A DNA stretch of 64,000 nucleotides from Myxococcota bacterium. Lineage in GTDB: Bacteria; Myxococcota_A; SURF-8. A program made the position numbers and the translations under genes. The stretch spans positions 2,656,001-2,720,000 of the forward strand of contig OZ223209.1 of assembly GCA_965140415.1 (NCBI GenBank). The letters are read 5' to 3'. Below are positions 1-64,000 of this stretch, one piece after another; position 1 is the first letter of the stretch, and each line of letters starts with the position of its first letter. Below the pieces are notes generated by a model. That model was not told the origin of the DNA and ran no database searches. It saw only the letters and a program-made list of their open reading frames with translations.

Positions 1-204
1 ATGGCGGAAGCGCTTGCGCGCGGCGACAGAATCGAGATCCGAGGCTTTGGAAGTCTCGTCAACAAGCATTACGATGCCTACCAGGGCCGTAACCCGCGCA
101 CGGGTGAAGTGATCCAGGTGCCGGAAAAGCGGTTGCCCTTCTTCAAGGTCGGCAAAGAATTGCGGGAGCGTGTGGACGGTCTGACCGGTGGCGGTGAAGG
201 CTGA
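1..204 (+). CDS. ihfB: Integration host factor beta subunit / HU family (5'-truncated by window edge)
   Basis: [19 protein letters not shown] and [13 protein letters not shown] motifs typical of IHF-beta. The N-terminal ~30 aa lie outside the window. Confidence 0.85.
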
Positions 205-253
205 TTTCCTGATCCCTCGATTCTTCTTCTCATTTTAACTCTGCGGATTGTCG

Positions 254-976
254 ATGTATACTTGCGCGAAAAAACGGGCGTTTTGCGCCGTGGCGGGGCT
301 GTTGTGCGTGCTTGCCTGTGTATTGTCAGCTTGTCAGAAACCGGCGTTTCAGTCCGGCGAGGCTCTTGCTTTTCTCAACCGACATCAAACTGAAATCGAG
401 CGTATCCGTGAATCCTACCGGCAGCAATACGCCAAAATCGGTATGGAATCCGTGCAGATGATGATGAAAAAGGGGAAGCCGGAAAGTCGCGAAGTCTTCG
501 ATCAGATGAAGCGTCAGGCGGAAATCCGCAAACGGGTGATTTTCGCCAACATATTGAAGTATCAGGTCGATCTGGATCTGCTGCGCTACGTCAATCCCAT
601 CCAGGATGACGTTCGCAGGGCGCTGGCTGCGTTGCGGAAGGAAAAGATCGATCGTCCCGATCCGCTTTCTGCCTATCTGAAAGATACCGAATTCGAGGAA
701 TTCGAAACCGACACCGCCAATATGCTCAAGCGCGACAATGAAAAGCTCGCGTTTTGGAAGGCTGAGTTGGAAAAGTGGGAGCAGAGCTGGGAACTCGATC
801 ATTTCGACTATAACCCTCCCGAGATCAAGCGGGACGTGTTCCGCTTCGACTACGACAATCAACCGCAGTTGCTTAACTCCCTGAAACAGGTGTTGAAACC
901 CAAATCAACCGCGCCGGCTTCATCCAAGGAAAAGGACGCCTCTACGGAAGCGCCGCAAACGCCTCCTGCGAAATAA
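254..976 (+). CDS. Hypothetical helical lipoprotein
   Basis: Basic N-terminus, hydrophobic stretch and lipobox VLSA-C. Charged helical body with a Pro/Ala/Ser-rich tail. ATG at 254 preferred over TTG at 248. Confidence 0.65.
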   Translation: MYTCAKKRAFCAVAGLLCVLACVLSACQKPAFQSGEALAFLNRHQTEIERIRESYRQQYAKIGMESVQMMMKKGKPESREVFDQMKRQAEIRKRVIFANILKYQVDLDLLRYVNPIQDDVRRALAALRKEKIDRPDPLSAYLKDTEFEEFETDTANMLKRDNEKLAFWKAELEKWEQSWELDHFDYNPPEIKRDVFRFDYDNQPQLLNSLKQVLKPKSTAPASSKEKDASTEAPQTPPAK

Positions 977-1086
977 TACGATATCCTAAAGTACAAGGTG
1001 GTCTTTGGCGATGCGAAAAGAGCCGTCTTTCGTCTTGACTATCCAGTCGCTTGCCACTAGACTCGCTGAGTTTTTGTGGAGGAGTT

Positions 1087-2421
1087 ATGGCGAAAAAGAA
1101 AAAACTGCACATTATCACCTACGGCTGCCAGATGAATCAGTACGATTCGATGCGCATGAAAGAACGTCTGGCCGACGAATACGATTCGGTTGATGCGGCG
1201 GAAGAGGCCGACCTGATCATCATCAATACCTGCTCGGTGCGAGAAAAACCGGAAAACAAGGTGTATTCTCAACTGGGTGGCTTGCGCAGCCTGAAGCGAA
1301 AGAATCCCGATCTGGTCGTGGCCGTGGCCGGTTGCGTGGCGCAGCAGGAAAAGGAGCACTTGCTAAAGCAGGCCCCGCATCTGGATCTGGTTTTAGGACC
1401 GGATGAAGAACCGAACCTGCCTGAATTGATTGAACAAGTGCAGCAGGGCAAGCGTCTTGTTGCCACGCGCTTCGATCCTAACCCCTTTCATTTGCAGGCG
1501 CAATCTCCCTTGCCGGAAATGGGGCAGGGCGGAAAGGTCTCCGCTTTTCTAGCCGTTCAAAAAGGCTGCAATCATTTCTGCACCTATTGCATCGTTCCTT
1601 ACGTGCGCGGTCGCGAGAAAAGTCGTCCGCTGGCTGAAATCCTGGATGAAACCAGGCGTTTCGCCGAGGTTGGCATTCGCGAGATCACTCTTTTGGGACA
1701 GAATATCAACGGCTACGGAACCGATTTCGAAAATGGTCCCGATTTCGCCGACCTGCTGCGGGCCGTCGCTGAAATCGATGGCATCGAGCGCATTCGCTTT
1801 GTAACTTCGCATCCGGCGGCAATGACCGACCGTCATCTCGATGCGATGGCGGAAGTCGATAAAGTCTGTGAATACCTGCATCTGCCCGTGCAATCCGGCA
1901 GCGACGCCGTTCTCGCTGCGATGAGACGTGGCTATACTCGCGGTGAATACCTGGATCTGATTCAGCGACTCAAGCAGCGTATTCCCGATCTGGCGCTTTC
2001 CGGCGATATGATCGTCGGCTTTCCGGGCGAAACGGAAGAGGATTTTCAGCAAACGCTTGATCTTGTAAGAGAAATCGGATATCACACCTTATATTCGTTC
2101 GCCTATTCCGAACGACCCGGTACTCGGGCGGCTCGCATGGTGGACGATGTGGTCAAAGAAGATAAACTGGAGCGACTCGCGCGTTTGCAAGCGTTACAAA
2201 AAGAATTGACGCTGGCTGCAAACAAGCGTTTATTGGGAAGCAGGCAGCAGGTGTTGTTCGAAGGTCATTCCAAACGAACGAATGGCGATTTGTCCGGGCG
2301 CACGCGCTGCAACAAGATTGTCAACGTTCCGGCCAATTCCGAATGGCTTGGGCGTTTCGCGAATGTGAGGATTACAGCGGCTTATCAGAATTCTCTACGT
2401 GGCGAACTGGAGTTGGCATAG
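1087..2421 (+). CDS. miaB: tRNA (N6-isopentenyl A37-C2) methylthiotransferase MiaB
   Basis: UPF0004 N-terminus (TYGCQMN, NTCSVRE, GCVAQ), radical SAM CxxxCxxC (CNHFCTYC), IVGFPGET, C-terminal TRAM domain. GGAGGAG RBS before ATG 1087. Confidence 0.96.
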   Translation: MAKKKKLHIITYGCQMNQYDSMRMKERLADEYDSVDAAEEADLIIINTCSVREKPENKVYSQLGGLRSLKRKNPDLVVAVAGCVAQQEKEHLLKQAPHLDLVLGPDEEPNLPELIEQVQQGKRLVATRFDPNPFHLQAQSPLPEMGQGGKVSAFLAVQKGCNHFCTYCIVPYVRGREKSRPLAEILDETRRFAEVGIREITLLGQNINGYGTDFENGPDFADLLRAVAEIDGIERIRFVTSHPAAMTDRHLDAMAEVDKVCEYLHLPVQSGSDAVLAAMRRGYTRGEYLDLIQRLKQRIPDLALSGDMIVGFPGETEEDFQQTLDLVREIGYHTLYSFAYSERPGTRAARMVDDVVKEDKLERLARLQALQKELTLAANKRLLGSRQQVLFEGHSKRTNGDLSGRTRCNKIVNVPANSEWLGRFANVRITAAYQNSLRGELELA

Positions 2422-2433
2422 GAGCACATCAGC

Positions 2434-2937
2434 ATGACTCGCCGGATTAAAATGGACGTGCATACGATCGATCTGAACTTCTCCCATCGTCTGCCGACCG
2501 TGGTTTTAAAAAGCGCGCAAACCGGTGAAAACCTGCCGGTGCCGGTGGAAAACGATTTCATCGACGATATCGTTGAGGGATTGAAGGGCGACGTTCCCTT
2601 TGCACAAGGCGTTTTACGAGCCTTCCTGGAAAGCGTTAGCTTGCTGGGAGGAAGTCTGCTTCGCGTGGAGCTTTCCGGCAAGGATCAAGAAGAAATCAAT
2701 GCCAGCCTGTTATTGAGAGCCGCAACCGGACGTCAGGAACGAATTGCCACTCAGACAGGGCTGGCGCTGGCTCTTTCGTTGTATTCCGGCGTTTCCGTTT
2801 TTGCCGCCGAAGATCTGTTGGGATCGATGCGGGTTCAGCAAATGGAAGAAGACGATATCGACTCCTTACTGGAAAACGAAATTCAGGATCTGTTCGAGAA
2901 ATTCGACGAAACCGAGTTCTCGAAATACAAAATGTAA
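2434..2937 (+). CDS. Bifunctional nuclease (DUF151)-like protein, divergent
   Basis: PTVVLKS...LPVPV start, acidic tail ending FSKYKM, and position directly after miaB. The expected RPSD-type motif is replaced by TQTG. Confidence 0.6.
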   Translation: MTRRIKMDVHTIDLNFSHRLPTVVLKSAQTGENLPVPVENDFIDDIVEGLKGDVPFAQGVLRAFLESVSLLGGSLLRVELSGKDQEEINASLLLRAATGRQERIATQTGLALALSLYSGVSVFAAEDLLGSMRVQQMEEDDIDSLLENEIQDLFEKFDETEFSKYKM

Positions 2938-2981
2938 TTCGAAATTTAACTGTATCACTGCAAAGAGAACATGCCCGATAT

Positions 2982-3010
2982 CAGCCGTTTCGGCGGCTGT
3001 TCGGTGATTT
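2982..3010 (+). terminator. Possible intrinsic terminator / stem-loop after miaB-DUF151
   Basis: CAGCCGT-TTCG-GCGGCTG hairpin (2982-2999) followed by a partly T-rich stretch. Confidence 0.4.
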
Positions 3011-3038
3011 GCAAGAGTAATCTGGAGGCGCAAAAGGA

Positions 3039-3833
3039 ATGATTCTAAAGATCAAGGACTTGTGGACGGTTGGTAATATCATGGGTGGCGTGATGTGCAT
3101 CATCTTCGTGATCAACCATGAGTTGCTATTGGCGAGTTATTCCATTCTGGCCGCCTATATTTTCGATGCGACCGACGGCTGGGTGGCCAGCCTGCTCAAG
3201 CAGAGCAACAAGTTCGGTGGTGAATTCGACAATGTCGCCGATCTGGTTGCTTATTCCATCGCGCCGACCTTTTTGATTTACGGCGTTTACACCCAGCATC
3301 CGGTGCATCCGCATTTGCCGATGTGGCTGGCTGTGGCCATTGCTTCTCTCGTTTGCATTTCCGGCTGCGTTCGCTTTGCACGTTTCAACCTCGAACATCC
3401 CTCTACCGATGGCTACTGGCTTGGATTTCCGCGACCGGCGTCGGCGCTACTGTTTATCGGCTATTTCAATATGAGCGCATTCAACAGCGCGGAATATCTC
3501 TACTGGGCGGGAATCGCTCTAGTGGTGATTATCAGTGGACTGCAACTATATCTGGTTCCTTTCTATAATCATCATCGCAGTAAGGGGCACCCTTATTTCA
3601 TGAAGCTCGCGTTCTTCGTGATCGGTACCAGCACTGCGCTGGCGCTGATCGGTGGATTGATTGTCGGGTATTCGATCGTTTGGGAAGTGATTACCTTCTG
3701 GTTGTTGGGATATATCTTTTTCCACCGCTATTTTTCCTTCTCTCCTGAAGAGAAAAAAGAGATCAAGAAAAAAGTCGAAGAGTGGATGGAAAAGGAACAA
3801 GAAGAGTATCTCAAGTACAACGGCCCGCACTGA
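3039..3833 (+). CDS. CDP-alcohol phosphatidyltransferase (PssA-like)
   Basis: DATDGWVAS-x8-GEFDNVAD matches the D-x2-DG-x2-A...G-x3-D-x3-D motif. RFARFN and WLGFPRP are PssA-like. Multiple TM helices. Confidence 0.85.
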   Translation: MILKIKDLWTVGNIMGGVMCIIFVINHELLLASYSILAAYIFDATDGWVASLLKQSNKFGGEFDNVADLVAYSIAPTFLIYGVYTQHPVHPHLPMWLAVAIASLVCISGCVRFARFNLEHPSTDGYWLGFPRPASALLFIGYFNMSAFNSAEYLYWAGIALVVIISGLQLYLVPFYNHHRSKGHPYFMKLAFFVIGTSTALALIGGLIVGYSIVWEVITFWLLGYIFFHRYFSFSPEEKKEIKKKVEEWMEKEQEEYLKYNGPH

Positions 3834-4755
3834 GAAAGGCTTCTATTGCCTGAATCACGTGCTCGTCGTCCTGCGGTGAGCGCCAGACAACATCCTGTCC
3901 AGCCCGAATCCAATACTCCTGCTTTTTCGCATAGCGATACGTCGCGGTTTCGATAGCTTGAGGCAGTTCGGTCTGATCGAGCTTGCCATCCAGCAAATCC
4001 AGCACCTGCCGATAGCCAATCGATTCATACGGCTTCAGGCTGCGATCCGGGTAGCGGGTCAATAAGCCTTTGACTTCGTCAATCAAACCATCCGCCAGCA
4101 TTTGCTTCGTCCGCAGTACGATGCGCTCGCGCAGAATGCCGCGATCCGGTTTCAATGCGATCAACAATGGGTTGTAAGGCCGTTCTTTAAAGGCGTGTTC
4201 GTTTTGCCAGTCCCATATCGTTTTACCCGAGCTTTCCAAAACTTCCAGCGCCCGAATCACGCGGCGCGGATTGTCCAGGTCGATATGTTCTCCCGCTTCC
4301 GGGGCGGCCTGGCACAGCCGCTGCACCAGTTGGGGTAAGCCTTGCTGTTGCAGGATTGCTTCATACTCCTTGCGAAGCGTTTCATTTTTTCCCGGCGCTT
4401 CCACCAATCCGCCCAATAAGGCTCGTACATACAACCCAGTGCCACCAGCAATGATCGGCAGATGCCCGCGCAGAATAACGTCGTGAATGATCTCGTTAGC
4501 CATATCGAGATAGCGGCGGGCGTCGATCGGATCGTCTGGATCGATGCAGTCGATGAGGTGGTGTGCAATGCCCTCGGTTTCTTCCGCTGTAGGTTTGGCA
4601 GTGCCGATATCGAAACCGCGCACCATCTGTAACGAATCCGCACCGATGACTTCGCCATCAAAACGTTTCGCCAGTCGAACTGCCAGGCCGGTTTTCCCGC
4701 TGGCCGTTGGCCCCTGAATGACCAGGATCGGCGGAGCTTCAACCCGTTCGTCCAA
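3811..4755 (-). CDS. miaA: tRNA dimethylallyltransferase MiaA
   Basis: GPTASGKT P-loop, ADSLQ, DIGTAKP, GGTGLY, IGYRQ, YAKKQ. Probable TTG start at 4755 behind GGAGAGG, overlapping the mutL stop. Confidence 0.95.
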   Translation of the reverse strand: MDERVEAPPILVIQGPTASGKTGLAVRLAKRFDGEVIGADSLQMVRGFDIGTAKPTAEETEGIAHHLIDCIDPDDPIDARRYLDMANEIIHDVILRGHLPIIAGGTGLYVRALLGGLVEAPGKNETLRKEYEAILQQQGLPQLVQRLCQAAPEAGEHIDLDNPRRVIRALEVLESSGKTIWDWQNEHAFKERPYNPLLIALKPDRGILRERIVLRTKQMLADGLIDEVKGLLTRYPDRSLKPYESIGYRQVLDLLDGKLDQTELPQAIETATYRYAKKQEYWIRAGQDVVWRSPQDDEHVIQAIEAFLSAGRCT

Positions 4756-6568
4756 AACGCCTCTCCAATTCTTCCTGCGTGATTTCGATGAAGACCGGTC
4801 GCCCATGCGGGCAGCTTGCCGCGAAATCCACTTCATCCATTTGGCGCAGCAGCGCCATCATGTTTTCATAATTCAATGAATCGTTGGCGCGTACCACGGA
4901 ATGACAAGCCATCGTAGCCAGGCGATGATCCACCGATTCCTGAACGGCGCGACTACCACTGACTTCGGCGAAGTCGTCGAGCAGGTCGCGCACCGTGGCC
5001 GCGATATCGCCGCCTGCCAAGATTTCCGGCGCTTCCTTGACTTGGATGCTGTCGCCGCCGAAATCCTCCAGTTCGAAACCCAGATCGTGGATGTCGTCCG
5101 TGAATTCCAGCATGGCCGCTTTCTGGCGCGGATTCAGATCGATGCGCACCGGAAAGAGCAGCATCTGCCGTTCGATGCGCCGATTTCGATATTGGGCGCT
5201 TAAGCGTTCAAATGCGATTCGCTCGTGGGCGGCGTGTTGATCGATGATTCCCAATCCGCGCGGAGTGCTGACGAGAATGAAGGTTTTGTGAAGCTGAGCC
5301 AGCACCGTAAACGAGCTGAAATTCGTCATGCCTCCCGTTGGTCTGATCGGCTGTGAATAGGACCCGAAGCCCTGCGAAGAATTCGGCGACTGCGAGCCGA
5401 AGGTGCCTCCGCTATGAAATTGAGAACCGGCATAGCCACCGGCAATGGGAAACGCGGATTGGTTGCTTCGATTCCGCTCGAAGTTTTCCACGGCTTGCAT
5501 CACACGCGAGGGAAACTCCGAAGCTTTCGGCCCGTAGCCGCCTGGAGTTCCGCTGCCACCCAGCCAGGGCGAACGTCCCAGCGCTTCGCGAACCGTTTCC
5601 TTGATAAAATTATAGACCACACGCTGGTTGCTGAAACGGACCTCGGTTTTGGCCGGATGCACGTTGACGTCTACAAGTTCCGAGGGCATCTCGAGCAGTA
5701 GTACCGCCACCGGAAAGCGTTTCGGCTCCAGCATCGTTCCGTAAGAGGACGTCACGGCGTGCAATAACGAACGATCTCTGATGGCGCGACCGTTTAAAAA
5801 CAAATGCAACTGCGATGGGTTGGGGCGGGTCGTGTCCGGTGCGGAAACCATGCCGCTAAGTTTGAATTCTCCTAGTTCTCCGGCAACCGGAAACAGCTTG
5901 GGATAAACATCTTTTCCGAATACCCCGGCGGCTCGTTCGTGAAGATCCGAGGTCGGTTCGAGATTCAAAAGCTTGCGCCCGTTATGCGTATAGAGAATTC
6001 GTACATCCGGGCGCGAGAGCGCCACGCGCCAGACGACTTCGCTGATGGCTGCCAGTTCGGTTGAATCGGCTTTCATGAACTTTCGCCGGGCGGGTGTGTT
6101 GTAAAACAATTCACGTACTTCCACTTCGCAGCCACGCGGAAATCCGATTTCCTGAACGTTTTTGAGCTTTCCGCCTTCGATCGTCACACGAACGCCGGCT
6201 GTTTCATCGCGGCGGCAACTGAGTTTGAACAGCGACACCGAGGCGATTGAAGGCAGGGCTTCTCCGCGAAAACCGAGAGTACGTATAGAAAATAAATCAT
6301 CCTCGTGTTTGATTTTACTCGTTGCATGGCGCTCGACTGCCAGCAGCGCGTCGTCACGATCCATGCCCATGCCGTCGTCGGCGATGCAGATTTTCTTTTT
6401 TCCAGCGCCCTCGATATCGATGGTCAGTCGTTTGGCGCCAGCATCCAGAGCGTTTTCAAGCAATTCTTTGACTACGCTGGCCGGACGCTCGACGACTTCG
6501 CCGGCGGCGATGCGATTGGCCAGAATATCGGTAAGAATTCGAACTGGATTGGGTTTTCTCTCGGCCAT
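4739..6568 (-). CDS. mutL: DNA mismatch repair protein MutL (endonuclease type)
   Basis: IAAGEVVERP, ENALDAGA, GFRGEAL, DVNVHPAK. C-terminal DQHAAHERIAFE, ACH and CPHGRP endonuclease motifs. Confidence 0.97.
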   Translation of the reverse strand: MAERKPNPVRILTDILANRIAAGEVVERPASVVKELLENALDAGAKRLTIDIEGAGKKKICIADDGMGMDRDDALLAVERHATSKIKHEDDLFSIRTLGFRGEALPSIASVSLFKLSCRRDETAGVRVTIEGGKLKNVQEIGFPRGCEVEVRELFYNTPARRKFMKADSTELAAISEVVWRVALSRPDVRILYTHNGRKLLNLEPTSDLHERAAGVFGKDVYPKLFPVAGELGEFKLSGMVSAPDTTRPNPSQLHLFLNGRAIRDRSLLHAVTSSYGTMLEPKRFPVAVLLLEMPSELVDVNVHPAKTEVRFSNQRVVYNFIKETVREALGRSPWLGGSGTPGGYGPKASEFPSRVMQAVENFERNRSNQSAFPIAGGYAGSQFHSGGTFGSQSPNSSQGFGSYSQPIRPTGGMTNFSSFTVLAQLHKTFILVSTPRGLGIIDQHAAHERIAFERLSAQYRNRRIERQMLLFPVRIDLNPRQKAAMLEFTDDIHDLGFELEDFGGDSIQVKEAPEILAGGDIAATVRDLLDDFAEVSGSRAVQESVDHRLATMACHSVVRANDSLNYENMMALLRQMDEVDFAASCPHGRPVFIEITQEELERRFGRTG

Positions 6569-7221
6569 TGCTCCTCGTTTCCTTCACGTTCGCACTCGGT
6601 CTAACATAGATTTTCCGTTTTGTCACGACAGTCTTGAGTCCTGGCTTATAAGGAGAAAGCGAACGCCCTGTGAAATTCCAAAAATACGGTTTTCGAAAAT
6701 ATCAAAGCAATCGAACGTAAAATTCGTGCCGATTTTTGATTGCAGACGACCAGAGAAGCACACTAAAGATACACTAGATGACCACTAAAGCGCAGTTGGG
6801 CGCGCTTGGCAAATTGGAAAAGTGGCCGAATTATTCCGAATTGAAAGTGATTACAAGAAAAATTTCCGTCTTTGACAGTAAAAGCACACTTAGGACGCTA
6901 GATGCACGTGGCGTAATGCTCTTTGGTGTAACGCTCTATTCAATGGAGGTTGCCTCGTGATGCACCATGGAACGTTTCGCTGTAACTCGATGTGACTGGC
7001 TCGGCGTCACTTCGAGAGAGAGCTTTCAACACTATTAAGGTAGCTTTCCTCTCCAAAAAGCTTTCATTTTCTCTGTACATGCGCTAGACTGCCGCCATTG
7101 TTCCGTCAATTTTACGATCTGTAACGCACCCGACGGGTTTCGTTCGAGCTTTATTCGCAGCAAATTGTGAGTGAAGAGAATGAGGCGGCGGGTGTCACAT
7201 TAGCTGGAGAGGGCTGGTGCA

Positions 7222-10200
7222 ATGCGAGTTCAGATGAAGTTCTGGGTGTTGGCTGTGTCGCTGATAATTGCTGTGATATCAGTTGGATGCGAAGGGAAAG
7301 ACGTTGGATTGGCCGAGGCCGATCATAGCGGAAACGGTCCCACGGTGCATTTTGATTTCGATGCCAAACCGCTACCTGAAATCCCCTTTCCGAACAATCT
7401 CGGAATGATTGCCGATCCGGATAGCCCAACCGGGCGGCGAATCAACGTGAGCGTGTTTGCTCCGACCGTTTTGGAAGAAGAATTGCGCATGAAAATCAAC
7501 GAGTTGGACGGCTTCGGCATCTTGCAGCCGATCACGGTGCAATTCGATAAACCCTTGCATTTACAGACGATTGTCGATCATCATCACGACGCCAACCTCG
7601 ATCCGACGAATGATATCATCTTCCTTTTGAATATCGATCCCAATAGCCCGAAATATGGAACGGCGGTTCCATTGGACGTCGGGCAAGGAAATTTCCCGGT
7701 TGTGATGGCTTCGATTCCGGGCGATCCTTATACGCTGGAGCGGCGCTTGTGTGAAGATGAATTGGTGTCATATGCAGATGAAACTGGCCAAGCTTATGAA
7801 GGTCCGATGAGCGTAATGACCACTGGATATTTCAATCACTGCGACACGGAATGGAACAACACCATTGCCGATCCGCATATCGGCTGCTCCAATCTTCTTT
7901 ACGAAACGCATGAGGAAGATGTAAACGGCAACGGGATTCTGGACGAAGGCGAAGACATCGACAGCGACGGCGTTCTGGATCATCCGAATGTGTTGATGGA
8001 GGGTGGCGATCAATACGACGATCTGGTGACCTTCTTCGAGAAGGAAAGCAACACCCTGATTTTCCGTCCGCTGCTTCCGTTGGAAGAAAAAACGACCTAT
8101 GCCGTAGTCCTTACAAAAGGATTGCGCGGCGTAAATTCGGTTACGGGCGAAGCGGGCGATCCCATCCAGAGTGCATTCGATGGCATTAATCATTTGAAGC
8201 AAACGGATGAGTTGGTGCCCATGTTGGACGTGCTGGGAAGCGGCTTCACCATGGAGGGAGATTCCGAACAGCGCCCGCTTTCACTTTCCATCGACGATAT
8301 CGCCTTTACCTGGAGCTACACCACGCAGTCGATCACGGAAGATCTTGTCACTATTCGCAAAGGCTTGTACGGCGTCGGTCCTTTCAATTGGTTGGAAGAG
8401 CAGTACCCGGCGGAAATGAAGCAAGTGGATCGCATGACCCTGCTGACCGAAGATCTAAGCGCGACGCCTTTCGACGAGCGCAATCAGTACGTGATGCCGA
8501 TCGACAACCTGCGGGAAATTCTGCAAATCGCCGGAACGATGCTGTTGGCGGAGCTGGTCGGAGAAGAACACGCAGCCGAGTCGGTAGAGTACATGGTCGA
8601 GTCGATGAATTCCATTTCGCATATGATTTCTGGCCGTTTCACGACGCCGTATTTCCTGGCGGATCAAGACGAAATCGGCACGGAAGGTTATGCTGCCGAC
8701 TACGACGAATCCTTTAAAATCAACTCCAGAACGGGAGAGGCGCATGTCGGTGAGGATGAGGTCACCTGGTGGTGCGCGATTCCGAAAGAGACGGAACGCT
8801 TCAAGCAGCCTTTCCCGGTAAGCGTGTATTCCCATGGTTATTCCGCCAACCGTTTTGAGGTCGTCGGTTTTGCAAGCTTGATGGCCCGTTATGGACTGGC
8901 AACTTGCGGTATCGACTCGGTGGGGCATGGTCTGGTGATTCCTGCCAACTTCTTGGAAGACGATCTGGTGCAGCATCTGCTCGATCAGAAAAAGGTATCG
9001 CCTGCGATAAAAAGCATTGCGACGGGCCGTGCGCGCGATCTGAACAACGACGGCGTACCCGATTCCGGTGGCGATTTCTGGACGGCGGATACTTTCCATA
9101 CGCGCGATATCGTGCGCCAATCCACCATCGACACCATGCAGTTCATTCGCATCATGCGCCATTTCGATGGCGAAGCGAAATGGAACGACGGCGTGTTCGA
9201 GAACGATGGAGAATATTTCACTTCCGACAGCAAGCCGACGATAGCCGGTGATTTCGATGACAACGGCGTACCGGATATCGGCGGCATGAACCAGGATTAC
9301 TATGCCTGGGGACAGTCGCTGGGTGGCTTTATCACCACGCTTTTGGCCGCTACCGACCCTGCGGTTACTGCCGCAGCGCCCGTCGCCGCAGGAGCAGGGT
9401 TGATCGATGTCGGTATTCGCACGATTCAGGAAGGCGTGATTCAGGCCGTGTTCCTGCAATTCATGGGGCCGTTCTTGTATGCACAGCGCGTGCCGGGCAC
9501 GAAGCAACTTTCCTTCGGCTTTATCGTTGCCGACAATACCCGTTGGTGGGCCAGTAACGACGGCGTTCATGATTACTACATTCGCGATTTCGCGCGCACC
9601 GATCCGGATTCGAAAGATCGCGCTCGGGTCGGTGATCGAGTGGTGATTGTGAATGAAAAATCGGGTGATGAATGGTTCTGTATTCTGGATGAAAACATGA
9701 GTTGCCGCACCGGCTATGCCGCCGATGCGATGGATGCGACTGAAAAACGCCATCTGTACGGCATGAAAGATGAATGGTATTTCAGAGGCACCAAGGAAAT
9801 CATGCCGCAACGCGATGGTGGCGATTATTTCTGGCAACCCACTGATGAACAATTGGCGGAAATGGGCGAGGAAGAAAAGCGCTTGTTCGATCTGCGTTCG
9901 GAAATTCACTGGATCGACGATGCAACGAAGGTCGGCGATCCGATTCGCATCGAGATCCGCAGCCCGGGCGGTCGCGTGAAGGAAGTCATCGAGCAGTGGG
10001 CGCAGAACATCGAAACGGTAAGCGGCGAGCCTTTCCCCGGTGGCTTTTACCAGGGCTTTTTCTATCGCCCCGGCGACAAGTTGGTTTCTCCCGGCGAAGG
10101 TCTTGGCAGGCAGCGCCAGACGCCCGACTTCCGCCGCATGATGATGATTTCCGCCATGATTCTGGAGCCTGCCGACCCGGCAGCCTATGCACGGCATCTG

Positions 10201-10935
10201 TTCGAACGTCCGCTTGATTTCAGCGATGTGCCAGCCGATGCGGCGCTCTATGAATTCCGCAAGCAGCGCGAAGGCTCGGGTTGGACGCCTCACGTCGATA
10301 CCTTGGTGATTCCGACAAACGGCGATATGAACGTTCCCGTGGCGACGGAATATCATCTGGGACGCTCGGCGGGAATGATCGAATTATATAAAACCAGACC
10401 GGAATGGGATGGCTTCAACTGCGAAAATCGCAGCTACTCCGAAAACGACATGCTGATCGAGAGCAAATCCCTGGAAGTGATTGAAAGCCAGTACTATTTC
10501 GATAACTCCTGCTGGAGCGATGCCAGAGCGTTGAATTTCGATGCCGACAACCTCGACGGAAATCTGGATGAATTCGATGCGCCGACCGTGCCGGGCAAAC
10601 CGCTGCGAGCGACCGTCGTCAGCCGTCCCTGGGATGCGTCGGAAAGTCGCTTGGATCGGCAGCCGGAATGGGAAGGCAGCGAGGATGGACTGGCGGGAGT
10701 CTGGCGCGCGGAAGAAGGTATTTCCGCGATGCGCGTTCCTTACCTTCTGATGGAAGGATCGCATGGTTTCGTGGTGCCGGCTCCCTATAAAATCTACGAT
10801 ATCGATCAACACATGATCAATATGGTGGGTCGCTTCTTCCAGAGTCACGGCAAGGAATTGTGGGATCATCCCTGCCTGGCGGATTCCTCCTGCGAATTCT
10901 TCGACGAAGACGATTACGCCGTCCCGCCGGAATGA
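7222..10935 (+). CDS. Large lipoprotein with alpha/beta-hydrolase (lipase-like) domain and Ca-binding DxN/DxDG loops
   Basis: Lipobox ISVG-C. N-terminal PFPNN and DGFG motifs of bacterial virulence-lipase-like Ig domains. HGY, nucleophile elbow GQSLGG, GDMNVP and GSHGF form a candidate Ser-Asp-His triad. Confidence 0.75.
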   Translation: MRVQMKFWVLAVSLIIAVISVGCEGKDVGLAEADHSGNGPTVHFDFDAKPLPEIPFPNNLGMIADPDSPTGRRINVSVFAPTVLEEELRMKINELDGFGILQPITVQFDKPLHLQTIVDHHHDANLDPTNDIIFLLNIDPNSPKYGTAVPLDVGQGNFPVVMASIPGDPYTLERRLCEDELVSYADETGQAYEGPMSVMTTGYFNHCDTEWNNTIADPHIGCSNLLYETHEEDVNGNGILDEGEDIDSDGVLDHPNVLMEGGDQYDDLVTFFEKESNTLIFRPLLPLEEKTTYAVVLTKGLRGVNSVTGEAGDPIQSAFDGINHLKQTDELVPMLDVLGSGFTMEGDSEQRPLSLSIDDIAFTWSYTTQSITEDLVTIRKGLYGVGPFNWLEEQYPAEMKQVDRMTLLTEDLSATPFDERNQYVMPIDNLREILQIAGTMLLAELVGEEHAAESVEYMVESMNSISHMISGRFTTPYFLADQDEIGTEGYAADYDESFKINSRTGEAHVGEDEVTWWCAIPKETERFKQPFPVSVYSHGYSANRFEVVGFASLMARYGLATCGIDSVGHGLVIPANFLEDDLVQHLLDQKKVSPAIKSIATGRARDLNNDGVPDSGGDFWTADTFHTRDIVRQSTIDTMQFIRIMRHFDGEAKWNDGVFENDGEYFTSDSKPTIAGDFDDNGVPDIGGMNQDYYAWGQSLGGFITTLLAATDPAVTAAAPVAAGAGLIDVGIRTIQEGVIQAVFLQFMGPFLYAQRVPGTKQLSFGFIVADNTRWWASNDGVHDYYIRDFARTDPDSKDRARVGDRVVIVNEKSGDEWFCILDENMSCRTGYAADAMDATEKRHLYGMKDEWYFRGTKEIMPQRDGGDYFWQPTDEQLAEMGEEEKRLFDLRSEIHWIDDATKVGDPIRIEIRSPGGRVKEVIEQWAQNIETVSGEPFPGGFYQGFFYRPGDKLVSPGEGLGRQRQTPDFRRMMMISAMILEPADPAAYARHLFERPLDFSDVPADAALYEFRKQREGSGWTPHVDTLVIPTNGDMNVPVATEYHLGRSAGMIELYKTRPEWDGFNCENRSYSENDMLIESKSLEVIESQYYFDNSCWSDARALNFDADNLDGNLDEFDAPTVPGKPLRATVVSRPWDASESRLDRQPEWEGSEDGLAGVWRAEEGISAMRVPYLLMEGSHGFVVPAPYKIYDIDQHMINMVGRFFQSHGKELWDHPCLADSSCEFFDEDDYAVPPE

Positions 10936-10997
10936 GATTGTACTTTCGGTAACTAATCGATTAAAGCTGGAACTCTCAACGTGGCCAGTGCGCTTTT

Positions 10998-11885
10998 TTA
11001 AAAAGAAGCCACTGGCCGTTTTAATGCCAACAGTACGGCGGACAAGGTAATTCCGCAGCCAAGAATTGTAAGCAATCCGACCGTTTCTCCAAGCCACAGC
11101 CAGGCTAATATCGTTGCACCCACTGGTTCCCCGACTACCGCCATGGCAACCGTCGATGGCGGCAGATGGCGTAAACTCCAGGTTAGCAGTGTGTGTCCGA
11201 CCAATTGAGGGAACAGGGCGGCAAGAAAGAGGTACAGCCAGGCGCTGTCGGTGGCGGGAGTGAGCGGAATACCGAAAAACCAGGCTGTTAACAGCAGGAG
11301 AAAACCGCCTGTGGTTGTGGCAATAGCGGAAAAGCTCCATAGTTGCATTGCGTTGCCCAGCCTGCGCCCGATCAGCATATAGGCGGCCATGGCCATTGCC
11401 CCCAGCAGCGCGAGCGTGTCTCCCGTTAATGAACCGAAGGAAACGATCAAATCGCTGCCACCGATCAAGACCACGCCGATTGTTGCCAGGGCTACCGCGA
11501 ACCAAAGCGGTCGGCTGGGACGATCGCGACCACTGAGCCAGCCGATCAGAGCCAGCAATAATGGCGTGGTGGTGACTAATGTGACAGAGGCGGCGATACT
11601 GGTGAGTGTCAGGGAACTGACCCAGGCTCCGAAATGGATGGCATAGCAGAAGCCGGCTAATAAGCCATATAAAAACAAGCGTTTAGAGATCCGCTTGCGC
11701 AGCAGTTGATGAAGCAGGATGGGCGAAAGCAGCAAACCGGCCATAATTAGGCGAATGCCGGCAGCTGTTAACGGATGCGTAGGTGAGGCCAGCCGAAAAA
11801 AGATGGCGGCGAAGGAGATGGAAAGCACGGCGAAGAAAAGCGCAGAAGCGAGCAGCACCGGAGATGTCGAGATTTTATCGCGCAT
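10998..11885 (-). CDS. EamA/DMT family transporter
   Basis: About ten TM helices in two repeats. GDTLALLGA and EPVGATILAW motifs. Confidence 0.9.
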   Translation of the reverse strand: MRDKISTSPVLLASALFFAVLSISFAAIFFRLASPTHPLTAAGIRLIMAGLLLSPILLHQLLRKRISKRLFLYGLLAGFCYAIHFGAWVSSLTLTSIAASVTLVTTTPLLLALIGWLSGRDRPSRPLWFAVALATIGVVLIGGSDLIVSFGSLTGDTLALLGAMAMAAYMLIGRRLGNAMQLWSFSAIATTTGGFLLLLTAWFFGIPLTPATDSAWLYLFLAALFPQLVGHTLLTWSLRHLPPSTVAMAVVGEPVGATILAWLWLGETVGLLTILGCGITLSAVLLALKRPVASF

Positions 11886-11988
11886 AAGGATCGCCGTATT
11901 TCCGAAATAAAATGAAGGTTTTTATTCAGGCGGAGAGTCTAGCATGTCCTGTTTTTTAAAAATACAGTGAAAACACTAAAAAAAACGC

Positions 11989-12018
11989 TTGCATGGTTCT
12001 GGAAATTTGTGTTATAGC
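11989..12018 (+). promoter_or_regulatory. Candidate sigma70 promoter for the HTH-PilZ gene
   Basis: TTGCAT-N18-TATAGC preceded by an A-tract (UP-like) in an AT-rich divergent gap. Confidence 0.35.
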
Positions 12019-12083
12019 AATATTAGTGATATTGGAGATTATAGAAGAATGCGCGTGCAACCCTCTCAGTTAGGCGGTAAAAT

Positions 12084-12641
12084 ATGACGAAGTCGAAGCT
12101 CAAGGACAAGAAGATTTTCACGACGGGTGCTGTAGCCAAATTGTTTGGGATCAACATCAATACCGTAATCAAGTGGTTTGATGAAGGTAAAATCAATGGT
12201 TTCCGACTTCCGATCAGCAACGATCGACGAATTCCCATCAGCAGCCTGAGAGAATTCATGGCGAAAAACAACATCCCGATGGATTTGTTGGAAGAAGATG
12301 GGCCGATGCGGCGACAGTTCACGCGCTTCGATTATGATCTGCCTATCGAATTCACGGTATCCAACGGCAAAGCCTATGGTCCCTATCCCGGTCGATTGCA
12401 GAATATCTCGGAAGGCGGGGCTTGTATTTCGACAGTGGGGCTGGAAGGCCTGACGATTCCTACGCATACTCTTCAGCTTGATTTCATGGTGGATAGCGGT
12501 CCTTTAAGCGAAGTTCCCATGCGCGGAGAAATTATTCGCATGCAGCCTGGGAATGACGAGCTGGCTATCGGCATGAAGTTTTTTGCTGACGATCCGAATT
12601 TCCAGCAGAAGATTCATAGCTTTATCGAAACGAATTTCTAA
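12084..12641 (+). CDS. Excisionase/MerR-like HTH + PilZ domain protein (candidate c-di-GMP-responsive DNA-binding protein)
   Basis: N-terminal FTTGAVAKLFGI...TVIKWFDEGKI...RRI (HTH_17-like). C-terminal RRQFTR (RxxxR) and NISEGG ([D/N]xSxxG) PilZ motifs. Confidence 0.85.
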   Translation: MTKSKLKDKKIFTTGAVAKLFGININTVIKWFDEGKINGFRLPISNDRRIPISSLREFMAKNNIPMDLLEEDGPMRRQFTRFDYDLPIEFTVSNGKAYGPYPGRLQNISEGGACISTVGLEGLTIPTHTLQLDFMVDSGPLSEVPMRGEIIRMQPGNDELAIGMKFFADDPNFQQKIHSFIETNF

Positions 12642-12769
12642 GCTGCTTTCCTTGCGCGTCCCAAATAGGTTATCTGCCGAAAAAAAAGAAAACCATTTAT
12701 ACTAATTCCTACCGTAAGTTTGAATAAATCTGCGTAATGCAGGTCCAACAGGTATGATGTACGTAGAGT

Positions 12770-12799
12770 ATATCAATGTAATATATTGATATTACATTG
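12770..12799. promoter_or_regulatory. Perfect 11-bp inverted repeat (operator-like) with an overlapping 8-bp dyad
   Basis: CAATGTAATAT-N4-ATATTACATTG (12774-12799) and ATATCAAT-N7-ATTGATAT (12770-12792) in a 455-bp AT-rich intergenic region. Confidence 0.55.
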
Positions 12800-13096
12800 G
12801 AAAAACTAGTGGTTATGCTTGTTAATTTTGTTTTCTTAAGGTAAGTTATATCATATGTAAAAGGGAATAGATGCTTGTATGGGTCTCTCCTATAACTGTT
12901 GATCGATAGCTGAGGCGGGTTTGTCGTGTGGTCGAATTCGTCTAGATTGTAACAGCTAGATTCAAGATTTGGGGTTTGGAAAATTACTTCTGAAAAAGTA
13001 ACAAAAAAAAGATCAAAAAGAGCTTGACAAGATAATAGAAGTAATGCAAGCTGGGATTCGGGTAGAGGAAATAGAAATAAAAGAAGGAGATGGAAG

Positions 13097-15385
13097 ATGA
13101 GGATTTGGCATAGTTTCCTACTCATCATTGTATTAGCACTTATTTCGTTGCCTGCATTTGCAAATGTGCAGAAGGAACAGGGATCGATTTGTTTTTCGGA
13201 TGATGACGGCGACGGCAAATCCGAGCATATGCAGTTCCCGATTCCCGGGCACAGCCTGTTCAGCATCTATCCCGATGACCCGCTAGGCGATTTCATTGGC
13301 GACGATGCAACCTGCGGAATGCCGAAAAGCTATACGGAATTTCCGGATCTCTTCCTGACCGGCGAATTGGGTTATACGCCAGGTGGAACTTGCATGGACG
13401 GAGAAATGCCGTTGGTGGAAGATACCTATTCCGGCGGTTACAAGCTGTTCCTGCTGGATTCGGCAACCTGTACCTACATCGAAGCTATGAGCATGGATAT
13501 CGTGATCAAGAATGCGCCGTTGCAGATGTACTGCCCCGATGCCAAATTCGCCTTCGAGTTCAACAAGGCTCAGATCAATAACTTCATCAGTTCACCGATT
13601 CTGGACTACTTCGCTGCACAGCCGGATTGTCCGCTGTCCTGGGGCGTCGTCGATATCAGCAGTGCCAGCATCGATGACGTGGGCGCGCTGGTTAAAACCG
13701 GTCAGAGCTTCTGCGCGGATGCTCAGTTTACTTATCTGCCAGGTGTGGCCTGCTCCGGTTGCGATGATTGCGGTGTGGAATCCAACGGTCGCATGATGAC
13801 CCAGATGGCTCGCCATCATTACATGACTGGCCGTGCTGCGGTTTGCTCCGATCCTTCAGGCGAGGGTGTGAGCTGCACGCCTCCGATGCGTTTACCCGAG
13901 CGCGAAGTCGGAACGTTCAAAAGCGCTGCTGCCGGTGTGGAAGCCTTTATGCCCGATTTTGGAAAGCTGGGTTTGCAGGCGCTTCCCTCTACTCCCGAAG
14001 ACCTGGTTGAATTCACCAATGCGACCGATCTGCTGGCGATGGACCATTTCAAGGATGGTTTGATCAACGGTTCTTTCCTGATTCTGGAAACTCAGAATCG
14101 CGTATACGAACATACCAAGACCGTGTGCGATCGCGCCTCCGGCGACGTTCTGGAACATGTGATCGATCATCGCGAGCGCGGCATGGTCTTCCCGATTGCC
14201 GTCTTGACTGATCTGAAGAAAGACAAACGCAGCTATGCCGTGAGCTTTGTGATTGCCGATGATGGCGCGGTCTACTCGCGTTGGCGGATCAGCGATTACC
14301 CGGCGCTGGAAGGTCGCAAGATCTACAACGTGCAGCTCTGGTCCTGCTCGTTGCAGGAAACCATTCGCCTGCTCAACGCCGAACTGGATCGCATTGAAGA
14401 AGTGATGGGAACGGTGGCCTTCGAGCCGGAACAGGTTCTGCATCGTGTGCCCAGCGCTTACTTCCTGGCTGCGGACAAGCTGGGTGCGACGACCGCTTTC
14501 CATCTGGGTGGACAGACCGGCGGACTGCACCTGGAAGGCAAGTACTATCCGGAAGACGATCCGCAAAACGCCAAGACCTTCAAGCGTGATCTGGCCGAGG
14601 GTGGCCGTCAGTTGGTCGATCTGCCGCTGGCGCTGGATGCGCAGGTGAAGTTGGTGAACGATCAGGGCGTAGTGCTGGATGAAGTTTACCTGACCGACGG
14701 TGCCTTTACGAGTTTCGATGACACGGCGTTTGAAGAAGGTTCTTCTTCAATGCAGACCAGCGTGAACGAAAATTGTCGACGCGATGACGGTGAAGAGGGT
14801 GATCTGGCGCTGACCGGTTGCGCTCAGACTTCCGGCATGGTGGACTCTTACGCGGTGATCACCCGTACGCTGGCCGGTGGCGCTTCTCCTTACGATGTCG
14901 GCGAATTCGATGCGATCAGCTTCGATTACCAGTCCAACGTATCCTTGGTGCTGTGCATGGAGTCCCGTTCGCGCTACGGCCTGCCGCAGTCCTGCGTGAC
15001 GCTGCCTGCTACCAAGGGCATGATTTCCAAGCAGGTGCGTATGAGCGATTTCTCGATCTACCGCTCGCCGCTGGAAGCTCCGGTACTGAACGACATCGTT
15101 GCGATTTCCTGGAACGCCTGGAATCCGGATCGTGAAGCGGGCAACTATCAGGCTGACTTCGCGGTGGAAAATGTATACCTGCGCGCCAAGTCCGTCGATA
15201 GCGATGCCGCCGACTTCGAAGGTGGTGACAGTGGCGAACTGAGTGCGGATCGACCCGCTTACAGCGCACAGGCGTCGGATGTCGCCGAGAATGGCTGCCA
15301 GGGAACGCCGCAGACGAGTGCTGTCCTGATGCTGATGCTGCTGCTTGGATCGGCGCTCGTGATTCGCAGGAGAGTGATGGCTTAG
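13097..15385 (+). CDS. Secreted Cys-rich protein with CBM11/CIA30-like C-terminal domain and MYXO-CTERM-like sorting tail
   Basis: Sec signal ending AFA. Many Cys pairs. FDAISFDY...AVENVYL resembles a beta-sandwich carbohydrate-binding module. Acidic linker, then GC + TM helix + RRR. AGGAG RBS. Confidence 0.7.
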   Translation: MRIWHSFLLIIVLALISLPAFANVQKEQGSICFSDDDGDGKSEHMQFPIPGHSLFSIYPDDPLGDFIGDDATCGMPKSYTEFPDLFLTGELGYTPGGTCMDGEMPLVEDTYSGGYKLFLLDSATCTYIEAMSMDIVIKNAPLQMYCPDAKFAFEFNKAQINNFISSPILDYFAAQPDCPLSWGVVDISSASIDDVGALVKTGQSFCADAQFTYLPGVACSGCDDCGVESNGRMMTQMARHHYMTGRAAVCSDPSGEGVSCTPPMRLPEREVGTFKSAAAGVEAFMPDFGKLGLQALPSTPEDLVEFTNATDLLAMDHFKDGLINGSFLILETQNRVYEHTKTVCDRASGDVLEHVIDHRERGMVFPIAVLTDLKKDKRSYAVSFVIADDGAVYSRWRISDYPALEGRKIYNVQLWSCSLQETIRLLNAELDRIEEVMGTVAFEPEQVLHRVPSAYFLAADKLGATTAFHLGGQTGGLHLEGKYYPEDDPQNAKTFKRDLAEGGRQLVDLPLALDAQVKLVNDQGVVLDEVYLTDGAFTSFDDTAFEEGSSSMQTSVNENCRRDDGEEGDLALTGCAQTSGMVDSYAVITRTLAGGASPYDVGEFDAISFDYQSNVSLVLCMESRSRYGLPQSCVTLPATKGMISKQVRMSDFSIYRSPLEAPVLNDIVAISWNAWNPDREAGNYQADFAVENVYLRAKSVDSDAADFEGGDSGELSADRPAYSAQASDVAENGCQGTPQTSAVLMLMLLLGSALVIRRRVMA

Positions 15386-15420
15386 TTCCCGGTTCGCTCT
15401 CTTAGTTTGATCGATTGTTT

Positions 15421-15468
15421 CCCAAAGCCATTCGCGTGCAAAAACACACGAGTGGCTTTGGGTGTTAT
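15421..15468 (+). terminator. Long stem-loop, probable terminator after the secreted-protein gene
   Basis: CCCAAAGCCATTCGCGTG-CAAAAA-CACACGAGTGGCTTTGGG, an 18-bp stem with one mismatch and one G-U pair, followed by TGTTAT. Confidence 0.6.
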
Positions 15469-15580
15469 AGCTGACAAGCTTTTGTAAAGCTGTGATATGG
15501 GGGGAAGCCCGATGGCAAGCCTGATAACTCGTTCTATATGAGTGAAGGCTTGGGGATAGGAGTTTCGAACTCTGGGCAGT

Positions 15581-18500
15581 GTGGAGACGGTGATGAATCA
15601 GCGTGTATTCATGGTGACGCCCCAGGACGGGCGAGCCGAGACCTATGCCTGGCTGCTGGGTGAGAAAACGGAAACAGGTTGGAACAATCATTCCTCTTTG
15701 GACATACGCACGTTTCCTTCCGATGCGGAGTTGATAAGTGAATTTCAGCAGGAAGTCACGCATCGTGGCAGCAGTCCGCTTTGCCTGATCGACAGCAACT
15801 GGGAGGATTCCAGAACGGTTGTTTCCAAATTGCGTGCGATCAATCCCGCTTCTGCCATCTTGATGATTTTCGATGGAAGGGAAGATGAATCTCCCTTGGA
15901 GATGGACGATCCCTTTATTCATTACCTCGAACGCTCAAGGGCGTCCGAAAAGCTGTACCCGATGGTGAAAACGATTATGAGTCAGTCCTCCATACCATCC
16001 GCCAAATCAACCGACACCTCAGACACCAATGCGCAAAAGGCGACGATACCCTACCGTGCGATTCTCGATGCGGTAGATTACGGTATCTGTTTATTGAAAC
16101 CGGATGCAACGCTGGTTTATGCCAACCGCGCCGCAGCCGAGCAGTTGGGATATGCAGAAAATCAACTGGTTGGCAAAGAGATTTCGGAACTGATTGCCGA
16201 TTCGGAAAATCCGCAGGACACGCGCCTGTATCAACAACTATTGGATATGTGCAGGCAGGGAAGCTCTTTCAGCGCGGATGTGTTGTTTTTACGTAGACGC
16301 AATCGAACCTTGTTTCCGGTGCGGGTGAGTCTATCCGAAGCGGATGAGCAGTTGGGCAACGATGTGCGGGTGTTTTCTTTCCAGGATGTCACCGACAGCC
16401 AGCGTTTGCAGGAGATCGTTCGCACATCGAGAGAGAAACTGTTCACGATTCTGGATTCGCTGGATGCTTCGGTGTATGTGGCGGATATGGAAAGCCATGA
16501 GATCCTGTTCGCCAATAAAAAGCTTTGGGATGCGCGAGGTAATATCATCGGCAAAAAATGCTATGAGGCCATCAAAATGCATCACGATGGTCCCTGCGAG
16601 GATTGTAACAATTTCCTGCTGGTCGATCTGAACGGCAAACCGACCGGCGTTCACGAATGGGAACAGAAAAACCCGCAAAACGACAAGTGGTACGCGATCC
16701 GAGATCAGGCGATTCAATGGTATGACGGACGCAACGTTCGCCTGGAAATCGCGGTGGATATCACCCAGATGAAAATGGCGGAGCATCAACTCGCCTCGGC
16801 GAAAATTCTGGCCGAGAAGGAACGTGACAAGCTGCGCTCCATGATCGAGGGGATGGAAGAGGGTATCATTGTTGCCAACGAATTCGATATCATTACCGAA
16901 ATCAATAGCTGGTTATTGAATACCTGGAGCAAGGCGCGGGAAGATGTTGTTGGGATGCGCCTGTGGGATCTGGACTACGAACATGTCACCGCCAGATTGG
17001 CACCGGTGCTCAACCAGTACAAAACCGGTGTGATGAAAAAGGCCATCGCCATCGATACGGAAATGTTCGGGTTGAACATTTCGCTGCGTGTGCAGCCGAT
17101 GTTTAGAAAAGGGCGTTATGTCGGGATCATTCTGAACTTCCTGAATGTCACCGATCTGGTCGCCGCTCGTCACAACGCGGAAAAGGCCAACCTGGCGAAA
17201 AGCGAATTTCTTGCCAACATCAGCCACGAAATCCGGACGCCCATCAATGGCGTGTTGGGTATGACCTCGCTGATGCTCAATACCGAATTAAGCAAGGAAC
17301 AAACCGATTACAGCAACACGATTTACAGTTGCGCCGATAACCTGCTTGAACTGGTCAACGGAATTCTCGATTTCTCGAAAATCGAAGCCGGTGAACTGGA
17401 ACTGGATGAAATCGAGTTCGAACTGGAAGATACGATCAGTGATGCCATCAACCTGATGAATGCCAAGGCCGAGGAAAAAGGGCTGGAACTGATTCTGGAT
17501 ATCAAGCAGGACGTTCCGAATTCCTTGATCGGCGATCCGTTCCGGCTGCGTCAGGTTATGCTGAACCTGGTTAACAATGCAATCAAGTTCACCGAAGAAG
17601 GGGAAATCACGGCAGGTGTGAAGCTGCGTGCACGCCACGGCGGACTTCTGGAATTGCTGTTTTACGTCAAGGACAGTGGTATCGGTATCCCGCCGGAAAA
17701 ACAGGTCGAGGTGTTCAGCGCGTTCTATCAGGCGGATTCCTCGATATCCAGACAATATGGCGGTACCGGCTTGGGCTTGACTATTTCCGCCCGTATCGTG
17801 GAGATGATGGCGGGACATATCTGGGTGGAAAGCGAAGTGGGGCAGGGGAGTACCTTTTACTTTACCGCCCGGATGCGCGAGCAGGAAAACCCGAAGGTAA
17901 CCGCCACCCCGGCGTCATTCGGTATCGATAAAGGCATGCGCACCCTGATCGTGGATGACAATGAAACCAATCGCAAAATCCTGGATGAAATGTTGCAGCA
18001 ATGGGGAATGAGCACCATCTCCTTCAGCAACGCTGCGGATGCGCTGGCCGAACTGAACTGGGCGGAGGCCGAGGACAAACCCTACGAGCTGGTGATTATC
18101 GACGCTCAGATGCCGCGCATGGACGGATTTTCGCTGGCGGAGCGCATCAAGAACAATCCCGCTCTGACCAAGAGCACCGTGATGATGCTGTCTTCCGGCG
18201 ACACCATGGGAGGCAGTGCGCGCTGCAAGAAAATCGGCATTTCCTCCTATCTGATCAAGCCGGTGAAGCACGACGATCTGCTAAAAGCGATCACGGTGGC
18301 TTTGGGACAGAGTATGAGTCCGACCATCGTTCGCGAAAGTGACATCCCGGTTGCCGAGAATTCCAAGGCGCGTAAACTGTCGATCCTCTTTGCAGAGGAC
18401 AATTTAATCAATCAGAAGATTGTGACGACGGCATTGGATCGACGGGGACATGATATCGTGCTCGCACAAAACGGCTTGGAAGTGCTGCAATTATTGGAGG

Positions 18501-19129
18501 AGCGGAGCTACGATATCATTTTGATGGACGTGCAGATGCCGAAAATGGATGGCTTTGCCGCGACGAAGGAAATTCGCAAAAAAGAGGAAGAGAGCGGAAC
18601 TCATACTCCGATCATTGCTTTGACCGCTCATGCGTTGAAGGGCGATCGGGAACGTTGCCTGGCTGCCGGCATGGACAGTTACCTTTCCAAACCCATCGAC
18701 CCGGATGACCTGATCCGTTCTGTGGAAGCATTTTCCATTGAGGAAATCGAGATACCGCAGACGGAGCATGTCAACAAGGTGTTCAATTCCGAAAGCCTGA
18801 TGAAGCGCGTCGAGGGCGATCATGCCGTTGCCGTTGAATTGACCAAGCTGTTTTTGGATGACAGCCGCAAGCACATTCGCAATCTCGACAGCGCGATTGA
18901 AAAGGCGGATTTGAACCGGATTCAGGAATTGGCGCATCTGATGAAAGGAAGTTCCGCAAGCCTGGGAGCCGAAAGGCTCAGCGAGACTGCCTTGGCGATC
19001 TGGCGCGCTTCCATTGCCGGGAAAGTGGAGAATTGCAAAGCCTTGCTGGCGGTGTTACGCGAGCAATTCCGACTGTTGGAGATCGCCATCCTTGACTTTA
19101 ACACCGAAGTCGAAGATAACAGTAATTGA
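15581..19129 (+). CDS. Cytoplasmic hybrid sensor histidine kinase (pseudo-REC, 3 PAS, HisKA, HATPase, 2 REC, Hpt)
   Basis: SHEIRTP H-box, NAIKFT, DSGIGI, GGTGLGL, two receivers (IIDAQMP, LMDVQMP), Hpt AHLMKGSS. No TM helices. The start may be ATG 15593. Confidence 0.95.
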
Positions 19130-19278
19130 TATGGAGACGTGAAGAAGGATTGTACTCCTTCTTTACAAATCGAGAGGGGCGTGTGGTATATATCATCCGA
19201 TCTGTGGAAAGGTGATGTTGCTCTTTCGGTCATACTCGTTTTTTGTGCTGTTTTGTCTTTGATTTGGGATAAGCGATC

Positions 19279-19629
19279 ATGAATTTACAAATGGATACCC
19301 AAAAAGGAATTACGATTATCCGAGTGCAGGATAGTCGTGTGGATGCCGCTCTCGCGCCTGCATTGAAGAAATACCTTCAGGGTGTAATCGATGATGGTAA
19401 TCGGGTGCTGGGAATGGATATGAGCGGCGTGCGTTTTATCGACAGTTCGGGGTTGGGAGTGTTGGTCACGACGATGAAGCGCATCGGCAATAACGGCAAG
19501 ATTGGTTTGTGGGGGCTGAGCAAGGAAGTAAAAGCCCTATTCGAATTAACCCAGTTGTACAAAGTCTTCGATATATTTGAAGTTGAAAACGACGCATTGC
19601 ACGAGTTGGAACGACATGTCCTGTCTTAA
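19279..19629 (+). CDS. STAS domain anti-sigma-factor antagonist (RsbV/SpoIIAA/SypA-like)
   Basis: DMSGVRFIDSSGLGVL with the phospho-acceptor Ser; FELTQLYKVF. Confidence 0.92.
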   Translation: MNLQMDTQKGITIIRVQDSRVDAALAPALKKYLQGVIDDGNRVLGMDMSGVRFIDSSGLGVLVTTMKRIGNNGKIGLWGLSKEVKALFELTQLYKVFDIFEVENDALHELERHVLS

Positions 19630-20047
19630 ATGCATCGATATTCCACCAAAATTGGAAAAGGTTCGAGAAGTCTGTGAAGAGATGACGCAAACCGTGTTAG
19701 AGGCCAGCGGCGATGCCGATTTGACGTTTCGCGTGAACATCGGTTTGACGGAGGCGCTTACAAATTCGATCGTACATGGATGCAGGAATTGCAAAACAGA
19801 GGTCGAAATCGGCTATTCCGTTAAAGATGAGCTTCACGTATTCAGCATCACAGATCCCGGTCAGGGGCCTTGCGACGAAAGCATCAAGTTCCCGAAGTTG
19901 GACGAGGATTTACTCAGTGAACATCATCGCGGCAACGTCATCATCAAGTGGGCTGCGGATGAAATCTCTTTTCAACGGCTGGAAAAAGGTTTCACGCTTA
20001 CACTGGGATTTCGGTCCAGACCGCTAGAAGAGCGGAAAATCTTATAA
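19616..20047 (+). CDS. RsbW/SpoIIAB-like Ser kinase / anti-sigma factor (GHKL)
   Basis: EALTNSIVHG N-box, DPGQG G1 box, variant G2 box (HRGNVII). ATG at 19616 overlaps the end of the STAS gene. Confidence 0.85.
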   Translation: MSCLKCIDIPPKLEKVREVCEEMTQTVLEASGDADLTFRVNIGLTEALTNSIVHGCRNCKTEVEIGYSVKDELHVFSITDPGQGPCDESIKFPKLDEDLLSEHHRGNVIIKWAADEISFQRLEKGFTLTLGFRSRPLEERKIL

Positions 20048-21514
20048 CCCTACCCATTGTTTGGCGCGCTTGCGACCGATCAAAGGCGAGGCCAGTTTGG
20101 CCAATGCGATGCGTGCATCCATTTTCAGGCTGCGCTTTTTGGCATAGAGCGCCTCTGCGATACGGCTTTCGTCCTCATCTTCACTTAAATCCGCAATACC
20201 GGTAATGCCAGGAGGCGTAGCGAATCGCCCCAGCATCCAGTCTTCATTCAGATTTTCAGCTTGTTCGGGCGTGAGTGGGCGAGGGCCGATCAGTCGCATG
20301 TCGCCTTTCATGACGCTGACCAAAGACGGCCACCATTGCAGAAACGCTTGTTTCGAACTGATACTCATCATCTGGAAGCGCGGCAGGTATACCACATCTC
20401 CGCTGCTGTCGATCTTTCCCGATCCCAGTTTTTCTTCCAAGTTCAATGCGTGCTGGTTCCGGTGGCGGCTTAAAAGAGAAGAAGCCACGCCGAACGGCGC
20501 AAGAGAAACGAACAGTCCAAGGGCCAGACTGCGATGCACCAGCGAATCCAACATGCCGGGGAGCATTTGCTCGCTCACGTTCCCAAGCAAGAATGGATCG
20601 GAAACGACTACCTTGAAATCGCTGTCCACTCCGAAAAGAAGGTTGTGAGATACGACATTGTGATCCAGGCGTGTCATTTCACCGATGTAGGAATTGGCCA
20701 GCACGACGCTGGATTCGATATGAGCTTTTCTCGCGACGATGGTATTGTCACCGATTACGGCATCCGGACCGACTTCCGCACCAGGCATGATTTGCGAATG
20801 GTGTCCGATCAGCACCGGTGGCGTGATTTTCGCCTTGGGATGAATGTTGGCGTTACGACCGACAAAGATTCCGGTACGAATTTCAATATACGGATTGTGT
20901 ACGAGCAGTTCTCCGTTGCGAAGAAGCCTGCGGTTGATATCGAGTAAGCCTTTCAAACCGTTGCCAGTAACATGCTTCAGGGGCAACTCAATGCGTTCGA
21001 CAAGAGCAGGATCTTGTTGATGCAACGTTTTAAGGTTCGAGAGCAGGTCGCCTTCCGCGTTGGCGAGAGAATCCCAGGATTTCGGAGTAAGTATGGCCGC
21101 GATGAAGGTGCTTTGTTCCTGGTCCATCAAAAGCGTGGCGGCTTTGTTTTTCGTTTGGTGCTGTTCAAGCAAATCGGATAAGGGAAGATCGCAAACCGTC
21201 AAACCGGACATCACGATCAAGGGTTCATCGAAAAGGAAACGATGTTTGAACAGGCTGCGGCATTCGTCGCCGTCGGGTTGGCCGATCAAGGTGGTGAGAC
21301 GAACGCCGAAGCGGGTGCCATCTCCGAAATAGGCGTTGATTTCGTTTAGGCCGTCACTGGCGATCAAAACAATTTCACGGATGCCGTTTTGATAGGCACG
21401 CTCGATTTGATGCTGGGCAATCGGCTTGTTCAGCAAGGGAGCCAATGGTAGGGCAACGGTTTTAGCCAGTTGTCCGAATGAACTGGCGTCGGTATGTAGC
21501 AGGACGGCTTTCAT
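20042..21514 (-). CDS. NDP-sugar pyrophosphorylase-like + left-handed beta-helix + sugar-transferase-like fusion (degenerate active sites)
   Basis: MKAVLL...PLLNKPI...YFGDGTRFGV N-domain without GGxGTR; hexapeptide repeats; C-terminal GDMRLIGPRP and PGITG without the DE dyad. Confidence 0.8.
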   Translation of the reverse strand: MKAVLLHTDASSFGQLAKTVALPLAPLLNKPIAQHQIERAYQNGIREIVLIASDGLNEINAYFGDGTRFGVRLTTLIGQPDGDECRSLFKHRFLFDEPLIVMSGLTVCDLPLSDLLEQHQTKNKAATLLMDQEQSTFIAAILTPKSWDSLANAEGDLLSNLKTLHQQDPALVERIELPLKHVTGNGLKGLLDINRRLLRNGELLVHNPYIEIRTGIFVGRNANIHPKAKITPPVLIGHHSQIMPGAEVGPDAVIGDNTIVARKAHIESSVVLANSYIGEMTRLDHNVVSHNLLFGVDSDFKVVVSDPFLLGNVSEQMLPGMLDSLVHRSLALGLFVSLAPFGVASSLLSRHRNQHALNLEEKLGSGKIDSSGDVVYLPRFQMMSISSKQAFLQWWPSLVSVMKGDMRLIGPRPLTPEQAENLNEDWMLGRFATPPGITGIADLSEDEDESRIAEALYAKKRSLKMDARIALAKLASPLIGRKRAKQWVGL

Positions 21515-21550
21515 GGAGGACTCCGACGGAATACTGAAAACACCAAACGG

Positions 21551-23569
21551 TTAAAATGCTCCATGCCCGCTTAACACGGCGGGAATGGTTTTAAGGATCA
21601 GTTTCAAGTCTCCCAGCAGGCTGCGATTCTGGATGTAGTTGCGGTCCAACAGGACTTGGGAATCGAAATTCAGCAGGCTGCGTCCGCTGACCTGCCAGAT
21701 GCAGGTCAATCCGGGAATGACCTCCAGGCGGTCCCGATGCAGCACTTGATATTGCTCCACTTCGCTGGGTATGGGCGGACGCGGTCCCACCAGGGACATG
21801 TCGCCGATCAGCACGTTGAAAAGCTGAGGCATTTCGTCGATGGAAAAACGCCGGATCACACGCCCAACGCGCGAAATGCGCGGGTCGTGTTTCATTTTGA
21901 AAATGACACCACCGGTTTCGTTCATGTGCATCAAGGCGGCTTTGCGTTCTTCTGCATCGGTATACATCGAACGGAATTTGATTATCGTGAAAATCTTGCC
22001 GTAGCGTCCGACTCGCTGTTGCTTGAAGAACACCGGACCGGAAGGATCTTCCAGTTTGATTGCGGTTGCCGTAGTCAAAAACAGGGGGGTCAGCAGAAGC
22101 AAGCCCGTTGACGATCCTGCAATATCGATTGCGCGTTTGACTTTCAGACTGCCTTCCGTAGCGATCCACCACAGGGTGCGTCGAAGGTGAAACTCGAATT
22201 CGGCTTTCAGTCGCTGGCTGGGAAGGTCGATGTCGTCGAAACGCTTGATCAACTGCGTGCGTGCCTGAGCGACGTACCATTTCCAGACGTTCATTATAAA
22301 TAGCGGATTGCCGACCAGATAGCGATTCGCCATTCTGCGTGGCTCCATTGCCAGCCGCCAGAACCATTCCAAACCGAGTTCGCGCACCCAGATCGGTGCA
22401 CGTTTAATGCGACCCGAGTAGAAGTCGAATAAGCCACCCACTCCCATCGCGACACCCACATCCAGCCGGGACAGGTTGCGGTCGATCCAGCGCTCTTGTC
22501 CGGGGACGCCGCGTGCGACGAGAAGGAAATCCGGATGAACGTGATTGATGGCGGCGATGATTTCGTCCTCTTCGGAGGAGTGATCTTCGAAGTAGCCGTG
22601 CCATGCGCCTGCAATATCCAAACCGGGAAAACGTTTGACCATGTTGCGTCGGGTTAGCTCGGATACTCCGGGTGCGGCACCCAACAGAAACAGTCGCTTG
22701 TTGTGTTCTTGGGCGTACTGGCACAGGCGCGGGAACATGTCGGTTCCGTTGACGTTTTCTTTGACTTCGGCACCGATCAGCTTTCCGGCGATTTTGATGC
22801 CGATGCCATCGGGTAGGACCATATCCGCTCGCTTGAGGATGTCGCGATAGTCGGCTTCACGAGTGCTGAGATTGAAGCAATGTGGATTTACAAACGCAAC
22901 ATGCCTGTGTCCGGCTTCTGAAAGTGCAACCAGCTTTTCAATGGCGTCGTGCATGCTTACATTGGTGATATCGATATCCTGCAAAATGAAGGAATCGGAG
23001 CGAACGGGAACGGAACCACCCAGAATCAGAGCAGGGATGGTACGAGCGAGAATGGAAAGATCCTTGCGTATACCGCGCTCGGCCAGATAGGCGCGTTCGG
23101 GAACGCTGCGACCATCGAAGGCAATGTTCATGCGTCGCCGAATGGTATACGGATCGGTCAAGCCGGGGCGAACGGAAAAGCGTACATGATCGTGCTCTTG
23201 CAATTCTTCGCACTGCTCGCTGCTAAGTGCTTCGGGTCCGACGAAAGCCAGATCGCCTTTCAGGATGCTTAAAAACAGGGGCATATCGAAGGCGTGTGTG
23301 CGTTTAAGAAATTCGATCAGCCAGCTCAAATGATTCGGCGCAACTGGTGGCCGAACTCGATACAACGTGATCGGCACTCCATGTCGCCCGATCCTGGTTT
23401 CCTTTTTAAGGATATCGAAACGACCGTTTAGAAGGCAGGTCGATGCCGCCAGCGTTGATGCGAAGAGTGTCGTAGGAACAAGCGCAGAAGAAAGCGCCAG
23501 ATCCAACAGCCTGCGTCGGAAATCTTTCAACGGCTTTTCCGTTATGGATGGCCTAAAATGGATCGTCAT
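21551..23569 (-). CDS. Triple fusion: degenerate sugar transferase + WecB/TagA/CpsF glycosyltransferase + priming polyprenyl-phosphate sugar-1-phosphate transferase
   Basis: TagA motifs FVNPH, PDGIG, NGTD, HGYF, GVGGLFD, GLEW. C-terminal KFRSM, DEMPQ, GDMSLVGPRP, PGLTCIWQVSGRS. Confidence 0.9.
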   Translation of the reverse strand: MTIHFRPSITEKPLKDFRRRLLDLALSSALVPTTLFASTLAASTCLLNGRFDILKKETRIGRHGVPITLYRVRPPVAPNHLSWLIEFLKRTHAFDMPLFLSILKGDLAFVGPEALSSEQCEELQEHDHVRFSVRPGLTDPYTIRRRMNIAFDGRSVPERAYLAERGIRKDLSILARTIPALILGGSVPVRSDSFILQDIDITNVSMHDAIEKLVALSEAGHRHVAFVNPHCFNLSTREADYRDILKRADMVLPDGIGIKIAGKLIGAEVKENVNGTDMFPRLCQYAQEHNKRLFLLGAAPGVSELTRRNMVKRFPGLDIAGAWHGYFEDHSSEEDEIIAAINHVHPDFLLVARGVPGQERWIDRNLSRLDVGVAMGVGGLFDFYSGRIKRAPIWVRELGLEWFWRLAMEPRRMANRYLVGNPLFIMNVWKWYVAQARTQLIKRFDDIDLPSQRLKAEFEFHLRRTLWWIATEGSLKVKRAIDIAGSSTGLLLLTPLFLTTATAIKLEDPSGPVFFKQQRVGRYGKIFTIIKFRSMYTDAEERKAALMHMNETGGVIFKMKHDPRISRVGRVIRRFSIDEMPQLFNVLIGDMSLVGPRPPIPSEVEQYQVLHRDRLEVIPGLTCIWQVSGRSLLNFDSQVLLDRNYIQNRSLLGDLKLILKTIPAVLSGHGAF

Positions 23570-23605
23570 CGCTCGCTTTCTTTCTATACCTGCCCTAATG
23601 CCATC

Positions 23606-24565
23606 TTACAAGATGCTTGCGGGAACGAAAATGATGTCGTTCGGTTGAAGAACGAAATCGACGGCTTTGCCATCTAAAATATCTTCGACATCCACCACAA
23701 AACGTTCCGGTTTCGTTGTGGCGTTGCGGATCACGTTAACATGCGAGGAGCGGGCATTGGGGGAGAAGTCTCCGCCAAGCGTTATGGCCTTGGTAATGGT
23801 CATCATGCCGATCATCGGAATCACAGAAGGCTTGTTGACCTGACCGAGGATCAACACTTCATTACTGGTCAGAAGGGGAACGTAAATCACGTCTTTAGGG
23901 CGAATTCGGATGTTGTAGCGCATATCGCCTTCGTTGATCAGCGCACCGAAGTCGATCGGTAAGATGTGCGAGCCACGTGACAGATACGACCGTTGCAAGT
24001 CCGCACCGGGAACTTCCATCATGTTGACTTCCACTGCACGAAGACCGCCTGCCGTGGCGATGGCGTCGAGCAGGCGCATTTCGCCGGTGATCGTGTACAA
24101 ACCGGATGTTTTCAATCCGCCGCCTAACACCACAAATTGATTGCTGCTGAATTCGTTGATGATGATGTCCGACTTCGCGCCTTTTAGATACTGGTTCAGG
24201 CGCTCATCCAGTTCCGCTACGATTTCGCCAATCGTGCGGTTCTTGGCTCGAACTTCTCCGATTAAAGGGAAGGTGAAGTGGCCGTTGGGTTCGATTGTTA
24301 CCGAACGTGTCAGGCTTTCTTCTCCGTAAACGTATACGGTAATGGTGTCTCCGGGACCGAGTTGATAGGCACCGGCTTCGTCGCGTTCCATTTCCAGCAT
24401 TCGCTCGAAAGTGATGTCTGGTTGCGGAACTTCATACATTCGAAGCGCCAACTCGGAAACGGGCAGTTCGGGTTTTACCTTGTTGGCAACACAGCCTGAA
24501 ACCAATAGGAGAAACAAGGAAAACAGAATGATCTGGAAACGAATTATGTTGTGGTTTGTGTTCAT
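23606..24565 (-). CDS. wza: Polysaccharide export (OPX/Wza) lipoprotein, short form
   Basis: Lipobox VSG-C. Poly_export motif YQLGPGDTITV...G.FTFPLIG. Two SLBB domains. Ends at DIIFVPASIL. Confidence 0.9.
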   Translation of the reverse strand: MNTNHNIIRFQIILFSLFLLLVSGCVANKVKPELPVSELALRMYEVPQPDITFERMLEMERDEAGAYQLGPGDTITVYVYGEESLTRSVTIEPNGHFTFPLIGEVRAKNRTIGEIVAELDERLNQYLKGAKSDIIINEFSSNQFVVLGGGLKTSGLYTITGEMRLLDAIATAGGLRAVEVNMMEVPGADLQRSYLSRGSHILPIDFGALINEGDMRYNIRIRPKDVIYVPLLTSNEVLILGQVNKPSVIPMIGMMTITKAITLGGDFSPNARSSHVNVIRNATTKPERFVVDVEDILDGKAVDFVLQPNDIIFVPASIL

Positions 24566-26586
24566 GACATAAACTTTTCAAGCAAGAAGTTTTCGACAAA
24601 TCCGCGACCAAGCCTGACCTTGCGGTAAGAATTGGCAATCGCGATCTCCTGTTTACGAACCAGAAACGGTGTTGCATCGGCGATGAATGCACCCAGTAAT
24701 GGGCTTTGCAGACTTCTATACTGACGAACAATGCGTTCCGCTTGATCCATTTTGGTTGTACCCGACCTAAAGACAAGAATCACGGCTTCGACAAGGGGTA
24801 CTAATTCAATGACTTGAACGAATTCAAACGCCGGAGGTGTATCGATAAGAACTAAATCGTATTGCTGCTGCAACTGTTCGATCAAGCCGACCAGGCGGTT
24901 GTTGGAGAATACATCCAAGTCCGTAGCATTACGCAAACCTGCGAACAACTGATCCGGTGCGCCATCCTGTCCCCGTCGAATTAGATTTTCTGAGAAGTCG
25001 TTCTTTTTCAATTCTTCCAGTAGTAATGGCGGTGCGGTGTTTTCCGGGTGCAGGGAGAAATCCGCATAAAGAACCTTCCGGCCTCTCTTTGCAAACGCTT
25101 CGGCTAGATTACGGGTAACTGTCGTTAAACCGCTACTTGTTGTCGGTGCGAAAAAGGCTAAGGTTTTCTTGCCTTGAAAACGCTTCTCCACCGATAGCGT
25201 GGAAACGATGGGCCGGTACATGTTGACTTCTCTGTGGGGCGCATCGAGTGGGGCTAGCGGATCGTGCAGGTGCTGCCCCAGGATCGGCAAGTCGTAGCGG
25301 TTGTAGATCTCTTTGGCGCTTTTTAGTCTGCGGTTGAAAAACTCCTGGGCCAGAATTACAAAGAGGGCAAACATCAGCCCCAATATCGGCATGGCGGCAG
25401 CAACAAGTTTTGCCTTGGAGGTTTCAGGATACTTTGGAGGAACCGCTTGCTCGATAATGCGAAACTCTCCTAATGGCTCACGTGTGATGGCAGCCGCTTC
25501 TTCACGACGCGCTGATAGATCACCCAAGGCCTGCTTGGCAAATATATAGTCCTGCTGGATGGTGAGAAACCCTTTTTCGTTTTCACTAAGTTTTTTCAAC
25601 TTGCCTTGCATATTTTCCAACTGTTGCTGAAAATTACGAAGGCGGCTGGCTGCGGCGCTACGCTGGGCAGTGAGTCGGGATTTTTCCTCTAGCGCAATGG
25701 TTTTATACACGGCGTTGATTTCGGCCTTTTGCTTGGCGATGATCGGGTTGTCATCGGTGTAGCGCGAGCGCAACTCGTCCAATTGGCTTTGCAGTTCGCG
25801 CATCTGTTGACCTCCGGTGCTGTTTTCACTGAGCTGTCCGATTCTTACGTTATCCGTATCCAAACTCCGAAGCTGTTGGTTCAACGCGATCAACTCAACG
25901 CGGGCGTTTTCGATTTCGCCTTTTAATTCGGATTCTTTCTGCAAGGAAAGGTCGGTTTCTACATCCAGTTTGACGATCCCGTGCTTTTTCCGAAATTCAG
26001 AAAGTTTTTCGGACGTTTCGGAGTATTTTTTCTGGGCTTGTTCCACGAGTATGTCGATTTTTTCCAGCGCTTCTTTGGCTTGTCTGCGGCGCAGGTTCAA
26101 AAGGTATTCCGCAAACACTTGAGCCGTGACATTCGCCAGCTTGACTGCCTTTTCCGGACTATCCAATGTTCCGGAAATGTTGATGAGATTGGAGTTCGAC
26201 GCGCGTGAAAGCGTGATTTTCCCTGCCAGATCGTGAATGTCTCCTTCGACTTCGATGCGCTTTTTGATTTCGATGAGATTGGAAGGAAGTTTGATGGTGT
26301 CCACTAAGGTGTCGATATTGGTTGCAGGCAACTCGAAGTGAGCGCCTTCACCCATCACCACGCCTTTTGCCGGGGCAGAGCGGAGAATGACAGCAGTGGC
26401 CGTATAGGCACGCCCACGAAGATACAGCGCGCCTGTGATTCCGATAATCAGGAAAAAGAGAGAGAACGCTGCGATGAAGCGCCAACGCTGAATGACAACC
26501 AGCAGAAAACGGCGCAAGTCGATATTTTTAAGAGGATTTTCCTCTTCGGTTGCCAGTTTCGGATCTGTGTTGAAAGGTTCCGCCAT
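24562..26586 (-). CDS. wzc: Polysaccharide co-polymerase / Wzc-like protein with degenerate kinase domain
   Basis: Two TM helices flanking a long coiled coil (YTDDNP), then a cytoplasmic domain with YDLVLIDTPP. Walker A reads APTTSSGLTT. Confidence 0.88.
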   Translation of the reverse strand: MAEPFNTDPKLATEEENPLKNIDLRRFLLVVIQRWRFIAAFSLFFLIIGITGALYLRGRAYTATAVILRSAPAKGVVMGEGAHFELPATNIDTLVDTIKLPSNLIEIKKRIEVEGDIHDLAGKITLSRASNSNLINISGTLDSPEKAVKLANVTAQVFAEYLLNLRRRQAKEALEKIDILVEQAQKKYSETSEKLSEFRKKHGIVKLDVETDLSLQKESELKGEIENARVELIALNQQLRSLDTDNVRIGQLSENSTGGQQMRELQSQLDELRSRYTDDNPIIAKQKAEINAVYKTIALEEKSRLTAQRSAAASRLRNFQQQLENMQGKLKKLSENEKGFLTIQQDYIFAKQALGDLSARREEAAAITREPLGEFRIIEQAVPPKYPETSKAKLVAAAMPILGLMFALFVILAQEFFNRRLKSAKEIYNRYDLPILGQHLHDPLAPLDAPHREVNMYRPIVSTLSVEKRFQGKKTLAFFAPTTSSGLTTVTRNLAEAFAKRGRKVLYADFSLHPENTAPPLLLEELKKNDFSENLIRRGQDGAPDQLFAGLRNATDLDVFSNNRLVGLIEQLQQQYDLVLIDTPPAFEFVQVIELVPLVEAVILVFRSGTTKMDQAERIVRQYRSLQSPLLGAFIADATPFLVRKQEIAIANSYRKVRLGRGFVENFLLEKFMS

Positions 26587-26601
26587 CGATTACTGCCCCG
26601 T

Positions 26602-27753
26602 TTATTGCATCAGGATGCGCAAAGTTTCTTGTGTGCTACGTTGCCAACTGAATGAAGCCGCTCGTTCCGGTCCGTTTTTTTTCGCTGCTTTTCGGAAGTC
26701 CTCGTCGAACAATCCGATTTCAAGCGCTGTGGCGATACTGCGTTCGTCTTGCGGGTCGAATAGTCTTCCCGCATCGCCGACCACTTCCGGCAGCGATGTT
26801 CGATTGCTGGCTACCACCGGAATGCCGGAAGCCATCGCTTCGATGGCCGGAATGCCGAAACCTTCAAACAGCGAAGGAAAAGCCAACAAATCCGAAGCGT
26901 TATAGACGTATGGCAGTAGCTCATCGGAGACCATGCCACAGAATCGCACGCGCGAAGATAATCCGAGTTGCTTTACTTCCCTATATATATCGGCAGCGCC
27001 GTTCCAATCTTTTCCACAAAATACAAGATGATGAGATAAATCAGGATGTTGCTGAAGCAAGCGGGCGTAGCCGCGAAGCAGGCCGACGTGATTTTTTCCA
27101 GGATGTTCGAGCCGGGCGACGTACAGAATGAATGGCTCCGGCAAGTCGAGTTTCCCCGAGAGCCGCTGTCGCGCTTCCGACTTATTTCGTGGCTGAAATG
27201 CGCTGTGATCGACCCCGTTATGCACAACGGAAATCCGTTTGGAATCCACCCCGGCGTGCATAAGCAGATCATTGCGAGTGGCATCACTTACTGAAATGAT
27301 TTTCGTGGCCTGCCGCCACATGCGGGGAAGCCACCGGGTTACATACAGGGTACGCGATTTCCCATATTTTTCAGGCATGTGAAAAGGCGCCAGGTCGTGA
27401 ACCGTTGCAATGACCTTGTAGCGTCCCAAAGGAGCTTCGGGGCTCATGCGTCGATTGCCCGCCGGTAGAAACAGCACATTCAGGCGGTGAAGCAGAGCCT
27501 GCACCGGTAGTATCGAGGTGTGCCAGAAAAGATTGCCGGTGACTCCCTTGTATACTTCCGGCACGGCAACGAAACGCGTTTGTGAATCGAGATCGAGAAT
27601 CTCGCGTTCGGAATCGAAACCGAATACGGTTAGTTTGATATCCTGACTGTGCGATAGCGCTTTAATTTGTTGCCGGATATACACACCAATGCCGGAAGCG
27701 CCCCCTTCCAAGGGCATCGCTGGAACACCAAGCTGTAGCAGTCGTTCACTCAT
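26602..27753 (-). CDS. Glycosyltransferase family 4
   Basis: TVHDL, VSDAT, HNGVD, KNH and EGFGIPAIE (EX7E). Confidence 0.93.
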   Translation of the reverse strand: MSERLLQLGVPAMPLEGGASGIGVYIRQQIKALSHSQDIKLTVFGFDSEREILDLDSQTRFVAVPEVYKGVTGNLFWHTSILPVQALLHRLNVLFLPAGNRRMSPEAPLGRYKVIATVHDLAPFHMPEKYGKSRTLYVTRWLPRMWRQATKIISVSDATRNDLLMHAGVDSKRISVVHNGVDHSAFQPRNKSEARQRLSGKLDLPEPFILYVARLEHPGKNHVGLLRGYARLLQQHPDLSHHLVFCGKDWNGAADIYREVKQLGLSSRVRFCGMVSDELLPYVYNASDLLAFPSLFEGFGIPAIEAMASGIPVVASNRTSLPEVVGDAGRLFDPQDERSIATALEIGLFDEDFRKAAKKNGPERAASFSWQRSTQETLRILMQ

Positions 27754-27759
27754 AATAAT

Positions 27760-28950
27760 TTACAAACGATCACTCGTTCCCTTCCGGCGACGAATGCCGC
27801 CTTCTACCACACGGGAAATCAAATTCTCGAACTTATCTAAATATACACAAAATTTATAGTAATTATCAAACATTTTTCTACTATTATTACCTAAATCAGC
27901 AAGTAACTTGTTATCATTCAGCAGCCAGTCGAGATGGCGTCCAAGCGTTCGCCAGTCTCCTTCGGCAGCGCCCAAGCCATTGACGCCATGCCATAGCCAG
28001 TCGCGGATACCGCCCACGTTGAAGGCAACGACGGGACGTCCCGCCGCCATGGCTTCCACACCGACCATCCCGAAAGGTTCCGGCCAGCGAGATGGAACGG
28101 CAACGATAGACGCTCCCTCCAGTCGGGCTGTGCATTCGCTGTGTGAAAGATGTCCCAGGAAGTGAATCCATTCCCGAAAGCCTAACTCTTCTGTCAACTC
28201 TTCCAGTTCCTGCCGCATATTGCCATCACCGATGATCCACAATTGCCAGGGTGGAGTGACTTGCGTCATGGCTTTCAGGAGTGAATCCACCCCTTTACCC
28301 CGAATCAACTGGCCGAGATAGTAGATGGTGCGGGCATTGCCATCGACGGGTGTGGCTTTTCGATCCAGATCGCCCGGCAGAGGCGGAAGAATTTCGATGC
28401 GCTCGGCAGGTAGGCCGTTTTTGATCAGTTCATCACGCATGAAGTTGCTGGCCACAATGAGTCTGTCCAGGTCGTGATGTGCGCGGATATCCTGAAGCCT
28501 TGCAGAAATATCGAGCAGTTGCAGCTTGCCCGAAGAGGAACGTCCAACCAGACAGCCATGACGAACGCAGGCGCTTCCCGCCGCTTCGTGACAGATTTGT
28601 TTACTCAACGGAAAATACTTGTGGCGGCGCGGGCAGGTCAGGTTGTGGTCGTGAACGACACGAACGACGGGACAGGGTAGCTCGTAAGGAGGTGCAATAT
28701 CCGAAAATGGTTGATGAAGTATGAGAATGTCGGGTGATTGCTCGGACACAAGCCGGGTCAAGTCCGCTTGATTTGACAGCGCATGATGATCGGAAAAAGG
28801 GGAGAGATAATCGGGTTGTGCAGGATAGTCGCTGGAATGCAACAGCGTTTGCGTGTGACCGCGCTCGGACAGACCGCTCGTCAGTGCGAACAGGTTCTGT
28901 TCGATCCCTCCCATAAAGTGTGCTCTCTCACTGACATGCCAGATGTTCAT
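27760..28950 (-). CDS. Glycosyltransferase family 4 with a four-Cys insert
   Basis: GGIE, HDHNLTCP...ICHE...ACVRHGC, KGVD and EPFGMVGVE (EX7E). Confidence 0.92.
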   Translation of the reverse strand: MNIWHVSERAHFMGGIEQNLFALTSGLSERGHTQTLLHSSDYPAQPDYLSPFSDHHALSNQADLTRLVSEQSPDILILHQPFSDIAPPYELPCPVVRVVHDHNLTCPRRHKYFPLSKQICHEAAGSACVRHGCLVGRSSSGKLQLLDISARLQDIRAHHDLDRLIVASNFMRDELIKNGLPAERIEILPPLPGDLDRKATPVDGNARTIYYLGQLIRGKGVDSLLKAMTQVTPPWQLWIIGDGNMRQELEELTEELGFREWIHFLGHLSHSECTARLEGASIVAVPSRWPEPFGMVGVEAMAAGRPVVAFNVGGIRDWLWHGVNGLGAAEGDWRTLGRHLDWLLNDNKLLADLGNNSRKMFDNYYKFCVYLDKFENLISRVVEGGIRRRKGTSDRL

Positions 28951-28964
28951 CGGCTACCACCGGG

Positions 28965-30197
28965 TTACTTGTCGTGTAGAATCTCTTCGTACGTGTTGAC
29001 GATATCTTGCGTGATGCGACTCCAGGAATAGGACTGGACCGCCGTGCGATGACCGTTCTCGGCCAAGCGATTGGCGAATTCCAGATCGGACAACAGCTCG
29101 CTGATTGCCTGACTCAGTTCGTCCGATGAATTTGGCTCGATCTGCTTTCCGTTTTGGCCGTCCGTGACGAGTCGTCCCAAGCCGCCAATATTTGAGGCGA
29201 TGACCGGCAATCCGGCGCTCCAGGCTTCCAAAACAACAATGCCGAAGGGTTCATGCCGCGAGGACAGGGCGAAGACGTCGGCTGCCGCATAGGCATCCGC
29301 CAATTCCGCAGAACCGTGCGGCAGAGCGGGGAGCAGGTGCACCCTGTCGGCCACGCCCGATTTCCGGGCATCGTCCAGCATGCGATCGGCATAGGCGGCA
29401 TCCGTAACCGGACCGATTAAGACGACATGCACCGCCGGTTCCTTGATGGAAAGCTTGGGGAGTGCTTGAACCAGGGCCAGTTGGTTTTTTTGCGGGTCGA
29501 TGCGGCTGATACAGAGAATCACCCGATCTTCCTCTTTCAGACCATATCGTTTCCGAAAGCCCTGGCCGTCGCCATGGGCGTAGCGTTCGGGATGTACGCC
29601 GTTGGGCATGTGAAGAACGCGCTGACCGGGCATCCGCTGCCGTAGTTCGTCGGCTTCTTCTGCATTGACGCAGAATACGGCGTCTGCCCGTTCAAGCAGG
29701 CTGCGGGAGCCTAATAATGCGCCTAATGCCTTGCCCCATTCCAGCTTGCCTTGAATCGGTGCGAGCAGGTCACGGCGCTCCTCATCGGGAACGTTCAACA
29801 CGCCGCCATGCAGGGTGATGACATAGGGACGTTTATGAATCCTTGCAGCGCTAGCCACTTCTGCTCCGAAGCGCTTTCCGGTGTGCAGATGGTAAATATC
29901 GAAAGGACGGGTTCCGAGCAGTGCCGCAAACAGGCTGGCGGAAATGAGGTTGCCGCCTTTCTTGTCCATCGCCAATTGGGCCTGAGTATCAAGACCAAAG
30001 AAAGGATAGTGGTGCTTGAAACGTCGCACCACCAGACCGTCGATCAGCGCCGTTCCCGGCTTCGAAAGAGCTGCCGAGGTCCACAATTCCGTTTCGTGCC
30101 CCATATCTACCAGTTCGCGTGAAAACTCGCGAATGACAGTCTCGGTGCCGCCCCATTCCTGGGGCAGGTAGCGGCGGGCGGTTTGCAGAACGCGCAT
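28965..30197 (-). CDS. Glycosyltransferase family 4
   Basis: MRVLQ...GGTE, PNGV, RIDPQKNQ and EPFGIVVLE. ATG at 30197 follows the upstream stop. Confidence 0.92.
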   Translation of the reverse strand: MRVLQTARRYLPQEWGGTETVIREFSRELVDMGHETELWTSAALSKPGTALIDGLVVRRFKHHYPFFGLDTQAQLAMDKKGGNLISASLFAALLGTRPFDIYHLHTGKRFGAEVASAARIHKRPYVITLHGGVLNVPDEERRDLLAPIQGKLEWGKALGALLGSRSLLERADAVFCVNAEEADELRQRMPGQRVLHMPNGVHPERYAHGDGQGFRKRYGLKEEDRVILCISRIDPQKNQLALVQALPKLSIKEPAVHVVLIGPVTDAAYADRMLDDARKSGVADRVHLLPALPHGSAELADAYAAADVFALSSRHEPFGIVVLEAWSAGLPVIASNIGGLGRLVTDGQNGKQIEPNSSDELSQAISELLSDLEFANRLAENGHRTAVQSYSWSRITQDIVNTYEEILHDK

Positions 30198-30199
30198 GC

Positions 30200-31459
30200 T
30201 TATTGCCCCTGCCGTTTGAGCCGGTGAAACCACGACTTTTTCGGCCAGCGGCGCACGGTATCGGACAGAAACGATTCCAATTCCTCAAAATAGCGACGTT
30301 CCGAAAAGCGTTGCGAGACGGTATGGCGTCCACCTTCTGCCAGTTTCCGGCGCAAGTCGCCATCTTCGATTACCTGGCGGATGTGTCGGGCCAACTCGTG
30401 TGCGTCTTCCGCCTCGAAAGTCAATGCGTTTTCGCCATGATGCAGGAACTCCGCCGGACCTCCGCGCGTGGTGCTGATTACCGGAATGGCGCAGGACATG
30501 GCTTCCAGATGGGTCAGGCCAAAAGGTTCTTTCCAGATCGAGGAGAACACGAACAGGTCGTGGTCGCGGTAGATCGTGGGAAGGTTGTTGCGTTTCACCT
30601 TCCCCCAGAGACGGACGCGTTCGCCCAGACCATATTGCCCTATCATGGTTTCCAGGCGTTTCCGATATTCTGCCGTTCCCTCGCCAATGATGTTCAACTC
30701 GGCAAGAACTCCTTGTTTAGACAGCAGGTTAAGTGCTTCGATGATCGTATGAACGCCCTTGTATTCGTGTACCTGCCCGACATAAAGCAGGCGGGCGGGA
30801 CGATGCAAATGACCGGGATTTGCAGTCGGTGTGAAAAAGTCGGGATCGACACCTTGGTAGATGATGTGGGCGTCTTTCACCGGTGCGCCTTTTTCCAGCA
30901 TTTCATCGACCAGGGATTGGCTAAGCGCCGTGATCCAGGGCATACGCAGACCAAGGTAAGTATTGCGCCGACACAAACTGCGATCCAGTGCGAACCGGGC
31001 GGCATTGCGTGGAGCCAGTCCCAGTTTCGGTGGTGTATACGCTTCCAGGAAGTCATCGTTCAGCGTGACGGCATAAGGCACATCCAGACTTTCAGCCGCA
31101 CGCAGCGCGCCAAGCGTCAAGCGGCGCTGGCTCCAGAAAAACACCACATCCGGGCGCAAGCGTCGGATGGCTTGTTTGGTGATCCATTCGTTTTCCACGC
31201 CGAGGCGCAGCTTTTTCAAACGAGCGGAGCGCGGGGGCTGATCGAAGGGGGGAAACAGGCGCAGTTCGCGTCGAATGGATTCCCCATGACGGCCAATAGA
31301 AGGTAATTCCCCGGTTTTCTGTGGAATGCGATAGTCGCTGGTGAGCACGGAAACGTCGTGACCGCTACGGATCAACGAACCGGTTACAGCTTCGCATAGA
31401 ATCTCGTATCCCCCTAAAACGACCGGTGGATAGAGGTTGGAGACAACCAGGATCTTCAT
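30200..31459 (-). CDS. Glycosyltransferase family 4
   Basis: MKILVVSNLYPP..GGYE, KGVH and EPFGLTHLE. Confidence 0.93.
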   Translation of the reverse strand: MKILVVSNLYPPVVLGGYEILCEAVTGSLIRSGHDVSVLTSDYRIPQKTGELPSIGRHGESIRRELRLFPPFDQPPRSARLKKLRLGVENEWITKQAIRRLRPDVVFFWSQRRLTLGALRAAESLDVPYAVTLNDDFLEAYTPPKLGLAPRNAARFALDRSLCRRNTYLGLRMPWITALSQSLVDEMLEKGAPVKDAHIIYQGVDPDFFTPTANPGHLHRPARLLYVGQVHEYKGVHTIIEALNLLSKQGVLAELNIIGEGTAEYRKRLETMIGQYGLGERVRLWGKVKRNNLPTIYRDHDLFVFSSIWKEPFGLTHLEAMSCAIPVISTTRGGPAEFLHHGENALTFEAEDAHELARHIRQVIEDGDLRRKLAEGGRHTVSQRFSERRYFEELESFLSDTVRRWPKKSWFHRLKRQGQ

Positions 31460-32625
31460 TTTTCCCCCGATAGCCGCAGGCGTTCTTCAAGCGGGGCCGC
31501 CATTAACTTGTAAATATCCTGAATGCGGACGATGTCTTCCGGGATCTCCCGACTGGACATCAATGAGGCATTGGAAGAGGGCGCTTGCGGATGGTAGCCG
31601 TGCATGGCGGTGATGGGGCGCTGTCCCATGAAACTGGGGACGATCAGGTGGCCCTCGTCCAGCATGAAAAAGAGTTCGCCGTATTTCGAGTCGGGATAAT
31701 ACACCCCATAGCGTTCCAAGGTGTCCTGGCTGAGGATTTCACCCTCGGCGTGCTGGTTAAGCAGGTCTATGACCGAGGAGCGCGCATCCTGGTTCATAAA
31801 CCAGAAGCGAGCCATGGTGGAATCGTAAACCGCAGCGTAATCCTTGCCGAAACGGTAGCCTAACCGATCGATGTCGCGCCAGAGTTCGTGATAGGTGTGC
31901 GTATTGGCCATGCCATGATCGCTGAAAACGTACAGGTCGTAGTCTGCGTAGTGATCCGCTGCATGTTCGAATATGGTGGTCAGGCGTTTACGATAGAGGT
32001 CGATCTGTTCCAGCGCTTCATCGCTGCCGACACCCGCAACATGCATGATACCGTCTAACTTGGCGTTATAATTGAAGATCCATTCTACGGATTCGCCGTC
32101 GATGGCATCCAGTACGGATTGGTAATTTGTTTCTTCGCTCGCCCGCCAATCGGAAACGTGATAGGGGATTTTCGCCAGTTCGCAGGCGCTGAAAATATTG
32201 TCCCCCTGCAAGATGCCATCCGGGGCGAAAATACTTTTCTTTTCGCAATAGTCGAACAGGTGGATGTACTTGAACGGCATGTTGTAGATTTGAAAGTAAC
32301 CGGTATAGCCGTACAGATTTTTAATGACTTCCGAAATTTTATTGCGAATGCGCGCCCGTGACGCAAAGAAATCCGGCACCAGTCGCAAGGGCGCCAGCCA
32401 CTTGAATGGGGAATGCTCCGGGTCGTAGTAGTAGAACGAGAAGTGCCCGTGTTCATTCGGTTTTCGCCCTGTGAGAATCGTGGGCACGGCGGTGCTGGAA
32501 TACCCCAGAATCGACTCCAGCTTTTTACGCTGGGGCAGGGCGTCGTTCAGGAAATCCATATTTTTAAGGATTTCCCAGCCGAAGGCGTCGATGAATATAA
32601 ATAAAGACAGTTTCTTGTTATTCAT
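31456..32625 (-). CDS. Alkaline phosphatase superfamily protein, nucleotide pyrophosphatase/phosphodiesterase type, no signal peptide
   Basis: FIDAFG (metal Asp), GYSSTAVPTILTG (nucleophile region), DGIMH, FSDHG, MHGY. GGAGGTGA RBS before ATG 32625. Confidence 0.85.
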   Translation of the reverse strand: MNNKKLSLFIFIDAFGWEILKNMDFLNDALPQRKKLESILGYSSTAVPTILTGRKPNEHGHFSFYYYDPEHSPFKWLAPLRLVPDFFASRARIRNKISEVIKNLYGYTGYFQIYNMPFKYIHLFDYCEKKSIFAPDGILQGDNIFSACELAKIPYHVSDWRASEETNYQSVLDAIDGESVEWIFNYNAKLDGIMHVAGVGSDEALEQIDLYRKRLTTIFEHAADHYADYDLYVFSDHGMANTHTYHELWRDIDRLGYRFGKDYAAVYDSTMARFWFMNQDARSSVIDLLNQHAEGEILSQDTLERYGVYYPDSKYGELFFMLDEGHLIVPSFMGQRPITAMHGYHPQAPSSNASLMSSREIPEDIVRIQDIYKLMAAPLEERLRLSGEK

Positions 32626-32627
32626 GC

Positions 32628-34700
32628 TCAATTCACCTCCCGCCACAGTTCCAGCAGTCTCCGGGTCGCTGTTTGGCGAAAATCATTGGTGGAGCCGGAT
32701 TCCCATTGTTCCGGTGCGGGTAAAAAGAGCGCATCGGAAAGCAGGGCGGGGGACAGAATGTCATGGGAAGGTGCATACAGCAGCATCGGGGCTGCCACCC
32801 GTACACGAGTCTGGGGATGGGCGACATAGCTGCGAGCCTTGTCCGTGGATGCCGGCAGACGTCCCGAAAAACGCAGGGTCTTATAGGCGTTCAATGGAGC
32901 TTTCACTGTAAACGATGGATGTTCAAGGCGCTGCACGGTGTACTCGGACCAGGATTTGGCTCCGGTCGCAACCTGGATGAACCAGCGGTGCGCCTGCTCG
33001 AACAATTCCTTGGAGGAATTCCAGAAGGCTTGCAGTTCCTCTTTCTGTGTTAGTGGGAACGTGGGATGCAGGCGAAATTCACTGGCTTTTTGATAAGCCT
33101 GCCGAATCTGCTCGAACGGAGCCGGAGTCAGTCGTTCCAATTGCATCAGGCGTTGCAGGCGTTCCCGGTAGCTGTAGTGGTACAATCTCAGGCGCAGCAG
33201 CACGATGTCCCCAGCCGCCAGCATCGCTTTGTGGATGTTGCGCGTGACAAAGCTGACGTCCTCTTCGGAAAGGGAATCTTCCGCTTTATCAAGTACTTGC
33301 TGTGCTAAAAGAAGGCCGATTGCGCGATTCATCAATAGGCGCTCGCCTTCGTCGTAGGGAATGTCGCGTTCCTGTCGATCCGGCATCATTGCCAGAAATC
33401 GATCCGGGCCGTGCAGCATCCGGTGGCCGCGCCGCAACTCGTACCATTCGATGCGCGGTGGAGCATTCTTTAACTTCGTGGTGCTCACCGGGGCGATATC
33501 GACATCGATTCCCATCTGTTCGCTCAATTCTTCTCCGAGCTGGCGAACCTCTTCTACCAGTTTACGAGGCAGCTTCTGTGTTGGGAAATCGAAGACGGCG
33601 TACAGGTCGTAGTCATTGTACGGAACCGGACCGTTTGGAGTTTGCACGATGCCGCCTTCCCGGCGACCGTAACCGCCCCCAAGCACGATGCCTACCGGAG
33701 CGGGATACAACTGCAAAAGTTTGCTGCGGATCTGGTCGAAATCGGCAGTCAGGCGCGCTTCGAATTCCGGGTTATGCTCGATGGTGTACAAGCCTTCGGT
33801 CGGCTGGGACAGATCCGGGGCGACACGGCGATCCGGCAGGGGTGCGCTCTTGCCGCCGCGATGAACGCCGCGCCAGTGCCCGAGCTTTTCCGCAAACCGC
33901 AAAGGCAGGCTCTGTAGAGCCGCTTGAGTGTTGCTTTCCGTAATCGCATAGGAGATGTCACGAGCGGTAGTGGTGATCATCGGCAAAGCGACACGGCGCA
34001 GAAAGGAGGAGGACAGGGGAGAAAGGGAGTAGATCCAGCTATCGGCTTCTCCTTCTCCGATATGGCGCTTGTAGCTTTGCGATAGGGTGTAATTGTGGGA
34101 ATGAACGACGATTGAAGACGGTACGTAGAGCACTTTTTTGTTTTCCAGGCGAGCGCGGTAGGTCCAATCGATATCTTCCGAATATTGGATCGCTCCATCG
34201 AAGGGGCGCTTTTGCCAGTATTCGCGACGAATGGCGCTGCCTGCCATCGAGAAGAAGTGCCCCCAACTACGATGACCGCCTTCCGGACCGAAAGCACGCT
34301 CGTAGTCCATTTGGACCAGGGGCGTGGCGTCGGGTCGGGCAATCTGGCGGCTGAAGGTGGCGATCAGGTCAGGATCGGATTTGAAGGGGGCGATCAGATT
34401 TGCCAGCCAATCGCGCCCGACCGGGGTGGCGTCGGCATTTAAAAACACCACGACATCGCTTTCGCATAGCGACATGCCCATGTTAAGCACCTGGCCGGGG
34501 ATGTATTCGTTGGGACGAATGTGGTAAAGACGACCTCCCAATTCGCGGATGACATCCAGGCTGCCGTCGGTCGAGCCGCTGTCGATGTGAATCAACTCGA
34601 ACGACACACCTTGCTGATTACGCAATGATTCCAACGTCTGGCGGACGAGTTGCGGAGAGTCATTCATCGAACGCATGATAATGGTGGTTTTCTTTTTCAT
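32628..34700 (-). CDS. GT2 (rhamnosyltransferase-like) fused to a Pol-beta-superfamily nucleotidyltransferase + helical domain
   Basis: N-half: DSGSTDGS, FLNADA, RQIAR, SEDIDW, HSH. C-half: LGGGYGRREGG...NDYDL...VDVDI, then a helical bundle (KAMLAAGDIVLL...SYRER). ATG 34700 behind GAGGG. Confidence 0.82.
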   Translation of the reverse strand: MKKKTTIIMRSMNDSPQLVRQTLESLRNQQGVSFELIHIDSGSTDGSLDVIRELGGRLYHIRPNEYIPGQVLNMGMSLCESDVVVFLNADATPVGRDWLANLIAPFKSDPDLIATFSRQIARPDATPLVQMDYERAFGPEGGHRSWGHFFSMAGSAIRREYWQKRPFDGAIQYSEDIDWTYRARLENKKVLYVPSSIVVHSHNYTLSQSYKRHIGEGEADSWIYSLSPLSSSFLRRVALPMITTTARDISYAITESNTQAALQSLPLRFAEKLGHWRGVHRGGKSAPLPDRRVAPDLSQPTEGLYTIEHNPEFEARLTADFDQIRSKLLQLYPAPVGIVLGGGYGRREGGIVQTPNGPVPYNDYDLYAVFDFPTQKLPRKLVEEVRQLGEELSEQMGIDVDIAPVSTTKLKNAPPRIEWYELRRGHRMLHGPDRFLAMMPDRQERDIPYDEGERLLMNRAIGLLLAQQVLDKAEDSLSEEDVSFVTRNIHKAMLAAGDIVLLRLRLYHYSYRERLQRLMQLERLTPAPFEQIRQAYQKASEFRLHPTFPLTQKEELQAFWNSSKELFEQAHRWFIQVATGAKSWSEYTVQRLEHPSFTVKAPLNAYKTLRFSGRLPASTDKARSYVAHPQTRVRVAAPMLLYAPSHDILSPALLSDALFLPAPEQWESGSTNDFRQTATRRLLELWREVN

Positions 34701-34930
34701 GGTGTAGCAGATACCCTCGACAATCAACTTATTCCACACAATGACGCACTGTGACTATCACAAATCGCCGCTCAAGCGCAATTTTGGTGGGATGTCTTTG
34801 TGTCGCTATCTTCTTGCACTTTATGCTTGTCGCGTATTATCATACGAAATCATTGCTTTATCAAGAAATCAGTGGGATGTAAGGATCGGAGAGTCTCCGG
34901 GAGCTTGTGAATTAGGAGCTGGAGTGGCCG

Positions 34931-36091
34931 ATGAAAATACTGGTAGCTGAAGATGACAACATGATGCGGCGCATGCTGGAAGTGTCGCTGCTGCGCTGGG
35001 GTTATGCCTGCCAGGTTGCTGAAAACGGTGACAAAGCCTGGAAAAGTTTCGAAAGCGGCGAGTACGATATTGTCATCACGGACTGGATGATGCCGGGAAT
35101 GGATGGTATCGAACTGTGCAAGCGAATTCGAAAAGCTCCGGGAGTCGGCTATACTTATATCATTTTGCTGACTTCTTTGGACAGCAAGGGGCATCTGGCG
35201 CATGGCATTGAAGAAGGGGCGGACGATTACATCGAGAAGCCTTTCGATCCGGCGGAATTGCGTGCACGTCTGATGGCTGCCGAGCGAATCCTGAAACTGG
35301 AACGTTCGCTTGCGGCATCGAACCGCAAAATGTCCGACGATCTTCGTAAGGCCGCGACTACACTGGAAAACCTGTTACCCAACAGAAAAACCTTCTCCGA
35401 TCACTTGAAAGTGGATTGGCACTTTCAGCCGACCGGATATATCGGTGGAGACTTTTTCAACATTCAACGGCTGGATGATTCCAATGTCGCCGTGTACATG
35501 ATCGATGTCAGCGGGCATGGGGTTTCGGCAGCGTTGATGGTCACTTTGCTGCACCATTTACTGCGTCCGCAATTGGACCAGGGTGGCATTCTGGTAAAAG
35601 CGGACGTGAGGGGAAATACACGTCTGGCCAGCCCTTCCGAAGTGGCGGAAACTTTAAACCAACGCTTTCAGATTGATGCGAACACAAGTATGTTCTTTAC
35701 GTTTTTCTATTGCATCGTGAACGTGAAAGAACGAAGTGTGCGCTGGATGCGTGCCGGTCATCCAAGACCCTTATTGCTGTCGAATCATGAGTTGGTTGTT
35801 TTGGAGGCGGGCGATCCGCCCATCGGTGTGCTGGAGGATCATCATTTTCAGGAATATCGGACGGACCTGCAACCTGGTGATCGATTGATTTTGTTCTCCG
35901 ATGGATTGACCGAGCTTGAAAACCCTCAGGAAGAACAATTCGGTGAAGATGGATTGCGGGAGATTTTAGCAAAGGAACCGTATCATAACTTGCCGGAATT
36001 GATTACTTCCGTCGTGGCCGGGGCGCACTCGTTTTGCATGAAACGCGAGCCGGAAGATGATATCTCGCTATTGGCATTTGAAATTTTGTGA
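34931..36091 (+). CDS. Response regulator with PP2C/SpoIIE phosphatase output (RsbP/RsbU-like)
   Basis: REC: VAEDD, TDWMMP, KP. PP2C: GGDFF, DVSGHG, AGHP, FSDGL, DDIS. Confidence 0.95.
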   Translation: MKILVAEDDNMMRRMLEVSLLRWGYACQVAENGDKAWKSFESGEYDIVITDWMMPGMDGIELCKRIRKAPGVGYTYIILLTSLDSKGHLAHGIEEGADDYIEKPFDPAELRARLMAAERILKLERSLAASNRKMSDDLRKAATTLENLLPNRKTFSDHLKVDWHFQPTGYIGGDFFNIQRLDDSNVAVYMIDVSGHGVSAALMVTLLHHLLRPQLDQGGILVKADVRGNTRLASPSEVAETLNQRFQIDANTSMFFTFFYCIVNVKERSVRWMRAGHPRPLLLSNHELVVLEAGDPPIGVLEDHHFQEYRTDLQPGDRLILFSDGLTELENPQEEQFGEDGLREILAKEPYHNLPELITSVVAGAHSFCMKREPEDDISLLAFEIL

Positions 36092-36098
36092 AGGTCCA

Positions 36099-38474
36099 CT
36101 AGCGTACCGGTTGATGTCCATGGCTTTTCTTGATACGCTGCATGGCCTGCCATAACCATCCTTTAGGAGACGGCAAGGGGATTTCGATTTGGTACAAGGC
36201 ATCTTCCTGCTGCGCCCAGGATTTTTTCCAGGAAGATCCCTCGCCTCCCAGTTCTACGTTTCGTATTCCGATTTCATGCAAACGCTTTAGCCAGTTGTAA
36301 AACGTGAATTGTCCCACTCCATAGCGATGATAGTCGCGGTCGTAGGCTGTGAGCAACGCATAGGCATTCGCTTTGCGAATCAATCCCAGATAGGTGGCAA
36401 CGGGTTTTCCTTCAATGCTGAGCAGAAAGAGGTCCAGTTCGCTTTTCTGCGCCCAATGTTCCGCAGCTTCTCTGAAATAGGCGGCAACCAATTTCGGATC
36501 GGAAAAGCCGGTTTTTGTCGCTTCTTCGATCTGCCAGGAATTCTTACGCAACTGTTCAAATTTCTCGAAAAGTTCTTGAAAGTCCGGGTCGGAGAAGGTT
36601 TTGCCACTGACGTGCTGAAATTCGAATCGGGAGTGGAAGTCCTTTTCGATTTTTCGTTCAGATCGTTTGATATTCTTGATGAGATTCTTGTGTTCTCTCT
36701 GAAGGTTCTGCTCGTATTCTTCAAACGTTTCAGGGAATTGGATGAGTTGACTTACTGTGAAGATGCGTGACTGAACGAAGTGTTGTCTGGCATGCAATTC
36801 CTGAAGCCACCGGTTCGCGTTGTTCTCGTCCTGACGGTACAGGCCGATCAGATCGGTCTGGGTGATCTCTGCGATTCGGGGAAGGGCATCCGTCATTTTT
36901 CGGCAGGCCATATCCTCCAAGCCTTGACGCATCGGAAATGCAGGAAGCCGCATGGTCATTTGATCCAGTGAGCGGAGAGTTGTAAAGGATATTCCCCGGC
37001 GAGTGACCTGTTCTTCCAGAAAGATAGCCGCAGCCAATAAGCCACTTGGGCGGCCTTCCGGCATGGGAATGCGGATGACCCAGCAGCGTTGATTCGGGAA
37101 GAAGTGTTTCCAAAGCGTGAAGGAATGTTCCCAACTCGACCAGGGAGTTGAAAAACTACTGTTTTCCAACTGTATGAATTCTTTTCGAATATCCTGCCAA
37201 TCGTTTTCGGATTGAAGAGGCGTTACTTGTATGTCTGGTGTCGCGTGAGCAGTTGACTTGGCTGTCGTTGTCTTACCGGTACCGGTCGAAGCTTCAAAAT
37301 CCTGGCGACTTTGAATGGCGTGGACCGGTTCGAAATGACTCGGTCGGAATCGCTGAAGTTGTTGTTGCAAACTAAAAAGGCGTGCTTTCCAGCCCGCTAA
37401 TGGCACTTCCAGCATATGAACGGGGCGTTCATGAGTGGACCAGCGCCGTTTCCATAACACGCCTTCACCACCGAAATCCAGCGTCCGATCGCCTCGGTCG
37501 TGGCTGTCTAAAATCATGTGCATCAGGTTATTGGTGCCGATGCCGTATTGCTCGAATTCCGTACCGTAATAGGTCATCAATAACCACAGGTAACCATCGA
37601 TGGCGACGTTGAAATAGCAGCTAAGTAATTGATCTCCCAAACGATAAGCGCAGAAGTCAAGCTGACCTAGACGACTCCATTCTTTTGCCGATTGTTCAAC
37701 GTATTGAAAACCCTGTGCAATTGGAGCCTGGCCGTGCTGTGACTGTGATTGCGTTTGCCAAGAGGAACGCCACAGATCGAGAAATTGCCTCCAAAGCCCG
37801 TTGTCTTTTAACTGCTGGAACACATCACCGCGAAATCGCTCGAAAACGGGTGAAAGTCCACTGTGCTCAGCCAGTTTGCGCTCCATGCGCTGCATATTGT
37901 GGCGTTTCTTTTTGACATTGGATTGTTCGAACCAGCAGGTCAAATCCAGTACTTGATCGTAGGTTAATAGTCGGTCTCGATAAGTAACTCCCGCCTTGTG
38001 TAATGCCTCCGTCCACTGTCGCCGATTTTGATGGTCTAATTGCCCGAAACACAACTGATCACAATCACTAGCTTTTCCTATTTGAGCCAATGCCGAAGCC
38101 AGGGCGTTATAAGCTTCAGGGCGATTTTCATCGGAAACGAGTATTGGTGGATAAGTCGCGGCCATCCAATCCAGCGAACGCAAAATTTTCAGCGTTCCAT
38201 ATCGTCGGCGAGAGTGTTCTTCTCGAAATACGCCAATTGCGATCAGATCGGACTTTCGCCGCATTTCCATCAGCCAGAAGGGAGCTTTTGGAAAACCGAG
38301 AGTGCGAGCCTGATGAATATGCAGCCAGCCGGACCAGGGATTTGAAGGGACGGTTTGGGAGAGGTGTTTGACAGAAAAACGGCATTGATCCCAGGCGGAG
38401 TCGTCGTTCAAGGCGATCAAGTGGATTTCAACACCGTTCGGGCAGAGAATCCTATTGGTTCGAGGGATTCTCAT
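36099..38474 (-). CDS. Tandem-duplicated GNAT/FemAB-like (CelD/BcsL-type) acyltransferase
   Basis: Two homologous ~380-aa modules ending FEQYGIG...DFGGEG..WKRRW and YHRYGVG...ELGGEG..WKKSW. ATGA overlap with the upstream gene puts the start at 38474. Confidence 0.8.
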   Translation of the reverse strand: MRIPRTNRILCPNGVEIHLIALNDDSAWDQCRFSVKHLSQTVPSNPWSGWLHIHQARTLGFPKAPFWLMEMRRKSDLIAIGVFREEHSRRRYGTLKILRSLDWMAATYPPILVSDENRPEAYNALASALAQIGKASDCDQLCFGQLDHQNRRQWTEALHKAGVTYRDRLLTYDQVLDLTCWFEQSNVKKKRHNMQRMERKLAEHSGLSPVFERFRGDVFQQLKDNGLWRQFLDLWRSSWQTQSQSQHGQAPIAQGFQYVEQSAKEWSRLGQLDFCAYRLGDQLLSCYFNVAIDGYLWLLMTYYGTEFEQYGIGTNNLMHMILDSHDRGDRTLDFGGEGVLWKRRWSTHERPVHMLEVPLAGWKARLFSLQQQLQRFRPSHFEPVHAIQSRQDFEASTGTGKTTTAKSTAHATPDIQVTPLQSENDWQDIRKEFIQLENSSFSTPWSSWEHSFTLWKHFFPNQRCWVIRIPMPEGRPSGLLAAAIFLEEQVTRRGISFTTLRSLDQMTMRLPAFPMRQGLEDMACRKMTDALPRIAEITQTDLIGLYRQDENNANRWLQELHARQHFVQSRIFTVSQLIQFPETFEEYEQNLQREHKNLIKNIKRSERKIEKDFHSRFEFQHVSGKTFSDPDFQELFEKFEQLRKNSWQIEEATKTGFSDPKLVAAYFREAAEHWAQKSELDLFLLSIEGKPVATYLGLIRKANAYALLTAYDRDYHRYGVGQFTFYNWLKRLHEIGIRNVELGGEGSSWKKSWAQQEDALYQIEIPLPSPKGWLWQAMQRIKKSHGHQPVR

Positions 38475-39604
38475 GGATCTTCTCCGGTTGGGAAAGCCGT
38501 GTTTTTCTTTAGGAATCGATGATAGGTTGACCAGACCGTTGATTTGAATCCCCACAGTGGCAAGGTGACTTCATGAGTCGACACGAGTTCGTTCGACCAG
38601 AACAGTTTGCCGGATTCGGCAGCGCCTCCCAGGATGATTCTTCGGTCGCCATTATCGTAACTATCTTGTAATTGCTGGTGAAACAAGATTCGTCCCGGAC
38701 TGAATCGGGCCAGCTCCAGATCGTAGGACAGTAAAATCACCCACTGAATGTCATCGGTGATCACATTCACCTGACCAGCAACTAGACGGTCTCCGGCGCG
38801 CAGCAATAAGAGATCCAGCCAGCCCAAATCTTTCCAACCCGAAACGGCCTGTTGGAAAAAGCGGGTAAGCCGTTCGACATAACCATTATTCAGACGCTGG
38901 GCTTCCTTGTATTGCCAGGTTCGTGTGCGTAACTCCTCGAATTCCTTCCAGAGTTGATTGAATTCCTCTTTTTGAGCTTGCTGACCACGGATTCTTTGAA
39001 CGGCTAACGGCTGTTTTAATTCTTCTTCCAACATACGCATGGAACGGCGGATGTTGTACAGGGATTTTCTTTTCTTGGTTTTGAAATAAGCTTCTACACC
39101 ATCAACTAGTGATAGTTCGTGGCTGCGATTAAACTGTTTGTGATGATATGGAATATGTTTGTTTTCCAAATCCGAAACGATTTTCCTGCAACGTAACGGA
39201 TTCATTTTGTATAGCGAAATCAGATCGGAGTTGGTGGCTTTTGCAATGTCTTTTCTTTTTTCAAGGAAGGCCTGGCACACGGTATCTTCACAACCGGAAC
39301 GAACGATCATAGGTGCCATGTACATCACAGCAAAGTCCATCGAGCGTAATTCACGGAAGCGAAGACCATGACGTTTGTTGAAGCATTGGATGAAGAAGCC
39401 GGCGGAAAGGAGTTCTTTTCCAAGATAAATCCGAATTAGCCAGGCGGGTCTGCCTTCGCCATGCATTACCCAGACAGCCTTTTGAAAATTCCAGTTCATA
39501 TACGGATCGGGTGGAGCGGCTTTTTCCAACGCCTGAATCTCATCGCGTACACAGAGCCAGTCCTGCTCAGTGTATAGTGCGGTTGTGATTAAGGTCGGTT
39601 TCAA
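38471..39604 (-). CDS. GNAT/FemAB-like (CelD/BcsL-type) acyltransferase
   Basis: YDLELARFSPGRIL...ILGG...KLFWS, same layout as the downstream modules. TTG start behind AGGAG. Confidence 0.8.
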   Translation of the reverse strand: MKPTLITTALYTEQDWLCVRDEIQALEKAAPPDPYMNWNFQKAVWVMHGEGRPAWLIRIYLGKELLSAGFFIQCFNKRHGLRFRELRSMDFAVMYMAPMIVRSGCEDTVCQAFLEKRKDIAKATNSDLISLYKMNPLRCRKIVSDLENKHIPYHHKQFNRSHELSLVDGVEAYFKTKKRKSLYNIRRSMRMLEEELKQPLAVQRIRGQQAQKEEFNQLWKEFEELRTRTWQYKEAQRLNNGYVERLTRFFQQAVSGWKDLGWLDLLLLRAGDRLVAGQVNVITDDIQWVILLSYDLELARFSPGRILFHQQLQDSYDNGDRRIILGGAAESGKLFWSNELVSTHEVTLPLWGFKSTVWSTYHRFLKKNTAFPTGEDP

Positions 39605-39615
39605 AGTTCCTGCTC

Positions 39616-41217
39616 CTACGATCGTTTTGTAAAGGATCGAATGCGATCCATCAAATTACCGATTTGCTCTCGTTCTTCTTTAAGGGCCGTAATCTTGAAG
39701 AATACGAAATAATAACTGAATGCCGACAGCAGTCCGAATCCTGCGGCAGCCGCCATCCAGAGCCGACCTTCCGGTACGAAGCGCTGCATCAGTTCTGCAA
39801 GTCCGAAACCGATTGAGACGCAAACGGCAAAGGGCAGGACATGGGTGCGATAAACCATGCTCCACCAATATCTCAAGGGGACGTCCATACGTTTTGAAAT
39901 TCGGTTTAAAAAGAGCGGAATCATCAGGGTGACATTAAGAAAGAGTCCAGCCAGTGCAACACCTAAAGGCCCCCAAAGATTACCGCCGGTGTAGGCCAGC
40001 GGAATATAGGCCAACAGAAAGAGGATGGAGACGGAATTCGTCCAACGATGTTCTCCCGATAAGGTCAAGGCGTTACTGGCGGTCATGTAGGGAGCGCCTA
40101 AAGCCACGCTGGAGGCTAAAACAGCTAATGGACCGGCGGCTTCGGTGGCCAGATCGCCTCCAACCCAGCCTTTCAGGAAGGGGCCGCCTAAAGGAATGGC
40201 AACCGCAGCCAGTGGACCGCTTAAAAGCATTGCGCGTCGGGAAAGCGCCAGGGTCAGCCAACCGGCTTCCTTGCGACCTTCTTTGGAATTGGCGGAGAGT
40301 TTGGCAATCGTCGGACCACCTGCAAAAATCACCTGTGCGGACAATTCCGCACTGATGGAAGTCAGTCGACTGGCAATACCGAAGGCACCTGTTGACACCA
40401 GACCGGCGGTGACCTGTACCAGCAGTACTCCGGAACGCGCCAGAAAAACGGCGACGATTTGGCCCAGCCAGGCAAATACGGCAAACTCGGATAAGCGCTT
40501 GACGTGAGAGCTTTTAATACGGAAGGGATTGTAACTCCCAAGAGGAACAACCGAGCGGGACATGACGACATAGAGCAGGTGCTCCAGCAGCATGGAGCCT
40601 AAATAGGCGTAGGCCAGACCCATCAAACCAAGTTCCGAGGATAACGCCCAAAGCCCAAGGAAGAAGTAAATGATGTTGGCGATGCCCTGGGTAAAATGCG
40701 CACGCGCCATTTTTCGTTGAGAAATCAACACGGTGCTAAAGGTGCGCATTGGAATGGAGATGGCCAGTCGCCAGATGAAAATGGCGATCACGCCACCCGC
40801 CTCTTCCGTGAAATGACCTGGAACCTCAAAAAGATGTGCAATTTCAACTGAAAAGGGCAGGCCAATCAGCAATACCAACAGGCCACTGCCCATTGTCAAC
40901 CAGAAACTGACATTGGCAAGTTCCCTCATTTCCTGCGGATTGCTTAGAAAGTCGATTTCGCTCAGGTAGCGATTGGAAGCCTGGACAAGCCCCATTTCCA
41001 GGAAGCTTAGAACCCCGACCAGCGCCATGGCCAACGTCCAGATACCGTATTTCTCTTCCCCGACATAATGAATGATGATCGGAACCAGGATCATCATGGC
41101 AAGCAGTTGCGTCGCCATGCGGAATGCACCGCTGAAGGCGTGCAGAGTCATCCAATAGTCGGTGTGACCTTCCATTGGGGCAGGGATTTGATCTGGAATA
41201 TTAGGGCCTTCGACCAT
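39616..41217 (-). CDS. wzx: Oligosaccharide flippase (MOP superfamily)
   Basis: About 14 TM helices. PIIIHYVGEEKYGIW...LEMGL..A..RY N-terminal pattern of Wzx. Heads the EPS genes. Confidence 0.85.
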   Translation of the reverse strand: MVEGPNIPDQIPAPMEGHTDYWMTLHAFSGAFRMATQLLAMMILVPIIIHYVGEEKYGIWTLAMALVGVLSFLEMGLVQASNRYLSEIDFLSNPQEMRELANVSFWLTMGSGLLVLLIGLPFSVEIAHLFEVPGHFTEEAGGVIAIFIWRLAISIPMRTFSTVLISQRKMARAHFTQGIANIIYFFLGLWALSSELGLMGLAYAYLGSMLLEHLLYVVMSRSVVPLGSYNPFRIKSSHVKRLSEFAVFAWLGQIVAVFLARSGVLLVQVTAGLVSTGAFGIASRLTSISAELSAQVIFAGGPTIAKLSANSKEGRKEAGWLTLALSRRAMLLSGPLAAVAIPLGGPFLKGWVGGDLATEAAGPLAVLASSVALGAPYMTASNALTLSGEHRWTNSVSILFLLAYIPLAYTGGNLWGPLGVALAGLFLNVTLMIPLFLNRISKRMDVPLRYWWSMVYRTHVLPFAVCVSIGFGLAELMQRFVPEGRLWMAAAAGFGLLSAFSYYFVFFKITALKEEREQIGNLMDRIRSFTKRS

Positions 41218-41502
41218 CTAGCGCCGTTTCTTAAAATACCGTTTTGGGTTTTAGTGTTTTACAAATTTCACTAATTTCATCAAACTATATAGCTAATCGG
41301 TCATCTGTTGGAAATCTTTACAGTTTTGTAAATTTCCACTTCCTGTTTTGCGTGCTGCTGGAACGGGTCGTAGATAGGTTTTGCCACCCATATTATTTCC
41401 AATCTTTTTAAGTACTTCGTCCATATAAGGGAAGCTTCGACCAGTCCGTTTATCTCGCGGTGTTATATTCTACACGAAAATTAGGTACAACTTGCAATAT
41501 GA

Positions 41503-41530
41503 TGTAACATTTCGTTATGGAAAACGTCCT
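41503..41530 (+). promoter_or_regulatory. ECF-type promoter, probably autoregulatory
   Basis: TGTAAC-N16-CGTC (-35 AAC, -10 CGT) about 25 nt upstream of the ECF sigma start. Confidence 0.6.
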
Positions 41531-41553
41531 ATTGATGGAGTTGGAACTCCTGA

Positions 41554-42117
41554 ATGAAGGATGAACGTATGGATCGCCATCAATGGATCGACAGCTTGTT
41601 CAGAAATCATGCCGAGGATTTGTTTCGGTATCTTCGAACGTTTCGCTTACCGGAAGACGAAACCTACGACTTGGTGCAGGCTGCTTTTCTGGCGATTCTG
41701 AAGGAGGATTTAGATAGCATTCAGCGTCCGCGTTCATGGCTGTTCACCGTCGGACGAAACCTGGCGATCAACTCCTTGCGAAGTGGAAAACGAAGTGTTT
41801 CCGGGATCGAGATAGACGAAAAGCCGGGAGATGAACCTTTAGCTGATGAAGTGATGATTCAGGGCGAGAGTGATGAAGAGTTGTGGCAGGCATTTGCCAA
41901 ACTGCCTCAACGAGATCAGGAGTTATTGAGATTACAGATTCTGGATGAATTGTCCACACGCGAAATTGCAGACGTGCTGGCCATGTCGGAATCGGCGGTG
42001 CGAGTCGCTTTGCATCGAGCCCGCCAGCGTCTAAGGGAAGTGGTTGAATCCCTGGATGAAGAACCGGTTGTCGCCACGATGGCGGCTATGTCATTGAAAA
42101 CGGGAGAAGGAACATGA
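41554..42117 (+). CDS. ECF RNA polymerase sigma factor
   Basis: Region 2: DLVQAAFL, SWLFTVGRNLAIN. Region 4: LSTREIADVL...VRVALHRARQRL. Confidence 0.93.
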   Translation: MKDERMDRHQWIDSLFRNHAEDLFRYLRTFRLPEDETYDLVQAAFLAILKEDLDSIQRPRSWLFTVGRNLAINSLRSGKRSVSGIEIDEKPGDEPLADEVMIQGESDEELWQAFAKLPQRDQELLRLQILDELSTREIADVLAMSESAVRVALHRARQRLREVVESLDEEPVVATMAAMSLKTGEGT

Positions 42118-42572
42118 CACCCGTACAAAAAAAAGATTCTTTGGATGAGCGCTTGGGAATACTGCTGCGCAAGCATGACAGCTCTGTCGATACGCAGCGA
42201 ATGGAAGAGATGAGAAAGAACCTGCTAAAGCAGGTACCCAGGCAATCGTTCTGGTCGAAGCGTCGGCTGCTCTTCGCTTTTGCCGATGCATTCGTTCTTG
42301 TGTTGATCGCATTCGGAGCGTGGCTGTACGTACAATCCGGGCCTGACAGTCTTCAAAAAGCGAGCGTACCTGATGCCTTGCAGGCGGAACGGGTGCTGGA
42401 TGTTGCCTCGGACGAAGAACGCCTGGAGCAGATGGTTGCCCTGCTTGAAACAATGACGACAACGGAAGAAACGGGCGATACGGCATTGGATAATGGTTGG
42501 AGATTCGATTCTACCGGATTGGATGACTCCGAGCTGGATAGCTGGTTGGGATTGAATTCCGGTTGGATGTAA
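42114..42572 (+). CDS. Probable single-pass membrane anti-sigma factor
   Basis: ATGA overlap with the ECF gene, short cytoplasmic N-terminus, one TM helix and an acidic periplasmic tail. Confidence 0.65.
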   Translation: MTPVQKKDSLDERLGILLRKHDSSVDTQRMEEMRKNLLKQVPRQSFWSKRRLLFAFADAFVLVLIAFGAWLYVQSGPDSLQKASVPDALQAERVLDVASDEERLEQMVALLETMTTTEETGDTALDNGWRFDSTGLDDSELDSWLGLNSGWM

Positions 42573-42660
42573 CAAACTGGAGCGGAGTGTGTCTTTCATG
42601 CAGAGAGTGAACATAAGATCCGGATCGCATGGAAGGAAATCCACCAAAAGGAGTCGCACT

Positions 42661-43716
42661 ATGAAACAGCGAAAAACAATATTAGGTCAGATCGTGATGA
42701 CCGCAGTGCTTTATTTACTGTTTGCATTACCTGCTTACGCCAATCCCGGTATGCCAGGGTTTATGGGAGATGCGGAAAATGCTTCCTTGAGGATGCAGGC
42801 GGTCAGTTTGGCCCTGGTGCGGCATCTGTCTCTGACCGAGGAACAAAAAACGCAAATCAAATCCGAGTTGGAGCCGTTGCAAGCGGAATTGACCGAACTG
42901 CGGGAAATGGAGGACAACTGGCGCAACAACGTAGTGAAAGCGCGGCTTGAGCAGATTATTAGGGATCTGAAGGCGGATAAAGATCCAACGCCTCCCGATG
43001 CAAAAGAGCAAGAGTTGTTTTATGAAATGCACCAGAAGCGATTTGCCCAGCGCGATCGGGTAGACGAGGCTTTCGATAACATCGTTTCCATGTTGACCGA
43101 CGATCAGAAACAGAAACTGTGGGGTTTCGATCCGCGTGAATACCTGGGATTTCATCCCACGCTCAAGCCGGGCATGTTGTTGCAGGAAAATCCGATGGAA
43201 GTGATCCATGCCATTCGCAATGCCAGCGACAAAGAGTTCGTGCTTATGAAAGAGCGCCTGTCGTTTTTCAAGGAGCGTCCAGGTCGCAAGGGACGTTCCG
43301 AGGCGAAATCGAAACGTCACGAAAAACGAGTCGAGAAACTTGTTGAACTGATGACCTCGTTACGGGAAATGTCGGATGATCAGTTCGAAGCTCAGGCGGA
43401 GAAACTGGAAAAAGATCTTGCGGCGTTGCTTCCCGGTAAGCGTGGACGGCGTGGGCATCATGGCGGCTTTGGTATGAAGCGCGGCATGGGCAAGAAAGGC
43501 AAGATGGGCAAAGGACGAGGTCCGGGAAATGGTCCAGGCAATGGTCCGGGATGCGCTTCGGGTGATTGTCCGATGGGAGTCGGTCCGAACGGTGATGGCG
43601 GACCGGATGACTTCGCAGGTCGTGGCCCCGGTATGGGCAAAGGCGGTCCATTCAACTTTGACGATAAGCTGAAAATCTTGATCGTCGTTTCCGAAGAGTT
43701 CTATGAGACCCTATAA
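42661..43716 (+). CDS. Periplasmic Spy/CpxP-like (LTxxQ) protein with Gly-rich C-terminal extension
   Basis: Signal peptide ending AYA. LTEEQ and LTDDQ motifs. GHHGG, GPGN repeats and CASGDC. AGGAG RBS before ATG 42661. Confidence 0.72.
   Translation: MKQRKTILGQIVMTAVLYLLFALPAYANPGMPGFMGDAENASLRMQAVSLALVRHLSLTEEQKTQIKSELEPLQAELTELREMEDNWRNNVVKARLEQIIRDLKADKDPTPPDAKEQELFYEMHQKRFAQRDRVDEAFDNIVSMLTDDQKQKLWGFDPREYLGFHPTLKPGMLLQENPMEVIHAIRNASDKEFVLMKERLSFFKERPGRKGRSEAKSKRHEKRVEKLVELMTSLREMSDDQFEAQAEKLEKDLAALLPGKRGRRGHHGGFGMKRGMGKKGKMGKGRGPGNGPGNGPGCASGDCPMGVGPNGDGGPDDFAGRGPGMGKGGPFNFDDKLKILIVVSEEFYETL
43519..43551 (+). repeat. 12-nt tandem repeat encoding GPGN
   Basis: GGTCCGGGAAAT GGTCCAGGCAAT GGTCCGGGA. 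Confidence 0.7.
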
Positions 43717-43738
43717 AACACCCTGGTATCTGTAAAGG

Positions 43739-43782
43739 AACGAAATCGGCGGCTGTCAGGCGACAGTCGCCGTTTTCGTTTT
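43739..43782 (+). terminator. Intrinsic terminator of the ECF operon
   Basis: CGGCGGCTGTC-AGGC-GACAGTCGCCG stem followed by TTTTCGTTTT. Confidence 0.8.
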
Positions 43783-43879
43783 AACGGCTACATGAGACAA
43801 TAAAGTAGAAAAGCGCACTTTCAATTCTTGGAATTTCCATGCCGATTTCATTTAATGTCTATCGAAATTACAGGCATTC

Positions 43880-43909
43880 TTGACAGTTTCCCGATTCTCA
43901 CGGTATAAG
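43880..43909 (+). promoter_or_regulatory. Candidate sigma70 promoter
   Basis: TTGACA-N18-TATAAG upstream of the HEAT lipoprotein gene. Confidence 0.5.
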
Positions 43910-43964
43910 TGGACAGTTCGAATCCTAAAAGGAATCCAGATTAACCATGTACCAGGAGGGAGTC

Positions 43965-45287
43965 ATGGAGGCAGTGCGTAAACACGTTTTTTTCGTGGCG
44001 TTTATTGTATTGATTCTCTGTTCGATTTACGCCTGCGATACCACACCTGAGAAAATCGACGTTTGGGCCGATTCCGTAAACGGTGAAACACGCATCGCCC
44101 AGGCGATTTCCAATGCCGATTTGGAATTGTCCATTCGTGTTTACGGCGTGATCAAGTTAATTAAGGTCCGCCAATTCGATCTGTTGTTGAAAACCCTGAA
44201 ATCGCTTCCAAAGGCGGATCGCAGCGCATTGTTTAAAGCCTCTGCGCCGGAAATCGGCAAGATGTTTACTGTGCCGGATCTCTCCACCCAGGCAGCCGGC
44301 AAAGATATGCTCTACCTGTTGATGACGATGGAGCAGAAGGCGGTGCAGAAATCCGCGCAGCAGGCGATTTTGCACTGGTATGAAAAAGATTTTCTTAAGA
44401 AATACTCTGCCGGAAAGTTCTCCGCCCACCATGTGTTGACTCAAATCGGTCCGGCTGCTGGAGATCTGCTGGTGAAACTCATGGAGAGCGAACCCAAGGG
44501 ACGCGTAAAAGTAGCTAAGATCGTTGCGGAAATCAATGATCCACAGGTAACTTCACAGGTGTCGGACTATTTTCTGACGCAGTTGAAAGAACAAACTCCA
44601 GACTTGAAACCGGATCTGTTACAGGTGATCTGTTATGCGCGAGATGATCGGGTTACGGAATTTCTAAATCACTATGTTGTAGAAAAAAAGAATCCGTTGG
44701 CGATCCGATTGAATGCCTTCAATACGTTGACTTTCCTGCCTTCCAAATTGACCTTGCCTGCGGCTACGCGAATCTTCATCGATCGAAACGAATCGATCGA
44801 CATGCGGGGGATCGCGATAGAATTGCTTCAAAAAATCGGAGACGAGTCCATTCTTAAATATCTGTATCCCTTCCTTAAGGACCAGGATGTAAAATGGGCG
44901 ACCTTCGCGGCAATCTTGAAAGTGGGAGGTGAAACGGAGATCGGCAAAATATTGGATTCTTTAAATCCCAGGGTGACGTTCTGGCGTGGAGACTACGATG
45001 TTGCACGACGTCATTTAAAAGAACTTAGCCCAAAAGTCGTGGAACAATTGGTAGGACGTTTGAAATCCAGGAATGTGCCGATTGTGGCGCTGGCTTTGAT
45101 CGGACTGCAATACACAGCGGACATTGACGTCGCCGAAAAACACATCAAGCCTCTGTCTAAAGATAAACGCAACATCAAAAACTATCTCACCGATAAGACG
45201 TTTACCATTGGCATGATGGCAACCGAGATTTACAATATCATCAAGAGTAACTCTTCCGGTTCGGTCAAAAAGACCAATGAGGAATAA
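43965..45287 (+). CDS. HEAT/ARM-repeat lipoprotein, function unknown
   Basis: Lipobox IYA-C and repeated helical units (RGIAIELLQKIGD, ATFAAILKVGG). GGAGGGAG RBS favours ATG 43965. Confidence 0.65.
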   Translation: MEAVRKHVFFVAFIVLILCSIYACDTTPEKIDVWADSVNGETRIAQAISNADLELSIRVYGVIKLIKVRQFDLLLKTLKSLPKADRSALFKASAPEIGKMFTVPDLSTQAAGKDMLYLLMTMEQKAVQKSAQQAILHWYEKDFLKKYSAGKFSAHHVLTQIGPAAGDLLVKLMESEPKGRVKVAKIVAEINDPQVTSQVSDYFLTQLKEQTPDLKPDLLQVICYARDDRVTEFLNHYVVEKKNPLAIRLNAFNTLTFLPSKLTLPAATRIFIDRNESIDMRGIAIELLQKIGDESILKYLYPFLKDQDVKWATFAAILKVGGETEIGKILDSLNPRVTFWRGDYDVARRHLKELSPKVVEQLVGRLKSRNVPIVALALIGLQYTADIDVAEKHIKPLSKDKRNIKNYLTDKTFTIGMMATEIYNIIKSNSSGSVKKTNEE

Positions 45288-46348
45288 TGGCAACCGCAGA
45301 TTTTGATCAGACTGCCGTACCACCTGAGAAAACGTTAGCAAAAACAGCCCAGAAAAAACATTGGCGGAGATCCGGCGATTCCACCTATTACAACTGGTTG
45401 TTGTTTGGTGGAAACCGGCCAACTCCGATTACCTGTCTTGCAGACTCGACAAGGCCTGAAGTTGGGTATCAATGCGCTTTTCCTCGTTTGTTTCGCTTTG
45501 GCGAGCAACTTAGCTGGTCTATGGAAATCGGGGAATCTCTTTTCGCAGAAAAGGATGCCGGAGAGTCTCAGGAACTCAGCCTATTCGGTCATATTTTGGA
45601 TGACGCATTAGAGAACCAGTTTGAACCGGTGATGTGTTTTCCAAATTCCGATCACGTTCAACGGTTATCCCAGTCGTTTTCGATGATCCACTTTCTGGAT
45701 CTGTGGAAAATGACGCTCGTTCTGCAACCGCACAGGCTGTTACCTGCAAACGTGCCCAAATTTTTCGCAACGGGCGGTTTTAGTCCGTTGCTGCTCAGTC
45801 GCCACCTTTCGCGAAGCATGATGCGCCGTCTGGACTCGGCGGATATCCGCATTCTTCGTCCTGGAACTTTTGGAACCTGGGCGGATGAACTCTGGCGGCA
45901 GACCAGGCTGCGCAAAGAGGCCGGAGTGGTGAAGGATTTCGATTATTTGCGCTGGCGATATGATGAGCATCCGGACACGTACCGTATCTATCAAGCCATG
46001 CAGGGAAACAAAACCGCCGGACTTTTGGTAACGAAGATTCGCGCTAAAAGCGAAGATGACATCTACGGCATGATTGTTGACCTGATGCTTCCATCTCATA
46101 ACCGCTTGGTGTTGCATAAATTATTGCTGGAAGCGGAAATGGATTTCATTTCCGAGAAATGCATTGCGATCGACACCTGGCTTGCGCCTCACGCTTTTTT
46201 CATTCCCGCCCTTTTTTCATTCGGTTTTATACCGACCACACGCCAGCCTTTATTGCTTCAGGCGTCTCAACTCTCGAACATTAAAAAGAAAAGATGGGGT
46301 AATCCCAGGCATTGGTTCCTTACGATGGGAGATACGCAGTTGGCATGA
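45287..46348 (+). CDS. GNAT-fold (double-domain) protein, divergent
   Basis: YYNW..., VGYQCAFP, CFPN, DYLRWRYDEHP and WFLTMGD pattern of a two-domain GNAT family. TAATG coupling to the upstream gene. Confidence 0.55.
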   Translation: MATADFDQTAVPPEKTLAKTAQKKHWRRSGDSTYYNWLLFGGNRPTPITCLADSTRPEVGYQCAFPRLFRFGEQLSWSMEIGESLFAEKDAGESQELSLFGHILDDALENQFEPVMCFPNSDHVQRLSQSFSMIHFLDLWKMTLVLQPHRLLPANVPKFFATGGFSPLLLSRHLSRSMMRRLDSADIRILRPGTFGTWADELWRQTRLRKEAGVVKDFDYLRWRYDEHPDTYRIYQAMQGNKTAGLLVTKIRAKSEDDIYGMIVDLMLPSHNRLVLHKLLLEAEMDFISEKCIAIDTWLAPHAFFIPALFSFGFIPTTRQPLLLQASQLSNIKKKRWGNPRHWFLTMGDTQLA

Positions 46349-46504
46349 TAGAGGGTTGATTTCTTCCGGAGAGGCATTTTTCGCGATTCTTGTCGCCCTG
46401 AACGTGATTTTCGTTTATAGTGGCTGCGGGGATTTTCCTGAAATCTGTGGAACCGACCTGCTAGAGAGATCAAAGCCGAATATTTCACGAATCGGAGCCG
46501 TTAT

Positions 46505-47665
46505 ATGACACCGGAATCTGTCGAAGAGACGAAGCTTCGTGATGCAATCGCCGAGTTGAATCAAGGTGCTGTGACGGAAACGGCGCAACGCCTGTATTTT
46601 TCCGTTACCAATACGGAATTGAATGAGGAACAACGCGCATTTATCGAAACTCCAGCACATCAGCATCATGGTGAAAAGCATGTCATGGCCATTCACTGGC
46701 ATCCGGAATACGTTCCCATGGAATGGATCGTTACTCGGGTCAGTAAAAGTTTTCCCGATTCGGAAGAACAACTGCTGATTCCTACACAGCACAACCAGTT
46801 GTTGTCTATCGGTCCATATACCGGTGTCGAAATAGACTGCTACTCGCCGGAATTCAAACTGAAAGTTCAGTTGCTGTTGCATTTCAAGAATGAGCGCTTG
46901 AAACAGGCCAGCACGTTGAAGGCGATGATCGATCATACCTTCCGCTACCGGGCAAGCCAGTTATTCGAATTTATCGATTCGTTGACGGAAGATGCCTTTA
47001 ATGCGCGGGTTCAGAAAGCAGCTAAAAGCAGTTTGACGGGGTCTGCTGAAATTGAGTTCGCTCGACATCACATGAAAACGCTGAAGGCGTTGATTGAAGA
47101 AAATGAACACCGTACCAATCCCATGATGCTGAGAAACAAATTGGTGCGGGACTATTTCAATGCGCTTTCCCCATATTTAGATCCAAATCAGATCCATCAG
47201 GTGCAGGCCTTCTTGCGTACGCTAAAGAAAATCGTCAAAGCGGAATTCAATCCCGGATTTTTCTATAACACGCAGGAAATCATTGAAGAAGCCAGACATA
47301 ATCATGCAGGGATCATCATTCCACATCCAGAGCAGTTCTGGCCGATTCTGCTAGCCGATTATGACGTGGATGGCATTGAAGTATGGAATCCGCAATCGTT
47401 GAAATATACCGATTTCCTGATTGAAACCGTGCATCGTCTTAATAAGGGACATCGAAGCTCCGAACATTCCATCCTTGTAACCATGGGCGATGACTGCCAT
47501 ATGGGAGAAAAAGTCTTGCCTCCCGAACGTCAGGATCGTAAAAAGGCGGCAAGAGAAATTGGTTCTCAGCCGGGATGGGAAGAACTGGGCATTCGTAAGT
47601 GCCTGGCAAGATACAACATCTCTAAAAAACACATGATACAACAATACCGGGAACGTTTGGATTAG
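46505..47665 (+). CDS. PHP-like metallohydrolase, GAK-system-associated hypothetical protein
   Basis: HWHPE, PTQHN, IIPHPEQFWP, VDGIEVWNP and MGDDCH (PHP C-terminal G-x-D-x-H). Confidence 0.65.
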   Translation: MTPESVEETKLRDAIAELNQGAVTETAQRLYFSVTNTELNEEQRAFIETPAHQHHGEKHVMAIHWHPEYVPMEWIVTRVSKSFPDSEEQLLIPTQHNQLLSIGPYTGVEIDCYSPEFKLKVQLLLHFKNERLKQASTLKAMIDHTFRYRASQLFEFIDSLTEDAFNARVQKAAKSSLTGSAEIEFARHHMKTLKALIEENEHRTNPMMLRNKLVRDYFNALSPYLDPNQIHQVQAFLRTLKKIVKAEFNPGFFYNTQEIIEEARHNHAGIIIPHPEQFWPILLADYDVDGIEVWNPQSLKYTDFLIETVHRLNKGHRSSEHSILVTMGDDCHMGEKVLPPERQDRKKAAREIGSQPGWEELGIRKCLARYNISKKHMIQQYRERLD

Positions 47666-47695
47666 TTCCTGTTCGATAATGTGGAAGGACATACT

Positions 47696-48571
47696 ATGAA
47701 GATCGGGGTGATCGGCACTCCTGGGAAATGGTCCTCTGAGCATTTGGCGGATGAGGTACAGCGTTTAACCGGTTTCCGGTTATTGGTGGACATGAACGAT
47801 GTCTGCTTCGATCTTTCCAAATCGGAATGTCGCGTTGGAAACGTCGTCTTAAACGAACTGGACGCCTTAATCGTTAAAAAGATTTCTCCGCGATACTCGC
47901 ATTATTCTCTGGATCGTATCGATCTGCTTGATGTTCTGCAATCTCAGAATGTAAGGATATTCTCGAAACCGGAATGTCTTAACAAAGCCGTCAATCGTTT
48001 GACCTGCACGTTGGAACTCAGTAAGGGAGGAATCCCGATACCGGAGACCGTCATTACCGAAAATGCGGAAGAGGCGGCTTCGATGGTCAATCGATTTGAA
48101 TGCGCCGTGTTCAAGCCGCTATTCACATCAAAGGCTCGCGGTATGCGGGTGATCTGCGCCAACGAAGACGTCCGGGAGAAAATTCTGGCTTATAAAGCCG
48201 AGCATCCGATTCTGTACATCCAGAAGTTCGTAGAAACCTATGGGCGCGATTATGGCCTGGTCTTTTTAGGTGGGAACTATCTGTCTGCGTATTCGCGTGT
48301 CAAACAGCAGGGGAGTTGGAATACCACTACGCGTTCGGGCGGAAAGTATCAGCCGTATTCACCGCCGGATGATTACATCGAATTGGCGAAATGCGCTCAA
48401 GATCTGTTCGGTCTTGATTTTACCTGTGTCGATGTGGCCGAAACAGAGAATGGACCTGTGGTTTTTGAAGTTTCTGCATTCGGCGGATTTCATGGTTTGC
48501 GCGACACCAGCGGCATAGATGGTGCCACACTCTATGCGGAATATGTGGTGAACCAATTGTCGGAAAAATAG
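47696..48571 (+). CDS. RimK-like ATP-grasp enzyme, GAK-system type
   Basis: MKIGVIGTPGKWSSEHLAD...TGFRL start recognised as the GAK ATP-grasp family. KPLFTSKARG, YIQK, WNTT, CVDV and FEVSAFGGF. Confidence 0.82.
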   Translation: MKIGVIGTPGKWSSEHLADEVQRLTGFRLLVDMNDVCFDLSKSECRVGNVVLNELDALIVKKISPRYSHYSLDRIDLLDVLQSQNVRIFSKPECLNKAVNRLTCTLELSKGGIPIPETVITENAEEAASMVNRFECAVFKPLFTSKARGMRVICANEDVREKILAYKAEHPILYIQKFVETYGRDYGLVFLGGNYLSAYSRVKQQGSWNTTTRSGGKYQPYSPPDDYIELAKCAQDLFGLDFTCVDVAETENGPVVFEVSAFGGFHGLRDTSGIDGATLYAEYVVNQLSEK

Positions 48572-48625
48572 TCCTCCGATACCGATTCTTGATGAGTTGT
48601 AGGTTGTTGAAAGGAATGAAAAGCG

Positions 48626-50308
48626 ATGAGAAGAAGCCTTGGACTGTTTTGGGTCATAATGTCGATGTTGCTCATGGTGATCTGTTCTGCGTGTGGGGAT
48701 TCCGACGAAGAAACCGTTGATGGTGATTCTTCCGATGGTGACATGGATGTGGAAGCGAGTTCTGAAGGGGAACTTTCCGATGGTGATACAGAGACGGAAG
48801 CGGAAGTCGCAACCGGTTTGCCTGCGTCTCTTGCAATCGAGTATTCACGTGAGGATACCGGAGAGCCGGTAACGGAGCAGGAAGTACGTGACTTCACGCT
48901 CAACCTGATCCAGTTCATGAAAAAGGTCCATTATTACGACTACATTCTGTACACCACGCATGGTATCGATGCCTCGACAGGGCTGCCGGATTGGCAATTC
49001 TGGTACAACGAGCGCTTCAAGAAAGAGGGGGATCTGGTTACGTTTTACCATCCGGAAAACCTGAATGACGGCGGACACAACCTGCACATTCCGTTAAGTC
49101 GTGTGCTGGGCGATACGCTGGCTGCTTACATGCTGATCGGAGACGATACCATGGGCAAAGCGGCGGAACAGCTTTGCAAGGGTTACAGCGCCTCTATGCT
49201 GGGTATGGTTCACGATGAAGACGACGATCTCCCGCACTTGATGACGAGAAATGTGGTTCCGGCCTTAAACCATGAGTTTCTCACTCACGACGGCAAACGT
49301 AAAGCGGTGGATTACAGCGGGTGGTTCTCGCCGTACGACCGGTGGAACTGCTATCGCTACAAAATCGAAAACAATCCCTATTGGGGAGAGATGTGGGTAA
49401 CGAATTTGCGTTCCAAAGACGACGTGCCTCACGTTTTCCGTTTTGTGCCGGTATTGCGATATGCGGTTGAAAGTCTTGAGGAAGGCTCCGTAAAAGAGGC
49501 GTGTGGAGAAACGTTGGAATTGCTGGAAACGTTTGCCAAGGATATCGTAGAGTCCGACTACCGTATTCGCACGAAAGATGCAAACGGCGAAATCATGATC
49601 CCCGGTTATACCGATGATCCTGATTTGAACAAGCTACAGGGGGATCTCGCATCGTTTATCAACTATCGGGAGTTTCTGCCTGAAGGCGAATGCAACGCGC
49701 GGCGTGGTGCGGAGCTGATTGGATACCATCATTCCATCAATGAAGATTGCGGGCGCGGCGAGCCCAATGGCTATGACAAGATTTCATTTGCGATCAATCG
49801 CTACAACAAGCGAATCTGTCGCTATTTCCACCTGGCTCATCTTGCCAATGCCCTGGTCAATCGAGATAACGATGCCGCCCAGTTGCTGATCGATGGTTTG
49901 GACGAGCGCATGAACCAGGAAAAAGAAACACCGGAAAGCGAGATGGGATATGCTCCGGAAGACTGGTGGCGCAACGTGGCGCTCTATTTAACACAAAGTC
50001 ACAGCTTTGGGTATCCGCTCACCAGCGATGACGTTCGCCTGATCCATACCTACTACAAAAAAGCGATCAATGAGTACAACGGCTGGCCCTATTGGGATCC
50101 CTGGGACGAGTCCGTGCCGGATCTGGAAAGCGCGGCTTATCGTCCGCCAAATTGCCGCACTGAAAACGAGGAAACCGATTGCTGGTGGCGAGTGGAAGAT
50201 TTGGGGCAGATTTTCGAGAACTGCTGGTCACCGCTTGTGAATCCGACAAGCGCTTCCTTTGTGGACTGCGATCTGGTCCGTGATCCGGAACAGTGGAAGG
50301 ACAAATAA
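48626..50308 (+). CDS. Hypothetical lipoprotein with acidic DGD-repeat linker
   Basis: Lipobox CSA-C, linker DGDSSDGDMD...DGDTETEAE, then a ~490-aa Trp/Tyr/Cys-rich globular domain. Confidence 0.7.
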   Translation: MRRSLGLFWVIMSMLLMVICSACGDSDEETVDGDSSDGDMDVEASSEGELSDGDTETEAEVATGLPASLAIEYSREDTGEPVTEQEVRDFTLNLIQFMKKVHYYDYILYTTHGIDASTGLPDWQFWYNERFKKEGDLVTFYHPENLNDGGHNLHIPLSRVLGDTLAAYMLIGDDTMGKAAEQLCKGYSASMLGMVHDEDDDLPHLMTRNVVPALNHEFLTHDGKRKAVDYSGWFSPYDRWNCYRYKIENNPYWGEMWVTNLRSKDDVPHVFRFVPVLRYAVESLEEGSVKEACGETLELLETFAKDIVESDYRIRTKDANGEIMIPGYTDDPDLNKLQGDLASFINYREFLPEGECNARRGAELIGYHHSINEDCGRGEPNGYDKISFAINRYNKRICRYFHLAHLANALVNRDNDAAQLLIDGLDERMNQEKETPESEMGYAPEDWWRNVALYLTQSHSFGYPLTSDDVRLIHTYYKKAINEYNGWPYWDPWDESVPDLESAAYRPPNCRTENEETDCWWRVEDLGQIFENCWSPLVNPTSASFVDCDLVRDPEQWKDK

Positions 50309-50525
50309 CAGCCGGAGACAGTCCGGGGGAGGGGCTGGGTTCTCTAAAGCATCGTGCGTGCTGGCAATGGGTTCCACTCCTGCTTGAGTTGCCATTCCGC
50401 AGCTTTTCAAACAAAGTACATCCGATACGGGTATGTAGCAGAAAACTACCGGAAATCATAGGAATATGGTAAGATTCTGTCCAAGTCGTTTCTCGCTATT
50501 AAAATGACTTTACCATTGTTTAAGA

Positions 50526-50556
50526 GACCGAAACCGTGTTTGAAGCGGTTTCGGTC
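50526..50556. promoter_or_regulatory. Perfect 11-bp inverted repeat upstream of tamB
   Basis: GACCGAAACCG-N9-CGGTTTCGGTC. An extended -10-like TGGTAAGAT lies at 50467-50475. Confidence 0.5.
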
Positions 50557-50615
50557 GCGGCAGAATAACCCCAGCGGAGAGAGCGTTTCCATTCTTGTAA
50601 TAGTGTTCACAGGCG

Positions 50616-53600
50616 GTGATGCGGGAGAAGAGAAAAATACGGATTCCGGGGAAAATAGGGCAGGTCAATCGGCGTAGATTGGTCGTGGGAATCGTGTTCT
50701 CTGCTTTTCTTGTATGTGTGGCTTTTACATCGATCCTTTGGAGTTTGACAAATCGTTTCGGTTCGGAAATTGCCGTTGGTGTGGCAAATCGCCTAATTTC
50801 TAAAGTAGGTTATGGACCGATCATCCGTGCAGATGTCAGCCTAGATATTTGGGATTCCAGCCTGACTTTAAGCAATGTACATTTGGATTTTCCTCAGCGA
50901 GGCTCCGTTGAAGCGGATCGCTTGACCGTTACATTGCAACCTCTTCAATTGTTCTACAATCGACTGATAATCCAGAGAATCGACCTGCTTCATCCAAGAG
51001 TGCATTGGAACCTTCTCGCAAAAAGAGATGTCTTTAATACGAAAGTGGGTTCCAGTGCTTCCGATTTGGCTTTCGATATCATTGTGAAGAAAATCGATTT
51101 GCGGCGAGGGGAGGTGCTGCTGGAATCTGGTGGCGAAGATCCTTCCGTGTTGACGGATATTCGTCTTAGCGCCAGCTATGACAAAGCGGGTAACGATTAC
51201 CCGTTCGTCTTGGAGAGTGGCAGCGGTAGAGTCGCTACCAGCGACCTGAATCTTCCGGTCAACCTGTTTCGTGTCAGTGGTCGTGGGAGCGAACGCGGAG
51301 TGGCGGTACACTCTCTAAAAGTGTTTTTACCGGAGATGGAACTGGAAGCGAATGGATCGCTAGATGGCATGAATAGCAAGACGGGAACCTTCCAGGCCAA
51401 CTTGAATATTCCATTGGAAAAAGTATCGGAAGCAATTCCCTCGATTCCAAAGTTAAAAGGAAACGCAGAGGTCGCTCTCTCTTTCGATGGTGGTGTCGAT
51501 CATCCGGAGTTGAAAGGAACGATCAAGCTTGCGGATGGTTGGATTGAGACTTTCCGTTTGGAAGACATAGAACTGGCATTTGATGTCAATCGTATGAGGG
51601 CGCATCTAAATGGCAGTGTTTGTCACTTCGCACAGGGAGTTGTTACGCTAGAGCAGGCGGAACTGCGTTTTGAAGAAGGCTATCCTATCGATATTCGCGC
51701 GAAACTGGATAATGTTGAGTTGGGTCATGTCTTGAGTAATGTCACGGATTTACATTCAAAGGTCATGCAATGGCAGACCGGTACCGCTTTTATGTCCGGC
51801 AAACTAGTGCCTTTCAAGATGCAAGGGCGTGCGAAATTGGATGTAAGAGGCCATCAGGTCAAAGATGTAGGTTATCGGAAATGGCCAAAAGGTATGGATA
51901 TCGTTGGTGTTAATTCCGCGAAAGTGGATGTCGGACTGTTCGTGGATGACAGCTGTTTTGAAATTCAAAAGGGAACGGCTAAATTCGGGAATACGGTTGT
52001 GGATGTAAATGTGGTTCATTTCGGTTTCGACAGCATCTTTCACATGGACTATTCCTCCACTCAATTCGACATGTCGGATCTTGAAACACTACTTGAACTT
52101 CCTGTGCAGGGGCAAGGATCGCTTTCTTGCATCATACATGGTCCTTCTGATGATCCAACGATCACGGCATGGGTCGATATGGAAGATTTTGGAATCGCGG
52201 ATTATCGGCTTGGTCACACCAAAATGGATGTCTGGTACTACGATGAAGTGCTGAAGTTGTCCAATGCAACGATACGAAAAGGAATCAAGTCCGTTTATCA
52301 TGCCAGCATGGGCTTCGATTTCAAACGTGAAGGGCCGTATACCTGGGTGAATGCTGCAACCGAAAATCTTGACATTCAAGATCTCCTGGATGTGATCGGA
52401 CGCAAAGATGACTTGGGTGGTATTTTAGAGGGGCGGATCACTGGAGCCGGAAGTCTAAGCGGACCTCTTGGACGATTCAGTGGTGAAGCTAGGCTTGTAT
52501 TGCCGGAATTTACCACCCATCAGCAGTCTTTCGATACAGCCAGGGCTGATTTTAGGCTGGAGCAGAATGACTTGTTGATTAAGAAACTGGAGCTTCGAAA
52601 AGGTTCGGGTCTTATCAACGTTAGCGGTCAGATTAAAGATCTGGATCAACTGGATTTACGTTTTCAGTCCAAACGCATGAGCATTTCCGATTTGGATGTG
52701 CTGTCTTTTCTATTTGGTGATGCGGCGAAAGGAGAAACGGAATTCAGCGGCAGCGTTCGTGGCACTCGGGCAAATACCATCGTTCAAGCTCAATTGCTGA
52801 TCGATGAAATGCAGATCGGAAAAGAGCTATTCGAGCCATCTGAAATCCATGCAGAGTGGACTGCACAGTATCTTGATTTAGATGCGATCTTCTTCAATAG
52901 AAAACTAAAAGCAAGCGCACTCTTTTCGTTCGATCAGCATCAGCAGGTTCAGATAGAGGCTAAAGCGAGTGATTTTCGATATGGGTTTCTTTTAAGCAAG
53001 TTGCTTGATCTAACTGTGGAAGATGGTTCGGTGTCGGGTTCTCTGTCTGGTACGATTCCACTGAAGCATCCCGAGAAAACGACAGGAACGGTGCAAATCG
53101 AAAACGTGACTGGTACCTATCGTTCGATTCCGCTAAAGAATAAAAGTCGAGCGACATTGAACCTTGCCAATGGTGTTTTTCGATTGGATCCGGTTGACAT
53201 CATCGGCAAAGATATCTCGATGGAAGTGCGTGGAGATATTGACCTGAATGGGAATCTGGACCTGATCTTCAATGGCGAAAGTGATTGGCGCCAACTTGTG
53301 GAGTTGAACGATTTACTGGAAAACGGGCAAGGACCGGTATCCCTTTCTTTCAATTTAGGAGGACAATGGGAAAACCTGCAACTGTCTGGTCAGGCTTCTT
53401 TCCGCCGCTCTACGTTGAAGATAAAAGATGTCGATCCGCTATATAACCTGCGCGGAACGATACAGGTCAATGGTGATCAATTGGCACTGGATCGTGTTTC
53501 GTTCCGGTATTTGGGTGGTACTGTCAGCATTAATGGAAACGTGTTTGCCTCGATAAACGATGGAAGCCTGAAACGTACCGATCTTTTCCTCAATCTGGAC

Positions 53601-54581
53601 AAGGTTGCTTTTCGGCTGGGTGATGGCATGATTCCCCTGGTTTCCGGGCAATTGGCGCTAAACGGGACTCCTTGGCCGATGTCGCTTTCCGGAAATGTGA
53701 CGATCGATGAACTGAACTACACCAAGTCTTTCAACTTGACGCGCACTCTCTTTTTGGATCGTGTTGAAGATCTCATACGACCCAAGAAAAAGAGAATGCT
53801 GGCGAATCAAAAGCCGTATTTAAAGTATAATATCGGAATTCGTGGGAATCGGACCATTCGAATTCGTAACAACCTGGCGGATATCCGATTGACGGCGGAT
53901 CTGAGATTGGTCGGTACGGACGTTCGGACCGGTTTGCTCAATACGCTTTCTGCGGATCGGGGATTGATCTTTTTTCAACGAAACGAATTCGATATCGTTC
54001 GGTTCATGATTGAGTTCGTGGAAAAGGACCAAGTTTATCCCGTTTGGGACATTCTTGCGGAAACGTCCGTGGATTACATCGATGATGATAAAGAAAAGCT
54101 TGTGAACATTACATTGCATGTAAAAGGGAATCTGGACGAGCCGGAAATCTCGTTGGAATCCGATGCCGGGCTAACTCGCGACGATATCATTTCTCTGTTA
54201 TTGATCGGGCAGCCCATGAGCAAGTTGCAGGAAGAGAGCAGTGTCGCTACCGGCTTAAATGCACTGTCGGATATATACGGTGTCAATGACACCATCAAAT
54301 CACAGTTCAAACTCGATGAATTCCGGTTGACCTCTGAATTCGACAACGCGAATTCAACCAGCGGAATAATCGTTCCGAAACTGGTGATCGGAAAGGAAGT
54401 TGCGGATAACATCTATCTTAGTTTTTCTACAACGATTGGTGAGCAGGAGACGAATGGAGAGCAACAATTCGAAATAAAGTACAGGCTGAAATACTTTACC
54501 TTATCGGGTGCTTGGGATAATAATTCCGTGCAGGCTTGGGGGAACTTCGGAGCGGATTTGAAGTTCCATTTAGACTTTTAA
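50616..54581 (+). CDS. tamB: TamB / AsmA-like translocation and assembly protein (DUF490 C-terminus)
   Basis: N-terminal TM anchor, a long beta-strand-rich body and C-terminal IRNNLADI...GNLDEPEISLES...DIISLL...LVIGKEV...GADLKF. Confidence 0.85.
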   Translation: MMREKRKIRIPGKIGQVNRRRLVVGIVFSAFLVCVAFTSILWSLTNRFGSEIAVGVANRLISKVGYGPIIRADVSLDIWDSSLTLSNVHLDFPQRGSVEADRLTVTLQPLQLFYNRLIIQRIDLLHPRVHWNLLAKRDVFNTKVGSSASDLAFDIIVKKIDLRRGEVLLESGGEDPSVLTDIRLSASYDKAGNDYPFVLESGSGRVATSDLNLPVNLFRVSGRGSERGVAVHSLKVFLPEMELEANGSLDGMNSKTGTFQANLNIPLEKVSEAIPSIPKLKGNAEVALSFDGGVDHPELKGTIKLADGWIETFRLEDIELAFDVNRMRAHLNGSVCHFAQGVVTLEQAELRFEEGYPIDIRAKLDNVELGHVLSNVTDLHSKVMQWQTGTAFMSGKLVPFKMQGRAKLDVRGHQVKDVGYRKWPKGMDIVGVNSAKVDVGLFVDDSCFEIQKGTAKFGNTVVDVNVVHFGFDSIFHMDYSSTQFDMSDLETLLELPVQGQGSLSCIIHGPSDDPTITAWVDMEDFGIADYRLGHTKMDVWYYDEVLKLSNATIRKGIKSVYHASMGFDFKREGPYTWVNAATENLDIQDLLDVIGRKDDLGGILEGRITGAGSLSGPLGRFSGEARLVLPEFTTHQQSFDTARADFRLEQNDLLIKKLELRKGSGLINVSGQIKDLDQLDLRFQSKRMSISDLDVLSFLFGDAAKGETEFSGSVRGTRANTIVQAQLLIDEMQIGKELFEPSEIHAEWTAQYLDLDAIFFNRKLKASALFSFDQHQQVQIEAKASDFRYGFLLSKLLDLTVEDGSVSGSLSGTIPLKHPEKTTGTVQIENVTGTYRSIPLKNKSRATLNLANGVFRLDPVDIIGKDISMEVRGDIDLNGNLDLIFNGESDWRQLVELNDLLENGQGPVSLSFNLGGQWENLQLSGQASFRRSTLKIKDVDPLYNLRGTIQVNGDQLALDRVSFRYLGGTVSINGNVFASINDGSLKRTDLFLNLDKVAFRLGDGMIPLVSGQLALNGTPWPMSLSGNVTIDELNYTKSFNLTRTLFLDRVEDLIRPKKKRMLANQKPYLKYNIGIRGNRTIRIRNNLADIRLTADLRLVGTDVRTGLLNTLSADRGLIFFQRNEFDIVRFMIEFVEKDQVYPVWDILAETSVDYIDDDKEKLVNITLHVKGNLDEPEISLESDAGLTRDDIISLLLIGQPMSKLQEESSVATGLNALSDIYGVNDTIKSQFKLDEFRLTSEFDNANSTSGIIVPKLVIGKEVADNIYLSFSTTIGEQETNGEQQFEIKYRLKYFTLSGAWDNNSVQAWGNFGADLKFHLDF

Positions 54582-54593
54582 CATGCACGGCGA

Positions 54594-57500
54594 TTGTTCA
54601 TGAGGTATCTCTGTAACTCAACGACAATTCCTGGTAACTGGAAAATCACGCTGATTGCTTTGATTGGCTGTATCGCTTGGGTTTTGCCTTGGTATGGTTT
54701 CTCCGCAGAACGGATCGTGAGCGAAATCATACTGGACCGTCCTGGGGATGCGAACGAACCAGACTTTCTGGAAGAGATTGCCGAAATTGAGAAGTCGCTT
54801 TCGATCGAGCCTGGTGATCCCTTTTCGGCTGAAAATGTGCAAGAGCAGACTCGTAGTTTGTTTCAAAGCGGCATGTTTTCCCAGATCCGGGTATATTCCG
54901 ATGAAAAGGACGGATCCGTTTCTCTGCGCTTCTTTCTGATCCCTAAAACACATATCGAGCAAATAATCTTTTCCGGAAATGAGACTTTGGACGATTCCGA
55001 ATTGTTGCGTGCTATTCGGTTACGTGTTGGGGAATATGTTTTTCCAGATGATCTGAATCCGGCAAGTTATCGTCTGGAATCGGCATACCGCCGACGAGGA
55101 TTTACGCGCGCTTTCATTCGGGCGCAATTGGTTCCGACTTCGCGACCCTATCGTAGCGTGTTGCGCTTCGATGTGACCGAGGGGCGACCGGTGCGCGTAC
55201 AAAGTATCCGGTTTACGGGAGACACAATATTCAAGATCAGAAAGTTAAAGCGAGCGTTCGGCATCAAGCCGGGGGATCGGGTCGATTTGCCTGGAATCCT
55301 TGATGAAATTAAAAAGTTACGCGATCTGTACCGTAGCAAAGGTTTTGAAGAAGCACGATTCGAATTATTGGATGCGGACGAAGAGCGCTGGAGGGAGTCC
55401 ATACTTTTCAATCAGGGAATCCTGAAAATTAATATCGAAGCCGGTGATCGGATCCGGCTGCATTTTCGTGGAAACCGATTATTTAGCGATGACGAACTGC
55501 AACGTATCCTGAAACTGGACGAGCAGGATATCTTTTCTTACAACTATTCAACATTGGATAAAATCAAACTAGGCCTGATCGACTTTTATCAGCGAGAAGG
55601 CTATCTGCATGTGGATGTGTCGGTTGCGGTAAGCAAGAAACTACGGCGAAAAAATATTTATTTTCGAATTCGTGAAGGAAAACGGGTCAAGTTGCGGGAA
55701 GTCCTTTTTGCTGGCAATGATACGCTTGCCAGTCGTGATCTACGCAAAGAGCTGTTTGCCGTCGTTCGTGAACGTCTGACTCGCGATGAGGAATGGGAAA
55801 AGAGATTCGAACAGCGTTTCGCCAGCCCGAATGGCCGTTCTACCTATCGTATGGAGAATGATGCTCGCCGTTATGGTCGCTGGAGCGTCCCCGCTTACGA
55901 TCGCCCAGAACCTCTGGATTCCGATCAGGTTTACGTGCCGAATGTGTATGAAGAAGGACGCCTCGCTCTCGTTCAATTATATCGGGAAAACGGGTTTATA
56001 TCCTGTGAAATTGGAGAACCACAGCTTTGCTTCAATGATACGGGGCAACGGTTGACATTGACTTTTCCTGTCGAAGAAGGTCCGCAAACGATTATTCGTT
56101 CCATCACTGTGGTTGGAGAAAAGGTAAAAAGTGAGAGCGAGATTATCAAAATCAGCGGGTTTGCGTTAGATGCTCCACTTAATGACCTGGCATTCGAAGA
56201 AATCACCAGAACCTTGAAGCGGGCTTATGCGCAGGACGGTTATATCTACGCCATTATCGATATCAGCTATACCCTGACGAAGAACCGGATGGGAGCCCAG
56301 TTGCTGATCGGTATCAGCGAAGGTCCGCAGGTGCGCGTTGGTGATGTTCTGATAGCGGGAAACGTAGTTACAAAACGAAAGACGATTTTACAGGAACTGA
56401 CGTTTGAGAGTGGTGATGTATACCGACCTGATGAAGTCAAGGAAAGCCAGAAATGGTTGCAGCGTTTGGGAATATTCCAGGCTCTGACTTTAAAACCCTG
56501 GAATCCTGAAAAAGAAGAGGCCGTAAAGAAGGTGCTTCTTTCTGTAAAGGAGCGCAATCCAGGCCGCTTTGAGTTTTCCGCTGGCTTGGCTACGGACGAA
56601 GGCGTACGTCTGGGCTTTCTCTTCATCTATCGCAACCTTTTCGGCAGCGCGTTAGAGTATCGCATGAGAGGGAAGGTCAACTACAGAATTCCGCCTTTAC
56701 TGGATGATGAATTTGAAAAGCTATACAACGAACTGTCATTTTTAAATGCCCTGGAAAGAGAGGCTTCGGTCGGTTTCTATTGGCCTTCCATTCTTGGATC
56801 GCACGTTGGGTTTCGTACCGATGTCGTACATTTGCGCAGGCAGGAGCGCGCGTATGGACTGGACAAGAACTCGATACAAATCGGTTTCGATACGGAATAC
56901 ATTCCCTACCTGAAATTGGCGTTCCTAAACGAATTTGGTTATGTCAACAGTGAGAAAACGACGCTGAAAGCTATTTGGGAAAATGAATTCGTGCCCGAAA
57001 ATCAGCGTGGTTGGGAATATTCTCCAAAATTGCAGTTGATTTTCGACTATCGAGATAATGTGTTCGATCCTACATATGGGATCGTGATCAATGCCCTGGG
57101 GGAATATTTCGAGGCATTCGAGACCGACAATGATGTTGATTTGGTTCGGGTTTCCGGTTCGGTCGCCGGTTATATTCCGATCCCCGGTCCTAGGCATCCG
57201 ATTGTATTGAAATTCACTGCAAAAAGCGGCGTAATCGAGCGTGTTCACGGTTCCATTACTCCTGTCGATAAAACATTCAAACTTGGAGGGCGAACCTCCT
57301 TGCGAGGCTTTGGCGAAGAAGCCGTTTACCCCTCCGATGGGGCGGACGATCAAATCGAAGAGCCCTCTCAAGGAGGGAACTTTTACCTGCTTTTCAAAAC
57401 CGATTTGCGTATCCCGATTTACAAGAATTACTATCTTGGTGTTTTTAACGATATCGGTGCGTTGTGGCTGAAACCGGATAATATCAGTGGTTCATACAAC

Positions 57501-57644
57501 CAGTACAAGAAAAGCGCCGGTGGAGGATTGCATTATCGAACACCTGTGGGGGATATCAGCCTGGAGGTAGGGTGGAATCTGGATCCCAAGCCAGAGTTAA
57601 AAGAAGATGATTGGCGGCTGCATTTCTCGATCAGCCTGTTTTAG
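54594..57644 (+). CDS. Omp85 family (BamA/TamA-like) outer membrane protein with multiple POTRA domains
   Basis: Repeated POTRA units (F.GN...Y...GY...EG), NLFG, DYRDNVFDPT.G, SLRGF, TPVG and C-terminal HFSISLF beta-signal. Confidence 0.9.
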   Translation: MFMRYLCNSTTIPGNWKITLIALIGCIAWVLPWYGFSAERIVSEIILDRPGDANEPDFLEEIAEIEKSLSIEPGDPFSAENVQEQTRSLFQSGMFSQIRVYSDEKDGSVSLRFFLIPKTHIEQIIFSGNETLDDSELLRAIRLRVGEYVFPDDLNPASYRLESAYRRRGFTRAFIRAQLVPTSRPYRSVLRFDVTEGRPVRVQSIRFTGDTIFKIRKLKRAFGIKPGDRVDLPGILDEIKKLRDLYRSKGFEEARFELLDADEERWRESILFNQGILKINIEAGDRIRLHFRGNRLFSDDELQRILKLDEQDIFSYNYSTLDKIKLGLIDFYQREGYLHVDVSVAVSKKLRRKNIYFRIREGKRVKLREVLFAGNDTLASRDLRKELFAVVRERLTRDEEWEKRFEQRFASPNGRSTYRMENDARRYGRWSVPAYDRPEPLDSDQVYVPNVYEEGRLALVQLYRENGFISCEIGEPQLCFNDTGQRLTLTFPVEEGPQTIIRSITVVGEKVKSESEIIKISGFALDAPLNDLAFEEITRTLKRAYAQDGYIYAIIDISYTLTKNRMGAQLLIGISEGPQVRVGDVLIAGNVVTKRKTILQELTFESGDVYRPDEVKESQKWLQRLGIFQALTLKPWNPEKEEAVKKVLLSVKERNPGRFEFSAGLATDEGVRLGFLFIYRNLFGSALEYRMRGKVNYRIPPLLDDEFEKLYNELSFLNALEREASVGFYWPSILGSHVGFRTDVVHLRRQERAYGLDKNSIQIGFDTEYIPYLKLAFLNEFGYVNSEKTTLKAIWENEFVPENQRGWEYSPKLQLIFDYRDNVFDPTYGIVINALGEYFEAFETDNDVDLVRVSGSVAGYIPIPGPRHPIVLKFTAKSGVIERVHGSITPVDKTFKLGGRTSLRGFGEEAVYPSDGADDQIEEPSQGGNFYLLFKTDLRIPIYKNYYLGVFNDIGALWLKPDNISGSYNQYKKSAGGGLHYRTPVGDISLEVGWNLDPKPELKEDDWRLHFSISLF

Positions 57645-57756
57645 CCCTGGACACTCCGATCAATCGCTGTAACAAACGGGAGACATAACTACGGAACCGC
57701 AGCAAGAACAAAATCCTTTAGCAACAAAGCGTCTGGCGAAAGTTTCCGGAAATCCA

Positions 57757-59031
57757 ATGCGCGAGTTATTGGCTTTTTATCTGCCACTCGCTTTGACTCA
57801 CATGATGATGGCCGGAGGAACTCCGATCGTCAATGCAGGGATTACCCGTTTATCAAATCCAACCGAACAATTGGCAGCATTTGCGGTTACCTTTTCGTTG
57901 TCGGTATTGCTGAACAGTTTCTGCTTTGGGATTGAACCCGCCGCAGTCAAATTGATCCGGGGTGGAAGTTCATTCGGACGAGTGATTCGATTTGCTCTGC
58001 TGATCGGTTCCGTTTTAGCAGGGCTAGAGTTGATTGTTGCACTTTCGCCGCTTTCGGAACTTATTTTCGAAGGTTTATTCGGGTTGACTCCATCCGTAGC
58101 GAGGCATTCTGCACATACGCTGCTCGTGTTTTCACCCTTACCGATCCTATTGAGCTTGCGTTCCGTCGCCAAGGGGACTCTTACCGCATCCAATCTGACA
58201 GCCAAAGTGGGGTGGGGGACGTTGTTGCGCTTGACTGCAATGCTGATTATCGTTCTGATCGGGGTTTTGTTTCTTCCTTTGCCTGGTGCGGTGTTGGGTG
58301 GTTTGGCTTTTCTGGGAGGGATTCTGGTCGAATCGGTTTATACAACGAGATTTGCAACCAAGAATCTTCATCGGCTTCCCGGTGATGAAAGCGGTGAGGC
58401 GGGTGAATCCTACCGCAGTATTTTACACTTTTTGCTGCCGATTATTTTGTCTACAGCAATAGGCGTGAGCGTGAACATTTCGACCAATGCGATTCTTTCC
58501 CGAACGCAGGATTCGGTTGTAGCCGTTTCCGCTTTTTCCGTCGTTCGTTCGATCGCCTGGTTTTTGACTTCGGTTTTACTGTCCTACCAGCAATTCGTGA
58601 TCGCCCGTTCTTCAATTGATGAACGTCCCTATGTCTGGCGATTCAGCGCAACTGGCATTGTTGTAATTTCTTCGCTGCTGGGGATTATCGCCTATTCTCC
58701 GGCGGGTGATTTCATTATGACGGTGCTGCTCGGCGTTCGTGGCGATGTGTTGTTATCGGCTAGTTATGGACTGTTATGGATTCCTGTTCTACCGGTCTTA
58801 ATGGGAGCTCGATCCTATTTGCGAGGCACGGCGATTCGAGACAATCATCCGCGAGACGTCTTGTTTTCAAGTACAACTTCGTTGATATTCGGAACCGCCG
58901 TGGGTCTGGTGCTTTGCAAAATCGTTTCGGAAGGTATACTTGCAGGGCTAGCGGTTTGGTACACTGCCACACTGGCAGAAATTGTCGTGATTGCATGGTT
59001 TCGATATTCGAGACGAAAAACGGTATATTAG
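57757..59031 (+). CDS. MATE/MOP-superfamily 12-TM transporter, ANKH-like subgroup
   Basis: Two-fold internal repeat (FYLPLA...INAGITR / FLLPII...NAILSR), about 12 TM helices. Confidence 0.7.
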   Translation: MRELLAFYLPLALTHMMMAGGTPIVNAGITRLSNPTEQLAAFAVTFSLSVLLNSFCFGIEPAAVKLIRGGSSFGRVIRFALLIGSVLAGLELIVALSPLSELIFEGLFGLTPSVARHSAHTLLVFSPLPILLSLRSVAKGTLTASNLTAKVGWGTLLRLTAMLIIVLIGVLFLPLPGAVLGGLAFLGGILVESVYTTRFATKNLHRLPGDESGEAGESYRSILHFLLPIILSTAIGVSVNISTNAILSRTQDSVVAVSAFSVVRSIAWFLTSVLLSYQQFVIARSSIDERPYVWRFSATGIVVISSLLGIIAYSPAGDFIMTVLLGVRGDVLLSASYGLLWIPVLPVLMGARSYLRGTAIRDNHPRDVLFSSTTSLIFGTAVGLVLCKIVSEGILAGLAVWYTATLAEIVVIAWFRYSRRKTVY

Positions 59032-59048
59032 CCGGGATGTAGAGACAA

Positions 59049-59084
59049 ACATGGCGGGAACTGTTACTTTCCCGCCATGTGTTA
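59049..59084. terminator. Bidirectional terminator between convergent genes
   Basis: Perfect 12-bp stem ACATGGCGGGAA-N8-TTCCCGCCATGT. Confidence 0.75.
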
Positions 59085-59105
59085 TACTCGTCTGAAATCA
59101 GTGGC

Positions 59106-60203
59106 TTAGTCGGCCAGAATTAACCGCTTGAAATTATCCAGGAACCTCTCGTTATCCTCACGCAGACCTGTACTGACACGAATCGCTTTGGGACCGACCG
59201 GACGGACGATCACACCCGCCTTTTGCAGTTCCTTAAAGATGAATTCGCTATCTTTCTGCATGTCGATAAACAGGAAGTTGGTTTGTGAAGGGGGAACTGT
59301 AATCGGAAGATCACGCAAGCCGTCTTGCAGGAAAGCCAACTCCTTGGTATTGAAATCACGAGAACGCGCGACAAACTCATCATCATCCAGAGCGGCCAGG
59401 GCTCCCGCCTGTGCGACAAGGTTGACGTTGAATGGGAAGCGACAGGTCATCATTCCGGCAATGATATCCGCAGGTGCGATTCCATAGCCGCAGCGCACAC
59501 CTGCAAGACCGTAGGCTTTGCTGAATGTACGCAAAATGGCGATGCGGCGACCGGCGTGGAAATGCTTGAAGGGGTCGGGCAGATCGTCCAGGGTTACGTA
59601 CTCGTGATAGGCGTTGTCGTAAATGACCAGGGTGTCTTCTGGAACTTTGTTCATGAACTCGTCAAATTCCGTGCCGGTGAACCAAGTGCCGGTTGGATTG
59701 GTCGGATTGGCGAGAATGACCATTTTTGTGTCGGGAGTAATCAGTTTGGCCATGGCTTCTAGATCATAACGATATCCACCGTCCGTCATGGGGGACAGTT
59801 TGAGATTCGCACCGAATTTCTGTGCTACCAAGGCGTATATGGCGAAGGTTTTCTCCGATGTGACGAAGCCATCTCCGGGCTTTAAAAATGCAATTCCCAT
59901 CTGTTCGATGGCTTCGACTGATCCTGCCAATGCGATCACGTTGTTCAACTCGACATTGAATCGCTTTGCGAGCTTCTGGCGCAGGTAGTAGGAGTTGTCA
60001 TCTGGATAAAGCCAATTATTTTCAATTACGCTTTTCATGGCTTCGATGGCTTTTGGTGACGTTCCAAGCGGGTTTTCATTCGAGGCGAGTTTGGCGATTC
60101 GTCCACTTAGTCCGAGTTCCCGCTTGACTTCCTCAATAGGCTTTCCAGCAACGTAGGGCTTGAAAGATCGTAACTCTTCTCTCAACAGGTTTCGCGGTGA
60201 CAT
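59106..60203 (-). CDS. hisC: Histidinol-phosphate aminotransferase
   Basis: KLASNENP, YPD, NPTNPTG, DNAY and RTFSKAYGLAGVRCGY (PLP Lys). AAAGGA RBS before ATG 60203. Confidence 0.9.
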   Translation of the reverse strand: MSPRNLLREELRSFKPYVAGKPIEEVKRELGLSGRIAKLASNENPLGTSPKAIEAMKSVIENNWLYPDDNSYYLRQKLAKRFNVELNNVIALAGSVEAIEQMGIAFLKPGDGFVTSEKTFAIYALVAQKFGANLKLSPMTDGGYRYDLEAMAKLITPDTKMVILANPTNPTGTWFTGTEFDEFMNKVPEDTLVIYDNAYHEYVTLDDLPDPFKHFHAGRRIAILRTFSKAYGLAGVRCGYGIAPADIIAGMMTCRFPFNVNLVAQAGALAALDDDEFVARSRDFNTKELAFLQDGLRDLPITVPPSQTNFLFIDMQKDSEFIFKELQKAGVIVRPVGPKAIRVSTGLREDNERFLDNFKRLILAD

Positions 60204-60479
60204 CTGCCAGATCCTTTCATCAATAGGCATAAGAACAATCGCCCAGTGTGGCAGCAGGTTTTATAACGCACTCTTTTCTTGGGGTCAAGCACTGCTTGGA
60301 GCCATAAATGTTGTTCAATTCGAAGTTTGAAATTTCATAACAGTTACGTTAATTTATCGATTTGTGCTTTTTGGGAGATGCTACAATAAAGTCCAGAAAA
60401 TAGGTTGTCGATGATCGCGTTAATACGGTGATAGGTTGGCCGAAATCCAAGGCACTAGAAGCAAACCGCGATGGGGCGC

Positions 60480-60517
60480 ACCATAAACTATTGAAGATTA
60501 CCAGTTTATGGTATAAG
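60480..60517 (+). promoter_or_regulatory. 10-bp inverted repeat overlapping an extended -10 promoter of manC
   Basis: ACCATAAACT-N13-AGTTTATGGT; TG-G-TATAAG at 60509-60517. Confidence 0.5.
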
Positions 60518-60550
60518 TACGACAAACGAAGCGCGTTATAGGCAGGAGGG

Positions 60551-62125
60551 ATGGATATGGAATGTTGCGCACTGATTATGGCCGGAGGGCACGGAACCCG
60601 CTTCTGGCCTTGGAGCAGCGAGTTGTTACCGAAGCAGTTTCTGCCCATCGCTCATACAGACCGCTCGCTATTGCAGCAAACCTATCGGAGGGTTAAGAAA
60701 CTTGCCGATCCTGCAAGAATACTGGTTCTAACCAACCAAGAGTATACGGCCATAGTACGTACCCAACTCCCTGAACTTCCTTTGGAAAACGTTATTGGTG
60801 AGCCATTGCTGCGTGATACGGCGGCGGCAGTTGGCCTGGGAACGATTCTGGCCGCCAAGCGCTGGCCGGATGCCATTCAGATCATCCTACCTGCCGATCA
60901 CGATATTTCTCCTGAAAGCCGATTTCGAGAGGTGGTGTTAGCTGCCGCAGAAGCCGCGAAGCAGGATCGTCGCCTTTACACGATCGGGATTCGCCCAACT
61001 CGTCCTTCTTCCGCTTACGGTTACCTGAAACGCGGAGAAAAGCTTGAGGCGCAAGAAGGAATCGTTCGTGCACAGGTGGACGCATTCGTAGAAAAGCCGG
61101 ATGTCCATACCGCTCGTCAATATTTGAAAAGTGGGAACTACTATTGGAATGCAGGAATGTTCATTTGGCGAGCAGATGCCGCTCGCGATGCGTTTGCGCG
61201 CAGATTGCCGGAGCATGCTCGTCTGTTGCCGGAGGTGCTGGAAACATTTACCGTTCCGGATTTCGACAAGCGTCTGCACGATGTGTTTTTACGTTTGCCG
61301 CGCATCTCTGTCGATTACGGTGTGATGCAGGCTGAAGGTGAAGCCGGCAACGTGCGCACGGTAGAAGGCGATTTCAATTGGAGCGACCTAGGTGGTTGGC
61401 AGGCATTTTCCGAGACGCTTCAAGCGGACACGCACAATAATCGTGTTTACGGCAACGGCTTCGATTGGAATGGTAACGACTGGCAGAATCAGTGTCAACC
61501 GAGAGAACAACGAAAAGATGACAAGGATGAAGATCTGACTTTGGGTGACGTGCTGACTATGGAGTCGAACAACAATCTCGTCTTCAACAATCGACGCGGA
61601 CACCGAATTGCGTTATTTGGTGTAGATGATCTGGCCGTCGTACACACCCATGCCGTTACACTGATCACCACGCGAGAAAAAGCGGAAGCCATCAAACCCC
61701 TGGTAAATGCGATGCCGCCGGAGGAGAAATCGGGCGGGATGATCAAACCGCAAAAAGTGACCAAGCCCTGGGGCTGGGAGTTATGGTGGGGATGGAGTGA
61801 CGACTTTGCAGGGAAAACACTTTTCCTGAAAGCAGGTAAGCGCTTCAGTAAACAATACCATGTGGTGAAAGAGGAAGTTATCTACCTACATCAGGGAACG
61901 GCAAAATTGACGACTGCGGCACGTGGCGAAGAACTGACTACCATCGAAATGCAGGCTGGAGATGCCGTGCACGTTGAACCGGGCCGAATTCATCGCATCG
62001 AAGCCGTTACGGACTGTCTCTTGTTCGAGTCCAGTACTCCATTTTTATGGGATGTTGTGCGCATGTCGGACGATTTCGGGCGCGAAGGCACTCGCCAAGC
62101 AGAAATTGATACGCAGGAAGATTAG
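60551..62125 (+). CDS. manC: Mannose-1-phosphate guanylyltransferase with C-terminal cupin (PMI-like)
   Basis: IMAGGHGTRFWP, PKQFL, EP..RDTA, PADH, FVEKPD, WNAGMF, ISVDY, WSDLGGW, and cupin KPWG...YHVVKEE...H. The start may be ATG 60557. Confidence 0.92.
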   Translation: MDMECCALIMAGGHGTRFWPWSSELLPKQFLPIAHTDRSLLQQTYRRVKKLADPARILVLTNQEYTAIVRTQLPELPLENVIGEPLLRDTAAAVGLGTILAAKRWPDAIQIILPADHDISPESRFREVVLAAAEAAKQDRRLYTIGIRPTRPSSAYGYLKRGEKLEAQEGIVRAQVDAFVEKPDVHTARQYLKSGNYYWNAGMFIWRADAARDAFARRLPEHARLLPEVLETFTVPDFDKRLHDVFLRLPRISVDYGVMQAEGEAGNVRTVEGDFNWSDLGGWQAFSETLQADTHNNRVYGNGFDWNGNDWQNQCQPREQRKDDKDEDLTLGDVLTMESNNNLVFNNRRGHRIALFGVDDLAVVHTHAVTLITTREKAEAIKPLVNAMPPEEKSGGMIKPQKVTKPWGWELWWGWSDDFAGKTLFLKAGKRFSKQYHVVKEEVIYLHQGTAKLTTAARGEELTTIEMQAGDAVHVEPGRIHRIEAVTDCLLFESSTPFLWDVVRMSDDFGREGTRQAEIDTQED

Positions 62126-62135
62126 ATCTCCTGCA

Positions 62136-62657
62136 TTAAAGTTCCGATTCCATTTCCCGTTCGACATCGAACGGACTTGTAAATTTGAAGCCGCAGATTT
62201 GATATACTCTCATTGCACGATGGTTGGTGGAATCTACCGTCAACCATATTTTCTCGTATCCTATAAGAGATGCTATTTCCTTGATCAATTTTGTGAGTTG
62301 CGTACCGATTCCACGGTTTTGCCAGTCTTGATGGACCATTACTTCATATTCACAACGGATTTTCGGATCGATATCGATCAGGCAGGCATGTCCAACAACC
62401 TTGTCATTAACCAATGCCATGACATTGATCGACTCCCGCAGTATCTTTGATACCCATTGCTGACGTTTTTCCACTGCTGCCGGAGGCAAGCCCTGCGCGC
62501 TCTCTTTCGGCTCGAACTCATCATACATGGTCAGTATTTCCGCATACTCATGCTCATCGCATGGTCGCAGTTCAACCAAGGCTCCAATCTTGTCTTGAAC
62601 GTTCCGAATAAAACGTTCGTTGTTGAAAATTTGTTCCAGATCCAACCGCTGTAACAT
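62136..62657 (-). CDS. GNAT family N-acetyltransferase (single domain)
   Basis: VVGHACL, VHQDWQNRGIG (acetyl-CoA loop), N.RA..VY...GF. GAGGAG RBS. Confidence 0.9.
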   Translation of the reverse strand: MLQRLDLEQIFNNERFIRNVQDKIGALVELRPCDEHEYAEILTMYDEFEPKESAQGLPPAAVEKRQQWVSKILRESINVMALVNDKVVGHACLIDIDPKIRCEYEVMVHQDWQNRGIGTQLTKLIKEIASLIGYEKIWLTVDSTNHRAMRVYQICGFKFTSPFDVEREMESEL

Positions 62658-62793
62658 CAACTTGCTCCTCTCACTCGAATGACAACACCGGAACGCTTTG
62701 ATTCTACAATAACTTGCCTAAAAGTATGCTATATCTTTATGATGTGATGGTCGGATTCATGACGGACGAGTCACGAAGGATTATAGAAGAAGA

Positions 62794-63711
62794 ATGGCAA
62801 GGCAATCCAAACGAATTCATCCAGATCTCTTTTCCTTACGTAATTTTCGGCGCATTTTTCCGGATCAAAGTCAATTACTGCCTAGCGCACAAGATTTTGA
62901 GGATCTGCTCTCTGCTGATCATCAGGCTCGTTTGTTGCTCGGTCATTACAGTATGGAAAAAATATCCGAGCGTTTGGAACACTATGGCGTATTAGCGAAA
63001 CTAAAAGAAGAGGGGTTCGAAAAGATACTGGTTCGCTTGAATATGACCGACCCGGAACGACAACAGGTAATTATTTATTATGATCGTGTCAGCGTAGACA
63101 ACATCCTGGGTGAAATTTATTTGCATGATGGTATTTTCAGACCGCGGGCGTTGTTCATCGACAAGCAGTTGAAAAAGCGGCACTACATGCTTTATATCCA
63201 GTGGCTTACCATGCAGAACCCCACGTGTTCCTTTTCTCTTTCTCGCCCGGCGCTTCCCGGTCAACAGCATCCGGGGTTGAAAATCGGACATGAAGTCATG
63301 CATCTGCTGATCGCACTTGCCGAACGGTTGAAAATGTCCGGTATCATCAACATTCCGGAGTTTCCGCATGCTGCGGTGTTGTACTCCAGGCGCTTCCGCT
63401 TTTTCAATCCGCATGCGGAAGGACAATTACGGGCGCTACGTCGCGACTTCGTCAGCCGGAGCCTTTCCGAAACCAGTTGGGGAATCATGCTCAACTGTGT
63501 CCGCGAGGTATCCAGCGGAAAGCCATTTACCTGGTTTAAAGAAGAACAGGTTTTACCATTGGATAAGGAGTGGAACGAGTATTTTAAAAGCACGAAATAT
63601 CAGACTGCAATGCGGGCTACCTATCAGAAATCGCGTTTCTATTTCGATGAACAGTTGTTCTGTGAGATAAATCCGGTTGATGAAACAGGTGCTCCACGCA
63701 TCAGCCTGTAA
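62794..63711 (+). CDS. Conserved hypothetical protein (PALPGQxHPGL family)
   Basis: LYIQWLTMQNP...RPALPGQQHPGL...N.PEFPHAAVLY...F.FFNP. I recall this as the domain appended to deltaproteobacterial deacetylases. Confidence 0.6.
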   Translation: MARQSKRIHPDLFSLRNFRRIFPDQSQLLPSAQDFEDLLSADHQARLLLGHYSMEKISERLEHYGVLAKLKEEGFEKILVRLNMTDPERQQVIIYYDRVSVDNILGEIYLHDGIFRPRALFIDKQLKKRHYMLYIQWLTMQNPTCSFSLSRPALPGQQHPGLKIGHEVMHLLIALAERLKMSGIINIPEFPHAAVLYSRRFRFFNPHAEGQLRALRRDFVSRSLSETSWGIMLNCVREVSSGKPFTWFKEEQVLPLDKEWNEYFKSTKYQTAMRATYQKSRFYFDEQLFCEINPVDETGAPRISL

Positions 63712-63792
63712 CCGATATCCTAAGAATCACGACTAGTGCCAAGTACTATTCACCCGTTGGGCTATGACTTAAAGTTTTTCTTGAAAAAAGCT

Positions 63793-63999
63793 TTAAAAAA
63801 GGAGATACGCTGCAAAAGAACATGCAACGGGAATTGTAAAGTTGTCGTCGATGCGTGAAGTGAATACTTCGGCAACAGCTCCGGTGATTGAGATGATCAT
63901 GGCGCAGAAAAGCGCATAACCAAAGCTGAATTGAGGCAAAGCCAGCAGAATGAAGATCAAGGAAGAAATAAGTCCTACGGCAAGAAAGACGCTGGTGCC
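63793..63999 (-). CDS. 3' end of a dolichol/phytol/diacylglycerol kinase family (SEC59/DGK1-like) membrane protein; partial, absent from the ORF track
   Basis: Manual translation of the minus strand from 63999 gives GTSVFLAVG...GAVAEVFTSRIDDNFTIPVACSFAAYLLF-stop (TAA at 63795-63793). AE...DDNxxIP is the family's C-terminal signature. Confidence 0.8.
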   Translation of the reverse strand, partial: GTSVFLAVGLISSLIFILLALPQFSFGYALFCAMIISITGAVAEVFTSRIDDNFTIPVACSFAAYLLF

Positions 64000-64000
64000 G

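Follow-up and report, generated by a model that had tools for sequence, protein, structure and literature searches.

Introduction

What do a nucleotidyltransferase and a phosphodiesterase do in an operon devoted to exopolysaccharide (EPS) synthesis? The question is raised by two consecutive genes in a 64 kb window (the whole stretch of DNA analysed here), one encoding a GT2 glycosyltransferase fused to a nucleotidyltransferase domain (NT), the other a cytoplasmic enzyme of the alkaline-phosphatase superfamily (AP). Phosphate on capsules, O-antigens and EPS sets charge, metal binding, phage recognition and antigenicity, and its known routes onto glycans are kinases, CDP-alcohol donors and periplasmic lipid donors. 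We tentatively propose, at somewhat less than even chances, that the pair phosphorylates a surface glycan by an as yet undescribed route. If so, the NT-AP cassette would be a further route to glycan phosphate, predictable from genomes, and aminoglycoside nucleotidyltransferase chemistry would gain a housekeeping counterpart. The literature search, which left subscription journals and bioRxiv supplements aside, found no paper describing the pair, and a mention there is possible. PMC4000134 is about another sugar-phosphate nucleotidyltransferase and PMC8752142 about a topic unrelated to the pair.

The fusion gene and its glycosyltransferase domain

The fusion gene (P0001) occupies positions 32628..34700 of the minus strand, and its open reading frame (34700-32628) encodes 690 amino acids from the ATG. 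Residues ~1-285 (33846..34700, minus strand) form a GT2 domain of the GT-A type, matched at the N-terminus by the Pfam model PF00535 (E 3e-16, 60.3 bits against a cut-off of 23.3). In 52 orthologues, the DSGSxDG motif (x excepted), N88-A-D90, E175-D176 and HSHNY are kept at 94-100%; N88-A-D90 stands where DxD is usual, and this NxD variant is invariant. Judged from these kept motifs, the GT2 domain looks intact, in agreement with the original prediction. Three full-length fused homologues (P0003-P0005) share 48-52% identity with P0001. The fusion is a peripheral feature of the system: NT stands alone in 97 of the 100 homologues found, within the lengths searched, and GT2-NT fusions occupy three or four separate positions in the tree. 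A promoter-like site upstream (34864-34836) was discarded, as four such sites were found against 3.5 expected, which is not above chance.

The nucleotidyltransferase domain

Residues ~300-690 (32631..33803, minus strand) are predicted, from the structural model and its fold matches, to comprise a Pol-beta nucleotidyltransferase domain, a HEPN-like four-helix bundle and C-terminal helices. The GGGYGRREGG loop, which carries the hG[GS] motif, translates exactly as first read at 33680-33651 (33651..33680, minus strand). The NDYDL segment and the third Asp, also picked out at the outset, could be located: D363-Y-D365 (33606..33614, minus strand) provides the first two predicted metal ligands and D401 (33498..33500, minus strand) the third acidic residue, with the codons of D363, D365 and D401 at 33614, 33608 and 33500. 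Among 129 family members, position 363 is Asp in 123, position 365 is Asp or Glu in 128, and position 401 is Asp or Glu in 123. Together with the conserved G342, these residues make up the catalytic pattern hG[GS]...Dx[DE]...[DE] of the Pol-beta superfamily. The narrower pattern G[GS]YGR-x(8-25)-[ND]Dx[DE] occurs just once in the six frames of the window.

The model, including the helical bundle that had been expected after the catalytic motifs, has a pLDDT of 91.7, and the idea that the C-terminal half adopts a nucleotidyltransferase fold is borne out by structural matches. The closest is AAD(9) (6xxq; Z 14.0, rmsd 3.2, 212 aligned residues), with AadA (5g4a) at Z 13.8 and the AAD(9)/AadA group as a whole at Z 13.5-14.0. 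ANT(4') follows at Z 11-11.9, then DrrA (10.6), GlnE (9.0) and Tam41 (6.8). By predicted fold and catalytic residues, NT is thus a member of the Pol-beta nucleotidyltransferase superfamily, and its modelled fold is nearer AadA/AAD(9) than GlnE, although at 10-12% identity a lead in Z is too little to settle the substrate.

The domain had initially been called "GlnD-like". The label holds for the motif, since the GGYGRxE loop presumably resembles that of GlnD. It does not extend to fold or family: no GlnD or GlnE model and no HD or ACT domain matched in Pfam or NCBIfam, and GlnE, which we take to be the GlnD relative among solved structures, scores well below the ANT enzymes. Of the rest of that early interpretation, the nucleotidyltransferase fold and the co-occurrence of the two genes are borne out and the preference for a glycan substrate is supported. 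The "writer/eraser" relationship is a conjecture.

The NT family is large (~3,000 clusters at 50% identity) and has no Pfam model; the 30 nearest clusters in the ESM Atlas all lack a common Pfam family. PF01909 matches weakly in just 6 of 96 members, and the LicD domain of Pfam in none of the 96. In P0001, Pfam detects nothing beyond GT2, and neither a sensory nor an HD domain was found on NT. PDB sequence searches with the domain and its profile returned chance matches only, and the PADLOC anti-phage models gave no match apart from one of 18 residues (E 0.008). Apparent long NT or AP fusions in six genomes (G027, G088, G138, G128, G083 and G153) showed no further domain match; the long frames inspected read as false upstream extensions or cross a gap, and P0230 may be a read-through artefact. 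Within the lengths searched, no fusion of NT with AP was seen.

The resemblance to aminoglycoside O-nucleotidyltransferases (AadA/ANT(3'')(9), AAD(9) and ANT(4')/KNTase; 6xxq, 5g4a, 7uy4, 6p06) comprises the Pol-beta domain with its four-helix bundle (Z 11-14) and the three acidic residues, and the acceptor of these enzymes is a sugar or cyclitol hydroxyl. NT differs from them in its low identity (10-13%), ~110 extra C-terminal residues and the GGYGR loop. In addition, it is found beside an AP partner in loci for glycan biosynthesis, whereas the resistance enzymes act alone.

The partner phosphodiesterase

The AP gene (P0002; 31456..32625, minus strand; 389 aa) begins with an ATG at 32625, only 2 nt past the TGA of the fusion gene. 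Its ribosome-binding site, GGAGGT (32635..32640, minus strand), lies within the 3' end of the fusion gene, with GGAGG at 32640-32636, so both the 2-nt spacing and the strong site first noted are confirmed. PF01663 matches the protein at E 2e-12 (47.5 bits against a cut-off of 23). No signal peptide was found: the first metal Asp is already residue 13, and the highest hydrophobicity over 19 residues is 1.08, in line with the cytoplasmic location originally proposed.

From its predicted fold, AP is an alkaline-phosphatase-superfamily enzyme of the NPP type. NPP hydrolases match it at Z 25-29, with ENPP6, ENPP4, ENPP7 and the Xac NPP at the top, against Z 13 for EptA/MCR-1; ENPP1 and PorX relatives are also among the matches. 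All 84 clade I sequences compared carry D13, S43, D191, H195, D236, H237 and H342, with S43 (32499-32497, minus strand) at the nucleophile position. All six NPP-type metal ligands are kept, giving a full two-metal site. The description "NPP-type" is therefore right for fold and metal ligands and fails for two other hallmarks, because AP has S-S-T-A-V in place of the T-[FY]-P-N-H motif of an annotated NPP, and F64 in place of the NPP Asn, a position defined as eleven residues after TG. Compared with NPP/ENPP enzymes (Xanthomonas NPP 7mw8, ENPP4-7; PF01663), whose fold it shares at Z 27-29, AP has Ser (clade I) or Gly (clade II, 96% of 56 sequences) instead of Thr, and it possesses a family-specific DSTxxRxW motif and a cationic amphipathic insertion. 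The latter consists of helices at residues 77-102, of which the segment 92-102 is conserved (moment 0.72, net charge +4).

The surrounding EPS cluster

Downstream of AP on the minus strand lie four GT4 glycosyltransferase genes (26602..31459), orthologous to conserved clade I cluster genes. Domain matches then identify a Wzc-like co-polymerase with a Wza-like export protein (23606..26586), a fusion of WecG and a phosphoglycosyltransferase (21551-23569), and an NTP_transferase/hexapeptide/Bac_transf protein (20042-21514), in which a motif scan found no canonical GGxGTR. This motif is likewise missing from all 43 orthologous ORFs, several of them truncated. On the other side, a Receiver-SpoIIE (RsbU-like) regulator diverges from the fusion gene (34931..36091, plus strand). 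It is followed by two Acetyltransf_6 (GNAT) proteins and a Wzx/MATE-like flippase (36099..41217, minus strand), an arrangement that recurs in a relative (G035). The parts of a Wzx/Wzy-dependent EPS system are thus present (initiating phosphoglycosyltransferase, glycosyltransferases, flippase, Wzc and Wza), the polymerase being represented by a Wzy orthologue (E 7e-66) at another place in the genome. The fusion gene had been described as the first of the main EPS operon; it does stand first in the same-strand run 34700-20042, although the flippase and both GNAT genes precede it upstream and Wzy is encoded elsewhere.

Linkage of the pair across genomes

NT and AP are coupled. In three phyla, AP was found in 16 of 16, 30 of 31 and 5 of 6 NT-bearing genomes, and where an NT locus lacks AP, the latter is elsewhere in all 10 genomes checked. 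Within clade I, such co-occurrence does not single out the pair, because the whole cluster is inherited together: a GT4 marker is present in 27 of 31 NT-bearing genomes. Counting for the pathway proposed below, the GT2 orthologue was found in NT-bearing genomes alone (15/15 and 23/23) and directly adjoins NT in 26 of 52 loci. It also keeps company with NT and AP in four loci (L246, L247, L250 and L251), which carry a small GT4-GT2-NT-AP operon amid housekeeping genes. Clade II is distant and sits in O-antigen-type loci that are otherwise unrelated in their glycan genes. Even there, 62 of 80 loci have NT directly next to AP and 8 more have the two within one to three genes, so the expected co-occurrence holds with the cassette placed among many different glycosyltransferase sets. 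The clade II GT2 neighbours belong to other subfamilies, scoring 18-65 bits with the clade I profile, and an RmlD-like reductase, often right after AP, is present in 26 of the 80 loci.

A proposed add-then-trim pathway

A model can be proposed in which NT and AP form a two-step tailoring module for a surface polysaccharide of the Wzx/Wzy route. First, GT2 would add a sugar to the undecaprenyl-PP-linked repeat unit. NT, like aminoglycoside O-nucleotidyltransferases, would then transfer NMP from NTP to a sugar hydroxyl with release of PPi; UTP or CTP would be the most likely donor, and the acceptor plausibly the sugar just added by GT2. At the membrane surface, AP would cut the phosphodiester on the nucleoside side, yielding uridine or cytidine and a sugar phosphate in the form of a monoester, a cyclic ester or a new diester. 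Finally, a uridine kinase, where present, would recycle the nucleoside. Overall, a glycan would be phosphorylated with neither a sugar kinase nor a CDP-alcohol donor. That NT places UMP or CMP on the lipid-linked repeat unit and AP frees the nucleoside, leaving the phosphate, is possible, though we hold it at a little under one chance in two.

A glycan substrate is favoured by the fold, by the repeated appearance of GT2-NT fusions in the tree and by the gene context, and the closest folds to the NT model modify sugar hydroxyls, which counts for the add-then-trim pathway, as do the tight NT-AP linkage and the conserved cationic amphipathic segment of AP. Canonical NPP enzymes set NMP free and restore the hydroxyl. 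This is the opposite of the proposed trimming step and counts against the pathway; AP lacks the NPP TFPNH motif and Asn, however, and therefore NPP regiochemistry need not apply. The Gly at the nucleophile position of clade II means that one mechanism may not cover both clades: there, a neighbouring sugar hydroxyl or a metal-bound water could attack in place of an enzyme nucleophile, and might close a cyclic phosphate. The complete scheme, a widespread kinase-free route to phosphorylated or cyclophosphorylated glycans with ANT-like uridylylation or cytidylylation, an NPP-fold AP of reversed regiochemistry that expels the nucleoside, Udk recycling and cyclic closure in clade II, is less likely than not.

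Of the three options first considered, namely reversible NMPylation of an EPS enzyme (a), a transient NMP cap (b) and addition followed by cleavage (c), the last fits somewhat better because of the nucleophile-less clade and a recurring uridine kinase. Of 80 clade I loci, 25 carry the kinase, 16 of them no more than 300 nt from NT or AP; of 80 clade II loci, 12 carry it, 4 of them at such a distance. These counts refer to NT loci. Five of six kinases tested exceed the NCBIfam cut-off (a match in L072, 52 bits in a 341-aa ORF, was dropped as spurious), and a quick tree derives the locus kinases from several lineages. In Verrucomicrobiota, Udk is present in 11 of 31 NT-bearing genomes against 11 of 120 others, one query having left 20 of the 31 without a match, and in 7 of 9 NT-bearing genomes it lies away from the cluster. 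Against add-then-trim count its absence from the window's cluster (the genome's sole PF00485 match is distant and lies in a frame of 561 aa) and the situation in E. coli K-12, where udk lies 5 kb from wza without NT. The kinase could simply supply UTP.

Alternative readings

Donor remodelling or phosphotransfer, in which the pair acts on soluble precursors, is the alternative that survives best and is still improbable. AP might split an NDP-sugar and NT recharge the resulting sugar-1-phosphate with a different nucleotide, as a donor for the fused GT2. Alternatively, NT might activate a small phospho-alcohol, as Tam41 does, for transfer by AP through Ser43 in OpgB/EptA/PIG-type chemistry. The shared Tam41 fold (Z 6.8), the invariant Ser and full metal site of clade I AP, the recurring RmlD-like reductase (26/80) and the missing catalytic motif of the cluster's classical NTP_transferase protein are all compatible with this. 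Yet such chemistry releases NMP, so that it does not account for the uridine kinase. Clade II AP lacks a Ser or Thr that could take part in a covalent transfer; NPP hydrolases (Z 25-29) resemble AP far more than EptA/MCR-1 does (Z 13); and the clade II GT2 neighbours come from different subfamilies.

A transient cap, with NMP protecting or checkpointing a repeat-unit hydroxyl until AP strips it before flipping or polymerisation, would leave the EPS phosphate-free. It shares the fold and linkage evidence of add-then-trim, agrees with canonical NPP regiochemistry and suits the membrane-facing helices of AP. It nevertheless gives the uridine kinase no role, and a protecting group would be expected with one assembly line, not among many glycosyltransferase sets; such variable loci probably encode structural variation, as they usually do. 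We regard this cap as quite unlikely.

Reversible protein NMPylation, with NT uridylylating or adenylylating an EPS enzyme and AP as eraser in the manner of GlnD/GlnE, appears more doubtful again. It draws on the presumed GlnD resemblance of the GGYGRxE loop, on the DrrA and GlnE matches (Z 9-10.6), whose structures share the Pol-beta fold and helical bundle, and on the partner-switching parts of clade I clusters (SpoIIE-HATPase, WecG fused to STAS), which make post-translational control of EPS plausible. Unlike GlnD, GlnE and DrrA, however, NT sits in a glycan-synthesis context and shows no detectable HD or ACT domain and no second NT domain; its mark would have to be removed by the product of another gene, of NPP fold. 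Clades I and II share no conserved target protein beside the pair, and the ANT enzymes fit better. A nucleotide signal, in which glycan synthesis would respond to an oligo- or cyclic nucleotide made by NT and degraded by AP, with Udk recycling the nucleoside, would account for the free nucleoside and recalls HalB, an oligodeoxyadenylate synthase matching NT at Z 10-11 over model residues 35-391, and the ENPP1 and PorX relatives of AP, but is very improbable given no conserved receptor beside the pair in both clades, no PADLOC match beyond the 18-residue one and a GT fusion unexpected for a diffusible product.

Comparison with phosphorylated glycans

LicD/FKRP-type enzymes (Pol-beta fold) and OpgB/EptA/LtaS-type enzymes (AP fold) put phosphate-linked groups on glycans, each alone and with a CDP-alcohol or phospholipid donor. 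The pair described here differs in joining the two folds, in its cytoplasmic AP, and in the LicD (0/96) and EptA/MCR-1 (Z 13) comparisons. Cyclophosphates are a product type that the proposed add-then-trim chemistry could make: the V. cholerae O139 glycan carries Gal-4,6-cyclophosphate (PMC3210612) and the C. difficile SLCT-11 glycan ends in Rha-2,3-cyclophosphate (PMC6254364). In the portions of these accounts available to us the enzymes are unnamed, and NT-AP offers candidates. The Table S1 annotations of the SLCT-11 locus include no NT or AP gene and two ORFs without a domain (PMC6254364), which counts against add-then-trim, and the gene names in the O139 supplements show no annotation of either type. 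The GT2-NT fusion lends itself to experiment, since its second domain probably acts on what its first domain makes.

Distribution of the cassette

Carriers include named records of Verrucomicrobiota, Lentisphaerota, Cloacimonadota, Planctomycetota and Hydrogenedentota, as well as marine metagenomes; the range in Pseudomonadota is that given by the names of matches only. In plasmid records, neither NT of clade I or II nor AP of clade I had a match, and AP of clade II matched just distant ordinary NPPs. A blastn search of E. coli genomes with the clade II cassette, of low sensitivity, found no match. Cultured carriers are Haloferula sargassicola, H. luteola and Opitutus sp. ER46. The cassette is also carried by one viral contig.

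The gene pair and its folds

Re-reading the sequence bears out both reading frames of the original prediction, along with every motif, the ribosome-binding site and the 2 nt separating the genes; the GT2 of the fusion gene (690 aa, 34700-32628, minus strand) looks intact from its residues. Residues 300-690 of the fusion protein match no family in Pfam or NCBIfam, and weak PF01909 matches occur in 6 of 96 relatives of this nucleotidyltransferase (NT) domain. The glycine loop, N-D-x-[DE], the third acid and the basic residues R459, R487, K491 and R514 of the bundle are conserved. An AlphaFold model (pLDDT 91.7) consists of a Pol-beta domain and a HEPN-like bundle. Structurally it comes closest to AAD(9) and AadA (Z 13.5-14.0, rmsd 3.2-4.3, 212-226 residues aligned), followed by ANT(4') (Z 11-11.9), HalB (10.9), DrrA (10.6), GlnE (9.0) and Tam41 (6.8), and it is because of these matches that the domain is assigned as a nucleotidyltransferase. 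AAD(9) and AadA, its closest relatives of solved structure, transfer nucleotidyl groups to the hydroxyls of sugars; with identities of 10-13%, this is a lead on the NT substrate and not proof. A profile search (E up to 0.001) places the family at 3,049 clusters at 50% identity.

The partner enzyme (AP; 389 aa, 31456-32625, minus strand) is modelled with an NPP-fold (pLDDT 96), ENPP6/4/7 and Xac NPP matching at Z 27-29 and EptA and MCR-1 at Z 13. Neither the six metal ligands nor Ser43 varies among the 84 sequences compared; AP differs from the NPP family in that the TFPNH motif and the NPP Asn are both missing. It carries no signal peptide, and conserved amphipathic helices of cationic character span residues 77-102, which suggests that AP acts at the inner membrane face or that its substrate is anionic. 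One genome has a further AP paralogue (L135:9164-10288), among housekeeping neighbours, in which metal ligands have been replaced (Thr for D13, Gly for D236) and which is probably inactive.

Coupling across genomes

Among 201 genomes of the window's phylum, NT is found in 16, all of which also have AP, and AP is found in 19. Beyond these 16, the AP genome G132 has a strongly diverged NT directly behind AP, and in G072 and G167 no NT was found. In 151 genomes of the Verrucomicrobiota group, NT occurs in 31 and AP in 30, all within those 31. Full-length NT (leaving out two short matches) occurs in 6 of 151 Planctomycetota-group genomes and AP likewise in 6, with both in 5 and adjacent in 4. The coupling has exceptions in glycan loci that carry a diverged AP subfamily, marked by GYSVNCQT (L132:9252-10367, L133:14041-15198): no NT was found nearby or genome-wide, and a relative of this AP in L131 has one.

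In 80 loci of clade I, the EPS clusters of the window's type, AP lies inside the fetched flanks in 36, or 24 of the 42 with complete flanks; for 10 of 10 checked among the other 44, it is elsewhere in the genome, sometimes amid housekeeping genes. Since the whole cluster travels together, co-occurrence within clade I is not enough to set the pair apart from the rest. In clade II, a distant NT-AP clade in otherwise unrelated O-antigen-type loci, it is: in 80 contigs with varied O-antigen-type genes, mostly marine and some near-duplicates, the two genes are adjacent in 62 and 1-3 genes apart in 8, and 9 of the remaining 10 contigs end within 746 nt downstream. Over 119 pairs, NT and AP tree distances correlate with r 0.82 (0.92 and 0.62 within the clades), with no control gene and shared ancestry uncorrected. 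In 26 of the 80 clade II loci a reductase resembling RmlD, with a score under the curated cut-off, is present, often immediately past AP (e.g. L179:2776-3687).

The GT2 orthologue was found in NT-bearing genomes only (15/15 and 23/23) and directly adjoins NT in 26 of 52 loci; where clusters are broken up, GT4-GT2-NT-AP persists as a small operon. These patterns tie the clade I NT to the substrate or product of that GT2. GT2 fusions account for 3 of 100 NT homologues in the first search. Those of the window's family form one clade (support 1.0), others being P0368, one in G114 and possibly P0230; the fusions fall in different parts of the tree, whose deep branches are weakly supported. Clade II uses different GT2s or none, so that the NT-AP pair is the core and the glycosyltransferase the changeable part.

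A possible mechanism

From the observed folds, residues, location and linkage we infer every chemical step of a tentative scheme, somewhat short of an even chance, in which NT and AP would phosphorylate a lipid-linked glycan by adding and then trimming a nucleotide. Its main weakness is the third step: AP would cut the phosphodiester on the nucleoside side, leaving the sugar phosphate, and this requires the reverse of canonical NPP regiochemistry. Donor remodelling or phosphotransfer by the two proteins is unlikely. In clade II, AP keeps all metal ligands and carries Gly where the nucleophile would be, inside a near-invariant GFCER (L144-L223, e.g. L181:5461-6717), the invariant Cys-Glu-Arg lying 2-4 residues past it; no Ser/Thr nucleophile is present at this AP-superfamily site. 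The Gly argues against a universal covalent transferase, and the site leaves room for water or a hydroxyl of the substrate itself as the attacking group. The transient NMP cap raised in the original prediction is quite unlikely, a protein switch improbable, and a nucleotide signal very improbable.

The add-then-trim scheme includes a nucleoside-freeing step. The products that glycosyltransferases release are UDP or UMP rather than uridine, and a kinase acting on nucleosides therefore points to such a step. Of the clade I loci, 25 of 80 have uridine kinase (Udk), 16 of them with the gene within 300 nt of NT or AP; for clade II the figures are 12 of 80 and 4. In a quick tree these enzymes derive from several lineages. 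Udk is found in 11 of 31 Verrucomicrobiota-group genomes with NT and 11 of 120 without (odds ratio 5.5, the kin not being independent). However, Udk is absent from the window's cluster and from most NT-bearing genomes searched, and E. coli, a counter-example, has udk near wza and no NT-AP pair.

Cyclophosphate-bearing glycans are documented (PMC3210612 and PMC6254364). The SLCT-11 gene table (PMC6254364, Table S1) includes no NT or AP-type genes; no link between the pair and a known cyclophosphate glycan was found there or among the O139 gene names of PMC9484750 and PMC6458141. Both folds are already known; the NT family is not yet catalogued, and searches of the open-access literature turned up no account of the pair. 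That it represents a new route to glycan phosphate is less likely than not, though a real possibility.

The surrounding cluster

The fusion gene is the first of a same-strand run with four GT4 genes, Wzc, Wza, a WecG-phosphoglycosyltransferase fusion and a degenerate NTP_transferase protein. Upstream lie a divergent RsbU-like gene, two GNAT genes and a flippase; the Wzy orthologue is encoded elsewhere in the genome, outside the cluster. An AP homologue at 63% identity is labelled Myxococcales. Beside the initiating transferase, a protein with NTP_transferase, hexapeptide and partial Bac_transf regions (20042-21514, minus strand), conserved in 42 loci, lacks the canonical GGxGTR motif in 43 of 43 ORFs, several of them truncated, and is a probable pseudo-enzyme or scaffold.

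The two Acetyltransf_6 GNAT proteins (36099-39604, minus strand; one two-domain, 818 aa) lie between flippase and regulator and suggest that, in the window's family (L141 and L129 as well), the same EPS is decorated with acyl or aminoacyl groups. Clade I clusters contain WecG-STAS fusions and GAF/HATPase/SpoIIE proteins (e.g. L042:8848-10524), and the window operon is flanked by STAS-like and RsbW-like genes (by eye; 19279-20047) and the RsbU-like gene (34931-36091); partner-switching phosphorylation may directly control a glycosyltransferase. In several clusters the gene after AP or Wzy encodes a member of a small membrane protein family that occurs by itself or joined to a receiver-like domain (L247:7675-8352, L060:15570-15980); the short form has no Pfam match at 1e-4. 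Large secreted proteins or lipoproteins of 1237, 762 and 560 aa (7222-15385 and 48626-50308) are unrelated to the NT-AP finding. Viral contigs yielded 72 pattern matches and, among them, a single confirmed relative, IMGVR_UViG_3300025073_000659 (L258:2750-6587), where GT4-AP-NT-GT2 form one run, with an ORF upstream that by eye resembles a capsid gene.
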